Made by a program: the position numbers and the translations under genes
The notes under the pieces: model-generated
Told to the model about the DNA's origin: nothing
The model's input: only the letters and a program-made list of their open reading frames with translations
The model's database searches: none
Source: Phallusia mammillata
Taxonomy: Eukaryota
Assembly (NCBI GenBank): GCA_965637545.1
Contig: OZ281495.1
Coordinates: 22,692,001-22,756,000, forward strand
Reading direction: 5' to 3'
Length of the DNA: 64,000 nt
Shown here: piece by piece, positions 1 to 64,000 of the stretch
Layout: every line of letters begins with the position of its first letter
How positions within the stretch are numbered: position 1 is the stretch's first letter

Positions 1-1680
1 TGAAAATGTTGAGTTAAGTTGGTATTCTTATTACTTTGGAGCCATCCAAACTAACCAAAACTGTTATTATGAATAGTTGGATTAACTAAATTGTCGATAT
101 ACGGGAAAAAAATGTATCGAAACCTGAAAACATTTTGGATGCGTATAGCATTAACAAATGTTCCAACGGATTTACGGCGACAGCCTCCCGGTTAAAGCCA
201 CGAAACCAGTTAGTTTCTCTTCCTCATGCCACCTGGCTTTGTGACGTGTTAAAACACAATCTTTTGGCACATGACTTAAATCAGCAACATGAAGCGGAAT
301 TTCCAAATAGTATACTTTACAATAAAAGAAAATCTTTATCGTTCTGCAAAGTGCCAAAAAGTACACTTTTATATGTCCATCGTTTTTATTGCAGAGGAGG
401 ATTATTAATTTCTGATCTTTCTACACACGCCCATTGTCTGTGTCACAATTTAAAAGGAAAGTGAATTCAAATCGTTTGTTTGATATTCGAACGCGAATAC
501 TTAATGGATAGATATACATTCGGTAAAAAATAATTGTGTCCAAACTATAAGCGTATTTTCTTTGCAAACGACGGCATAAAGATAGTCAAATGTCGCACAG
601 GAGACAATTACGTAACGTTGGGTAAATTGAGGTTCACAGCATTTGTTTATCGCATCTATAAACCCGGGGTGTCCGGTTTTACCTGGATTTATTGCTTCAA
701 CGTCACTACTAATATTATGCAAAGCTACGAAACCACCTAGTTCCTTTTTCGAAAGAAGGTTTTGATTCAGGAAATGCTGATGTACACGCGGAAGTTAAAT
801 TTTAAAACCAATATTCACTATCATAGAACGTGGAAGCTGACAGTTTTGTCGCAAGCAAATTACTGTTTCAAGTCAAGATTTTAGTTGCTGGTATTTAAAC
901 AATTGGGCAATAGAGCAACCAAAATATGCATACAAAAAATTTTACGGGACACTGTCTTGCTACACTGCCATGGTAATGCTAACTTAACGTGAAAACTGAT
1001 GACAAGTGGTCTCTTTATAAAGCATCCTGTTTCACTCAAATCTGTTGGTATCGGTTCAATGGTTGCATGACACAGATATACAGCAACATGAATCACAGAC
1101 CCAAGCGAAAATGTACTGTTTTTCAGTTCCTTCGTACGAGTATGTTAAGTTGAGTTATTATTATTTTGGGGCTATTCGAAGCAGCCAAAATTGTTTAAAG
1201 GAGGCATTTGATCCGCAACGGGCGGATTATCTAAATTGTCGGTGTATGTAAATAAAGGTGTACAAGCCCTTTTTGTAAGCCCTATGTTTTTTCATGTTAT
1301 TGACAAGGGGTTTATCGGTTGAAGTTTTAGTGCCTATCGCGTTGCTGGAATTTCCCACCTGACAACTAAAGGCATTACTTTTTCTAGTCCTGTTTACGTG
1401 TTCCCAAGCATTGATAAAGGGGCGTTCATTATATCGAACCAATATCCCCTTTTATAGCATTACATGTCCCAACAGATTTGGCGCACCAGCCCTCTCGGGT
1501 TAAAGATACGAAACCGGTCAGTTCCTCTTCCTCACCCTAACTTGCTCTGTGAACTGATAAAAACAACACCCTTTTGTGGTTTCCTGTGGCCCCATTTCTA
1601 TTTATGTCTAGAGGCCGCTATTTTTGTAAAAAAAGTTAAAGCTTGAATTGACAGACAACAACAAAACACACCCAATAAGC

Positions 1681-2101
1681 CAGTGGTTCCCAAACTTTTT
1701 CATATTTTTTTCAAAACGGTCCCTTTGCCATAATTTCGAGGGCTCGCGGTCCTTAAGCCTGAATGTGTATTTCATAAAAACGAAAGTTGATTGCTGGATT
1801 TTAGCTAGTTATGCAAAATTGCGCATAACAATCATTCAAAGACAGCATGTGACATCACAAACAGGACAAAAAACATTACGGTTGTGCGCGAACATGGCAT
1901 TTTTGATAGTTTTTATTCGATAAAGGCCATTGTTCAGCAATAGAGACAGTCGATTCTCAATTCTACTTTGATTTAAAACTTATTTAGTGGCACAAACTGA
2001 CGCCAAATAAGATTATAGAATTACTTCAACCGCTTCGCGGTCCCCCCAAAATTGCCTCACGGAACACTAAAGGACCGCGGACCCCAGTTTGGGAACCGCT
2101 G
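1681..2101 (+). mobile_element. hAT-type MITE
   Basis: TIRs CAGTGGTTCCCAAAC / GTTTGGGAACCGCTG and a perfect 8-bp TSD CAATAAGC on both sides. Confidence 0.9.
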
Positions 2102-2410
2102 CAATAAGCAAACTGATGTCAGTTATTTGCACTGTCCGTGACACGTGAAAATTCGCGAATAATATATTTTCTACTGCAGCAGTATTTCTATGCCCCAGCA
2201 GTAAGCCGTCTACAAAAAAAAATATATATGTAAGAAGGATTTAGTATATTTCTGATCATTCTACACACGCGCTTTGTCTGTGTCCTTATTTAAAATGAAA
2301 ACGAATTCAAATTGTTTGATTAATCTGCGATGTCCAAACACGATTGTCTATAATGCATAGATGCGAATCCGGTAAAAATTAACCGTACTTCAAATACTTC
2401 AACGTATTTT

Positions 2411-2858
2411 CATCCGGGTCGAAGATTGTGCAGCACCTTTCCCAGCGAACAACATCAGAGATCTCAAAATCGATCTTATAAAGAGGAGATGCTCGACGGC
2501 AACAATTTCATCTTTGCAACGAACTGTCCTCGGGACACCCGGGTCTGCCTACGGGATCACAGGAAACGTTCGAAGGAACCGAGCTGGTGTTTTCGTTTAG
2601 GCGGGTTTCATTTGGCCAGCAGAACCTGTGGGTTCAACTACCGTCTTATGCAACCGGACGTACCCCGCCAGGTTCGTGCTGTCGGTTGCGATCCTATGGC
2701 AGAACATACCCAAAACGGAATTCAATCACAATTCAAATAACAGGACGCTTGACTCGACAGCCTACGGTTTTTTCGGTGTTCTTGTTGTTTATGTATCCGT
2801 TCAACAATGGAACTGTGATGATGAAGTGACTATGCAAATAAAATTTGACTTGACTTGA
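2411..2858 (+). mobile_element. Probable 5'-truncated, decayed LINE 3' end (CR1/L2/Jockey group)
   Basis: GC-richer insert absent from the paralogous copy at ~550-600, ending in a GACTT-repeat tail. One frame reads RDLKIDLIKRRC...QRTVLG...RTYPARFVLSVAILWQNIP, resembling post-RT C-terminal LINE motifs (LxxLxxRR ... LWNxLP), with an in-frame stop. Confidence 0.4.
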
Positions 2859-3644
2859 CAGATCACACCGAATATTATATTACGTTGGGTAAATTGAGGT
2901 TCACAGCATTTTTTATCGCAGCTGTGAAACCGGGGTTTCCAGCTATACCTGGATTTATCGCTTCAACAATCCTGGTAATAGTACGCTATACGAAACTGCC
3001 TTTACTAGGCAAAGCTATACGAAACCGTTTTCGTTTTGGAGACAAGGTCACTTCTAACTTTTGACACCAGTATTCTGTATGATAGAACGTGGAAATTTAC
3101 TTTTTGGCGCACAGCAAATTATTGTTTCAAGTCAGGTTTTAGCTTGTGGGTATTTTAGCAATTGGACAAAAGTGCACCCACGTAATTGTTTTTATTGTAA
3201 CTTTCTGTAAATCGTTGGTTATACCACATCAATAATAACAAGTTTGTTTTGATATTGTTTGATGTCAATTCGTTAACGGAAGCTTTTATTTAAGTGGACA
3301 TGTCGATGGAAAATGTTTCACATCATGATGTGTCACAATATTTACTGAAGGTCACTATTACCATTACACCGATGCTCTTTGGCTTTGTCGCTTCATTCAA
3401 TCGAATAATCTCGTGCTAAGCTACGAAACTACAGTCCCGCCATATTTTTTGAAACCCTGTTGAAAATGCCTTAATAACGAATTTAAGCCGTTCATGTTTT
3501 TCAAAACCTTTTTATTTTGTTTAAATTCTACATGTATAAGAGTATATAATTGCAACACAAAAGCATGTCTTGCAAAATGAATAGTGAAGACATCGATAAG
3601 CGTGTCACAACAAAAACAACGGCATACTGGACAATCGAGTCTGT

Positions 3645-4834
3645 TTACATTCGACCAAACCCAATTCCTATCTCCTCTTCCTCTCCCTGGGCACGAAGCA
3701 ATGCCATATTAACATCTCTGATATATCTATCTCTTTTATCATCGTTCTCAAAGTCAGTAGCCAATTTAAAGCATTCAAGCGTTTCCTTATAGTATTCAAT
3801 AGCGTTTTCCCTTGAACCCATTTTAAGATATGTTGAACCCAGGTTGTTGCAGAGCGTGCCATAAATCTGGTGTTTTTTGACTTTTTTGTCCCCCATGGTT
3901 CGCCGCATGTAATCAATGGTGTCTAATATGATTCTAATCCGTGCATCATTGTTTGTTTCACATACTTCGATACAATGCGCCACATACCCAGATTTCGCGC
4001 TTTGATAGTAAGGATCAATGTTTTCCAACTCCATAAGCATTTCTTTCATGTAATACATTTTTGGCAGAATGTTGCGTTGGATAAAAGCACCCACACTTTC
4101 ATCCGTTTCAATCATACCAGTTACAGTTTGCCTCATACTGCTAATAATATCCTCAGTTATGCCAAATGTTTCGTACGGGCTTTTATCATCGAAAAATATA
4201 TCTAAACACAATTTGTCAATGACCAGCGCAGAGAAACATTTTTCTTGTTTGCGTAATTTTTTAACCAACCACAAAACAGCTTTGCTTGTTGGATTTGCTG
4301 CGGCGATAATCGATTTCAGTTGCTCCTCAATGGCGTCGTAGTCGTGCTCGGTTGCCATAAGACATACAGCATAGTTGAGGAGTGAACGGGCGTTTCTAAG
4401 ATCCATTCCCATTGTATTTCTTTCATCCAACACACCGAAAGCCTCGTCAAACTGGCCATTGTCCAACAAAGTCGGTACATTATCTGTGTACAAAAATGTT
4501 CGTAGTATATCGCATGCGCGAAAAATTCGCATGCGCAAATTATCGCATGCGCAAAAGCAAGTATGTGCTAAAATTAGAAAGGATCATTGAACTGGTCTGC
4601 TTACCTTGCCAGCAAAATATTTTTGCAAGATCAAATTTTGATGCCTGGTCTTTTTTGTCTCTCTGTCCGTGCGAATCATTTGACTCAGTTACGTTTGCAG
4701 CTTGTTCATCAGTTTCTTGTTGTGACGCCACACTTTCTTCTGCAATTGTTGAACAGTACAAGTAAGCTTTAGTAAAATTACCACATAATACATTGGTGCA
4801 TGCAAAAATATCTTTACTTACCGGAATCACTCAT
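3645..4834 (-). CDS. Gene A1: alpha-helical protein with C-terminal TPR-like repeat and acidic N-terminus (~328 aa, 3 coding exons)
   Basis: Exons 4834-4822 (ATG AGT GAT TCC G|gtaagt), 4739-4605 and 4483-3645, all GT-AG, phase 1 and in frame. C-terminal YGTLCNNLGSTYLKMGSRENAIEYYKETLECFKLATDF is TPR-like. The structure is repeated in paralogue A2. Confidence 0.85.
4510..4553. promoter_or_regulatory. Three tandem TCGCATGCGC motifs (NRF1-like) in intron 2 of gene A1
   Basis: TCGCATGCGC at 4510, 4527 and 4543 (16-17 bp period), close to the NRF1 consensus TGCGCATGCGCA. Confidence 0.35.
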
Positions 4835-5076
4835 TTTGATGTCGTGGTACACAGTAGGGTTAAAACTGTATTAAACTCAAGTCCTGCCAACAAGGAGTTT
4901 AGTATAAGCAATATCGCGCGCCAAACCTTTTTTCCGACACTTTTTACAGCTATGTTAAATTGTGACTGGTACACCTTTACCATTTGGACTAAACTGAGCT
5001 TGCCAATAGTTTCAGCTTGTAGGTGAACTGTTTTTTCAACTGAACCACGGTGAGAGATAAGTGTAAAGTAAAGGAA
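4835..5076. promoter_or_regulatory. Putative bidirectional promoter of A1/B1
   Basis: 242 bp between the divergent predicted start codons (4834 minus, 5077 plus). Confidence 0.6.
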
Positions 5077-8000
5077 ATGGAACGTCAAACGATTAATTAC
5101 ATAGTCATGCCCAATGCGTAAGTATTATTTAGTTAAATCCGATCGGAATAGTACCTTAGTTTAGCTGTAAAAAGAATTGTTTGTTAAATGTATTCTTAAC
5201 TGTTTTAATTAAAACACCGTTTTTACTGGGTGCGGGCAGACCTGTCTCGGTCTATCTCTATACATTCAATAAATTGTCGAGGTTGTTAAATGGATCTAAA
5301 ATGCCAAAAATTGAATAAAAAAATTAAATATCTAAGTAGGCTCCCACCGCTATGCGCAAAGTTCAAACATTAGTTGTAAAATGAAGTTTGGTATAACCCA
5401 AAAAAAATACTGAAAAATCGGGTTCTAATTTTCTATCCTATTTTTGTTTTCCTTTATAGGAGCAACGTCGGATTCAATACAAATGCAGGTACGTGTCACT
5501 TTTCTTGAATTCGATAAAAGTGTTCAACCCTATGTCTTGTTTCAGGTGGCGTGACTCAGCTGACCCGATTTAACAAAAAACCCAAAGATAGGACGCGTTT
5601 TACAGGTACAATGAAGTGTTGTCAATATGTATAAACCCCAGTCACGAAGTGGTCCACCGACGTAATGAACCACTAAATCTAGGCCAGGGGTGGGGAACCT
5701 ACTTAGCACTGCGGGCCGCATGAATTGCACAACATTTTCGGGCGGGCCAAATATCTTTTTTATTTTCAAATTCCGTGTAAAAGCACACAAGTGGTTTTAT
5801 ATTTCATCGCTCCAGATTTGATTTTTTTTTGCTGTTACTTGTTTGCAACAAACAAGGCATACAGGTTTATCACTTAATTCGACTAAAATCTGTCCATTCT
5901 TTCTGGAACACCCTAGCTCAATTTAAAACTAACACCACATGGCAAATGATTTGTTACTGCAAGGAGAGACAATCGAGTGACTGTTACGTCACAAATACAG
6001 CAAGTGGTTGAGTGTGGCAATTTTAATAAGTTTGGCGTCAAATGTACAAATGTCGAAGTCTTTTCAAGTACTAAATATTTGTACATAAACGTTTTGTTAT
6101 TGTTTTTTATGCTACGTTTTATGCTGTACTTTAACAAAATAGTGACGCGGTCCACATTAAAAAGGCAAGCGGGCCGCATGCTCCCCACCCCTGATCTAGG
6201 CCATATTTATCGCGTCTATGCCATATACTTGGATATACACAAGTCTTTGCGACAGGTATAATTTAGCCGAACTAAAAAAATACAATCGTTGCATCCAAAT
6301 TTATCTTGTTTTTGGTGCCTTGTCGATATCTTTAGTTGACTGTGAACGCTTTAGGAAAAAAACAAACTTTGTGCAGATATTATTCTTGTTTAAAACTGCT
6401 TATGAGCTAAAAAGTATAAAATACTCTAATTGTTGTTCACACCTACATTTTTGTGTGTTCGCTTTTTACATATTCAATTACAAACTAATTGTTAGGCTGT
6501 TCCCAATTTCCATTACTAAAACGTAAACATAAACAGGACAAAAGCATTACGATTGTGCGCGAACAATTGTATTTTTGACAGTTGTCATTCAATAAAGGCC
6601 ATTGTTTAGCAATGGAGACAGTCGATTCTCAATTCTACTTTGATTTAAACTTATTTAGTGGCACAAAGTGACGTCAAATAAGATTATAGAATAACTTCAA
6701 CCGCTTCGCGGTCCCCCCAAAATTGCCTCACGGACCCCCGAACTACCGCGGACCCTAGTTTGGGAACCGCTCATCTAACCTAACCTATTTATTAACTTGA
6801 TATGTTTTTCTTTTGTTCTATTTGTACAGGACCACAACAAGTTGGCCAGATGTTGCCAATGCTTACAGAACTTCAACCAAATACTGGAAAACTAACCGAA
6901 GGTACTGTTAATTTTTTAAAAATGCATGGTTGCACTTGCTTATTTGTCAGCACATTTTACACTTGCTTCGTAATAATTAGTTCACTTTGTTTTGTGCCTT
7001 ATTGTCGTATCTGGGTGACTGTCTATCCAATAGCAAAAAGAATATGAAAAAACAATTTACATAACCATTGTATTTAGAATCACAACAAATGGGTCTCCTT
7101 AAACTGATCGGAATAGACGCAGAAACATTAGCACAGCCGGAAAATGGTATGTTTGTACATAGAACAAAGTAATCTAAACTAATGTTTTGCAATAAATTTT
7201 AAAGGTAATTAACTAATAAACCAACTTAAGTTACGATTTTTTAACTTAATGTATTTCTTTTTTATTCTATTCATACAGGAGCACTTCAAGTTGGTAACCC
7301 GTTGTTGTCAATGCAAGGGGTTCAAGCAAATACTAAACAACTAACTGAAGGTGATAATTATCTAAAACATGCATAGTTATTCTTATTTTATCAGTATATT
7401 TCACACCTTCCTTTGATTAAAAAAATAATTTATTAAATAATGGTCTTTTAATATTATGTTACTATGAGAAAATGTGTTATGCATAGCAGTAATAATTATG
7501 TAACCTAAAAAAATATAAAATAAAAACACTGTTTCAGGAAGTGACATATTCTCATATTTTAAAATATTACAGAAGCTGGAAAGAAAAATGTGCTAAAAGC
7601 CATGCAAAAACTTGGTATGTAGCTTGGAGTAATGCTGGGCCATTATTAAGTTATAAAGTAATACTAAAAACAAACGATTTTTTTCCTTCATGTCTTAATT
7701 TTATTTTTGTTAAACATCAATGCGTCACAAAGCGTTATTAAAATATTAACGAAACCACGTTTTGTACGACAGAACAAACTGCTCCTAAAGGAGGATTCTA
7801 CTGGAAAACTAGTTTGGAATGGATGATCTCCCATGAAGGTAGGTTTGTGTCAAGCATGAATTTAGTCCACCAAAAAGTTGATTTCCATAGTTTTTTGGAC
7901 GTCATAATAAACATGCCAAAACAAATGTAACTTAACGTTTACATGCACTAAAATATTTTTTCAAACAGTTTTTACCATGTTGAGCACACAACCCTGACTG

Positions 8001-9202
8001 TCGGGGTTTACGAAATTATAAATAGTGGTGTTCACCACTGTTTAATTCAAAAAAACTCTTTAAGTATTTTATGTGACACTACTGCTTCAAAAAAGGTGTG
8101 GATAAATAACCGGGATAGATGTTAATGTGGCGCTAAAGTATAAAACAACATAAAATTCTTCTTCTTTTCTTTACATATCAAAGTGTGAGAGGAGATTTTA
8201 ACATGTTGGTAAACGAGCACTATGTTCGCCCACTACCCCTTAATATCCGAATACCATTTTGTCCACAGCAAACGTCTAATTCGGATCATGTGAAGATACA
8301 AATTTTGTTTAAAAATGTACTGTACTTAAATGTATTTAAAACTTTTTCTTTCTGCAGAGAGAATAGATGCCATACACAGTGACGGTGATCTTTACCAGGC
8401 ATATGGTGTCCATGAAAAAATACTCCAATTCGATCCTTCTGTGCGAGACATTAGATTTCAAATGTACTATTGTCTCACTTTGATGCTTACAAACCGCAAA
8501 GAACGGGCCAACGAAGTATTTGATAAAATTGTGTCTTTGGTCCAAAACATGGGCGAAACGTTTCAAACCGTTTTGCATCTGGCAGAAAAAACTGTAAAAA
8601 TAGAAGGCAAAACGTTTGAGGCAATCTTACTATGCCTTATCGCAGCCAAAATTGCCGATATGAGTACTTTTACTGTTCTTGATACTGCCGAAAAACTGAA
8701 ATGCATGACTGTTCTACGAGAAGCTACAGGAAAAATAACCGACAGTATAAAGAAAGTAAAACCGTTTCTGAGTCGATATTGTATTACAGCAATTCGTCCG
8801 CTGTTTGAACGCATCCAACAAAAACCTCCATCTTCAGTTATAAACAAAAATCTTGTTCAAATCAGAATTGCCACATTCCACTGCATGGAAATCCTGCTAT
8901 TGTACGCTGATGACGACGAAGGAAGAGCACAGTTGCTTGAGCATGCGTTAGAGTTTTTAAGAGAAACCTACGGCAATAAAGTTGCCAAAAAAAGGTGGTA
9001 CGGCATTTTTAACAACAACTTGGGTGCAACATACCTTACCTTGTCGCGCCCAGACAAAGCAGCTGAAGCGTTGTCTCGTACAATCGAGGTTTTCCAGCAA
9101 GCAACTGACTTTGACAACAAGATTGAAAGAGAAGACAGTGTATTTAAGGCAAAGCAGATGCTAAAACAACCGTCGCTTGGGGGATTGGGGGTTCATGATT
9201 AG
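5077..9202 (+). CDS. Gene B1: micro-exon-array N-terminus plus helical/TPR-like domain (~417 aa, 8 coding exons)
   Basis: Exons 5077-5117, 5460-5488, 5546-5605, 6830-6901, 7078-7146, 7279-7350, 7773-7838 and 8358-9202, all GT-AG and in frame (1254 nt). C-terminal YGIFNNNLGATYLTLSRPDKAAEALSRTIEVFQQATDF. Confidence 0.8.
5685..6193 (+). mobile_element. hAT-type MITE in an intron of B1
   Basis: TIRs CAGGGGTGGGGA / TCCCCACCCCTG and TSD ATCTAGGC on both sides. Confidence 0.9.
6530..6772 (+). mobile_element. Right-end fragment of the 1681-2101 MITE family
   Basis: Near-identical to ~1858-2100 and ends GTTTGGGAACCGCT. Left end missing. Confidence 0.75.
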
Positions 9203-9357
9203 GTGAACAGTAGAGGTCTGAACCAGATACGTTATAGAAGTAAACCGGAACATTAGTTTACAGCTTGTATATTATTATCTCGTATTGCGCTTTGCGTCCA
9301 TGTTGCTTTATCTTTAGCGTCTGTTTGAATTTCTGTTTTTTGCATTATTGAAATCCT

Positions 9358-9752
9358 TGTTACGAGTAAACCCGGCCAGTTTTATTTCTCTTTTGTGCTT
9401 TTTGTTTTTCTTGCGTGGATGTGTATTAGTTTTGTTGTATATATTTCGCTTGACATCACTTGTACTCGACTTATAATAAAATGTGCCAAGTATCCATTTT
9501 CTCCGAAATCGTAGCTATCGCTGCCTCATAGCAAACAAACAGCTTCTTTAGCGCCACCGGTTGTCTTTTTTTCTTGTTTTTCTTCCAGTAGATGGCAATA
9601 TCGCACAAAACACAAACATAAAACATGTCGAAATATACAGCCATTGGGCAGGAACCTGGCCGAATGGTCTTGCGCGCCTGAACCATACACAGACATAAAA
9701 AACCGGAGCGGGATTCGTCCCCGGGAGTGTCCTGGGTTCGAACCCCGTGAAA
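9358..9752. mobile_element. Dispersed repeat, solo-LTR-like (related fragments at 13129-13300 and ~40960-41085)
   Basis: Begins TGTTACG and ends CGTGA(A/C)A. The shared segment GGTTCGAACCCAGGAC(A/T)CTCCCGGGGACGAATCCCG is also at 13129. No clear TSD. Confidence 0.4.
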
Positions 9753-10199
9753 AAAAATATACATACAGCCATAAACAACCTGTTCTGAGTTCGTACTCGA
9801 ACCTACTGGGTTTGAATATGAAAAATTGGATAGGTATAGCTCACTACATGTAGTACGATATTGATTAGAGAAAAATAGTTGACATCACGCGTTCGTCTTG
9901 TCCTGCATAACTTTGTGTAAAGACAAATTAGTCATATTGTTTGTAATTTGTATTCGCTGCTTCGAATGAAGCCGTTGTTGCATGAGTAATTTGATTTTCC
10001 AACTGTATTTAAATGAGTTTGGCATAGATACATGAGAAAAAAATACTTCGCTAATCGTACTGCGCCAAATTTTCGAGATTATACTTTTGGGTCCAAGGCC
10101 TAATTTCGGACATGCATTAGCGACGACTTAACAGGAGGAAAACAACAGATGTGTAGTAAAAAAACAAACAGTGTTTTTTTTATTTTACAGCGAACAGTT

Positions 10200-12400
10200 C
10201 ATAATTTTAATATCACAGGACCATGCAAAATTTTACAAACATTTTTTGATGTGATACTGGTACTGTCTTTAAGAATAAATACAGTGTAATAAAAAAAAAT
10301 GTTGTTTACTGTGTACCATGTTTACTGGGTGAACAATTAGCTAAAAAAAATACAATTAAATATAGATTATTATATTTCCCCATGGTATTGGCATTAGGGT
10401 GTTTACAGGAAGTGTGTAAAATAAGTGTTTGCAACGGACGCTTTGTTGCCGGTTTCGTTTGCGTAGTTTTTGTAATTACCACTAACTTGATGTACTTGTT
10501 GATTTAGCATTTTGAGACTGATTTGACAGTCTCTGACTTGGTGTTAGAGTAGAACATTTGACTACACCAGTTCCTTTAAAAACGTTTGTTTATCTAACAT
10601 TTGACTTTTCCAGCATCGCCTTATTTCTTAGCTCAGACTATCAGACTTTTCGGGTCGGTTTTGGGTTCAGGTTTACGTTTGAAACAATTAGTTCAATTTG
10701 ACCTGACTTCCCACTCGGTTACTTTTGTTTCGAGTTTCACTTTGGTAAATTTAATATTCGAGCCCAATTCGGGCTTTAAAAAACATCTGTACCGAGACGA
10801 ATTGGGCTTTGTACTTTGTAGGGTTCCTCCCATATTTTAGGCTTGCTTACATCCCTGTGGGCTGTTTACAATAACAAATACTGTATGATGGTACAAAAAT
10901 GTTGTGGTTGTTTGCTGTTTATCGTGTCGATTGTCACATTACCCATAACAAAAAACGTGTGCGAAGAGACCAAGTCTGTGCTTGTATTTTGTAAACATTC
11001 ACTGAGGAAGCCCCGCGCAAAACAATTATCTAAAATTTTACAATTAAATATAGATTATTATATTTCCCCGTGGTATTGGCATTAAGATGTTTACAGGAAG
11101 TAGGTATAATTAATGTTTGCACACGGACTCTTTGTTATCGGTTTTGATTGCGCAGTTTTTTTATTACCACGAAACCTATTTACTTGTTAGTTTAGAAGCA
11201 AAGATAATTAGATTAAAACACTTTGGTAATACAATAGAATATTCGTTTGCAACCATTGCTTTTAAAAACGTTTATTTTTTCAACACTTGACTTTTCCAGC
11301 ATGGCGTAACCGACTATAGCAGACGTTCATGTGCCAGACTTTTCTGCTGGTCGGGTCTGGATTCGGGTCAGCGTTTAAACCAATGGGTTCATTTGGATCA
11401 GACTTTTTACTTGGTCAACTTTGTATCGAGTTTTATCGTGGTACACTCAAGCCTAATTCGGGTCTTGAAAAAAGTCGGGTCCAAGGCTCCCAGCAGAATT
11501 TCGGGTTTGTACTTTGTAGGGTTCCGCCCATAATTAGGGCCCACTTGCATCACCGTTTTTTTTTGTTGTATTAGCGATAGCTTAAAATGAGCTGTCATGG
11601 AAGACAACAAAACAACAGTGTCGTGAAAACCAAAAAGTTAATGAAACAAGGCAAAACGGTTTATACATTTAATATCACACGACCCTTACAAACATTTTTT
11701 GTTGTTGTGACACTGGTGCTGTTTTTAGGCATAAATAGTGTATGATGATACAGATACAGTGTGATGGCTATTTACTGTTCACCTTGTTAACTGACACATA
11801 ACACAAAAAACGTGCAAAGAGACCAAATCTGTAGCCTACATGGGCGCCAGCAGAAAATTTTGCAATCGGGATCAGATTTTGATATACCTGCACAGGGGTG
11901 CATTGCAATATGTAATTGTGTACATTTAGGCAAAACATATACAGAATAATTCCGTTGCATAAAACTTGATTCACCTTTCGATGTAAAAACAATTCCCACG
12001 AAGTCACACGTCTATCACGTGTACCATTTTGTAAAACTTTAGGGATTATAAAAACAACGGCAGAAACGAAAATGAGACAGATATCGGTAAAATCGCTTAG
12101 ACATTCCTCCATTTCTTAGAATATGAAACTTTTTCAAACGTCAGTCTTTTCGACATAATTTGTTAAAATTAAGATACTTTAAATTCCAAGGGGTACAAGT
12201 GCCCCCTCTTGCCCCTACGTGGCGGCGCACATAAATCTGTGCTTGTCATTGTAAAGAGGCAGAGGAAACCCCGCGGAAAACAAATATTAAACGTTTTGTT
12301 ATTAATTACTAATGATTATTTTTTCCCCTGTCATTGGGGTGTTTACAGGAAATACGTAAATACCCTTGCATTTTGCACTAAGACTATTTGCAAACCACTG
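10200..12400. repeat. Three degenerate tandem copies of a ~650-800 bp non-coding unit
   Basis: A block resembling GATTATTATATTTCCC...GTGTTTACAGGAAG recurs at ~10360, ~11050 and ~12315. TTTCGGG...GTACTTTGTAGGGTTC occurs at ~10800 and ~11500. Confidence 0.55.
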
Positions 12401-13106
12401 CAGTTTTCCTGTGTTCGAGACTGCAGGTCTGCCGGTACACGTCACCTAAACCTAATTTGAATCTTTATCCTGATCGAGCCCAAAAGGCTAACCATAAGAA
12501 TATGCTTCCTCATTCTGACCACGGGCGAATTATTTTGGGGTATTGTCTGCATGTAATGTTTTCCGTGTTTAAACTGTTTTGCAGGTTTCTTTTCTCAAAC
12601 TTTTAAGTCATTGATACATATTTAGAAGATTGATAGGCCCACATACTTACCAAGGTTTTATGTGACCAGACAGCTATGTTACAAAATATGCCATAAGCTA
12701 TAGCTCTCGCTCAATGCATTCCTTGTATAAAACTGGGCTGTATAACCCTCCACAGTTTTATATCATCGAATGTTTTAATTGACTTGTGCGTAGCATCGCA
12801 TGACTAACGTGGTGAAATCAACTTACATTTGCAGGGAGGCTAAACGGAACCTTTTAGGCAAAAGCAAAATGAATCATTGACTTGTCTGCGCAACTGAAAA
12901 GTGGGAAAGCGCTCTTGATTGGTTGCTACTAAAAGGCGCAGCAATTAAGACGTTTTAAAATACCAGCAAACATTTAGATTTTAACCTACCAATCGCCCAA
13001 CAAATGTTTTCATTCTTATTCTCGTTTAACCTATTATAAAATTACCTCTTAATAACAGAAACAAATGTAACAAAAAAACAAATCACAGTGTAATGAAGTG
13101 CACACA

Positions 13107-13300
13107 TTATTATTATTATTATTATTATTGTCACGGGTTTCGAACCCAGGACTCTCCCGGGGACGAATCCCGATCAGGTTTTTTATGTCTGTATGGGTCA
13201 TGCGCGCTGGACCATTCGGCCAAGTTCATGGCCGCATTACAAGATTTTTTGATTAATCACGGCCACCAGTTCGTATACTTTACGACAACATATATTCGCC
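13107..13300. repeat. (ATT)n microsatellite abutting a fragment of the 9358-9752 repeat family
   Basis: ATT repeats at 13107-13129 followed by TGTCACGGGTTTCGAACCCAGGACTCTCCCGGGG. Confidence 0.55.
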
Positions 13301-14465
13301 TTCGGGGTCGCAGAATGGTTAAAAAATAATAATTGTTAATTTGACATTTCAAATTAACACATTCGAGAACAATATTGTTTTGCGTGTATATGGGTTTTAG
13401 TCTTACTAAAAATGTAAAAGCTAAAAAATTATAGTTTAATTTTGTTTTTATAAGCTATTGATCAACAGTTTTAACGTAACTACAAATGCCATGCCACATG
13501 AGCTCATAAAAAAACGAAGGAAGTCGACTGATCTATACATTTTTAATTTGGCCGCTTTCACTTTGAGTTAAGTTCCTTCATGCTTGGTGAAAGAAAACAT
13601 AGAGAAACTATTGCATTAAAATATATAAAAATGCAGTAATGTTAATAAAAAAACGCATTTTTAGTATCGTTATGATTTCGACAAAAATAAATTATTCTCA
13701 AACCGCACTATGGCGGCAGAAATTGTCTGCACCTGTTAATGTATTTCAAACCAGGTAAACTTACAAGCTAACTTTTACTAAAAAAACTAATATCCCACTA
13801 CTGTCAACAATCGCTTTAACCTTAGGTAAATTATTTACATAATACAAGGCAGCATTAGCCCAGCTTCCTAATTCGTTAAGACAGGCTGGAGTGAGAACCT
13901 AACAGCAGCAAGCTTGGCCTGTCTGTATTTTTTTGGCGCTTGCTACTTTTACTTTTGGAATTAGTTGATCAATATTTATAAAGTGAGATTTTATTTTTAT
14001 AGCACAGTTATACAAATATTGTGCTACACCTGTGACATTAAACAGCTTAGGACACAAATATTTCAGGATTTCAGCACTCCCGGCAGCCACTTTATTGCAG
14101 GTTGCAACACCAGAAAATATTATATAAAAAAGTTCCGATTGGTTAGAAGAGATAACATGACAAACAATATCCGTATCTATTTGCAGTCTTCCTGTTTTTT
14201 TGAAACTGCGTAGGTTTAGGCATAAGAACATGTTTTCTAGTTGTAGTGTAACCCATTTGGCTAATTCAAATTAGATTTCCGGTTAAATGCAAGGACGCAT
14301 GGGTTATCCAATTAGAGTTTTGATTTAATAAACGAACACGCTACATATTATGGGTTTCAAGAACAATATAAGAAAAGCATCATAAATACATTTCTACAGA
14401 TTTAATTAATATTGGAAAACTACAACTTACGACATCAGAGAAATACACAATCTGTAAAAGATAAC

Positions 14466-15794
14466 TTAATTTCGTCCAAAGCCAATTCCAACCTCTGGTT
14501 CGAGACCCTGAGCCCGGCGGATGGACATCATGGCATCATTAATGTATTTCATTTTTTTAGTTTCGTCTTGAAAGTCAGTGGCCGATTGAAAGCATTCTAA
14601 GGCTTTCTCGAAAAAATTTTGGGCGTCATTTCTTAAACCCATTTTAAGATACGTTGTCGCGAGGTTACTGCAAATCGTGCCATACATTTGATGTTTGTTT
14701 GCTTCTTCATCCCCTATGGTTTCTTGCATATAATTAACTGTGTCCAAAATTAATTTAATCCGTGCCCCAGTATTTGGTTCACAAACTTCAATGCAGTGCG
14801 TTAAATAGGCAGATTTCACACAATGATAGTAGGGGTCAATATTTTGTAACTGCAGAAGCTTTTGTTTCAAGTTGTATATTTTTGGGAGAATATGTTGGGC
14901 AAACATCTCCATATTTTCATCCCTTTCAACTAAAGCCGTTAAGGTTTGCCTCATACTGGCAATGAAATTCTCAATTATCCCAAAAGTTTCGTATGAGCGA
15001 TCGGCATCGAAATAATAATCTGCACATATTTCGTCAATGAGTAACGCAGAAAACCATTCGTTTTGTTTGCGAAGTTTTTTAACCAACCACAAAACCGATT
15101 TGCTAGTTGGCTTTACAGTAGCGATAACCGATTTAAGCGGCTCCTTAACCGCATTGTAGTCGTGCCCAGTTGACATAAGACATGCACCATAGTTTAGGAT
15201 TGAACGCGCGTTTCTCATCTCCCTTCCCATTCGTTTTCTTTGGTCCAACACACCGAAAGCCTCGTCAAACCGTCCTTCGGCAAAATATGTCGATGTGCTA
15301 TCTGTAAGCAAATACAAACCTTTTTTTACCTTTCGTAACAAACTTTTTTTTGCAGTTACCTTAAAACTGCCAAAAACACAAAATCATAGATTTACGATTT
15401 TTTTAAAATTTGGCATTTTCTTCAGGCTTCTTTGACATGGCCTTGTTAGCTTTAAAACGCAAAAAAGGACCAAATACACATTTTACCCTAATATATACTA
15501 ATCTTAAACCAACACAAAGAATATGAAAAAAGGAGTAAACCATACAGAACCTTGCTTTAAAAATATTTTTGCAAGGTCGAATTTGGATGCTTGATTTTCT
15601 GTGTGATTTTCCTCCTCATACGAATCATCAGAGTCACTTGCAACATGTTCATCAATTTCGTGCTGTTCGGTTGTCGATGTTGACAATTGCGGCATAGTAT
15701 CATCTGTGATCATTAAGAAACACAAGGATAATATTATATTCACGTGCTTATATTGTTCCAAATCTGACGATCTTTACTTACCAGAATCACCCAT
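14466..15794 (-). CDS. Gene A2: paralogue of A1 (~333 aa, 3 coding exons)
   Basis: Exons 15794-15782 (ATG GGT GAT TCT G|gtaagt), 15703-15551 and 15301-14466. QASKFDLAKIF and the C-terminal E(I/V)GIGFGR are shared with A1. Confidence 0.85.
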
Positions 15795-16034
15795 TTCTAA
15801 GTCAACGATTTAAAGAGTTACTAAAACACATTGAGCCAAACTGTATGGCAAGGGCTCCTTATATTAACGCAGAACCTTTTTTCCGGTTTTTTTTTTCAGA
15901 GCCTTTTTTTAAAGCTAAACACACACGCAACCCAGCTACGACAAAACAGCCTGCACCATTCAGTTTTAGCTTAAACGCTGGAAGTACGTAACTCGAAGGC
16001 AGAGTGAGATTGAACTCAAACCCCAGACAATATA
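15795..16034. promoter_or_regulatory. Putative bidirectional promoter of A2/B2
   Basis: 240 bp between the divergent start codons. It shares the exact 13-mer AACCTTTTTTCCG with the A1/B1 spacer. Confidence 0.6.
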
Positions 16035-19000
16035 ATGCATGCTCAGGAAAAGAATATCAACATTTCTGAAGTGTAAGTAGCATCTGATATCTGCATTAGG
16101 TGTGTTGCTCTATAGCAGTGGTTCTTAACCAGGGGTACACGCACCCCTAAGGGGTACGAGAACTATTTTCTAGGGGGTGCGGTGATGCTGAATCATTAAG
16201 GTTATTTATAGGTCTATTCTATATATAAATACAAAAACCCAAAGGGGTACAGCAAGGAAAAAAGGTTAAGAACTGCTCTATAGTTTTTACAGGCTATGAT
16301 GTCTGTGAGGTAACTCTGTTTTGGCTTCAATTTATTATTTTGGCAGAATAAAATAACCGTAAAAATTAATAAGAAAAGCTAAATGTAGGTTTAACTTTTA
16401 CATAAATTTAACGTTTTAATGCATAACGTATAATTTGTCAAATATATACTGTTTTGTTTACAGAGGCAATGTTTACATCAATGCAGGTAATTTACAGTCT
16501 TAGTAAAAATACCTGACATGTTTTTGCAACTAAAGCCTGTTTGATGTTTTTTCAGGTGGTGGACATACGCATGCTCATTCTCATACAGGTATAATATACT
16601 ATTTGTTTTACGTCAGAATGTTTAAAACTTCGGTACAGGGTTAGCTTTTCGCGCCCCGCGTGCACCATGTGAGCACTCAATACAGCGTTACATAAACGAA
16701 ATGAATTACTGAACTCCTAAATTAAATAACTGTGGCCTTAAAGTCAAATTTTAGTTTCTTGCATTTTTTGCCGAAAGTGAGTAATGATGCCAGGAGCGAT
16801 ACCCATTGTGTTGTAGATCTTTTCGATAAAATTGTATAAATTTGCAAAATAATTTTTTTAAACATGTATGTCTTAAAGTATTACATTTAACAATTATTTT
16901 GTAGTCAACACAAGAAGTGTATCCCAAACGTCGCGAAAATTCCAGTCAAATTGTAAGTAATCTGTCACAACAATATCAGCCTCTATTTGGTCAGTGCGAA
17001 CTTAAGATGTAGGAGCGAACCATTTTAAACCATAAATAAGAAGTAAAATGGGCAGCTTATTGTTAGGTAATATCTATCTTAAATTAGCAAAAATAAAACT
17101 TCTGATTTTTAAGGACAGGGGTTGCCTAATTACGAGTTCTTATTTCAAAGATATTCGCACAAACACTTTTGCGATTAGTTTAACCTAGTTTCGCAGCATT
17201 TAAACATATAGAAACGATTCAAAGGCAGCTTGTTACAATACAACACGACAGAAATAAAAATATTATTTGTATGCGCAACTGCCTTCTTCTGTTACTTGTG
17301 ATGGCACAAAGGGTGTAGGGACAGTAGGGAGCCTCATATATTCCATACAAATAATCTTACAATTTGTCAATTGCACTAGCTTACAGGGGATTGTGAAAAA
17401 TGCTATTTTTGGTATTTCACATGTATTTTATAGGCATGCGTGTTTACAAGCAGTTAAACGATTGTAAAATTGTCTCGTTGTTAATTTGTTTTTAATACTT
17501 TGGATTTGCGGGTTTAATTTGGGCTAGTTTTAAAAAGCAGAGTTGCGGTGAAAGCTGAGCAGATCTTTCGCCTTAAATATTGTTTTGTGTATAAAGCCGG
17601 CGTAATATACATATTTGATTCGAATGCATACGGTTTACCACTTCGATTTTCAATCAGTACACACTTGCATGTATATCAAAGAAACTCTCAGAATTTGATA
17701 AGTTATTGCAAAAACAATACATTACGTGTGCATACATCCATTTTAAAACACCCAATTAGCAAAAGAGTATTTTTTTTCTAAATGGCCCGCCTGCAAAAAA
17801 ACCTAAACGGATTAGCTAAAGAGTTTGCCGACAAGGTTAGACTTGGTCAGCAACAAAACGGAGGTAAAGCTTTAGGAACGGCAGTTGGCGCGAAACTACA
17901 GTTGTTTAACTTTTCTTCTCTACCATCAATTTAAATGCAAAACAATTGTAGCAAATTGTCACTCGGTGTTTATTCCAAACTATGTGGGGCTTGGCAAAAT
18001 TTCTTTATTTGTTTTAAGAAAGGCTAAATACGTAAAGTTGCGTGTTTTTCCTAAAATATTTAAATTAAAATGTATTTAGCTGGGCAAAGAGGAGGATTGG
18101 CGCACATACTGGAAGGTGCTGAAAACCTGAACCGAGATGGTGGGAAATATAGTCATACTTGAACTTACAGTGTAATCATCTAACAAAATGTGATTCAACT
18201 AAACCCGTCCTTGCAACATTACAAATGTTGTTATGTATCTTTATCTTCGATCTCCGCACACAAAAACTGCGCCTATTTATGTCATAAACAACAAGAAATT
18301 AATTCCTTTTTAAAGTTTAATACGTTGATATTCCTGCAAACTCATTACACAATTACTTAAAATCATTACCAACTAAACAACGATAATTAAAGTATTAGCA
18401 TTTGAAAAAAGCTTTTATCTTTTAAATACGAAAAAGGATATACGTCAACAAATCATAGTTAGGATAATGCGTAACAAACATCTTCAAATTGTTCCTAAAT
18501 TATTAGAGATTTATGTTTTTCCACAGCCAAAAAATATATCGCTAATAACTTACAGTTGCGTGGTTCAACTAAAGCTTTTGTACATGATTTATATATTTAG
18601 CACAACAAGGAAGAGGGTTAATGCAAATGTTCCGGGGATCAGTTGAAAACCTGACCGGAGGACGTAAGTAGAAAATAATTTTTGTACTAAACATCACTTT
18701 TCCCTTCCACCAAAAAGTGTACAAAGTAAAACTAAATTTTCCTGACTAATCGTAAAACGGGCTTGGCTTCTTGTAGTATTCGATATGAAACAAAGTTATT
18801 GTAAAAGCTACGATTAGCGGTGCGTTGTAAGTTACAACAAAACATACCTATTTTGCATGGTGGTCCGTATCTCTCAAAAATCGTAAAAGGGTGATATTTA
18901 ATTACGTTTAAAAAAATCGATGCCGGAAAAAAGTAAAAAAAGAAGCACTGAAAATATATAAACATTACAACCTCTCGCAAACGACCCACGTTCTGTTGCC

Positions 19001-22000
19001 GCCCTTCTGCCGTATTGTGTTCTGCAGACCTGCTTCAAGTGTCCCTTTTTAACCGGTTTAAACAAGCACAAATTCACAAAAATCTTGAGTCATAAAAGTT
19101 TGTAAAACATACTTGACAACAACAATGTATTTATGATTAACTTTCATGAAATGTTTAATTAATTACAAACATTAAATAAATTTCTTAAAAACTTGAAATT
19201 ATGTTTTTTAAGTTGTCAACTTAACCTGACAGTAACTGCAAATGAATTTATAAATGTCAAAATTTATTGCAGGAGTAGGTAATCACTGAGCTACAGCCTA
19301 TTTACCGGGGATTGCAAAAAAATACAGTATGTGGTCATTGGGGTTGTAACGTATACTTCAGTGCTCCAGGTGGGCACAGGCGTCCACTCTGGTACTTCAA
19401 ATTAGATTCAAAAACGCGTCTGCCAGGTCCCAACTACAGGCTTCTACCTACTAACACTCCACACTAGGTTCCAAAACAGTTTATTTGTAAACAAAGCCCT
19501 TGCTAGGTTCAATTAGCAGGATGCAGTTACTTCTATGGGATTACGATGGTAAAACTGGCGGACGGCTTTCTAAAGGAAATATTTTGGGATAAGCAGCATA
19601 CAACAATATAACACTCTTACCGAAACGTCTGGACCAGGACTTTGAAACAGTTATTTGTTGACAAGCACTCAAGTCAAACTGCAAGTAACGAAGTACAATT
19701 TAAACCAGGCATATTGTCACAACAAAAGGTAAACAATGCAAGACAATGGTTATTTGCATAATGTTGACAAAGATACACAAGTAAACAAAACAACACTTTC
19801 CAAAACAAATTGGTCACGAATTTCTGGCAGACTTTATGTGCACAGCAATAAGAAACAGGTTTACGTATGATTTAACAAGCAATTTACTTAATTTTCCTAA
19901 AAAACAATGTAGTTTCCTAGACACATGAATTGAACCACCAACGTTTTCAGCAAACTTGTCGAACACAAAGCGTAAAACTGTCCACATGACGGGGCTATTT
20001 ATACTGAAATTTACAATTTTACGGAGACGGTAGACAAAACAGTAATTTGCGATGTAACAGGGGTTGACATGACTACTATTTCGCTGGCTCTAGGCAGACT
20101 TGGGCCAACAAAAAATATTGCAAAAATAGAACATTTGGAGATAAACTTTTAGGAAAGGAAGTCAGTTCTACAGTTGTTTTAACATCTGTTATCTACTTTT
20201 AAAATAAATGCATAGCAATTATTTCGAAATGTCACTCAGTGTTTATTCCAAACTATATGGTGCCTTGGGAAAAAAAAATCTTTATTTGTCTTTAAAATGG
20301 CTAAATACGTAAAGTTGCGTGTTTTTCCTAAATGATTTAAATTAAAATGTATTTAGCTTGGCAAAGAGGAGGATTGGCGCAAATACTGGAAGGTGCTGAA
20401 AACCTGAACGGAGATGGTAGGAAATATATTCACACTTGAACTTACGTAATTTTATGTTTAAATCAAACCACCAACAAGGTACCTGATATAGGCTTGAAAG
20501 GTAATAAGGTTCACTGCTCATACTATCTGACATACAAGAAAAAATGATTCCGTTTTGATGTAATTTAAAAGTATATGCGTACTTACAAAGATTTAAAAAG
20601 TTTTGGACCTGCAAGTTTTGTTTAATTGTTGTTACGACCAATCCAAATTTAAGTGTTTGTTTTCAAATTTTTACAAAGAAATTTAAAATTGGCAACAAAA
20701 ATGGAAAGGTTGTGTTTTCGAAATGAAACCTTATTAAGATATATTACTAATGGGGTCATTTTAAGTTAAATGAATCATTATTCCATCTGGAAAAAAGAAT
20801 TACTTCAAATAAATTTTATTGCGGTTTCGTTTGACAGCCATTGCTTGCAGTAAGGCCCACAAATTTTTGTCATTTTCTAAAGAGTCTTTTACAGTAAAGA
20901 CGACTGATAAGCAAAAAAATGCTTTTTTGTACCTTTAGATTAACAGTTATATGTCTTAGTTAACAGTGTATGTGTTATATAAGGTAATAACGTTGTTTGT
21001 TCGAACTTTATTTTGACCGAAGCAAAGTATAAATGAGTCTGATTGGTTTCAAGGCTTTTTTTCAAAAAAAAAGAAAATGTTAGGCCTTATTAACTGCATA
21101 GGAATGTATTAAGGCTCAAGTTTTAATATTTTTAAAAATCTGTCATACGACAAAAACAAAACTTACAAACGTCCACAAAATCTAATGGATGTTTAATATC
21201 AATCTCTGTAACCATCAAAAAATCTTTATTTGTCTTTAAAATGGCTAAATACGTAAAGTTTCGTGTTTTTCCTAAATGATTTAAATTAAAATGTATTTAG
21301 CTGGGCAAAGAGGAGGATTGGCGCAAACACTGGAAGGTGCTGAAAACCTGAACGGAGATGGTAGGAAATATATTCATACTTGAACTTACGTAATTTTATG
21401 TTTAAATCAAACCACCAACAAGGTACCTGAAGGTATAGGCTCGAAAGGTAATAAGGCCCACTGCCATTTTACATACAAGAAAAAATGATTCCGTTTTTGT
21501 GTAATTTAAAAGTATATATGTACTTACAAAGATTTAAAAAGTTTTGGACCTGCAAGTTTTGTGTAATTGTTGTTACGACCAATCCAAATTTAAGTGTTTG
21601 TTTTCAAATTTTTACTAAGAAATTTAAAATTGGCAAAAAAATGGAAAGGTTGTGTTTTCGAAATGAAACCTTATTAAGATATATTACTAATGGGGTCATT
21701 TTAAGTTAAATGAATCATTATTCCATCTGGAAAAAAGAATTGCTTCAAATACATTTTACTGCAAATTTGAATTTTCTTTTACAGTAAAGACGACTGATAA
21801 GCAAAAAAAATGCTTCAGATTTTTTGTACCTTCAGATTAACAGTTATATGTCTTAGTTAACAGTGTATGTGTTATATAAGGTAATAACGTTGCTTGTTTG
21901 AACTTTATTTTGACCGAAGCAAAGTATAAATGAGTCTGCTTGGTTTCTAGGCATTTTTTTCAAAAAAAACATGAAAATGTTAGGCCTTATTAACTGCATA

Positions 22001-25000
22001 GGTATGTATTAAGGCCCAAGTTTTAATAATTTTAAAAAACTGTCATAGCACAAAAACAAAACTTGCAAACGTCCCCAAAATCTAATGGATGTTTTATATC
22101 AATCTCTGTAACCATCATGTCAAATTTGGCCTAAAACTCGTAAATGGTTTTTCAGTTACACGCAATATTTTTTTAAGGAGTTTTGTTACCTGCAGGTACC
22201 TACTTACATAACAACAGGAACGCTTTTTTCCTGAGCCATTATGCGACAAAGAGGAACTGTGTATTACAAAAAATGTGTTACAAAAGTAACTGTAGGAAAT
22301 GATATCACTACACGTTAAAATATTCATATTCCATCATTGTGATACAATATTATAATGTTGCAATAGTCCGAAGTTAGGCTGATTATAAAGCAGGAACTTT
22401 AGAGTGCGATCAGTTCTTAGTGTGTTGGTTTGGCGCAGAGGTGGGCAACCTATGGCGCATGCACCAAACGTGGCGTATTGTATCTTTGTGATGATCCTAA
22501 ACAATAAAGTATGGCTACTTGTTATTTTTAATTAATTTCTTCTTTGGCACATTCTATTTAGGAATGTCTTAAATAGATCACCACATTTTCGCCAGATTGC
22601 TAATGAGACTTAGTCCAGTCAAAGTCTGTGTTAAACACAGGTTGGGATTTGTGGTGCTTTTGTGGTGATTACCAAATAGGCTAAACCGATTTTTTTTGTT
22701 ATATTTTTGCCTCTTGGTGCTATTTTACTGATAAGTATGTTGGTGTTGTTGTTCTAGAATCTAGATAGTTCGAAAAGTGGCCCGTGACAAATTTTGAGTC
22801 AATGTCTTCTAATTTGAAGCATGTATAGCCAATTTTTGCAAACAATATATAAATATATATATATATATATATACAATAGTCATAACAAATCAGTTATACT
22901 AAAGCACCGCCAGAAATGAAAGCAACGCAACAAAATGTAAATAAACCGCCAGTTTTAATTAAAGTATTAGCATTTAAAACACGAAATCTTTAAAACACGA
23001 AAAAAGATACGTCCACAAACGTTAAGAATCGTTCATATTTGGGATAATGCGTAATAAACATCTTTAATTTGTTCCTAAATTATCAGAGATTTATGTTTTT
23101 CCATAGCCATACAGTTGTGTGGTTCAACTTTTAAACATGATTTTGTATATTTAGCACAACAAGGAGGAGGTTTCATGCAAATGTTCCGAGAATCAGTTGA
23201 AAACCTGACCAGTCAACGTAAGTGAAAGAAAATCTTTTTAAAAATCTTGTTTATAAGTTAAGGGATTCACGGGCGTAAATCCCGAAGCGGGGGTAGGACG
23301 TGTTCCCTCGAAAAAGATGTTTGAGCAGTGCAGCTATCGATGGAGCACTTTGCCATTTTATTTGCGTAATTTGAAATATTTTTTTCGTCCAAGAAATGGG
23401 CGACGATAGATGAAAAATGCGATTGTTTTCTTTAGAGAACTGGTATACCAACACACTAAACTAGCATTGTTAAGTCCGTGTAACGCCCCCAAAGTCGATA
23501 ACCAGGTTTTTCTGGCAGGATTAGAGTTCAAACTTGAGGTTCAATAGAACGGGCTTGATTTGGGCCTGCCACTCGATTTTACTTTCCCACATTTTCGACG
23601 ATTTTATGCCTAAAAAACGGATTCGAGCTGGGTTTGGGGGTTGGACTTTTGGGTCCAGGTCTCGATTTTAGGCCCATTTACTGCTTTGTCGGCTTGTGTG
23701 ATTTTATAGTTGTCTTCTTGGCTAAACAAATCTGTTTAATTCCATCCCAGATCACAAAACACAAACCCAGGCAATCGTTTGCGCACAATCTTTAAGTCCG
23801 GTCACTGGCACAACTAACTGCCCATCAAGTGTTTTTGCGATGATATACTTTTGTAAGGAGTTAATATACTTGGTAAATACGCTTTTGTCTTTTTTTAGAA
23901 AAGCAGTACGTTTAGGCTTGATAGTTCCACTTCTCTGCAATACTAAGTGCTAGGCGAGCCTTTTTATGTATTTTATTTTTATTTTGATGTCGTGTCCTTG
24001 AGAACCTTTATTTAACAATAAAAAACAATTTGACAAATAGACGCTTTTATACACACAATGTATTTAGTGGGCCATGGCGGAGGATTGCTTCAAAGTCTTT
24101 TAAGTGCAGAAAACATTTCAGAAGAAGATGGTGAGTGTTAAATAAATCCCAAAATTTGTTACTTATTTAACATTTGTTTTCAGTGTAGTTTTAGAGTTTT
24201 GAACACAGTTGCTGTTGAGTACGACTCTTATTTAACATCTTTTTGTAGTAATAGTTTTAAAATTACTCTTACCCAACAACCACTTAACATATTGTATGAT
24301 AGTATGGCGTGTTTTGTGCAACTCTGAGAAGCATATTGCGGCTCATTGACAGGCTCAACAGCCGTGCACCGGAAGTGTGCAAATGGCACAATTGACAAAT
24401 ATAACCGAACACAAGGCCGCCTTGTGTAGTTTTTGGAGTTTCGTAGATAGTAAAGGGTTTGTTAAGAATAGGGACTTAATTGCGCCGATCTTAAATCCAT
24501 ATAAACATATCGTTAGGCACATAAACTTTAGGGTAAACGTGGGTGCCACAACTTAAAAGAAAACTTGATATATAGATATATACTATTTTATGTAAACTAT
24601 TGAGAGTACCTAAAGTAATTCACTTTAAGTGGGGTAACATCCGCCTAAATACCAAAGCAACCTGATTGATTTTGACTATAAAAGAAAAACTGTTGGCTTG
24701 ACAAAAGTTTTTTAAAACATAACATGTGTTTACAGAAAAGGCTAAAACTGTATCTTTTTCTGCATTCCTGACACTTTAATTTTACTGAAACATCGCAAAT
24801 GACTCAAATAGGCATCTTTTTCACGACAGGCTCTTCGTCAAACAGTACATTTTCTTGGAAAACCGATTTGGACTGGATGATGTCGCATGAGGGTAAGTTT
24901 AAAGTTTCCGAAAACCTTGCAAACGTTCTTGACACGATACGCTCTCAAGTTACTGTCGTATCGATAAAAGTAATTCGCTTAGCAACATTTTTACGTAAAC

Positions 25001-26149
25001 GTGTACCGACGAAAAACTGTAACAATTACTTAATGAAATGAATTTGAAAAATAAAACTCAAGGTCGGTGACGGAAATATGTAAAATACAGGCATGACTAG
25101 AACATATACGAACAAACGTTTTAGAAGACTTCGTCATCTTGACTTATTGCCCAAATTACGTCAGTTAAGTTAAAAGTTAAGTTTAAAGTAGTTAGCGGTT
25201 GGATAAGGCGTCCGCCGATAGATGTACCGGGGTTCGATTCGGCTGATCCAATTGATAACAGAAGTCGAATATACCTATACAATTATTTTGTGCAGAAACT
25301 ATAGAATCCATGCACAGCAACGAGAAACTCTACGAGGCCTATGGCTTCCATGAAAAAATACATCAGTTCGATCCTGACGAGCGAGACATTAGGTTTCAGA
25401 TGCACTACTGCCTCAGTTTGATGCTTACAAACCGCGAAGTACAGGCCAATAAAGCCTTCGATAAAATTGTGTCTTCAATCCGAAAGATGGGCGAAACGTT
25501 TCAAAGTGTTTTGCGCTTGGCGGAAAAGACAGTAAAAATAGAAGGCAAAAGTTTTGAAGCAATCTTGCTATGCCTTATTGCCGCCAAAATTTCCGACATG
25601 AGCATTTTTACTGTTTCCGACTCTGCTGATAAATCAAAATGCATGAACGTTCTGCGGACAGCTGCCGGAAAAATTAGTGACAACAATAAAAAAGCCAAAC
25701 CATTTTTGAGAAGATATTGTCTTAAGGGTGCCCGTCCGCTGCTTGAACACATTCAACAAACCGCTCCGGATAACATGTACAAGAATCTTATCAGTCTGCG
25801 AATTGCCACATTCCATTGCATGGAAATTCTGCTGCTGTATGCTGATGAAGACGAGGAAAGAGCGCTGTTGCTTGAAAGGGCATTGCAGTTTTTAAGAGAA
25901 GCATATGGCACTGAGGTTCTCAAAAAAAAGTGGTACGGCACGTTTTCCAGCAACTTGGGTGCCACATACCTCTCACTCTCGCGACCGGACAAAACAGCTG
26001 AAGCATTGTCTCGGGCAATCGAAGTGTTCAAGCAAGCAACCGACTTTGACGACGAAATGGAAAGGCAACAAGATATCAGAAGCGCAGAGCAAATGTTATA
26101 TCAACCTGGACTTGGGAGCTTAGGGGTTGCCAAACAAACCCATCGTTAG
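16035..26149 (+). CDS. Gene B2: paralogue of B1 with expanded micro-exon array (~459-475 aa)
   Basis: Exons 16035-16072, 16464-16486, 16556-16588, (16905-16952 uncertain), 18080-18139, 18601-18663, 20357-20416, 21301-21360, 23155-23217, 24068-24130, 24830-24892 and 25296-26149. All GT-AG; the internal exons are phase 1-1. WKTDLDWMMSHE matches B1 WKTSLEWMISHE. Confidence 0.75.
16116..16275 (+). mobile_element. Short hAT-type MITE in intron 1 of B2
   Basis: CAGTGGTTCTTAACC ... GGTTAAGAACTG with TSD CTCTATAG on both sides. Confidence 0.85.
20275..22116. repeat. Recent ~944-bp tandem duplication carrying a 60-nt exon of B2
   Basis: 20275-21217 and 21218-22116 are highly similar, with exon copies at 20357 and 21301. 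Part of the unit is a dispersed repeat also found at ~59395-59810. Confidence 0.85.
25188..25245 (+). other. tRNA-derived remnant (SINE head or tRNA pseudogene fragment)
   Basis: A-box-like TAGCGGTTGGATAAGGCG and B-box GGTTCGATTC. No intact cloverleaf. Confidence 0.3.
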
Positions 26150-28212
26150 GACATAACATTGCGCATGTTTACATTTACATCTGCTTTGTAATTACATATT
26201 GCTAGCGCCTTTTTTTATTTCCCCGGTTTCTGTTTTATGTGACGTTGGTATTGAGTAAAACAGCTTTTGGGGTTTCCCTTTGGTATGTTGTATTTGGCTT
26301 GGTCTAAATATTTTTGTTATGTATATAAACTTATAACCTTTAGCACTTTAATCGGATGTAGATGTTTCTTTCTTTATTAGGTATATGTACTGTTAATACT
26401 ATTTGTAATATGGCATTTGTGTAAAAATTAATTCTTGTGTGCTTGTAAACGGCTTGATTTCAACAACTTTATTTACCGATGACATGTAATTAATGTACTG
26501 TCACATATGCTTTTCAGGTTGTAAAAACTTTTTTTCATTTTCCACAATAAATTACAATCCAGTCAATGGTCACGTTTTGTTTCCAACGAGTGATTTAAAA
26601 ACAACGTGAAAACAGACTAAGCACAGTGAAACGAACGCTCTCTTTAAACATCTTTCAAAATATGCTCGACAGCAGTCATGGTCTAAATACCGAAACAGTG
26701 TTTATTAGATACCCATTGAAATAAGGTTACAGGAACTTAAGACTTTTTAGAAGCGTTTTTTATACAAGCATTTTTTAATATTGTATTTTGTATTCACGAT
26801 TGTATTCACGTGATTAACACATCATACACGCAAATAGATAACAAGCTTTGTTAAACGGATGTGTGTTGTTTGCAATGAACTATTTTATGTCCCTGCTTTC
26901 AAAGGTTTTTTTGACGTTGGAAAAATGCTCAACTGTTTTTGCCGACAAAAAGTGAATTCGGTGCTTCCACATTACTAGAAAAAGTAGGTAAAATTGACAA
27001 GTTTAGCGGTTTACGGAGCAATCCATTGAATGTTTAGAGACGGTTGGGTATGTTGACCATACAAACCAGACAACTTACCTCGATCTGTGAAAAAACAACT
27101 TTCTCGCCCCCTTTTGAATACTGAACAAAGTTAATGAATGCCGCGTGATTGAGTGCTACTGACACTTTGTAACCAAAACTTTATTTTTTTGCTTACAATC
27201 AATGCAAACACTCGGCAATGCCTGTAGCACTGAAGCTTTTCCGGCAGGTATTCAAAAAACTAAACTAAAAAGCACAAACTGATTAGTTAACGCAGTACAC
27301 CTCCAGTAAAACAAATACTGTCGTTGATATTACTTTAAGTACATGGCTTCTAATTTGAAACTATAATACAGGATTATTAGAATTAATGTTGGATGAAGCT
27401 CGATTTTAGAAGCTGTGGTGGAGCTTTTTACGAACATTTTATCTACGAACAGTTATTTGTTTAGTTTTATTCTGACTGTGCATATGACGCGTCTCTAAAC
27501 AAAAACTATGATAAGGAGCTTCACTAACGCGACAAAACCAAGAAAGCCAAGCCTGTGAGAAGCGACATAAGCGCAATTGATTTAAAATTGTTGTTTTGAG
27601 CCTGATTGCGTTTCTTTTAGGCATGAAGTGCCGGATACTGCACATTGTGCTTATTTCTGCGCGCGGTTCAAGAGTTATTTTATACAACTATTTTTTTCAC
27701 ATTGACCAAGATTTGTGCTCAAACTGTAAACGCAGTAATCCAGTGGTTCTTAACCGGTGGGAAATTTCCCACTAGTGGAAAATTTCAATGTTTTCAGGGA
27801 GAAATTATGTAAGTCGGGTAACCAAACTCGGGCTCGTGGGTCGAATCCGGCTTTGAATTAACCGTTGAAAGTACTTTACTAATTTTCTTCCGCAATAACA
27901 TGTAAGATTAATTTCACCAAGGTTAACAAGACACATACAAATCCAAAGGCCGTTTGTTACATCACAGATAAGACTAAAAGTATCAATGACTTTGCTATTT
28001 TGCCAATAAAAACCTTCCCTTGGTTCATTGTGATGCAATAAATGACTAATGCACGCAGAGAAGACCAGCCTACTTAATGTTCCAAAAAGTGTAACCTCTC
28101 ACAGAAGCACTATTTAAACTAAATACGATTGCAGTAAACCTTTTAGGTGAAGACCAAATCGCTTTACGAGATTATTTCATTTAAAGATTAATTATTTTTT
28201 GTTAACGTAGGG

Positions 28213-28515
28213 CAGTGGTTCTCAACTTTTTAAGTAAGTTTTGGGACCGGTAAACTTTCTAAACAAATTTTGCGGACCGGTGGACTTTCAAAATCTACCC
28301 AAAAAGCAATTACGACAAAAATATGCAATTCAAAAGTAGTATGAAAAATTCAATTTCATGAGAAGTTTGCTGCTGTCTGTTTGATATCATACGTGTTAAA
28401 CGCGGTTCTTTGAGATATAAAAAAATTAAATTGAGATGCAAAATTGTAATAGATTTGGCGAACCAGCGGGAATGTTGACGCGGACCGGTCGCGGATCGGC
28501 GGTTGAGAACCGCTG
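28213..28515 (+). mobile_element. hAT-type MITE
   Basis: TIRs CAGTGGTTCTCAAC / GTTGAGAACCGCTG and TSD ACGTAGGG. Confidence 0.9.
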
Positions 28516-31500
28516 ACGTAGGGCACAAAACATCTCAGACCGGGCGTAAGCCAATGCAAAAACGTTTGGAACAACTCACATTAAGCGTCAGGAAGCCTAC
28601 ATCTACAAAAGCAAGTATGACTTCCACACATACAGGTATTCATTAATCGAACAAAACAACCAACCAAAATCCTTTTCTGCAAACCTAACACTTAGTACAT
28701 TTATTGCGCAATAAACCAATACGGTTTCCCACAGTATCGCAATTATGTGAACCACCATAGAGTTGGCTGTTTGCATTTCTTGTAGAACAAGCGTTGCTCT
28801 GTTACTCAATTGAATTGGATAACTGTCATTGCAGGATTTACCACCTTAATTTAAATATGCAGTCCGGCAGCTTTTACGTCAAAGAGCCTATACTTTTGGT
28901 CAGAGTCAACTTTGTAATGTTTCTCGTTTATTCATAAAAACAGAATTTTTTTAAATTGGAGTCTTGTGGTATCCAAATGTTATTAAAAAAATGTGTAATA
29001 AACGGATATTTGGTTCAACCTAGTTTTTGATTTTTGCTACATAAGCTGGGTTAGAAACAAAATTCAATAATAAACAAGAGTTACAATACGACTTTTTCAA
29101 CAATACGACTTTTTCAGACTTATAAATTGCATGGCGTAATTGCATTTACGTCGTAGTTACAAACATTTGAAATATTTATGTTTAATGGCTTTCTTTTTTA
29201 TTATTATTATTATTTTACAACAATCAGACGACAGCCGGAAACTGAAAACTGTCCTTTGTCGTGTCACCATAGAGGAAAAGCGAATGAACAGGCTAAATGT
29301 CAAAAGATCGGTAGCAGAAATCAAAGTCTATATTACATGCACGCAAATTTTTGTGAACGGGACGAAATAATGACAGTGTGTGAGCGTGTGTAAGAAACAA
29401 ATGTTGCCTGATATGCAAAAAGGGAAAAGTGCCTGGGATTAATATTGAGTGGGCTATGGTTAAGTCGAAGCATGCAATGAAGGGCAGTTGTCTTAGGACA
29501 AAAGCCATGATGTAAGGTTCTGACGGGATGCGTAAAGAATAGTTTGGTAATTTTCTTGTGCAATAAACTATAGAAATGCAAGAGTTTTCTTTTTTTCTCT
29601 CTTTTACAATAATATTTAACAACTTTAACTAGAACAATGCTTTAAAGCAGAGCTTATTAACCATTCATCCAACTTTCTACACCGTGTGAACATGCCTTCA
29701 AATTAAAACTACGGTGAAAAATAATAGAATAGTAAGAATTTATTTGGTTTCATAGTTTGTTTGTGGAAATATAAAACATAGTTTGTTTGTGGAACTCTAG
29801 ATGAACTGCTCCCATTGGTCTGTTTCATACAAGAGAGGTTTGTCAAAGGAATTACGAGTTGTTTTGTTCAGACGTTTCTACCTGATCTGTGCCTGGGTGT
29901 TGTGACAACTTTGCAAGTCGGTGTCATGAAACACGGCCTATTATTTTATTGAGAAGGCTCGTATCTGTTTTCAGCGAGAATATAATTCTGCGTTGCCTTC
30001 CTTTAAACACACGTTAGTTTTGTTGAAACTTTGCGTGCGTTTTATTGGAGGTTGAACAGCGACCTGACTCTTGAATTAGATATCCCCCGCGACGGTTTAT
30101 CTAATCACCTGATATACGGTTGGAATGGAATGAAAACGCTAGAGTGTTGTGTTTTTTTTTGATTGACCAATGGCAGATAAGCAACAGCGTCGCTGCGACA
30201 ATAAACTACAACAGTAACTATGACAACGCAGGTGTTGATTAAACAAAACAACTATACATTGTAAAATAATCTTTTGTTGAAAATGCTTCAATTTAGCGCA
30301 GCGCATTTGGAGAGTCGTAAACAAACTATGATTCTTAATTTTCCACAGGGGTGGTCGTTCACATTCCATCATAAACAAACATTGCTTTGTTATGTGGAAT
30401 GCAACAATGGCCACAACCAAAGAATTTGAAACGCTGCAGGGTTGTGGTTTTTTTGGATCGACCAATGGCAGATAAGCAACAGCGTCACTGCGACACCGAG
30501 CTACAAAAACATACCTTTGTAATAGTACCTTTTGTTTAAAATGCACCAAAAAGCGCAGTGGGTTTGGAGTGCCAAAAACAAACCATTTCAGCGAGTAAAC
30601 ACTTCTGAGTTGCCTTAGTCCAAACACACGCTATTTTGTTGAAAGCTTTAATTTCGTTTGTGGAATATTAAACAGTGACCTGTCTCTGTTGTGTATTTTT
30701 TAGGATCGACCAATAGCAGATGAGCAACAGCGTCACTGAGATACAAAAGTAACTATACGGCAACGCGGATATTGGAATGATTAAACAACAATACCTTTGT
30801 AAAAGAATCTTCTGTTGAAAATTCACCTAAAAGCGCAGTTCATTTGAAGTGCCATAAACAAACTATGTTTTACAATACCCCCACGGTGGTGAATTCTTTA
30901 TAAACAAGAATTGCTTTGTTATTTTGGAATGGATCAATGTCTTCCATTTGTTATGGTGAAAGTGTATCACAATGATTCCCAACCTTGAGTTTGTTGATTG
31001 ATTTCGGACGATACGTAAAACTTTTCCAAAAAGTTTATAAAAACTAACTGTTAAAACTTTGTATATTTGTTGTTGTAGGGTTTTGAATCGTTACCTGATA
31101 TGGTCAAGATCTGATCAAAACTTTATACAGAGCAGTTATATTCCCAATATTACATAAATGAACTAAGGCAAATGCTTAAGTTGGTACTTGGCTGCTTTTC
31201 TGGTTGGGAAAGTCGTTGAATAAAAACACGCAACTTTATCTCTTTTTGATAAGACTTCTCTCTAGCGCTACAAGTGTCAAAATTAGCAGTTCAGGTGATT
31301 GACTCAGCACTATGGCATGATATTTAGATAAACACCGAAGTACTTTAACGCAGCCGCTTCTAATTGTCACAAACATTTGTTTTAAAAAAGATTTAAGTTT
31401 GTCCTGGCTTTTAATTTTAGCACACTGCATAGCGAAACGGCAGCACTTTAGTTTTTCTCGCCCAAAGTGCCATATTGTTTCTTTTTTCATGCATATATAC

Positions 31501-34500
31501 AAGCGGTTTTAGTATTTTTTTTTGTTGACTTAAGATTGAACACTTGCTAGTTCGCTGAAAGACTGCGTTTTTGCTAAAGGTAAAACAGTGACCTGACTCT
31601 TGAATGGTTGGCATGAATTCAAAGCGCTGCAAGGTTGTGTTATTTTAGAGTTTTAGACCTACCATTGGTGGATAAGCAACAGCGTCACTCCGACACCGAG
31701 CTACAAATAAGTTTGTGAAAAAATCTTTCATTCAAAAAGCACCAATAAGCGTAGTGCATCTGGAGTGCCAAGCACACTATATGTCAGCGAGTAAACACTG
31801 CCGCTTTGTTTTGTCAAAAAACACGCTATAGCTTTGTTCAAAGCTAAGATGGCATTTGTTGAAGGGTAAACAGTGACCTGACTGTTGTGCGTTTTTTTCA
31901 GAATCTAGCAATAGCAGGTAAGCAACAGCGTTACTGGGATACAAAATTTACTACGACGCAGTAGAGGTTGATTAAACGGAACAACAATACCTTTGTAAAA
32001 GAATCTTTTGTTAAAAATGCTGACATAAGCACAGTGCATTTCAAGTGCAATTGACGAACTACGTTTTTCAATTTCACACAGTGTTCTTTCCGAGTGGAAC
32101 AATGGTCACAACCAATCATCACGATAGATAGATATTGGCAAGTTTAGCAGTTCACCAAGCAATCTATTGAAATTTAAAGACGGTTGGGAGTTTTTTTTTT
32201 GTTGACAAAACAAACCAGACAACTCACGTCGGTCTCTAAAAATCAACTCTCTCGCCCTCTTTGAAACCAATTGAATAAAGGTAATTAACACCGCTTGATT
32301 AAGTGCTACCGACACTTCGTTTATCAAGCATTTTTATGGCGATGGTGAAAATCATTTTTTAAAAAAAACTCTCCAAATGAACACCGTGGTAACGAGCTTG
32401 TCTAACGAGATAAAATTCAAGCCCATGCGTAGCGGCATAATACGTAATTTAGTTCAAATTGCAATTTCCGTGTTGTTTTAAGCTAGATTGCTTTTCTTTT
32501 ACATTTCACGTGCCCGTTATGTTGCAATTTGTGGTACAAGATTTTTTTTCTCATTTCAGTTTTGTCCACATTTACCATGATTTACGCTTGTAATGTAAAA
32601 AACGGTAGGGTCAAAATTAAAAATATGCTGATGAGTTGTACAAATTCCGTCCTTTAAACTAAATCCAGACAATTAAGCGCAGTGTGGGGATTCATTTTGT
32701 TGACAAAACAAACGAGACAACTCCAGTGAAAACATGATAAAAAGCAACCTTATCTGCCTCTTTAAAACGTTCTCTTTTGAAAAAGTTAATTACCACAACG
32801 TAGTTTATTGCTCCCCTCAGTGTATGTTTCCAATATAATTATTGTTACAATGAAAATCGATTCGGTTGACACAAAGTTGCGCTTTACACAAAAGCGGGAA
32901 AGACATTTCAATCGAATAAAAATAAACATTGAGCAATGCGTAAAATGTATGTAAAAAGTGTTTTGAAAGGCAACCACATATTTCAGAATAGTTTCTTGAA
33001 AGCTTCACACGGGTATTCTAAGAGTTATTCCAGATTTTTACCTTCAACGAAAAGCTTTTCGAACAACTCACAATACGCGATATTCCATGAATCGAAGAAA
33101 ACAACTAGCAAATCCTTTTGTTTTTAACCGATTAAAATATAGTGCATTTGGAGTGCCATTAATAAAGTTTTCACATGCGTAAAGTTTGGTCCATCATGAG
33201 CAAGAATTCAACGGTTTTTGTTTCTACACGAAAACAGAATACTTTTTAATTCCAATCATGTATTATCCAAATATTGTCCGTTACAACTCGTGGACAATAA
33301 ATGGATGTTTAGTTCAAGCTTTATATCGGATTTTGATGCATAGGCTGCGTTACAATTAACATTCAACGAAAAACAAAACAATGTATCAAATGTTTACCCT
33401 TCCACAAGCCCTGTTGGGGTGGCTTCAAATTACGGTGGAAAATACAAAATTGTAATAATTCTATTAGTTTTACTAAACCGTGATAAAAGTAGTTTGTTTG
33501 TGGAACCCTAGAGGAACTGCGCTCATTGGTCTGTTTCAGAACAGATAGTGTTATCAAACGATTTGTTTGTTGTTTTAATTCATTCTTTTCCTCTACATTC
33601 CGTGTCTGAATGTTGTGACCACTGTGTGAAACACCAATTGTTTGTTGAAAAGACCTGTTTGTGTTTTTAACAAATAAATAATTCTGCTTTGCCGTAGTCT
33701 GAACACACGCTAGTTTGTTGAAAGTCAGTTTTTGTTTAAGGTTAAACCGTAGCCTGACTCTAGAACGGTTGGTATGGACTCAAAACCCTGCAGGGTTGTG
33801 TTATTTGCCCGACTATTAACACAACGTAGTTTATTGCTACCCACTGTGTATGTTTCCAATACCAATTATTGTTATCACGAAAATCGCAATAGCTTTCATC
33901 GATAAAAATGACCATTAAGCAATGCGCAAAATGTGTGTGAAAAGTGTTTTGAAGGGCAATCACTCATATAAATATAGGTGCTTGGAAGTTTCACGCGTGT
34001 ATTTGATCTAATAGTCATTCCAATGTTTAACCTTCAACAAAAACGTTTGGAACGACTCACATCAACCGCCAGTCTACAAACGCAAGTATGGTTTTTGCGA
34101 TACCGTGGGAAACCGTACATCTACAAAAGCAAGTATGGTTTCACACATCCAGGTATTCCATATATCGAACAATCAACCAGCCAAATTCTTCGTCTGCAAA
34201 CCTATAAAAACTTAGTACATTTAGAGTGCAATAAACCAATACGGTTTCCCACGGTATCGCAATTATGTGAATCCCCATAGAGTTGGCTGTTTGCATTTCT
34301 TGAAGAACAAGCGTTGCTCTGTTACACTCAACTGAATTGGGTAACTGTCATTGCTTGATTTACCACCTTAATTTAAATAAACAAATCTGCAGTTTTCACG
34401 TCAGAAAGCCTACTTTTGGTCATAGTAATGTTGTTCGTTTATTCATGAAAACAGAATTCTGTTTAATTGGAGTCTTGTGGTATCCAAATGTTGTACCAAA

Positions 34501-34849
34501 TATGTCAAATAAACAGATGGGTTAAAAGCAAAATTCAATGAAAAACAAAAGTTTTGTCTTTCTAAAGAATAGTACGACTTTTTCAGACTTATAAATTGCA
34601 TAGCGTATGATTGCATTTGCGTCGTGGTTACTAATATATTTGAAATATTTATGATGAATAGCTTTCTTTTTTATGATTATTATTATTTTACGACAATCAG
34701 ACGACAGTCCGGAAACTGAAAACTGTCCTTCGTCGTGTCACCATACGAGAAATAAGCGTATGTTTCAGATAAAGGATAGTCGATAATAATAGTAAACAAA
34801 AGAGGAAAAGCGAACGAAAGAGGCTAAATGTCCAAAGATCTGCAGCAGA

Positions 34850-35225
34850 AATCAAAATATATTACGTGCACAAAAATATTTATGAGCAGCATGGAATAAT
34901 GACAGTGTTTGAGTGTCTGTTAAATCAGGATGACCAAATAGCAAAAAACGAATAATTTCACCAGGAGAAAGAATGGAAAAGAATGATGCGTTTAACTTAG
35001 CATTTTCCGTCAGAATATTCGAAACAGTAGAGAACAAAATAGCCTGAGGACGAACCAATTGTGGACAAATGAGAAACAAATGTTGCATGGTTTCTACGAG
35101 CTGACATGCACAAGGACAAAAGTGCCTGGGATTGATATTGAGTGGCCTATGGTTAAGTCGAAGCATGCAATGAAGGGCAGTTGTCTTAGGACAAGAGCCA
35201 TACCTATGTAAGGTTCTGACTGGAT
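34850..35225 (-). mobile_element. 5'-truncated LINE ORF2 3' end with C-terminal CCHC-like motif; internally deleted copy at ~29330-29535
   Basis: Reads GSCPKTTALHCMLRLNHRPLN...CPCACQLVETMQHLFLICP...LLFGHPDL...FHAAHKYF, matching the LRL..LN / CxC..ETxxH..CP / LLFG C-terminal pattern of LINE ORF2 proteins. Confidence 0.7.
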
Positions 35226-37460
35226 GCGTGAAGAAACAATGTGGACATTTCCTCTAATTAAAACCACCGTGAAAAATATTAGAATTGTAAGATTTCATTT
35301 GGTTTAAAAAACTATGTAAAACCGCAATAACAATGAAAACATAGTTTGTTTGTGCAACTCCAGATCAACTGCTCCCATTGGTCTGTTTCATACAAGAGGC
35401 TTGTCGAAGGAATTACGAGTTGTTTTGTTCAATCGTGTCAAATACCTGAACTGTGCCTAGGTGTTGTGACAACTTTGTAGGTCGGTGTCGTGAAACACGG
35501 CCTATTCATTTATTGAAAAGGCTCGTATCTGTTTTCAGCGAGAATATAATTCTGCGTTGCCTTCCTTTAAACACATGTTAGTTTTGTTGAAAGCTTTGCG
35601 TGCGTATTATTGGGGGTTGAACAGTGACCTGACTCTTGAATTAGATACTCCTGCGACGGTTTATCTAATCACTTGATATACGGTTGGAATGGAATGAAAA
35701 CGCTAGAGTGTTGTGTTTTTTTGGATTGACCAATGGAAGATAAGCAACAGCGTCGCTGCGACACTAAACTACAAACGTAACTATGACAACGCAGGTGTTG
35801 ATTAAACCGAAGAACAATACCTTTGTGAAAGTATCCTTTGTTGAAAATGCTTTAATAATTAAGCGCAGCGCATTTGGAGAGCCGTAAAGAAATTATGTTG
35901 CTCAATTTCCCACAGCTGGCGGTCGTTCACATTCCATCATTAACAAACATTGCTTTGTGTTATTGTCGAATGCAACAATGGTTACAACCAAAAAATTCGA
36001 AACGCTGCAAGGTTGTGTTGTTTTTAGATCGACCGATGGCAGATAAGCAACAGCGTCACTGCGACACCAAGCTACAAAAAAGACCTTTGTAATAGTATCT
36101 TTTGTTTAAAATGCACCAATAAGCGCAGTGGATTTGGAGTGCCTGGGATACAAAATTAACTACGACACAGCAGAGGTTAATTAAACCGAACAACAACACC
36201 TTTGTAAAAGAATCTTTTGTTTATTATTCACCAATAAGCACAGTACATTTGAAGTGCCATTAACGAACTACGTTTTCCAATTTCCCACAGTGTTCTTTCT
36301 GAGCGGAACAATGGTCACAATCAATCATCACGATAGATATACAACAGCAAAGACAAACTAAGGAAATTAAACCAAATTGCCAATGGTTATTTTCAAAAGA
36401 GTTTCTTTTTTTGTTTCACTTCATGTGAAACAAACCGTCTATTCAAAAATAACAAAAATAATAATAATTTGGATTTTTGTCTAACACGCAACGCTAGAGT
36501 GTTGTGTTTTTTGGATTGACCAATGGAAGATAAGCAACAGCGTCGCTGCGACACTAAACTACAAACGTAACTATGACAACGCAGGTGTTGATTAAACCGA
36601 AGAACAATACCTTTGTGAAAGTATCCTTTGTTGAAAATGCTTTAATAATTAAGCGCAGCGCATTTGGAGAGCCGTAAAGAAATTATGTTGCTCAATTTCC
36701 CACAGCTGGCGGTCGTTCACATTCCATCATTAACAAACATTGCTTTGTGTTATTGTCGAATGCAACAATGGTTACAACCAAAAAATTCGAAACGCTGCAA
36801 GGTTGTGTTGTTTTTTAGATCGACCAATGGCAGATAAGCAACAGCGTCACTGCGACACCAAGCTACAAAAAAGACCTTTGTAATAGTATCTTTTGTTTAA
36901 AATGCACCAATAAGCGCAGTGGATTTGGAGTGCCATAAACAAACTATTTCGGCGAGTAAACACTTCTGCGTTGCCTTAGGCTAAACACACGCTATTTTTT
37001 TGAAAGCTTCGATTTCGTTTGTGGAAGGTTAAACAGTGACCTGCCTCTGTTGTGTGTTTTTTGGGGATCGACCAATGGCAGATGAGCAATAGCGTCACTG
37101 AGATACAAACGTAACTATGACGACGCAGCTGTTGATTAAATTAAACAACAATACCTTCGTAAAAAAATCCTTTGTTAAAAAATTCACCAATAAGCGCAGT
37201 TCATTTAGAGTGCCATACACAAACTATGTTTTCCAATACCCCACAGTGGTGGCCGTTCGCATTCCATCATCAATAAGAATTGCTGTGTTATTGCCGAATG
37301 GAACCATGGTCACTAAATATTAACCTAAGTTACTTTTTTATTGGGTATTTTCGCAGGTTTATTAAATTGGGTTTATGTCTACATTCTTGTAATACAAACC
37401 GTGTTTTTTTCAAAAAATTTAAATGTGGTTTATGGTTTCACTGTGCTGTCTAGATACAAG

Positions 37461-38108
37461 CAGTGGCGTAGCAGCCACTTGGCGGTTCTGGCTCTGCGCC
37501 AGGGGCGGCAGGCTGCAAGGGGGCGGCAAAATGACTTACGTTTTTAACGTTTTTTTATGTACAAAAGGAAATTTTATCAGGATTCTGAATCAGTAAGCCT
37601 TTTTTCATAATTTAAATTATTTATTTGTCAATACTCACTTCAAATGAGGCACCTAAAACCTTCAGGGGCACCCCCAGTTGTAAAGCACACAGAACCTGGT
37701 TGTCTCTTACAAACACAAGTCCCTAGAGGAAAAAAAAATAACTCAAACAGCTAGATTCAACCATTTCCTAAAGGGGTTCGCTGGAGCGAGAAACTGATCT
37801 TTGTTTTTCTGGGGAATTCAGTATCAGTGAGATTGTGGTATGAGAAGGTGTTGCTCTTCGTGCTAGGAATTGTTCGAGCTAGAAAAAGCTTTGCTCATGA
37901 TTATATTTTTTTTTATTTTTGGCCTTAACGCTGAGACAGTGAGGCTTCTTTCTCGAGCAATATATAACTTCTGAGACGCGACACTTTGTAATTATTTTTA
38001 TTGAAAAGATTGCTTGAACTTGAAACTATTTCAAAGTTTGCTGCAGTCTACTTAGGGTGGCATTTTTAACGAATGCCAGGGGCGGCAGCATATGCTCCTA
38101 CGCCACTG
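37461..38108 (+). mobile_element. hAT-type MITE (different TIR family)
   Basis: TIRs CAGTGGCGTAG / CTACGCCACTG and TSD GATACAAG. Confidence 0.9.
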
Positions 38109-38633
38109 GATACAAGACACTTTTAGCTTCGTTTTAAAAACGCATTCTCTTCCTTTGCTTTAAACATTGTGTAAATACACTAGCAATCATCATGATAACA
38201 ATCAACAACAAATATTTTGTTTTTTTATGTCAAATTTTTATTTATAGCTTTGGGTTCGAAAAGTAATAACTAATAAATGCAAATATACTAAAAGCATTGT
38301 ATCGAATGTGCCAATGCAACTTTTTCTCAAAAAGGATGGTTACTTTACCCTGTTCTAAATTTGTGAAATGTGTTGCTTTTTTATATTAGTTTTTCGAGGT
38401 TTCGTTTGTTATAGTGAAAGTGTATCACAATTATTTCCAACCTTGAGTTTGTTGATTGATTTCAAACGAAACCTAAAACGTGGAAGTTTATAAAAACTAA
38501 CTGTTAAAACTTTGTAGATTTGTTGTTGTAGGGTTTTAAAGTCTTCACCTGATGTTAAAGAACTGATCAACACTTTATACAAAGTAGTTATATTCCCAAT
38601 ATTACATAAATGAACTAAGGCAAATGCTTAAGT

Positions 38634-38931
38634 CAGGGGTTTCCAACCTGTGGTACGAAGGTTTTTCAGGTGGTACGAGAGTAGCTTTCGTGTTTTGCAC
38701 AACAACCTGGATTAACATCTTTATCATATATTTATCTGGTTTTGTTGACCAATTGGTTGACAGTAAACAAAGAATTCAATTTAGTTGTGGTGCTTTAGTG
38801 TTACGTTAGTAGGCCAATATTATTCTTCGAAATAAACATTCGATCAAATTAGCTGTTCTGTACAAAGTGGTACGCGTGACAGTACGGAGCGTCCAAGTGG
38901 TACGAGATCGCAAAAAGATTGGGAACCCTGG
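38634..38931 (+). mobile_element. hAT-type MITE with a paralogous empty site
   Basis: CAGGGGTTTCCAAC ... TTGGGAACCCTGG with TSD GCTTAAGT. The duplicated copy at ~31165 has a single GCTTAAGT and no insert. Confidence 0.9.
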
Positions 38932-39937
38932 GCTTAAGTTGTTACTTGGCTGCTTTTCTGGTTGAGAAAGTCGTTGAATAAAAACACCAAACTTTATCGC
39001 TTTTTGCTAAGACTGTTCTCTAGCGCTACAAGTGGCAAAATTTGGCAGTTCAGGTGATTGACTCTGCACTATGGCTTGATGACAAACATGGAAATATTTT
39101 AACGCAGAAGTGTCACAAACATTTGTTTAAAAAAAAATTACGTCTGTCCTGGCAATTTTTGCACACTGCATAGGGAAACGGCAGCACTTTAGCCATTAGC
39201 GCCTAAAGAGCCATGTTGTTTAGTTTTTTATGCATATATACAAGAAAGACTGCGTTTTTACTAAAGGTGAAACAGTGACCTGACTCTTGAATGGTTGGCA
39301 TGAATTCAAAGCGCTCCACGGTTGTGTTATTTTAGAGTTTTAGACCTACCATTGGCGGACAAGCTACAGCGTCACTCCGAAAAACCTTTCATTTAAAATT
39401 GGACCAATGAGCGTAGTGAATCTGGAGTGCCATAAGCAAACAATGTCAGCGAGTAAACACTGCAGCTTTGTCTTGTTAAACGCTATAGCTTTTTTCAAAA
39501 CTTAGATTGCTTTGTTGAAGGGCAAACAGTGACCTGACTCTGTTGTGGTTTGTTTTTTCAGAATCTAGCAATAGCAGGTAAGCAACAGCGTTACTGGGAT
39601 ACAAAATTAACTACGACACAGCAGAGGTTAATTAAACCGAACAACAACACCTTTGTAAAAGAATCTTTTGTTTATTATTCACCAATAAGCACAGTACATT
39701 TGAAGTGCCATTAACGAACTACGTTTTCCAATTTCCCACAGTGTTCTTTCTGAGCGGAACAATGGTCACAATCAATCATCACGATAGATATACAACAGCA
39801 AAGACAAACTAAGGAAATGAAACCAAATTGCCAATGGTTATTTTCAAAAGAGTTTCTTTTTTTGTTTCACTTCGTGTGAAACAAACCGTCTATTCAAAAA
39901 TAACAAAAATAATAATAATTTGGATTTTTGTCTAACA

Positions 39938-40193
39938 CAGGGGTGTGCAACCTTTGTTACTGTCGGGCCAAATACAACAGCCAAAAGTAGATCGCGGGGT
40001 AAAATTCGCATTCGAATCCAGTCACATATTGCCTGGTCGCAGAAAAATAGTATCGGGCGCATTAATTTGCTCAAAAATATATAATAGTTGGACTCGTTTG
40101 TCAGTCAATTTAAAATTCAAGCGTCTCTGCGGGCCGCACAACCTTTTTTTAAGGGCCGCATTTGGCCCGCGGGCCGCAGGTTGCACACTCCTG
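39938..40193 (+). mobile_element. hAT-type MITE
   Basis: TIRs CAGGGGTGTGCAACC / GGTTGCACACTCCTG and TSD GTCTAACA/GTCTAAAA (1 mismatch). Confidence 0.85.
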
Positions 40194-41345
40194 GTCTAAA
40201 ACATTCATTCACAACATTTGGTTCCAAATTAGCTAAATTACATGTAGAATGAAAGCAACGTTTTAAATCCGCCTATATAACTCTTTTAAAATAGTGTTTA
40301 TTTGCAATGTCCAAAATTAGTAAAATTTGCAACGTTGAGTTTTGTGTAGAATTGTGTTGTTGTAGAGCTTAATCCAATCTTACAATGTTTATCTTGGTGA
40401 TAAAATACTGATTCACAAATCACTGCATAAAGTTACAATATTTGTATATTGTACGTGACTTAATATTTACTGAAAGAGCTGAGATAAACGCCAAAGTTAA
40501 TACTAGGCTGCTTTTTTTGTGAGAATAAATCACTGCGCAGTAAACACCCAGCTTTATCGCTTTTGGTAAACACGGTGCTCTAGCACCACAAGTGTCCTAA
40601 AATACCAAGTTAGGTTTCTGATGAAGCTCTAGGCAGGATTTTTTAACGCAGATGCTTCAAACTGCCAAAAATGTTTTTTAAACAATTTATGTTTGTCTTA
40701 GCGTTTAGTTTACCCACACTCTATGGCGAAACAGCAATACTCTGATGTCCAAAGCACCCTAAGTGTCATGAAGTTTGAAAACTTATTACGACATAAAAAT
40801 TTTGTTCCTTTACTTTTTTGTAGTATAGATGAGTGTGGTGTCATTGTTTTTGTATGTTATACTTTAAATTGATCACGGTGAGCTTAATTTTACTCATACT
40901 TGAGTTTAATTTATATTTTACATAGAGGATACTTAGCATTAAAAAAAGGTATACAGTTGTAAACCCCCGAAATCCGCCACTGGTAATCCCATATAAAACA
41001 CAACAAAGGCAATGGTCGCGACTGACTCTTACACAGACATAAAAAAACTGGGAGCGTCCTATAGGTACGAACCCCGTGAAAAAATACCACAACCTTTTTT
41101 CATGTTAACCACATGTTCACAACAGGTGGTTGGGGCATGTGCTTCGTGATAATATGTAAGGGTTTAAAACAAGAAACATAGAAACCCTACCTCAGAATAC
41201 ACTCATTCAAGCGTAGGCGACTCTGGTGTTGATTGTGCGTTGCTGTTGGACAATACACTGAACACACAATTACCTCAGCGAAGATATTGTGATAACTAGG
41301 TCGTCAAAAATGCTTGTCAGGAAAGGACTTCTCATGTGTATAGGG

Positions 41346-42291
41346 CAGTGCTCTTCAACCTTTTTCCCCGTTGTATACCTTTTGCAATTTTTGAGCAACT
41401 TTGTATACCCTACACATAGCAATTTATTAATGTGCACAGAAAGTAACAGTCTACCAACAGGTACTTGCCTGGTCGCGTGAATTATTGTTATACAAGGCCA
41501 GGAGTACACAACCTGTGGCCGTGAACATGTAAACCGAAATATTTGGTTTTGCAAAACTTGTTTGAGGGGCTGGGAAAAATATTAACAGCCCAGAAGCCGC
41601 ATGTTTGAGACTTTTTGTAAGCCTATTATGGGTAAACAATGCGAAAACAGGCATCATTAGCGTCACGATTTAGATGGTGACGTTATAAACAGTAGAGTCT
41701 GATCCCAGACTGTTCTACGTAAGCTAGAAATTAAATTGGCTATCAGGCACTGTTAATAAAGATTCACGATGCGGCCGTCACAGCGGAAAGGTTGTGCACC
41801 TCCTGTGCTACGTCCAGGAAATTTAGCATACAAAAGTGTGTAAACGTAAGAAGTTGATTTAATGGCTGGCTTGTTGCTGCATTCTTTCAGCGATTTGGAC
41901 ATGTGGTGTGGTGTTGACTGATTCTCATGTGGTGTGGTGTTGACGTGTTCTCAAATTTTTGTATTCGCAATCCTTTACTCCAGGAATATTAAAAGTAAAA
42001 TTTCAGAAAGTACATTATTCAACCTTAACAGATACTCCAGGTATGTGTTTATTTGCTTCATAATTCACATTATTGACGCAACAATCCCAACCTGACGCAA
42101 TAATAATTACAACAAGCAGGTCAGTCTCACATAGGTCAATATGCTATGTCTTCCTGCATTTCATAAAAATAGTTACGTTTAGTAACACTGACCTCAGGTG
42201 TATTCCCTTCGTATACCTTTCTTCAGTCGTATACCCTAGTTTTAATGTGGTATACACTTGGGTATACAGTATACCCGGTTGAAGAGCACTG
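41346..42291 (+). mobile_element. 946-bp hAT-type non-autonomous element with a nested MITE (~41499-41805)
   Basis: TIRs CAGTGCTCTTCAACC / GGTTGAAGAGCACTG and TSD GTATAGGG. Internal CAGGAGTACACAACC ... GGTTGTGCACCTCCTG. Confidence 0.85.
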
Positions 42292-43075
42292 GTATAGGGT
42301 ATCCGTGATATCATATCCATGCTATATGTTACACAAACACTTTCAAGTGAAAGGAATACAGGAATACATAAGGCTTTTGTCCTTGGTCGTTTGGACGGAT
42401 TTCAGTGCTGGGCGACAAATTTGTTTGGTCAGAATTTAAGTATTTTACCAAGACTGGTATTAATAATCAAACTTAACTAAAACGATTCGGGCCGAAACCG
42501 ATTTTGTAATAAAACTAAAATGCCTGACATAATACATGTTTTGAAAAGAATCGTGTGTTGACAAGCTAGCGAACCAGTTTATCATACTTTTTATACTTCA
42601 TAAACTTGCATCGTATTTTGCAATGACAATAAAAACAACTGTAGTTAATATGGTATGCTTTATGACTATGTGGACGTATTATCAATGTTACACCTCATTT
42701 GCCAGTAATTCCTGATTTATATTAATTCCCGCATTTTTCACTACAACTTGTGCTGCAATCAATTGCTTTGTATGACGTAACAATTAAATGCCAGTTTTGT
42801 GTGATAACACGATGTAGTTTAGTTCTTTTATTTTTAGACATCGATGAAGTACGGTTCTGCGTCAGTTGTATTGAAAAGGCATGTTTTGTCGTGTAGACGA
42901 TTGTTATTGGTGAGTCTCTTTGTATTTGTGACTAATTGTAAATTACCTAATTGGTGAATTTAACTGCGATGACCTAATATGTACAGTTGGGTTGAGCCAA
43001 GATTTTTAATTGCATTTGTTCACCCAGTGTTCTTGTGCGATAACCTCACGTAAAGGGTGAATTCTTCTCCTACAC

Positions 43076-43380
43076 CAGTGGTTCCCAACCAGGGAGGAAT
43101 TTGGTAATTTGTAGGGGGGTATTTGTGTCACAATATTAATCTCTTACTGATTGCCTGTGCTATGTGTTGTGTTATTGCAGCATTTGTCATATATGAGATG
43201 AGAAAAAGAAAGTTCTCGTATAATCGATTTAAGCTTATAATCGAGAGTTTAATTTCTGTTATAAGAATCACATTAAAATGTTAATGTGAACCATATTTTA
43301 GCAAACTAAATTTGTAGGGGAGAATTAGATTTGAATGACGACTGAAATGGTGCACAGGACAAAAAAAGTGGGAACCACTG
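43076..43380 (+). mobile_element. hAT-type MITE
   Basis: TIRs CAGTGGTTCCCA / TGGGAACCACTG; TSD decayed. Confidence 0.7.
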
Positions 43381-43962
43381 ATCTATACTGTCGCTCAACA
43401 TAGCTTTGTTAAGGAACTTATGTGACACTATAAAAGCGCATTGTAGTCTTATATTTCAAAACAAACCATCGTTGCCAAACTAAATCTGGTCCCGCAACTT
43501 TTAGCGTAACTCTCCAGCAAGAAACTATAGCATCATTGTTTTATACCTTTATATCTGATGCGTCTTTTACTTTCCTTGACACAAAATTATAAAACTCCAA
43601 GGTTTCAGGAAAACCGTTTTGTGTGTAATTTCACACAGTGCTGCAAAATAAACACGCGGAACACCAAAACATATCATGAGACACAAAATACATAGTTGTC
43701 GCACTTTTAAGGGGGCAAAACATGCGGTACTACTTGCTTTCATTCAGAAAATGGCAATTTTGAACGTTACTGAACAAACGAAAAAAATTGCGACTAGTCA
43801 TTTCAATGAAACCATAAAAGGTGTTTTGTACAAAAAATTGCGTACAAAAATCATCTGTAATGTATACGAGCAAAAATACGAAATTTGGAAAACGCTGAAA
43901 AAGGAAATGCAGTTGTACACGATAAAGTCCATGATCACTACCACTGTCTTTTTTACGTATTC

Positions 43963-44679
43963 CTAGTTAAGAAATTTACGTAGAAATTCCCGGGTTGGGT
44001 CGCTTGATCGTGTGTCAAAACACTGGTTTTGTTCAGAGTACCGTTCTCTGACTGGAATTATATCTCTCCAAGTCGGTGAAGATGAAGAACTATTAGCTCG
44101 AGTCAGAAGCTCAATTCTCTGGCTTCTTTCTGGCACACAATCTACAGGCTCTCTGTACTCCAAATAACTTGCTACGTCTTCAAAAACCAGTACTGCTCTC
44201 ATAAAAAACCACCCACCGAATTGTGGATGAATGCAGACGCCATAAATATTCTCTTCCTCTTCCCAAGGATCGTTTTCCACATCATCACGCTGATAGTAAT
44301 ATGTTGCACCAGCAACATGTGCGGCACGTTGTACAAGAACCTTATATTGTTTGTTGTCATCCTTCTCATCAGCATAGATGATGTGCACATTGTTCATTCC
44401 AAGCCTTTCGACTGCGGTGGTCACATGAAATTCAGTGCAAGAGTCGATAGGTTTCCTGATGATTTCATCGTTATCAATATTTTCACGCAGGTACGGCAAA
44501 AAGCAATTTTCGAAAAACGAAGGAATTGACAGAATAAGTGCACATGTTGTATCATCCCTGTAAGGTAACTTGAACTGTTCATCAACAAGTTCGTTGTACC
44601 AACCAACTTGAAACAAATAAGTTTCTAATCCACGTGGTTCCAAATATTCTTTCAGATTTGATAGTATTTCATCAGACAT
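43963..44679 (-). CDS. MMACHC: MMACHC/CblC-like cobalamin-processing protein, copy 1 (238 aa, intronless)
   Basis: Motifs FQVGWYNEL, PIDSC, AAHVAGATYYYQR, DPW, GVCIHPQFGGWFFMRAV, PVDCVP and RERYSE match the CblC family. Confidence 0.88.
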   Translation of the reverse strand: MSDEILSNLKEYLEPRGLETYLFQVGWYNELVDEQFKLPYRDDTTCALILSIPSFFENCFLPYLRENIDNDEIIRKPIDSCTEFHVTTAVERLGMNNVHIIYADEKDDNKQYKVLVQRAAHVAGATYYYQRDDVENDPWEEEENIYGVCIHPQFGGWFFMRAVLVFEDVASYLEYREPVDCVPERSQRIELLTRANSSSSSPTWRDIIPVRERYSEQNQCFDTRSSDPTREFLRKFLN

Positions 44680-45564
44680 GACTGTATAATTTTTAAATTT
44701 CTATCACTCCTTCAATGAATCTGATTTAATGCTATCTAGAACAACGATCAGCAACAGCAACGGATCAGCAACGATCAACGAAGTTACAAGATATAATCTA
44801 TGAAGTGGTAAAAAACGGCTGGTGCACACTCTTTATTTGCTTTTCCTCATGTGAACTGACCTTACCGTTTTCATAAGTCGAAACGTTATATAGCGCTAGT
44901 AGTGTCAAATTTTAAAAATGTAGTTGTGCCATTCACGTACAAGCTGTGTATGGTATGTGAAATTTGAGACAGTATACACATGATAATCAGGAATTCAGGT
45001 GCACTTTAAATGACAATACAACACCATTCTAAAAACACATATTTTTAAACGTCTTATATTTCACATTGTGCATCGTTTCAGGTGGTTAAACGTCATATCG
45101 GATGATTCCTGTACGAGTTAGGTTTAGGCTACTAATCATACATTGCCTTATTACAAACACACGCTTTTATGTGGAAGACTTGAGTGCGATTTCGGCGAAG
45201 AAAAACAGTGACCTGACTCTTGAATGAGATACCAAGCATGTGAAGCTTTATTTAATCACCTAAAATATATGGTTGGCATGAAATGAAAACGCCGGAATGT
45301 TTTTTTTTCAAAAAAACTGACCAATGGCGGCTAAGCCACAGCGTCACTGCGACACCGAGCTACAAAAGTAACTATGATGATGCGGGTGTTATGATAACGC
45401 ATTCCTTTGTAAAACAATCTTTTGTTTGAAATTCACTAATAAGCATCTGGAGTTTCGTAAAAGTCAACCACATGTTCACAATAGGTTGTTGTGGCATGTA
45501 CTTTGTGATAATGTAAAAGGTTTTTCATCAAGTAACAAAAAAACCTTGCTTCAGGCTACACTCA

Positions 45565-46246
45565 GGCTGCGTTCACACTCGGGCACCGCGGTAGGTTTTC
45601 GCTACTAGGAATGAAACTTTCTGGTAGTGTGAACGAAACGTCACCTACCGAAACCTGGCACGAAAAGAGGTGGTTTCGCGCCTAAACGTGGTCGTGAAAC
45701 CCGTGTCTGAACGACGCAAGGTTTGAAAACCGTGTCTCAACGAAGCAAGGCGCGAAACCGAATACAGCGGTTTGTACGTTGGTTTATAATAAGTTCTGTC
45801 TAATTTTGTTAACTGAGTGTTTCTTTGCGTGCCGAAAATGGGTGAACGAGGTATACTATGGTCTAAAAAGAAGTCACAAAATTAATTCAACTTTGGAGTG
45901 CAGAGGAAGTTCACCTCATGATTTTAACGGCAAAGAGCCATAAGGAAGTTTTCAGAAAATTGCATTGGGCTACCCAGCAGCTAGGGTACACTTTCTTCAA
46001 ATAAAATCAAATAAAACTGGCGATAGTAGTGAGTTTTTTCAACAACATCAGGTTCGAAACCACACTTTTCTCTCGTCGCGAAACCTGTCTTCAGACGTCA
46101 AAACCTGTCGTCCACACCAGCCAAAAACGCGATGCCTCGTCGCGAAAACCGTCTAGTGTGAACGACGTTTTTTGCTCAGTGTGAACGCGCGGAGTATGAA
46201 CACCTGGTACGAAACCACGTGGCGGTGCCTATGTGTGAACGCAGCC
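45565..46246 (+). mobile_element. PIF/Harbinger-like non-autonomous element with a decayed Myb/SANT-like fragment
   Basis: TIRs GGCTGCGTTCACAC / GTGTGAACGCAGCC flanked by TCA/TTA, with sub-terminal GTGTGAACG/CGAAACC repeats. The internal segment 45859-45990 reads WSKxEVTKLIQLWSAEEV...HKEVFRK with a frameshift. Confidence 0.7.
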
Positions 46247-47337
46247 TTAGTTCAGGCGTAGGTGAAGCTGGTGTTATTGTCTGTTGCTGTTGGACAATAC
46301 ATAAAAACACGAACCCCTGCTGGAATAAGCTATTACGTTTATCACAACACATACTTTACAGGAAAGGACTTCTCGCGATGATGCGATGGATTTCTGTGCT
46401 TGCCAACAAACTTGTTTTTTTTCATTTTTTGTCACGATTCGTATCAATAAAAAAAATTGTGTAAAATGTGCTGACGGTTTCATCATATAACAACAATATT
46501 ATCAACCTAAAAACCCATAGCTTTTTAAGCTAGCTACGTCCCTAACCCTACCCCAAAATCACTGTTTATGAAAATAAATGCGCTCTTTACGCCACTTATC
46601 GGTATATAGCTATATTTTCTACTGTGAGTTCTTGTGTTATAGTAGACATACCATCAGTATAACGCCGGGCATTAAGGACGCCAGAACTGGGCACGTATAG
46701 GCGGGAGGGTTACCACCTTTCGCTTGCACGGGTACGCCAAAAGTATTACAGAATATCAGATGCTCATTAACAATAACATACTCTCACTCTGCTCAGTAAC
46801 AAATATTTTCTTTAATTATTTCCTTTAGTCAATGCGCCTCAAGCTTGTATTGACACGGGACTTTCGGAACCTTCATAAAACCAAACAAAAATAGGCTACA
46901 TAAAGCAATGAAAAACAGTCAATGTTCACGATCTTTTGTATACACTTCGCCAATACACTTCGCCAATAGACGGAGTGCCACAAACGAATACACAATAGGT
47001 GCTGGGGTCATGTTTTGATAATACAAAAGTCTGCTGTTGAACAAGTAACAAAAACCTCTTGTGAGAAAAACGGGCGTAGGTGACGCAGCTATTGATTGTC
47101 GCCTGTTGGACAATGTGTTGAAAATGCCTAGAACCTAAGTCCTAAGAAACGGAGCAAACGTAATACATAAATCAAATTAGACAAAAATTTAACAATTCCA
47201 GCTGACTAAAAACATTTGCATTCGCAACGACTTTTTTGACACACACTTTATGAGAACATACCGAACAAAGAAGTCACATGGGTCGATATCTGAGTGAACT
47301 TAGACAAATGCAAAATTTTGCTTGAATATCTTTACAG

Positions 47338-48147
47338 CAGGGGTTCCCAACCGGTGGTACGCGTACCACTAGTGGTACGCGAAGGGTTTTCAAGTGGTAC
47401 GCGAGTAGCTTCTGTTTTGTTCACAAAAACCTCAATTTGCAACTTTATATTTTGTTTGTCTGGTTTTGTTTACAAAAAAACAGTCCCAGGCCTATTGTCA
47501 TTGTAACGTAACTATTCCTGTTTTTTCGTATCATTACGATCTTCAAAATACAGGTCATGTCAATTCTTAACAAAAAGCATAGTTGCTATGAAAAGCCGAA
47601 CAACGCTGCGACACAGTGGGCGTTAATTATGTCAAATGATTGCCCTTGATAGATATATCTACTGTTTTGGTGCTTAAGATAGCGTTGAATAAAATATGAT
47701 TCAAACAAAATAGTTGTTCTGCAAGAAGTGGTACCATAGAGCAGGGCTACTCGAACTTTCTTGCTCTGCGACCCCATTTTAGAACAGAAATTTCTACGCG
47801 ACCCCTTGATGGGTATAGCCCAGGGGTGCACAACCTTTTCGCTATGACGGCCGCATCACAGATCTTTATTTCACCACCACAAGGTTGTGCACTCCTGAGC
47901 CTCTACACGGGAATTATGTGTAAACAAAACATGTATGCACGTATACCATTTATTATGATTGACATAATAACGCAAAATGTTTCGCGACCCCAAAATTATA
48001 TTCCGCGACCCCAATTGGGGTCGCGACCCACAGTTTGAGAAGCCCTGCCATAGAGCACTGTAGAGCACATTAGTGCTCTATGGTGGTACGCGTGGCAGTG
48101 CAGAGCGTCCAGGTGGTACGGGATCGTGAAAAGGTTGGGAACCCTTA
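47338..48147 (+). mobile_element. Three-level nest of hAT-type MITEs
   Basis: Outer element 47338-~48147 (TSD CTTTACAG); middle 47742-48047 (CAGGGCTACTC/GAGAAGCCCTG, TSD CCATAGAG); inner 47821-47897 (CAGGGGTGCACAACC/GGTTGTGCACTCCTG, TSD not intact). Confidence 0.8.
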
Positions 48148-51142
48148 CTTTACAGCATTTTGCAAACAAGATGGTCAACCCCCGCCATGCAAGCACCGGC
48201 ACCTGACATATGTAGTCGAAAGGGGTAGAGCTACTAACACAAGAACTCAATCACAGGTTTGCTAATTTCCGGTAAGGCTACTGATTTCACCCTGAAGCGC
48301 ATTGCCACGTTGCATAGAGTGGTTGCTAATACTCTTCTTACGCAATTTGCTTTTTAGAGTGTTGAGAAACTTAGGCAATTACGTCACAATTGATCATGGT
48401 CACAAACATAACCCGATAATGTTAGAAAACGTTAACTATTGTACCAAGAAGCAACTGTTTGCAACAATAGTAGTCAAATTATAGACTGGTTTTGTTGAAA
48501 CTTTCAGTGCGTTTATGTTGAATGTGGAGCAGGGATCTGACTCTTGAAATGGATACCCCTAAGAAACTTTATCAGGATTAAAAACACCGGAGTGTTGTGT
48601 TTCCTTTGGATTGACTAATGCAGATAAGCAACAGGGTGACGGGCATCATGAAACTACGACAACGCAGGTGGTAGTGATTTAACAAACCAACCATGCCTCT
48701 GCAAAAGAATCTTTTGTTGAAAATTCAGCAATAAGCCCTTTCTTCTGGGTGCCAAACTGTCAACCACACATTTACAATAGGTTCTTGGTCGTGTATTTCG
48801 TGACAATAAAAAGGCGTTTTGAACAAGTAAAAGTAGAGCCTTGCGTCAGGATACACTCAATACAATTCATTCGCAGGTGACTCTGTGTTGATTGTCTGTT
48901 TCTGTTCACAATACACAAAGCCTAAGCCCCTACGAGAATTTAGTTTATCGTGATGACTTGGTCGTCAAAAATACTCCAGAGAAAGCAATTTAGTTTTTAC
49001 CGTAACACCATTCTCCATCAAGATACTAACATCATTAAATACCTTTCCCGAGTCTTCTACTCCCCATAACACAAAGTTCTAAAACTTAAGAGTTTAAATA
49101 AATCATACACATATACTTCACACAGTGCTACAAAACGTGCTAAATACTAAAACACAGCTTTTATGTAAAAATACAAAAATTTAATGGTATATTCATGCAC
49201 TTGTAATAAGGGCCCAAAACATGTTCAATCAGACAAGTAACAGGTTCATTACTCTACTACTTCCTTTTATTAATGGTAATTTTAATATACCGAGCGAACA
49301 TTTTTGGTGTACAAATCTTAAAGCAAAGATCTATTGTCCGTGTGTGTTATGATGTCACAATGGAGGTAACAATTACAAAAACGTGCTTGTTTCTCGTCCA
49401 AAGATGCAATAAACACTTTACACTCGTATGCAAGATTTTAAAAACGGTTTGGAAAATTAACAATATTTAAATTTTGGTTTATGGTACTAAAAACATTTAC
49501 CTTCACGGACCACCTAAAACCAACTCACGGACCCCTGAGGGATCCGCGAACCCCAGGTTGGGAACCACTGCTCTAAAGTAAAACATCCTTCCGTTTTAAA
49601 ACTATTTGGCCAAAAGTTCGTGTGGGCGTGACTCCAAATTTTAACCACGGTAACAACTAACAAAATTGTAAGATATTTTTTAGATTTAGAGTTTTTATCG
49701 AACTTAGCTCGATGATGATGTAACCCAAATTAAAGCATTTTTATTTACACAACTCGTAGCGAAGTAACAAGGGGAATAAAAACACGAGCCCCTGCGGGAA
49801 TAGACTTTTACTTGTTTGTCACACATTCTTTCCAGGAAACGACTTCTCACGATGATTCGATGCATTTCTGTGCTAGCCAACAAATTTGTTTTCTCAATTT
49901 TTACCACGATTTGTATCAATAAGTGATGAAGCGAAACTAACTATGAAACGATTCGGTTCGAAACCGAATTGAGGATGAACCTAAAAACAGTTAACGGATT
50001 TACTAAATACCGATAGGTAGCGCAAGAATCAATCGCAAAATATTAAATGCAATTTGAGTAAAAATTGCTGACGGTGGTTGGGACTATTGGGGTTGGGCTG
50101 AGGTTTTATATTATAACAACAATAATATCATCCTAAAAACCTATAGTCACTTAAGTTAATTAAGTCTTCCAACCCTATCCCAAAATCACTATCCATAAAA
50201 TTAACTGCGCTCTTTACGCCACCTATCAGTGTTTAGCTATATTTTCTTCTTGTGTTAGTAGACATGCCATCTGTATAACGCCGGGCTTTTAAGGCCGCCA
50301 GAAATCGGCACGTATAAGCGTTGGGGGGGGGTCATCACTCATCACCTTGTGTTTTCACGGGTACGCCAAAAATATTACAGACCATCGAATGATTATTAAC
50401 AATAACATACCCTTACTCTGCTCAGTAATAAATATTTCCTTTTACATTTATTTCCTTTGGTCAATACGCTTCAAACTTTTAATTACACGGGACTTCCGGA
50501 ACCTTCATAAAACCAACTTTAAAAACATAGCATAACACAAATATGCTACATAAAAATATGGAAAACAGTTAATGTTCGCGATCCTATACACTTCACCAAG
50601 GGGCGTAGCGTTTTCACGGGTACGCTAAATAGTGGTACCCGAAATTAAGTACCGGGTGTTCATTAAAAACAAAACGCTCGTACTCTGCTCAGTAATAAAC
50701 ATTTCCTTATACATTTGTCTCTCTAGGCTAGAGATTTTTTTTGAGAGATGTGACTTATTTTTTTGAGATATTTGTCCAATTGTACGATACCCCCTTACAA
50801 TAAAAACTTTAGCAACACTTTTCAGTCATGTGAACAGTTTACATAAGAGAAAAAGCAAGCAGGGTTTATGACTCGTCCCCGGCACACAATTGTGATGAAC
50901 AACAATTCACTGAAGCGCATTGCTACGTTGCATAGAGTGGTTGTTAATACTCTTCTCACGCAATTTAATTCGCTTTTTAGAGCGTCGCGAAACTTGGGTA
51001 ATTGCGTCACAATTGATCATGGTGACATGACTCTATGCCATAGAGTCTATGGGCTATGCCCTATAGTGTTAGAAAAAGGACCTGACTTTTGAAATGGATA
51101 TCCCGAAGAAACTTTATCAGGATTAAAAACGCCGGAGTGTTG

Positions 51143-51989
51143 TGTTACCGAATTGTTTTGACAGCCCGGAATTGGGTCTAGCGATTTCGGGTGGCGGTAT
51201 TATCTTTGCCAAATAAGTCCCAAAAGCCCTGCCAATCTGGTCTATTCCCCGAGACTGTCTCCCCAATTCTGTAAACGGTCCAGAACCCTGCAGTAACGGC
51301 TCACCACGGAAGCCGGATCTACCTAACACTGGTTTGGCTAAAAGGGCGTCTCACAGTTTATTATATTATATATTATTGCAATACTCCAGCGGCGTTACTA
51401 AAACTCCAGCACGCAAAACCTCTGCACGTAAAACCAACAACGACACATAAACATAAAAGCAAGGCACTACAACAACCGTTCACGAGACGCCCAAGAGAAG
51501 ACTGCCTCGTTCTTGTCCAACACGTGCAAAACGGCTCTAGATTTGCGGGCCGTTGGCCAATCACCGGCTCGCGCAATATCACAAGGTTTCCCGGCACATC
51601 CGGGAACGCTAATTAACGATGCGGAAAATGCGGCGAGGAAAATACAGTGCGTGGAAACAGCGTGCCACTAGGACAAAGAAAAATAAGACAAATGAAAAAC
51701 AGCATTAAGTGGAAATAAGGAATTAAGTGAAAACTAAGAAAATATGTAGGTGACTTTACAATAGAACATGTAAGAAATACATTTAAATATGAACATAAGT
51801 GAAACATATAAAACAAATAAGTGAAACGTGAACATAAGTAAAACGAATATACATAAGTGAAACGAATATACATAAGTGAACACGAATAACATAAACCCAA
51901 TTAACATAAACAGATGAAAGAAACGTGTTGCTTAAAACAAATCCACCAGAAAATGTGCAGCGGCGGACACGTGAAATATTTTTGCCACA
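51143..51989 (-). repeat. 3' LTR (847 bp)
   Basis: Direct repeat of 54687-55532, adjacent to the polypurine tract GGGATGGGGGGAA (minus strand). Contains internal AACATAAGTGAAAC tandem repeats. Confidence 0.95.
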
Positions 51990-52025
51990 TTCCCCCCATC
52001 CCAGAATTGTCCTACTCCTGTTGGA

Positions 52026-53680
52026 CTACTCGGATTCCGGATAAAACCTTGTTTGTTTTCGCGTGCGTGTTGGCCTAACATCGTCTCTGTTCTCTTCTAC
52101 CACCGCGGGTGATTCTTCCGGCCCATTGCGAGCATGGCTTTCGGGCGATCCTGCCCCGTTACCAATGGCCTCCGGCATGTTATCCAACGCCCCGTTGGCA
52201 CGTGACGATATTTTGGGTGTACCTGGACAATAGACGTGGTAATACTTGTTCGGTACAGGGCTCGCCTTTTCCTGTTCGTCTTCCTCGCTGCTGCTGCATT
52301 GATGAAACCTGTCCGTCGTTGCCTTCATTCGGTTGTAATGTACTGTTTGCCGATTCCCATCTCTATCTTCAATCACGTAATTTACCGGACCCTGGGTTTC
52401 TACTACGCGATACGGTCCCTTGTATGGGGGTTGCAACTTCTTACATTTGCTCTGTGGGATTGCTGGATTTGTAAGTAAAATATACTTTCCCACCTCATGC
52501 GGCCGGCCGTACTGTCGTTTGTTGTATCTTTCTGCCATTCTTTGTCGCTGCACCGAAAGGGTCTCTCGGACAACTTCCTCAGCAAGCAATAGGCAATTCT
52601 TCACCCGGTCAACTTCTACTTCGTAGGAGCACCGATCATCGGCTTGGTCTGGCCCAGACAGATCAGCGGGAAGGCGAAGAGGGCGTCCGGTAAGCAGGGT
52701 ATGTGGTGCAAAGCCGGTGCTTTCATGTGCGCTTGCGTTGTAAGCAGCAACGACCGCGGGGAGTGCCTCATCCCACCGACGATTGTCCTCGCTTGAGCCA
52801 GTCAATCACCTCCACCAAATCATGGTCTGTTGCCTGCTTCTCTTGCAGTTCGTCGCAGCTGTACCCGATTGACGCACGGAAATCGACGACGTTGACCTCT
52901 TCGGTTGTGTTATCCGAAGCACTTTGGACCAGCGAGTATGGAAAACCCTCTTCCTCGACGTTTAGTCGCGACAAAGCGTCCGCATTGCGGTGCTTATCAC
53001 CTGGTCGTCAGTCTCTTGTGAGAGCACACATCCCACAGCTGTATCCGAGGCGTCAGTGTCAATGATGAAAGGTTTGCTGAAGTCAGGATACCGCAAGATT
53101 GGAGAAGTTGTCAGATGCTCCTTTAGAAGTGAAAAAGCCTGCTGGCACTTCTCGTCCCATCCGAAACGCTTTCCCTTTTCCGTCAGACGGTGGAGTGGGG
53201 TAGCGATCAAAACGATTGGGCTACTCCAGGGAGATTTCGAAGGCCGTATCAAACCTTGGCTCTTAATTTCCCTCAGTATCTCGTCGACTTTTTCTTTGTT
53301 GTGGTGGGGCACCCTTCGAGGAGGTTGCCGAACAGGTTGGTGGTTTCCAGTGTCAATGTGATGACGCAAGACTTCCGTTCGACCGAGAGTTTCTTTCGAA
53401 GCCGCAAACGCATCACTGTGTTCTCGTAACAGCTGGTCCAGATCGGCCCGTTGTTTATCTCGGTAAAAGGGGGAACTTCGACATCCTCTATAAGACAAAC
53501 ATCAGCAGCGCTCAGGGATGGCATGGGTGAACTTAGCAAAGGCACCTTTCCTTCGCCGGCGGACAAGGTATTGGAATGATAGCATATCCTGCAGTGGTGA
53601 CGTTGTAGGAAGTCCAGACCTAATATGACGTCGTGCTTTAGATCCTTTACGACGTAAACATCTGTTTCAGTAAACTCACG
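52026..53680 (-). pseudogene. pol: Gypsy pol remnant with four internal deletions and frameshifts
   Basis: PR C-terminus DVILGLDFL only; RT SPWSSPIVL joined directly to IATPLHRLT; RNase H DTDASDTAVGCVLSQ joined to PGDKHRNADALSR; IN retains only WDEALPAVVAAYN...STGFAP and GPY. Confidence 0.9.
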
Positions 53681-53729
53681 AATCGCGCGGGAGCAGGGGC
53701 AGAAGACGAACGGGAGTTGACAGGCTTGT

Positions 53730-54578
53730 TCACGACGCCTGGCTGAATCTGCTGTTTCCGGGCCCGAGATGGTATCGTTCTCTGTCGTTTACTTCGCGTA
53801 AGGTCCGCGTGTCTAGAAATGGACATTCACGTTTTAAGTGACCCGGTCTGTTGCATTCGAAGAATCTGCGCTCACCCGAATGTACTGGACTGTACCGTAA
53901 TTGTTCGTTCGTCCTCTTCAGCGTTGATATTTCGGCTTCCATGGCGGAAATATTCCTCGTCAGTTCGTCCGTTCTCTGCAAGGTCCGGATTTCCATGGCT
54001 TCGAGCTTTTTAAGAATCAGCCCCATATCCGGAGTATTTGATTCCACCGCAGCTACTTCAATAACAGGAGAGCTGATATTATCAATAACCATTTGAGCCG
54101 CACTCGCGAAATCGCGCGAGTATTTGATGAGAGATGGAATTGAGTTGGCCAAGCGACGGTCGTGTAAACCTCGCAACAAAGTCACATACAACATCTCGTT
54201 CCTTAACGCGGCATCGGAACCATTGCGGTAGGCGATGTCTCCTAAAGCACGGAGTGCGTAAACAAACTCGCGACTGGATTCGCCGGGCAGTTGTACGCGC
54301 CCAATCAGTTCATCCCTGCGGCGCTCGGCGTGTTGCCCACTGTCCTTGTGGCGCAAAGCGCGTTCCTTCAGCACTTCGTACTCAACTTCATACAGGTTGC
54401 AGTCCTTATCTTGCAGGGCCCATTTTAGGTCATTATCTATGGCCGAAAGCAACAAATGCCGCTTTACTTGATCAGAGGCCTTAACGCTGGAGCAGTAGGA
54501 CTCAAAAACAATAAAATACTGGGCTAGATCGTCTCCAGGCCTCAGTGTTGGAGGTTGCATCATGAGGTTAAAAGACAT
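53730..54578 (-). CDS. gag: Gypsy gag (282 aa, open) with a degenerate zinc knuckle
   Basis: ORF starts just downstream of the PBS. The knuckle reads RRFFECNRPGHLKREC, i.e. Cx2Cx4Hx4C with the first Cys replaced by Phe. Confidence 0.85.
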   Translation of the reverse strand: MSFNLMMQPPTLRPGDDLAQYFIVFESYCSSVKASDQVKRHLLLSAIDNDLKWALQDKDCNLYEVEYEVLKERALRHKDSGQHAERRRDELIGRVQLPGESSREFVYALRALGDIAYRNGSDAALRNEMLYVTLLRGLHDRRLANSIPSLIKYSRDFASAAQMVIDNISSPVIEVAAVESNTPDMGLILKKLEAMEIRTLQRTDELTRNISAMEAEISTLKRTNEQLRYSPVHSGERRFFECNRPGHLKRECPFLDTRTLREVNDRERYHLGPGNSRFSQAS

Positions 54579-54665
54579 GATAAAAATAGAATAAAATGTA
54601 AAAACCTAATAAAATACAATAAAAAAAAAGTCTTCCTAGCGAAACCAGTGGGTCGTGGTGGCAGG

Positions 54666-54683
54666 GTCCTGGCGTGCTCGCCA
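54666..54683 (-). promoter_or_regulatory. Primer-binding site, probably tRNA-Arg
   Basis: Minus strand TGGCGAGCACGCCAGGAC lies 3 nt from the 5' LTR. Its complement resembles the animal tRNA-Arg(ACG) 3' end (...TCCTGGCTGGCTCGCCA); the isotype is from memory. Confidence 0.7.
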
Positions 54684-54686
54684 ATT

Positions 54687-55532
54687 TGTTACCGAATTGT
54701 TTTGACAGCCCGGAATTGGGTCTAGCGATTTCGGGTGGCGGTATTATCTTTGCCAAATAAGTCCCAAAAGCCCTGCCAATCTGGTCTATTCCCCGAGACT
54801 GTCTCCCCAATTCTGTAAACGGTCCAGAACCCTGCAGTAACGGCTCACCACGGAAGCCGGATCTACCTAACACTGGTTTGGCTAAAAGGGCGTCTCACAG
54901 TTTATTATATTATATATTATTGCAATACTCCAGCGGCGTTACTAAAACTCCAGCACGCAAAACCTCTGCACGTAAAACCAACAACGACACATAAACATAA
55001 AAGCAAGGCACTACAACAACCGTTCACGAGACGCCCAAGAGAAGACTGCCTCGTTCTTGTCCAACACGTGCAAAACGGCTCTAGATTTGCGGGCCGTTGG
55101 CCAATCACCGGCTCGCGCAATATCACAAGGTTTCCCGGCACATCCGGGAACGCTAATTAACGATGGGAAAATGCGGCGAGGAAAATACAGTGCGTGGAAA
55201 CAGCGTGCCACTAGGACAAAGAAAAATAAGACAAATGAAAAACAACATTAAGTGGAAATAAGGAATTAAGTGAAAACTAAGAAAATATGTAGGTGACTTT
55301 ACAATAGAACATGTAAGAAATACATTTAAATATGAACATAAGTGAAACATATAAAACAAATAAGTGAAACGTGAACATAAGTAAAACGAATATACATAAG
55401 TGAAACGAATATACATAAGTGAACACGAATAACATAAACCCGATTAACATAAACAGATGAAAGAAACGTGTTGCTTAAAACAAATCCACCAGAAAATGTG
55501 CAGCGGCGGAAACGTGAAATATTTTTGCCACA
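54687..55532 (-). repeat. 5' LTR (846 bp)
   Basis: Direct repeat of 51143-51989, followed by the TSD GTTG at 55533-55536. Confidence 0.95.
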
Positions 55533-56407
55533 GTTGTGTTTCCTTTGGACTGACCAATGACACATGAGCAACAGCGTCACGGGGGTATCAAGCTACAAAA
55601 GTAACTACGACAACGCAGATGGTGGTGATTAAACAAACCAGCCAGGCCTCTGTAAAAGAATCTTTTGTTGAAAATACATTAATAAGCGCCATTCTTCTGG
55701 GGTGCCAAAATGTCAACCACACATTTACAATAGGTGCTTGGTCGTGTATTTCGTGACAATACAAAGGCCTTTTGAACAAGTAACAGCAGAGCCTTGCGTC
55801 AGGATACACTCAATACAATGCAGTTGTAGGTGACTCTGTGTTGATTGCCTGTTTCTGTTAAACAATCCACAAAACCCAAGCCCCTACGAGAATTTAGTTT
55901 ATCGTGATGACTTGGTCCTCAAAAATACTTCACTTTTACCGTAACACCATTCTCCAGCGAGATACTAGCATCATTAAATATCTTTCACATCTCCTGAGTC
56001 TTCTACTCCCCATAACACAAAGTTCTAAAACTCAAAGATTTATATAAATCATACATACATATTTCACACAGTGCTACAAAAAACGTGCTAAATAGTAAAT
56101 CACAGCTTTTATGTAAAAATACAAAAAATAAATGGTATATTCATGCACTTGTAAGGGCTCGAAACATGTTCATTACTCTGCTACTTTCTTTCATTAACGG
56201 CAATTTTAATGTACCGAGTGAACAAGTAAATTTTTAAGTAGTCATTTTAATAATATCATCAAATATGTTTTGTAACAAAAAGTGTGCGAAAATTAACTGT
56301 AATGCATATCTCATATACGATCAACAACACAATATGTGGAAAACGCTAAAAAAGGAAATGCAATTGTACAGTAGTCCATGATCACTACCAATGTCTTTTT
56401 TACGTTT

Positions 56408-57136
56408 CTAGTTAAGAAATTGACGTAAAAATCCCTGATTTCTGTATTTTGATGGTGTATCAAAATACCCCTTCTGTTGTTCAGAGTACTGGTACTCTTC
56501 TCTCACTTCTCTTATTTTCCTAAAATTCGGTGGACGATTCACACTATTTAGCAGCTCAATTCTTTGGTTTCTTTCTGGGACACAATCTACAGGTTCTTTG
56601 TACTCCAATCTACCTGTTACGTCTTCAAAAACCAGGACAGCTCTCATATAAAACCACCCACCAAATTGGGGATGAATGCAGATGCCGAAAATCCGTCTTT
56701 CCCTTTCCCAAGGGTCATTTTCTATATCACGACGCTGGTAGTAATATGTAGCACCAGCAACATGTGCAGCAGTTTGTATAGCCACCCTTGCTTTTGTTCC
56801 GCCATTATCGTCAGGTATCATCTCATCAGCATATATGATGTGTACGTTGTCCATTCTAAGCTTTTCGATTGCTATTTTCACATGAGATTCAATGCAAGAG
56901 TCGATAGGTTTCTTGATGATTTCATCGTTATCAATATTTTCACGCAGGTACGGCAGAAAGCAATTTTCGAAAAACGAAGGGATTGATAAAATAAGTGCAC
57001 AAATTGTGTCATCCCTGTAAGGTAACTTGTACTTTTCATCAACAAGTTCGTTGTACCAGCCAGCTTTAAACAAATAAGTTTCCAATCCAAGTGGTTGCAA
57101 ATATTCATTCAGATTTGATTGTATTTCATCAGACAT
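56408..57136 (-). CDS. MMACHC: MMACHC/CblC-like protein, copy 2 (242 aa from the conserved Met, intronless)
   Basis: FKAGWYNEL, QTAAHVAGATYYYQR, GICIHPQFGGWFYMRAV and YSEQQKGYFDTP. The start at 57136 (MSDEI) matches copy 1; an upstream in-frame ATG at 57181 is not shared. Confidence 0.88.
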   Translation of the reverse strand: MSDEIQSNLNEYLQPLGLETYLFKAGWYNELVDEKYKLPYRDDTICALILSIPSFFENCFLPYLRENIDNDEIIKKPIDSCIESHVKIAIEKLRMDNVHIIYADEMIPDDNGGTKARVAIQTAAHVAGATYYYQRRDIENDPWERERRIFGICIHPQFGGWFYMRAVLVFEDVTGRLEYKEPVDCVPERNQRIELLNSVNRPPNFRKIREVREEYQYSEQQKGYFDTPSKYRNQGFLRQFLN

Positions 57137-58189
57137 GACCGTTTGATTTGTACCGCAACAATGGAAAAAGTACTCCTCCAATCAGCAACTATCAACGTAG
57201 AGATAAGATGTAATACCGGCAGTGGCAAAACAATTGTGGTGTACAATCTTCGTTTTTTGTCTTTATATAAATTGACTCCACCTTCTTCGTAAATACGTAG
57301 GTCATCTATCGCCTCTCGTGTCGAATTTTACTAATGTTATTTTGCCATCACGACAGAGGTGTAAATTTTAAGACGATATACGTACAAAAATCAAGCATCC
57401 AGTTGCACTTTAAACAAAAACAAGGAACACGCGCTTTTCCTTTATGGTCACGATGATTTTCTTAGAAGATTTTTTTCGGCTTTACCAGCATGTCACAATT
57501 ACGATGATATTCTTGTCGCCCCTCTTTGTGTTTCTTAAGTACAATGCTTGATGTTACACTTCATTTAGAAATGACAAAACGTTAGTCAGTGCATTTCGAA
57601 ATGGAATTTTTAGTGAATTCCCCAATAATGTCAAAAATAACTGCACAGGCTGTGCTAGTCTTGCAAAGTAACTGATTAACTTCTCCAATACTAATAGGGT
57701 TATGCCAGCTAATTAGAAACAAAACGTTTTTAATTGCATGGTTCCTAATATTCTTACAATTTTGACAGTATTTTATCTGACATGATGGTTAATACCTATT
57801 TGTTCACGGACAGTTGAAGTTTAAGATATGAGTTTTAAGAAACTGGGCCCACACAAAAATGCAGGGCCTTCCAATGTCCAGTAGCCTTTTTTAGGCTGTA
57901 AACAGGCAAGACATTCAGTTAGAGTCCAGTGGTTCTCAATAGATTCAGTGGTTCTCAATATACCAGAAACACCCACTAAAATCCATTTCCTTTTTAACTT
58001 TATTCCCTAATTTAATCGACTTCCCTAATTTGTTTCAAATACTACTTTTCTATATTGAGGTTTTGTACGATTAAGTATTCTTGTTTATTCTATTCGACCT
58101 GTTTAAAGTGGAAATCAGTACCGAATTCCAACATGAGATTGTCATTTCCTTTTTTAAGGGGCCACAGGTCCTACAGGATTACTTTAAGG

Positions 58190-58402
58190 TATGGGGTCGG
58201 CAACCTTTTTTGCACTGCGGCCCGTTTTTGAAACTAAAATTTTATCGCGGACCGGTCTTCAAGAAACTACAAATATTTGGCAATAAAAACGCTTTAAATT
58301 AGTTCATTATTCCCAGGATATATGCGGAAAACGTTTTATAGCATTAAACCTGCAAAATTATACGGCCTGGTAACGAACTCCTCCGGCGGTTGCCGACCAC
58401 TG
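58190..58402 (+). mobile_element. hAT-type MITE
   Basis: GGGGTCGGCAACC / GGTTGCCGACCACTG and TSD CTTTAAGG. Confidence 0.8.
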
Positions 58403-59394
58403 CTTTAAGGGGGCCACGAGGTCAAAGCTACAAAAGTAACTATGACAACGCTGGTTTTGAAGTAATTAAACAAATAAATATATACCTTTGTATATCAAGA
58501 ATCGTTTGTTGAAAATCCACTAATAAAGCGCAGTGCATCAGTGCCCTAAACAAACTATATGTTTCCTAATATCCCACAGTGGTGGCCGTTTACATTATAT
58601 CATGAACAAAAAATGTTTGTTATTGTGGAATGGAACAATGGTTACAACCAATCAACACTAGACATACAACAGCAGTGGGTTAAAACACAAGACTCGGTTG
58701 GTTTAATTTAAGTATGGCAAGAGTGTTGCGACCCCTGGTCAGACCTTTATTGCATGTTTTGGTCAACTGACCGTAATTTGGCGCATGATTCACGTGTTTG
58801 TTTGTCGGTGCTTTCCCTACAAGAAGTTTTCTAAACACCCGGACGCCAAATATTTTAAATTAAAATAAACAACTTTTAGCAAATGCTTAACTTTAACTAA
58901 CTTAAACATATGACGACTTTTACTAACAAAACCTTCTGTTTGAACTTAAAATGTTTTTACACTACAATGCTAACTGCATTTCCTTTTGTTGTCAAAACAC
59001 TCCTTTGTAGCCTTCATAGGTAAATGGTTCACAAGGCGAAACAAAATAAGAAATTTGAGCTCAAATAAGGTCGAATGCCAGGTCAGGCCTAAATCAAGTC
59101 CGTTTTATTCGAGCTTAAACCCGCACCTGACCTGATTTCAATCTGTGTTACTCTTTCTCATGTGTTTTGTTCAGTTGTAACCATTTGCAAGTGGAACGAT
59201 TTTTAACGCTTTAATAAAAACCAAATTGTCAAGGGTGTAGAATAAAACGTACTCATGAAATCAAAACTACCCAGCTACCTTTGCACTTAAATCTAATATG
59301 CAATAGTTGAGAAACTTATAATAATCGTCATAAGTTATAATAATCGCACTGATCAGTTACGTAAAAAGCGGCATGCTTTATATACTGTCTAATA

Positions 59395-59810
59395 AGGTAC
59401 CTGAAGGTATATGGGCCCGAAAGGTAATAAGGCACACTGCTCATATTTTTTATATAACTTACAAGAAAAAATGCTGCTGTTTTAAAGTAATTTTAAAATA
59501 TATACGTACTTACAATGATTTACAAAGTTTTGTACCTGCAAGTTATGTGTAATTGATATTATGACAAAACCAAATTTAGAAGTGTTTGTTTTCAACTTTT
59601 TATAAAAAAATTTTTAAAAATGAAGAGGTTGTGTTATCGAAATGAAATCTCATTATGATGTATTAGTGATGGGGTCATTTTAGTTTAATCGAAGCATTAT
59701 CCCATCAACAGAATTATTTCAAATAAATTTTATTACGGTGTTGTTTGTCAGCCATTGCTTGCAATAAGGCCCAACGATTTTTGTCATTTTCTAAAGTGTA
59801 TTTTATAGTG
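59395..59810 (+). repeat. Dispersed repeat shared with introns of B2 (~20475-20900, ~21420-21760)
   Basis: AGGTACCTGA...AAGGTAATAAGG...ACAAGAAAAAATG...GGGGTCATTTTA blocks occur in the same order. Confidence 0.7.
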
Positions 59811-60236
59811 AAGGCGACCCGAATTAACCCTGCACCACGCTTTAAACTTGACCTGGCGTTCTAATTCCCCGCAGGCATCCAAGGTCATTCAGTTTGTGTC
59901 AAGGTGACTTTGCAATCATTAAACCCTTTTTCATCGTTTAAACTGGTGCCTTGCTAACTATTTTCCGCTGGATGACGCAATTTTGCCGCTCTTAATAAAC
60001 TGAACTGTAGCTCGTATTGAGTCAAGTTTGTTTTTCCGGGTAAACAAATCGAAGCAGCAACAATTGAGGTAAAATATTCACCAGGCCGAGCTATTTCAAA
60101 TTGAATAAACAAAATTTTAAATTCGTTGATTTGGAAAGTATAATTGTTTTGGAATAAAATTGATGAACAAAATATAAACAAAGCTAAATTAAATAATAAA
60201 AGAAAACCAAGGTATTGGACAATCTTTGTATTAGAG

Positions 60237-60676
60237 CAGCGTTTCTCAAACTGGGGTCCGCGGTCCTTCAGGGGACCGTGGGGCAAGCAATTTTAGGGGG
60301 ACCGCGAAAAGATTGAAGTACTTTTATAATCTTATTTTGCGGCAGTTTGTGCCACTGAATGAGTTTAAAATTTAAACTTTAAATCAAAGTAGAATTAATA
60401 ATCGACTGTCCCCAATTGCTAAACAATAGCCTTTATTGCATAAAAACTAACAAAAATGCAATTGTTGGCACACAATCGTAATGTTTTTTTTTGTTTTTTT
60501 TGTGATGTCACAAGCTGTCTTTGGATCCTTGTTAAGCGCAATTTTGCATAACTATAGCTAAAATCCTATAATCAACTGTCGTTTTTCTGAAATACACATT
60601 CCAGCTAAAGGACCGCGAAAACAATGGCAAAGGGATCGTTTTGAAAAAAAATAATGAAAAAGTTTAAGAACCACTG
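60237..60676 (-). mobile_element. hAT-type MITE, inverted copy of the 1681-2101 family
   Basis: CAGCGTTTCTCAAAC / GTTTAAGAACCACTG with TSD T(A/G)TTAGAG. The interior is the reverse complement of 1681-2101. Confidence 0.85.
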
Positions 60677-60974
60677 TGTTAGAGTATCATGTCTTAAATA
60701 TTGCTAGGGCGCTTTTTCACGATCATTTATTGTCGCTAATTAATTAACGGTTTCTAATTTCTCTGTTTACGTCACTGTACCGTGCAGCAATTAGAATCAT
60801 ACCTATTGTTTGCTAAGGAGAACAACAATCTTATTAACTCGTTAAAGTGTCGGGTGACCTAGGTGGCTGAAATTTTAACCGAAGGCTATGTGACAAAGGC
60901 GACAGGATGGTATAAAGACAGTTGGTAGAAGGTTGTTATCATACACAGCTTTTAGCAACGCAACCGGAACGAAA

Positions 60975-63780
60975 ATGAAGAATTTACTGGTTTTGTGTTC
61001 TCTTGTCTCCGTCTCAATGGGCATCAGTTTTGGCGGAGGTATGCATTTTCTCACACTATCGTTTAATTTTTTAACTTTTAGCAACTTGCAACCTCGCTAT
61101 TATTTCCCTGGCCGATGTGGTTGGTCCAGCTCTGCTTCAGTAAACACTGTAATTTTAGTCTTATCCATGGGCCTGATATCATAAGTAAACAAGCCCAAAT
61201 AACATGCATTTGTATTTATGTTACTCCTAAGAACGTTATGTAAAAGTAAAACTGTAAATTGTATTCGTAAGAAGCATGGAAATTATACCTACATGTTTAC
61301 GACGCACCTACAATGTTACATGCTTGTCCGTTCGTTTTCTAGATGCTAACAAATGTGCGAGTTCACCGTGTAGTTCACATGGGACTTGCACTAATGCAGA
61401 TGGAAGTTTTACGTGCGAATGTAATACAGGTTATGTTGGAGACGGATTTTCTTGCAGAGGTAAGAAATATAAAATGTTGACAATGCAAGTAATAATGACT
61501 ATGTTCTAAGATTTATAACGTTATTATAGTACTGTTTTAACACAGAATAGCCACACGCAACTTTTATGTGTGATTGCAAAAGTTGTGTTTTTTTTCTAAC
61601 AGACGTCAACGAATGCACTGAAGTTTCTGGCTTTTGTGGAAACGGAGCTTCATGCACAAACACTCCTGGAGGTGCGAGCTGTAGTTGTCCGGCTGGCACC
61701 ACAGGAAATCCAAATGTTGAATGCGTAGGTATGAAACAGACCTTGAACAACAAAAATTTAATAATCAAGTCAAATATTTGGACCAGAGTAGCAAGTCGGG
61801 CCGGGCTTTTCGGGCTGGGCTCGGGCTTAGGTTTTTGTGAGAAAACGGGCCTGACTTTACGTTCCGTGTCCGCCATTGTTTTTTAAATAAAATTACTTAG
61901 CTAAGTAACAATTCTCTGGCTTTGACCTAATGCCCACCCTCCTCTAAAACGTATTGTTTACCCCATTGTTTACTATTGTTCATTGTGTTTGTTGTCTTTC
62001 TCTTTTTTCTTTCTCATCCTTTGCTGCAAGGCTTTCTTGGATAGGCCTGTCAATCAAAATTTCGGGCCTAAACGGGCTTTGCAAAAACGTTTAGGGTTGG
62101 GCTTCGGGCTTATACTTTCGGGTTCGGGCCGGGTTCGGGCTCAGATTTCGTGCCCGCTAGCAACTCTGATTTGGACCTATGACAAAAAGGTTTAAAAGAA
62201 ATTTTGTTGATGTTATTCAAACTGGTCTTTTAATTACTTTCCCCTCTCCAAGTATTTAAATCAGAAATATTAGTGGACGCTTCAGGGCTGACTCCAGTAT
62301 CATACTGGCAGTATGAATAAATTCATCATAGACCAGTGGTTCTCAAACTCGGTTTTCGGGGCCGCATGAGGCTCCCAACTACTTATTTTGCGGCTCGCAC
62401 CAGACTTCAGAAAACCGACCAAGATTGCTATTTTAGCTTTTAAAGTCATAATCTTTAGTGATTTTCTCAAGGTTTCGTTTTTTGCGGCTCCCTAAACACT
62501 TAGAAAAATACCTTTTGGCCCCGACAATAAAAAAGTTTGAGAATCACTGTCTTAGACGATAAGAAAGTTTCATAAATAATCACTCACTTATGAATAGTTT
62601 CCTTTAAATCATTTTTTTGTAGGTGCACACATTTGTTTTATTTGCAGAAATCACATGCCCGCAGCCCACACCTCCAGAAAATGGCAAAATCTTATTCGGC
62701 AAGAGCTCATACAAACCTGGTGACAGTTTGATATTCAGATGCAATGATCTTTATTTTCATGATTCTGCAAAACATGGTTTCCCAAGGTACACATGTGGAA
62801 ATAATGGAGAATGGCGTGGAAGCAAATTTATTTGTGAAGGTGGATATTTTATATTTTGTATCAGATCCCCTAAGATTGCCTATTGGTAAAACAAATTGAC
62901 AACAGCATAGGCGCCGAGTATAGGTGGTTGCGGGGTGTCGCCGCCACCTTGGGTTTTCAAGAACGGTGGCGGCCACCGTGAAAACTTTGGTTTGTTTATA
63001 GCGGTATCATACGAAACATCGCAAAATCTAAAGAAAAATTAGTAACATTTGCTTTCAAACAAACGTACTGACAGTGGAGCAACAAAACTCCAACAGGTTT
63101 TGGTTAGTGCTTTGTTTATGACATCTAACAACCAATTGTTTGCCAGTGAGTGTTTGGCCATTATTGTGTGCAATGCGATTGTGTTGTAACAAACAAATGG
63201 TTATTTCAGGTGATACAAAGAAACAACAATTTGACGAAACATTTTTTAAACGTCGCTAAACCAAAGATAAACAGCAACGTGTCAAAAATAAACAATGCCT
63301 CAAACATTTAGTTTTTTTCTAAATTTTGACGAATGTTCCATTCTATGGGAAGTTTGGCTTCTATTTGAGCCCTTTGTGTTTGCACGCATTTGTGACGTCA
63401 CATTATAGCTTTGTGACCTACAGTTTAGAAAAACTGGCTTTAAAATACACCTCACACAAGTTTGGGTATATCTGGATGGATTATTTGCAAGGGTTTATTT
63501 TGTAAACTGGATTAACCTATGTAGAAAAATACTTAATAGAACCTTTAAATCAAGTTTATTTAGTTGCACACATTTGTTTTATTTGCAGAAATCACATGCC
63601 CGCAGCTCACACCACCAGAAAACGGCAAAATCATATCCGACAAGAGCTCATACAAACCTGGTGGTAGTTTGATATTCAGATGCAATGATCATTATTTTCA
63701 TGATTCTGCAAAACATGGTTTCCCAATGTACACATGTGGAAATAATGGAGAATGGAGCGGAAGGAGGCTTGTTTGTGAAG
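60975..63780 (+). CDS. Secreted or cell-surface EGF + sushi (CCP) domain protein, 5' part (probably continues beyond the window)
   Basis: Signal-peptide exon 60975-61038 (MKNLLVLCSLVSVSMG), EGF exon 61343-61459, calcium-binding EGF exon 61603-61728 (DVNEC), and CCP exons 62648-62839 and 63589-63780 (C-P..C..C..W..C). All GT-AG and phase 1. Confidence 0.85.
61784..62168 (+). mobile_element. hAT-type MITE with CGGGC(T/C)-rich sub-terminal repeats
   Basis: CAGAGTAGC / GCAACTCTG with TSD ATTTGGAC. Related CGGG-rich fragments at ~10650-10800, 11340-11500, 23560-23680 and 59070-59140. Confidence 0.85.
62334..62549 (+). mobile_element. hAT-type MITE
   Basis: TIRs CAGTGGTTCTCAAAC / GTTTGAGAATCACTG and TSD TC(A/T)TAGAC. 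Confidence 0.85.
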
Positions 63781-64000
63781 GTGGATATTTTATAGTTTGT
63801 ATAAGACCCCCTAAGATTGCCCATTGGTAAAAATTTTTAAAATTTAAAAATTGACGACAGCTTTACAGTGCACCTTAGAAAAAAAAATTTGTTCCTAAAG
63901 ATTTGCCATGTACAAAGATGTATATTTTGCGGCTTACATATACGGGTACAACTTTTACTGCGTTTGTAAGGTTGGTATGTACGAGTCTGATAAAAATCTT

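Follow-up and report, generated by a model that had tools for sequence, protein, structure and literature searches.

The histone gene pairs H2A-H2B and H3-H4 are divergent paralogue pairs that share a bidirectional promoter and duplicate as units. Paired plant NLR genes, such as RGA4/RGA5 and RRS1/RPS4, are also arranged head-to-head, and both partners have an NB-ARC or NACHT domain. In the fungal HET-S/NWD2 gene pairs the same short amyloid motif is present on both neighbouring products; the RHIM (Pfam PF12721) has the core (I/V)Q(I/V/L)G. Vertebrate IFIT genes are clustered and encode proteins consisting of helical repeats only; in these genes a very small first coding exon is followed by a single large one.

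The genes described here, A1/B1 and A2/B2, lie in a 64,000-nucleotide stretch of Phallusia mammillata DNA, which is referred to below as the window. They resemble the histone pairs in that A and B are related, are arranged head-to-head a few hundred bases apart, form a block that is repeated, and have both been kept; unlike the histones, they constitute a lineage-specific family of uncharacterised proteins. Relatedness and head-to-head arrangement, with 240-387 bp between the start codons in four pairs, are also shared with the paired plant NLRs, but A and B have no NB-ARC, LRR or integrated decoy, only a TPR-like solenoid. Pfam searches with the four C-terminal regions (tails) and the N-terminal pieces detected neither NB-ARC nor NACHT and yielded only weak TPR matches, which sets A and B apart from the paired NLRs. 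Clustering, helical-repeat proteins, a tiny first coding exon and a large exon recall the IFIT genes, but A and B have extra exons, and no IFIT protein was found among the best 50 Foldseek matches or among the best 60 matches of the PDB profile search, so that A and B do not qualify as IFIT genes. Ascidians also have RIPK1-like kinases that end in a TPR tail, and these have in common with A and B the tail encoded by the terminal exon, the phase-1 joints and the micro-exon linkers; A and B, however, are kinase-less, and their tails belong to a separate clade.

The earlier note on this DNA had described A1/B1 and A2/B2 as divergent pairs of related genes with start codons 242 and 240 bp apart and with otherwise diverged spacers and introns, the A-types having a 13-nt first coding exon and an acidic N-terminus and the B-types a micro-exon array. 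All these structural statements held in the present analysis (Table 1). Gaps were measured from start codon to start codon in every pair, and sequence searches were performed with single exons. The terminal exons of the four genes are long open frames of 279-297 aa, and the tails of A and B were found to be paralogous (25% identity, E 3e-21). When pair 1 was compared with pair 2 by blastn, similarity was recognisable in the exons only. The 13-nt exon with its phase-1 GT donor is present in both A1 and A2, the acidic character of the A N-terminus is illustrated by A2 (15 D+E vs 3 K+R in residues 1-55), and phase-1 micro-exon arrays were found in B1 as well as in B2. The agreement between 242 and 240 bases is no rule; in other pairs of this genome the distances are 387 and 318 bases.

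Table 1. Predicted features of the two A/B pairs in the window
Feature	Position	Strand	Basis
A1 terminal exon with stop codon, TPR-like tail	3645..4483	-	open frame, acceptor, weak TPR Pfam matches, AlphaFold2
A1 exon 2, acidic, ends in KFDLAKIFCWQ, phase 1 both sides	4605..4739	-	AG/GT, open joined frame, blastn match to A2
A1 first coding exon, 13 nt, start codon 4834	4822..4834	-	ATG and GT donor
Pair-1 spacer, 242 bp, presumed bidirectional promoter	4835..5076	.	between predicted start codons
B1 exon 1, 41 nt, start codon 5077, ends in phase 2, Asn/hydrophobic motif begins	5077..5117	+	predicted; layout common to B0, B2, B7, Y
B1 exon 2, 29 nt, frame brought to phase 1	5460..5488	+	predicted
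B1 candidate exon 3, phase 1, donor choice uncertain	5546..5605	+	outside P0002 coverage
B1 micro-exons 6830-6901, 7078-7146, 7279-7350, 7573-7614, 7773-7838	6830..7838	+	tblastn of P0002; canonical sites
B1 terminal exon, TPR-like tail	8358..9202	+	95% identical to P0002; acceptor site
A2 terminal exon, tail	14466..15301	-	open frame; 58% identical to A1
A2 exon 2, acidic region	15551..15703	-	splice contexts
A2 first coding exon, 13 nt, start codon 15794	15782..15794	-	ATG and GT donor
Pair-2 spacer, 240 bp	15795..16034	.	between predicted start codons
B2 exon 1, 38 nt, start codon 16035, ends in phase 2	16035..16072	+	predicted
B2 exon 2, 23 nt	16464..16486	+	predicted
B2 phase-1 micro-exons (candidate, partial chain)	18080-18139, 18601-18663, 20357-20416, 21301-21360, 23155-23217, 24068-24130	+	profile search of frame fragments; splice contexts
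B2 penultimate exon	24830-24892	+	profile search of frame fragments; splice contexts
B2 terminal exon, tail	25296..26149	+	open frame, acceptor; 70% identical to B1

A and B, which are about 330-390 aa long overall, were annotated from sequence. In the A1 model exons of 13, 135 and 839 nt are joined to encode 328 aa, and in the A2 model exons of 13, 153 and 836 nt encode 333 aa; both models use canonical splice sites throughout, and all joints, including the GT donor of the 13-nt exon, are in phase 1. The first-exon sites of A1 and A2 are 92.6% identical over 27 nt. B1 and B2 follow a common plan, in which a 38-41-nt exon ending in phase 2 is followed by a 23-29-nt exon that brings the frame to phase 1; phase-1 micro-exons come next, then the penultimate exon and, last, the tail. 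When word-based protein searches were run with the tail of A1, the tail of B1 and the alignment of the family, P0001 and P0002 were the sole matches, and no A-type protein from P. mammillata was found in the protein collections searched. P0002 is a UniProt/NCBI record of P. mammillata (382 aa, 'Uncharacterized protein LOC100176565'). It matches six B1 exons, i.e. five micro-exons and the tail, which together form one open frame. Because the N-terminus of P0002 falls within micro-exon 6830-6901, the exons upstream of it in B1 are predictions that P0002 does not confirm.

The A1 tail was modelled with AlphaFold2 from a 19-row family alignment (pLDDT 90.6, pTM 0.83). The model is all-helical with about 15 helices, and in Foldseek it matched consensus TPR, LGN/Pins, kinesin light chain (KLC) and 14-3-3 structures with probability 1.0 and TM-scores of 0.3-0.5. 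With Pfam, the four tails gave weak matches to single TPR models only: the TPR at residues ~224-257 of A1 scored 25.1 bits, below the cut-off of 27.8, and the equivalent TPR in a kinase-linked tail scored 30.7 bits. Matches in the profile search of solved structures were limited to one canonical TPR near the C-terminus of the tail, and the ESM Atlas matches were generic TPR proteins. Stacked helix repeats and at least one recognisable TPR, the marks of a TPR-like alpha-solenoid, are thus both present in the tail, which, as judged from the predicted model and the sequence searches, is a TPR-like solenoid without a specific known relative. A and B are probably cytosolic proteins.

The tail, some 275 residues long, is the product of a single terminal exon with a phase-1 joint. 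At least 129 such tails were found in this genome, each in one open frame of ~260-300 aa; A and B match them over the full length and in one terminal exon, as expected for members of the ascidian TPR-tail family. An exhaustive profile search yielded full-length, single-stretch matches to the tail in proteins of ~230-500 aa. The tail proteins that were looked up, from Ciona intestinalis, Clavelina lepadiformis and Phallusia mammillata, are all annotated as 'uncharacterized', and the tail family appears to be ascidian-specific. One tail that was checked is immediately preceded, on its own strand, by a Pkinase exon, for which the best solved relative was RIPK1 (E 8.5e-29). This kinase has at least 102 genomic relatives at E <= 1e-30 (102 of 1681 candidates scored), and inspection of the coordinates by eye showed that about twenty more tails are preceded on their own strand, at a distance of 1-4 kb, by an exon of this kind. 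No kinase exon of the RIPK1-like family was found near the A/B loci among the 102 of 1681 scored candidates (E <= 1e-30), and A and B are therefore taken to be kinase-less members.

Further pairs were found by searching the genome with the tails and then reading the loci. A0/B0 lies directly left of the window on C2 and is arranged head-to-head, with 387 bases between the start codons of A0 (4113, -) and B0 (4501, +; coordinates of locus L007); the first coding exon of A0 is also 13 nt long. The other pair, A7/B7, is head-to-head on chromosome C7, at 0.697-0.703 Mb, with 318 bases between the start codons of B7 (3399, -) and A7 (3718, +; coordinates of locus L008). Here the first exon of the A gene is 10 nt, in the same phase as in other A genes, and the two tails are 1.7 kb apart. 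A fifth candidate, on contig C186, was rejected since it is 100% identical to the C7 locus and thus represents assembly redundancy. Left of A0 are two adjacent genes in tandem orientation, X (A-type) and Y (B-type), both on one strand; a short first exon in phase 1 and an acidic exon are present in X, and Y begins with the Asn/hydrophobic motif. All A-type genes of the genome have a B-type neighbour, four in head-to-head and one in tandem orientation. Outside the A/B subfamily, neighbouring family members are all on the same strand, as read by eye from the tail coordinates.

The maximum-likelihood tree of the tails has the topology (X,(A7,(P0001,(A0,(A1,A2))))) for A and (Y,(B7,(B0,B1,B2))) for B. 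Support for the key nodes is 99-100, and a 72-row tree including other species agrees. Together, the A and B tails form a clade apart from other tails (support 96-97), and the tails of Ciona and Clavelina are placed outside it in the 72-row tree. Divergence was similar in A and B: dS between copies 1 and 2 is 0.77 for A and 0.84 for B, dN between copies 0 and 1 is 0.43 for both, and dN between copies 7 and 1 is 0.61 for A and 0.64 for B. The dN/dS values for copies 1 and 2, 0.34 (A) and 0.23 (B), indicate purifying selection on both genes. Between the units no homology was detected in the intervening stretches. The mirrored trees and the divergence matched level by level indicate that the pair was copied as a unit three times; at the level of sequence, these data support duplication of the A/B block as a whole. 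On this evidence the four pairs go back to one ancestral arrangement, so that the layout counts as one event plus inheritance, not as four independent ones.

The spacers of pairs 1 and 2 could be aligned with 53% identity and several indels. They share an exact 13-mer (4924-4936 and 15873-15885), lying about equally far from the start of A in the two pairs, which was found neither in the rest of the window nor in pairs 0 and 7 or the other fetched loci. Alignment of four spacers revealed weak blocks in common and little else, and an interferon-response (ISRE-like) GAAANNGAAA was absent from both spacers of the window. A literature search on RHIM in Ciona and on ascidian bidirectional promoters returned nothing on the A/B family. 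The shortness of the common spacer makes co-regulation of A and B plausible; most likely, the spacer of 240-390 bp acts as a shared bidirectional promoter, from which co-expression would follow.

Of the nearest relatives outside Phallusia, those in Clavelina are four family genes in a row on one strand, and around the one family gene found in Ciona, 10 kb of sequence contained no family member in divergent orientation. Another tunicate was sampled through metagenome and run assemblies (ERZ27241785/86/89, JGI 3300001689, 3300027611 and DRR090687), which contained A-like genes (P0001, P0007, P0009 and P0016) and B-like genes (P0011, P0022 and P0031) on contigs that do not overlap; flanks of 3.6 to 10 kb were covered. 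No second tail was detected over 10 kb upstream of P0007 or P0009, around P0022 (3.6 kb on the upstream side and 10 kb on the downstream side), or over 5.7 kb downstream of P0011. Given that the A7 and B7 tails of Phallusia are only 1.7 kb apart, the compact pair does not appear to be conserved in this tunicate, larger introns being possible. The earlier note had called the pair obligate-looking and the unit of duplication, and had proposed to map all homologues genome-wide. Duplication as a unit is borne out by the mirrored A and B trees, the matched dS and dN values and the two additional head-to-head pairs. In this genome every A-type gene lies beside a B-type gene, and four of the five such pairs are head-to-head, but X and Y are in tandem. 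The word obligate had to be given up on account of the X/Y tandem, the same-strand array of Clavelina, the one Ciona gene found, which has no divergent partner within 10 kb, and the other tunicate's genes, which are partnerless within 3.6-10 kb.

On balance, we are inclined to think that a single ancestral pair, head-to-head and driven by a common promoter, was spread by segmental duplication. A and B would be sister subfamilies of small, kinase-less proteins, each built on the TPR-like tail of ~275 residues, and the same tail also serves in this genome as the C-terminal module of a very large RIPK1-like kinase family. Most likely, A and B arose by tandem duplication, and the basal X and Y would still reflect this tandem state. 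One copy would then have come to lie head-to-head with the other, with both genes starting in a spacer of 240-390 bp, and the two-gene block would have been copied three times, one copy passing between the chromosomes C7 and C2 and two arising locally on C2, with purifying selection acting on both genes. Co-regulation of A and B is likely, as far as can be told from their arrangement. It could also be that the arrangement is a historical accident, an inversion in a tandem array that was copied by segmental duplication and entails neither shared regulation nor joint function. This is possible, though on the whole not likely: a single origin is enough to explain the layout, the spacers are poorly conserved and vary in length from 240 to 387 bp, and the head-to-head layout was not found in the other species sampled (Ciona, Clavelina and the other tunicate), but both partners are intact in all four pairs, including the old one on C7, with dN/dS well below 1, and the start codons are still less than 400 bp apart while introns and flanks have diverged past recognition. 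The retention of both genes in all four head-to-head pairs through old duplications, and the fact that the paralogues have unlike heads (acidic in A, a strand motif in B), would also suit a sensor/helper heterodimer, a partnership that the earlier note had thought possible; in it, as in paired plant NLRs, the tail of A and that of B would bind to one another in a recognition/signalling module, and this binding would keep the pair together. We regard such a heterodimer as quite improbable, because NB-ARC, NACHT and LRR are all absent, X and Y are in tandem instead of head-to-head, the relatives in Ciona and Clavelina are not paired head-to-head (the Clavelina genes are on the same strand), and the A-like and B-like genes of the other tunicate have no partner tail in 3.6 to 10 kb. 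When the A1 tail was combined with the B1 tail in a complex prediction, the score was 0.00 against a mark of 0.34, which, obtained without controls, speaks neither for nor against binding. A physical sensor/helper partnership of A and B is unsupported. For a pair of shared origin and shared promoter, as favoured here, our guess is that the A and B proteins may act in the same pathway with no need for an obligate heterodimer, B perhaps as an adaptor that assembles with itself by means of the Asn/hydrophobic strand motif at its N-terminus, and A, acidic and devoid of the motif, perhaps as a counterpart in competition for the same TPR ligands or as a modulator of them.

How far the comparison with the RHIM and HET-S/NWD2 systems can be taken depends on the N-terminus of B, in which the Asn/hydrophobic strand motif is followed by the micro-exon linker. 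As in those systems, an Asn/Gln-rich N-terminal strand motif is carried by a repeat protein encoded beside a partner gene, and the Phallusia genome holds many RIPK1-like kinases. The motif, which is short and was judged by eye, was found in B0, B1, B2, B7 and Y, and an Asn/Gln-hydrophobic N-terminal motif is present also in the kinase-less tail proteins P0057, P0089, P0096 and P0132 of other tunicates. These occurrences, and the fusion of the same tail to RIPK1-like kinases, would be in keeping with an amyloid-type signalling pair, in which the B motif nucleates an amyloid-like assembly within the RIPK1-like/TPR-tail network and A is a regulator encoded by the neighbouring gene. Of the readings considered we give this one the least credence. 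The Pfam search for RHIM covered short single pieces; no family was assigned to exon 1 of Y or exon 1 of B7, and the N-termini of P0057, P0089, P0096 and P0132 gave no match at E up to 10, so that a RHIM match was absent from every N-terminal piece searched. Unlike in HET-S/NWD2, moreover, the A N-termini are acidic and, on reading the sequences, lack the B motif, and there is no NACHT; the same motif on both products, by which the fungal pairs are defined, is not found in A/B, and in B itself the motif is a short one recognised by eye. Very improbable, too, is a more elaborate version, in which A/B is a two-gene module of a tunicate-specific innate network of RIPK1-like kinases with TPR tails, B is an adaptor assembling by a RHIM-like N-terminal Asn ladder, A, expressed along with it from the common promoter, is its acidic stoichiometric regulator, and selection on the balance of the two holds the pair together through duplication.

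The A/B pair is a compact and testable way into an ascidian family of uncharacterised proteins; of greater interest than the pair itself is the connection of this family with a large expansion of RIPK1-like kinases. If A and B are co-regulated or interact, they would point to the wiring of the expanded RIPK1-like kinase network; if they do neither, they would provide a clean case of a divergent pair copied as a block. As regards the heads of these proteins, acidic heads recur outside Phallusia, for example in the Clavelina protein P0026.

Among the proteins encoded by the kinase-less tail genes A and B, the last residues of A1 and A2 form a short tag of glycine and hydrophobic residues, ..E(I/V)GIGFGR (window 3645-3680 and 14466-14500), and the terminal residues of B0, B1, B2 and B7 are ..SLG(G/S/F).. 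(in the window, 9170-9202 and 26100-26149). At the amino end, the alternating Asn/Gln-hydrophobic motif of the B type was also found in four kinase-less tail proteins of other tunicates (P0057, P0089, P0096 and P0132), from which it follows that the motif predates the Phallusia pairs. The N-termini of these four proteins carrying the motif gave no Pfam match to RHIM. Each repeated micro-exon of B2 (window 18080-24130) is preceded by a near-identical intron end (..tgtatttag), indicating that exon and flanking intron were duplicated as one.

The spacers between the start codons of the two window pairs have an exact 13-mer in common, AACCTTTTTTCCG, at 4924-4936 and 15873-15885. Allowing at most one mismatch, three matches were counted in the window (0.26 expected), a number reached in one of 100 shuffles. 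Neither pair 0 nor pair 7 has the 13-mer in its spacer. Contig C186 (L005), which is unplaced and 18.9 kb long, was considered as an additional pair and rejected as assembly redundancy, being 100% identical across 6905 bases to the pair locus on C7 (L004, C7:694677-701581).

RIPK1-like kinase exons are very greatly expanded genome-wide in G000, with at least 102 matches at E <= 1e-30, a count that is a lower bound (102 of 1681 candidates scored). Among these matches the exons concentrate in two regions, C2:0.7-4 Mb and C1:33-36 Mb; downstream of many of them lies a TPR-like tail exon. A single tail gene of the family, in locus L013 (G000:C8:13738001-13748000), stands head-to-head with a Pao/BEL-type retrotransposon open frame, 1347 aa long, which matches the families Peptidase_A17, RVT_1 and DUF1759.

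Outside the window, in G000:C2:2.60-2.95 Mb, genes for RIPK1-like kinases and for tails are present as twins in mirror image, on opposite strands and with identical scores (see table). This arrangement represents either a large inverted duplication, with its approximate centre at 2.74 Mb, or an artefact of the assembly.

Examples of twin genes on opposite strands of C2 with identical scores
Feature	Contig	Plus-strand copy	Minus-strand copy
Twin tails	C2	2649080(+)	2832220(-)
Twin tails	C2	2691775(+)	2786461(-)
Twin kinases	C2	2727406(+)	2750589(-)

Follow-up and report, generated by a model that had tools for sequence, protein, structure and literature searches.

Rows of small phase-1 exons ahead of a TPR-like domain in two paralogous genes of the ascidian Phallusia mammillata

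Two paralogous genes of Phallusia mammillata, here called B1 and B2, carry a row of small internal exons in front of a single large exon, of about 845 nt, for a TPR-like solenoid. This raises the question of whether such a row is a cassette whose exons are chosen by splicing or a linker lengthened in the course of evolution. A preliminary description of the 64-kb stretch of DNA analysed here (the window) favoured the former and likened the genes to the micro-exon genes (MEGs) of schistosomes. We consider it rather probable that in both paralogues a linker of small phase-1 exons has grown by duplication ahead of the TPR solenoid, and that exon inclusion is mostly constitutive.

The features are collected in Table 1. 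The 17 small internal exons (seven in B1 and ten in B2) are 23–72 nt long, mostly 60–72 nt, and all have an AG acceptor and a GT donor. Intron phases run 2,1,1,1... in both genes, and the share of the coding sequence taken by the small exons is 31.6% in B1 and 37.5% in B2. Once joined, the B1 exons keep a frame open for 431 codons and the 12 B2 exons, all with AG/GT borders, one of 475 codons, each ending at a stop; searches used single exons or the public protein described below, and only local scripts served to confirm that the frame runs unbroken through the joined exons. A module profile compared with the six-frame translation of the full 64 kb matched the nine predicted module exons only. 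Every exon listed in the preliminary description lies in its place with AG/GT borders, the four module peptides quoted there are correct, and small symmetric exons of phase 1-1 do encode modules of about 20 aa at the N-terminus of the B proteins; the B1 list had omitted the 42-nt exon 7. An additional 6-nt exon, GAGTAG, had been suggested at 19273–19278 (+). The sequence does show this pattern, but no more often than chance would give: the intron by itself has nine AG-N6-GT sites, and the plus strand of the window has 45 YAG-N6-GTR sites.

Table 1. Predicted genes, exons and tandem units (positions are those of the window)
Feature	Position	Strand	Size, phase	Description
A1	3645-4834	-	exons 13, 135, 839 nt; phase-1 introns	head-to-head with B1; same TPR family
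B1	5077-9202	+		paralogue of B2; small internal exons, then TPR last exon
B1 exon 1	5077-5117	+	41 nt; phase-2 donor GTAAGT	putative; ATG
B1 exon 2	5460-5488	+	29 nt	conserved N-terminal motif ..NVGFNTNAG
B1 exon 3	5546-5605	+	60 nt, 1-1	predicted (AG/GT borders, open frame); basic segment
B1 exon 4	6830-6901	+	72 nt, 1-1	module; paralogue of exon 6
B1 exon 5	7078-7146	+	69 nt, 1-1	module
B1 exon 6	7279-7350	+	72 nt, 1-1	module; exon 4 duplicate, 449-bp period
B1 exon 7	7573-7614	+	42 nt, 1-1	
B1 exon 8	7773-7838	+	66 nt, 1-1	conserved ..FYWKTSLEWMISHE; predicted start of TPR helix 1
B1 last exon	8358-9202	+		TPR-like solenoid of ~280 aa and stop; 95% identical to P0001
A2	14466-15794	-	exons 13, 153, 836 nt; phase-1 introns	head-to-head with B2
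B2	16035-26149	+		paralogue of B1; small internal exons, then TPR last exon
B2 exon 1	16035-16072	+	38 nt; phase-2 donor	putative; ATG
B2 exon 2	16464-16486	+	23 nt	motif ..GNVYINAG; homologous to B1 exon 2
B2 exon 3	16556-16588	+	33 nt, 1-1	His-rich
B2 exon 4	16905-16952	+	48 nt, 1-1	
B2 exon 5	18080-18139	+	60 nt, 1-1	type-a module
B2 exon 6	18601-18663	+	63 nt, 1-1	type-b module
B2 exon 7	20357-20416	+	60 nt, 1-1	type-a module; tandem copy 1
B2 exon 8	21301-21360	+	60 nt, 1-1	type-a module; tandem copy 2
B2 exon 9	23155-23217	+	63 nt, 1-1	type-b module; exon 6 duplicate
B2 exon 10	24068-24130	+	63 nt, 1-1	diverged type-a module (72% identical to type-a reference copy), acidic tail
B2 exon 11	24830-24892	+	63 nt, 1-1	..FSWKTDLDWMMSHE; B1 exon 8 homologue
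B2 last exon	25296-26149	+		TPR-like solenoid and stop; 69-70% identical to B1 and P0001
Tandem units	20273-21217 / 21217-22117	+	~944/900 bp	89% identity; one 60-nt exon each

A public Phallusia mammillata protein (UniProt/nr; P0001), 95% identical to B1 and originating either from a cDNA or from a gene model, joins the six B1 exons 4–9 exactly at the predicted borders and thus provides independent support for B1 splicing. It includes every B1 exon from 6830 onward, so that over exons 4–9 its exon complement is that of B1, and a one-residue insertion inside exon 6 is the sole difference in length. B1 exon 1 lies outside the part covered by P0001 and is for this reason putative. Identity amounts to 15 of the 17 aligned residues in exon 4, 21/23 in exon 5, where the junctions are exact, and 12/14 in exon 7. 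Overall, 87 of 100 module residues are identical and 267 of 281 in the TPR exon: divergence has been faster in the modules than in the TPR domain (p = 0.012).

In an AlphaFold model of P0001 based on a 49-row alignment, residues 93–370 have a pLDDT above 90 in nearly every 10-residue block and are predicted to form a solenoid of helical hairpins like that of solved TPR domains. This model was used in place of a single-sequence model, which was poor (pLDDT 42). The best Foldseek matches of the C-terminal domain are the TPR domains of LGN/Pins and kinesin light chain (KLC), with E values of 2e-4 to 1e-2 and TM scores of 0.3–0.5; IFIT proteins, considered as a candidate fold, are absent from the best 50 structural matches. 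The best Pfam TPR hits, TPR_12, TPR_1 and TPR_8, score 17–25 bits, below the gathering cut-offs of 25.7–30.1. Like LGN/Pins and KLC, B1 and B2 would have an all-helical TPR solenoid, but at 13–16% identity and a TM score of about 0.4; unlike them, they lack GoLoco or heptad regions and have no known ligand. Residues 91–110 of the model (pLDDT 85–88) include a helix, 93–109, that continues into the last exon. The last small exon starts TPR helix 1 in this model and is therefore probably obligatory; by homology with B1 exon 8, B2 exon 11 would play the same part.

The preliminary description held that any subset of the small exons can be skipped. This is correct as arithmetic, since the exons are frame-neutral and 65 of the 66 possible skip junctions stay open while one creates a stop; it probably does not extend to the last small exon, which in the model is part of the folded TPR domain. 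The final T of B2 exon 4 gives a TAA stop when joined directly to the last exon. Such geometry, phase 1-1 throughout the linker, could suit a splice cassette with many skip combinations, alleles differing in exon number and a repertoire of B isoforms. The faster divergence of the modules is consistent with this, as are N-terminal isoform differences in RefSeq relatives: X1 and X2 of Styela LOC120332495 have a segment of about 20 aa swapped and those of Clavelina LOC143459256 differ by their first 57 aa. However, the one known product, P0001, retains every exon that it covers and matches B1 in exon number, the last small exon belongs to a folded domain and defining MEG features are missing. We regard such a cassette as unlikely.

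In the account of MEGs given in PMC4350168 (citing DeMarco 2010), the coding region consists mostly of very small symmetrical exons and the products carry a signal peptide; the genes appear limited to flatworms and their alternative splicing has been demonstrated (PMC4350168). B1 and B2 resemble them in their rows of small symmetric exons, in the faster evolution of the small-exon part and in the association of duplication with transposable elements. They differ in that small exons, most of them 60–72 nt, represent 32–38% of the coding sequence, skipping is only predicted as frame-compatible and the nearest protein is from an ascidian. A signal peptide, common to all MEG products, was not detected: in the first 40 aa the top 12-residue Kyte-Doolittle mean is 0.69 (B1) and 0.48 (B2), values low enough to indicate that a hydrophobic core is absent, as judged by hydropathy rather than by a dedicated predictor. 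The likeness is therefore superficial. Nor do the exons as a set fall under the usual microexon cut-offs of ≤51 nt or ≤30 nt (PMC12064062, PMC8042270): five of the 17 are ≤51 nt (23, 29, 33, 42 and 48 nt) and two are ≤30 nt. If the exons were used alternatively, the locus would parallel the diversification of micro-exon genes, but outside the flatworms and in proteins that are not secreted; otherwise it illustrates ordinary evolution by exon duplication.

The segment encoded by the modules has no stable predicted fold (pLDDT 29–62 over P0001 residues 1–89) and is probably disordered. A single Gln/Gly/Leu module type had been proposed for both genes. In phmmer searches with each B1 module, and with a profile built from B2 only, matches were confined to exons of the same gene; since the modules of B1 and B2 fail to detect each other, "one module family" is a resemblance of pattern only. 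A word search among 5.8 billion clustered proteins (210–668-aa range) returned no relative of the modules besides P0001, Pfam has no family for the region and the ESM Atlas gave weak, generic helical-repeat leads only. Nor did the modules prove significantly amphipathic when examined as helices: most were not above shuffles, and the test fell below 0.05 in two segments only, of which one is a module, exon 18601 (0.041), and the other, B2 exon 4, is not.

The arrays did grow through exon duplication, as had been proposed: in both genes paralogous exons of the same phase stand in tandem between homologous intron flanks. In B2, segment 17896–18209 corresponds to 20168–20486 and 21216–21430, and 18453–18686 to 23033–23240. 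As all linker exons are of phase 1-1, units of one or two exons could be gained or lost in frame by unequal recombination between intron repeats, a geometry that the linker exons share with the A genes and with the intron preceding the TPR exon. B1 exons 4 and 5 gave rise to exons 6 and 7 with a 449-bp period, independently of B2, in which exons 5 and 6 produced exons 7/8 and 9, the tandem of about 944 bp being added later. The outcome is a fast-evolving spacer, probably disordered, with repeated short Leu-rich and acidic motifs.

How far the duplicated B2 exons are under constraint varies. Exon 18080 is identical to its copies at 57/60 positions and its acceptor at 20/20, whereas the flanking intron sequence reaches 69–84% (p about 1e-3, Fisher test); exons 18601 and 23155 (54/63) are not conserved above their intron flank. 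In each type-a exon pair, compared by eye, the three differences are all non-synonymous, so that constraint on the peptide appears weak. It could be that B2, or some of its recently duplicated exons, is silent or decaying and that the array is a repeat-driven by-product in large, transposon-rich introns that never becomes part of a protein. Low conservation of exons 6 and 9, mostly non-synonymous copy differences and the high-copy interspersed repeat in the tandem unit would agree with this. Moreover, public protein databases hold no B2-like protein and two small RNA-like runs (X3 and X4; the RNA label is a guess) contained no B2 transcript: against 20300–26200 they gave only repeat fragments of 20–45 nt and no junctions. 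Absence from these runs is nevertheless weak evidence, because they are few, small and of unknown tissue. A decaying B2 is also hard to reconcile with splice borders kept in all 12 exons, the 475-codon frame, an intact TPR exon similar to those of B1 and P0001, and exon 18080 and its copies being clearly more conserved than their flanks. We consider it improbable, and the intact frame, the splice sites and the better conservation of exons than introns suggest that the B2 module exons are spliced in.

Equal-length, tandemly duplicated exons are commonly used in a mutually exclusive manner. Exons 20357 and 21301 have the same length (60 nt) and phase, are identical at 58/60 positions and have identical splice-site contexts, and a Styela relative has the two isoforms with a swapped N-terminal segment mentioned above; one or other exon might therefore enter each transcript. 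Yet, being of phase 1-1 and a multiple of three, the two can also be included jointly in frame and nothing enforces their exclusivity, which makes this arrangement very doubtful. Each tandem unit carries part of an interspersed repeat, of which a further copy lies at 59391–59818, and DNA contig depth over the tandem is 30–180 times the single-copy level. Because the unit holds this high-copy repeat, the tandem contigs are uninterpretable: contig joints "skipping ~900", considered as a sign of allelic copy number, were discarded, since they fall at homologous tandem positions inside it. Exon 8 is matched by a copy-specific exact DNA contig at about single-copy depth.

A closer parallel to the preferred history of exon duplication is the tandem duplication of symmetric (1-1) exons in disordered regions (PMC3632108). 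B1 and B2 share with it exons of phase 1-1 and of lengths in multiples of three, homologous intron flanks and a repetitive, low-confidence segment adjoining a folded domain. They differ in that their modules lack detectable relatives and in that two paralogues independently built unalignable arrays from two-exon units. The locus is a lineage-specific case of symmetric-exon duplication in an ascidian-restricted TPR family. It provides a clean natural example of linker expansion and contraction through phase-symmetric exons, in which sister genes have set different module arrays, each derived by duplication of a two-exon unit, before one conserved domain.

In the B proteins a variable linker would connect a short N-terminal motif, which is conserved, to a TPR solenoid of about 280 aa and of the peptide-docking kind, making three parts in all. 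Short linear motifs occupy the TPR groove of both LGN/Pins and kinesin light chain and regulate them. The modules may be either a spacer or multivalent docking motifs for a TPR groove, their own or that of the A partner. A role as motif ligands is not directly supported, since no docking of modules onto the TPR domain was seen and the modules are not significantly amphipathic. A more elaborate version, to which we give very little credence, would make the array a regulated cassette in which splicing, by skipping or mutually exclusive use, and allelic copy number set the number of docking motifs between the conserved N-terminal motif, taken as an oligomerisation motif that is possibly RHIM-like, and a peptide-binding TPR domain. 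If so, an ascidian-only signalling family would have adaptors that are diversified and can be tuned, perhaps acting together with the head-to-head A partner.

Literature searches found no mention of the Ciona locus name LOC100176565 and nothing relevant on ascidian TPR expansions or Phallusia micro-exons, and the A/B family appears previously unstudied. It is uncharacterised and ascidian-restricted: a domain profile of about 280 positions gives many near-full-length matches in a single stretch (E 1e-146 to 1e-13), the species-named members all being ascidian (Ciona, Clavelina, Styela and Phallusia) and many others coming from metagenome and Logan contigs. A2 and B2 are 27% identical (E 3e-13). 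The motif of B1 exon 2 is common to B2 exon 2 and resembles the N-termini of Ciona and Styela relatives. The locus also draws attention to a family with a conserved N-terminal motif, whose genes have expanded in tandem and lie as head-to-head pairs.

The window consists of AT-rich animal DNA, mostly at 30-40% G+C, and its ORF listing contains four open frames of about 280 aa of one kind, two on the minus strand (A) and two on the plus strand (B). A and B share a ~280-aa domain (27% identity, E 3e-13) whose only Pfam matches are to TPR families, all sub-threshold. Each A gene faces a B gene head-to-head, and ~240 bp separate their start codons (A1 4834 / B1 5077; A2 15794 / B2 16035); the locus thus consists of an A/B pair that has been duplicated in tandem. 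This layout points to a bidirectional promoter shared within each pair (3645-5117; 14466-16072) and the A and B proteins are possibly partners. The A genes share the B geometry: exon 1 has 13 nt, the middle exon (135 or 153 nt) is phase 1-1, and a phase-1 intron precedes the TPR exon. All four proteins also carry a Gly/hydrophobic C-terminal tail (3648-3680, 14469-14500, 9170-9199, 26110-26146), ..GIGFGRM or ..GIGFGRN in A and ..LGGLGV.. or ..LGSLGV.. in B, with Gly positions that are invariant in the A/B alignment.

B1 and B2 are paralogous genes in which an array of small exons precedes a TPR-like last exon. Both models were rebuilt from the sequence (Table). AG/GT is found at all borders, the first intron is in phase 2 and all others in phase 1, and the joined frames are open over 431 (B1) and 475 (B2) codons. 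The exon sizes, phases and peptides of a preliminary description were borne out, together with a 42-nt B1 exon (7573-7614) which it had overlooked; its possible 6-nt exon is indistinguishable from chance. The small-exon structure is real.

Table. Coordinates of open frames, exons and short repeated elements in the window
Feature	Position (size)	Strand	Source
A open frame	3645-4538	-	ORF listing
A open frame	14466-15341	-	ORF listing
B open frame	8330-9202	+	ORF listing
B open frame	25310-26149	+	ORF listing
B1 exons 1-5	5077-5117, 5460-5488 (29 nt), 5546-5605 (60), 6830-6901 (72), 7078-7146 (69)	+	rebuilt from sequence
B1 exons 6-9	7279-7350 (72), 7573-7614 (42), 7773-7838 (66), 8358-9202	+	rebuilt from sequence
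B2 exons 1-6	16035-16072, 16464-16486 (23), 16556-16588 (33), 16905-16952 (48), 18080-18139 (60), 18601-18663 (63)	+	rebuilt from sequence
B2 exons 7-12	20357-20416 (60), 21301-21360 (60), 23155-23217 (63), 24068-24130 (63), 24830-24892 (63), 25296-26149	+	rebuilt from sequence
MITE-like elements	5683-5740 / 6150-6200; 1680-1700 / 2080-2100; 6700-6770; 16120-16270; 22440-22480

When the B2 TPR exon was used in a word search, a single protein was retrieved, P0001 (382 aa; 'uncharacterized protein LOC100176565 [Phallusia mammillata]'; UniProt A0A6F9DFT3, CAB3261007.1). Its identity to the B1 TPR exon is 95%, which places the window in P. mammillata or a very close relative. P0001 begins with a Met that lies within exon 4, leaving B1 exons 1-3 outside its coverage, and crosses the predicted junctions of exons 4-9 without gaps, the 42-nt exon included; the sole indel, of a single residue, falls within exon 6. 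Its 5' truncation and 5% divergence from the assembly suggest to us that it is more probably an independent, transcript-derived sequence than a gene model. Judged by this alignment, the B1 model is validated. The modules, the ~20-aa peptides encoded by the small phase 1-1 exons, are 87% identical between P0001 and B1 compared to 95% for the TPR exon (p = 0.012). The exon-6 module of P0001 (residues 41-66; ..PLLPMLTGVQAN..) looks closer to the exon-4 module (6830-6901) than the exon-6 module of the window does (7279-7350; ..PLLSMQGVQAN..), and is one residue longer than the latter. This difference may reflect gene conversion among the modules or an indel between alleles.

The proposal that the arrays grew by exon duplication is supported by duplicated units in both genes. 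In B2, an ancestral two-exon unit (exons 18080 and 18601, named by start coordinate) was duplicated first (17896-18209 ~ 20168-20486; 18453-18686 ~ 23033-23240), and a second duplication of its first half produced a ~944-bp tandem (20273-21217 / 21217-22117; 89% identity overall, 98% around the exon). In B1, exons 4 and 5 were duplicated on a 449-bp unit to give exons 6 and 7, and this duplication is older and more diverged than those of B2. The two arrays thus expanded independently. Their modules do not detect each other: phmmer searches with the B1 modules, and a profile made from B2 alone, detected only exons of their own gene. Each tandem unit is represented by exact contigs specific to that copy, with a depth near the single-copy level, and the tandem is therefore not an obvious assembly error. 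Part of the unit is an interspersed repeat (20473-20904, 21417-21758; another copy at 59391-59818; ~80% identity between copies) with a contig depth of 30-180 times the single-copy level in the genomic runs. This repeat may have promoted the duplication.

Two DNA runs, X1 and X2, are exact matches to the window and probably represent the data behind the assembly. In X3 and X4, small runs guessed to be RNA, no B2 transcript was found for 20300-26200, only repeat fragments of 20-45 nt, and the word search returned no B2-like protein on record. The evidence for B2 is indirect. Its frame and all of its 22 splice sites are intact, and its exon 2 and last small exon are clearly homologous to their B1 counterparts. 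When the window was translated in six frames, a module profile matched only the nine predicted module exons. We regard a silent or decaying B2 as unlikely. Exon 18080 is identical to each of two copies at 57 of 60 positions, and at all 20 positions of the 20-nt acceptor region, whereas identity in the intron flanks is no more than 69-84% (Fisher p 9e-4 and 2e-4). On the other hand, exons 18601 and 23155 (54/63 identical) are no more similar than their flank, and the type-a copies (18080, 20357, 21301) differ at few sites, all of them non-synonymous; the module peptides thus appear to be under weak constraint.

No Pfam family matches the module region, which also has no relative among 5.8 billion clustered proteins within the searched range of 210-668 aa; the ESM Atlas provided weak generic helical leads only. 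Among the 160 family proteins retrieved, P0001 alone carries the modules. An AlphaFold model of P0001, for which a family alignment of 49 rows was supplied, is confident over residues 93-370 (>90 pLDDT in nearly all 10-residue blocks). The last small exon encodes the start of the helix that runs from residue 93; this exon is part of the fold and unlikely to be optional. Residues 1-89 include scattered modelled helices, at pLDDT 29-62. The helical hydrophobic moment is not significant for most modules. The nearest Foldseek matches of the C-terminal domain are TPR domains of LGN/Pins and kinesin light chain (E 2e-4 and up, TM ~0.4). An IFIT-like fold was discarded, there being no IFIT among the top 50 matches.

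An exhaustive search with the family profile gave 1828 matches, many of them generic multi-TPR proteins covering only profile positions ~190-270. We took as true family members the single-stretch, near-full-length matches of about 200-430 aa. Those with a species name are all ascidian (Ciona intestinalis, Clavelina lepadiformis, Styela clava and Phallusia), and many further members derive from metagenome and Logan contigs that carry no species name. None of the species-named members has a functional name; they are 'uncharacterized' or 'unnamed', save for two generic 'Tetratricopeptide repeat protein' labels. Consecutive accession numbers point to a tandem cluster in Clavelina as well. N-termini vary widely. 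Several relatives (P0012, P0039, P0050, P0068, P0086, P0155, P0157) have a short motif (Ciona ..MQINPQGGGVT..; Styela ..NVYHINIA.., ..IGQINIP..) like that of B exon 2/3 (5460-5560, 16464-16570; ..NVGFNTNAGG.. / ..NVYINAGGG..), and Clavelina members open with a single Leu-rich helix and then an acidic run, which recalls B2 exon 10; this last resemblance is without statistical support. RefSeq includes N-terminal isoforms for two relatives, and Styela isoforms X1 and X2 swap exactly the short motif segment. Such isoforms keep alternative splicing alive as an idea but say nothing direct about the B1/B2 locus. The earlier proposal of symmetric exons as a splice cassette yielding combinatorial isoforms and variable alleles appears improbable to us, and mutually exclusive use of the tandem exon pair very improbable. 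We consider it probable that the arrays are a constitutive 'evolutionary accordion' linker.

As described in PMC4350168, schistosome micro-exon genes (MEGs) devote the greater part of their coding region to very small symmetric exons, always encode a signal peptide, generate variants by exon skipping and are apparently restricted to flatworms. The likeness to MEGs drawn in the preliminary description is unsupported, exon symmetry being the one feature evidently shared: small exons make up 32-38% of the B1/B2 coding sequence, most are of 60-72 nt (5 of the 17 internal ones are <=51 nt), and no signal peptide is evident. A better comparison is the general rule by which modular evolution has as its substrate the phase 1-1 exons of disordered regions (PMC3632108).

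Other elements were also observed. Short MITE-like elements with inverted ends (..GGGGAACC..GCGGGCCGC..) are scattered in introns and intergenic DNA. A tRNA-like / SINE-like sequence (..GGGTTCGAACCC..) occurs in opposite orientations at 9700-9750 and 13130-13200, on the two sides of the intergenic region that separates B1 from A2 (9.7-13.2 kb). A retrotransposon remnant (52026-54578, minus strand), which is GC-rich (0.52) and contains gag-like and integrase/RT-like open frames, is located between two MMACHC-like intronless genes (43963-44679, 56408-57181).
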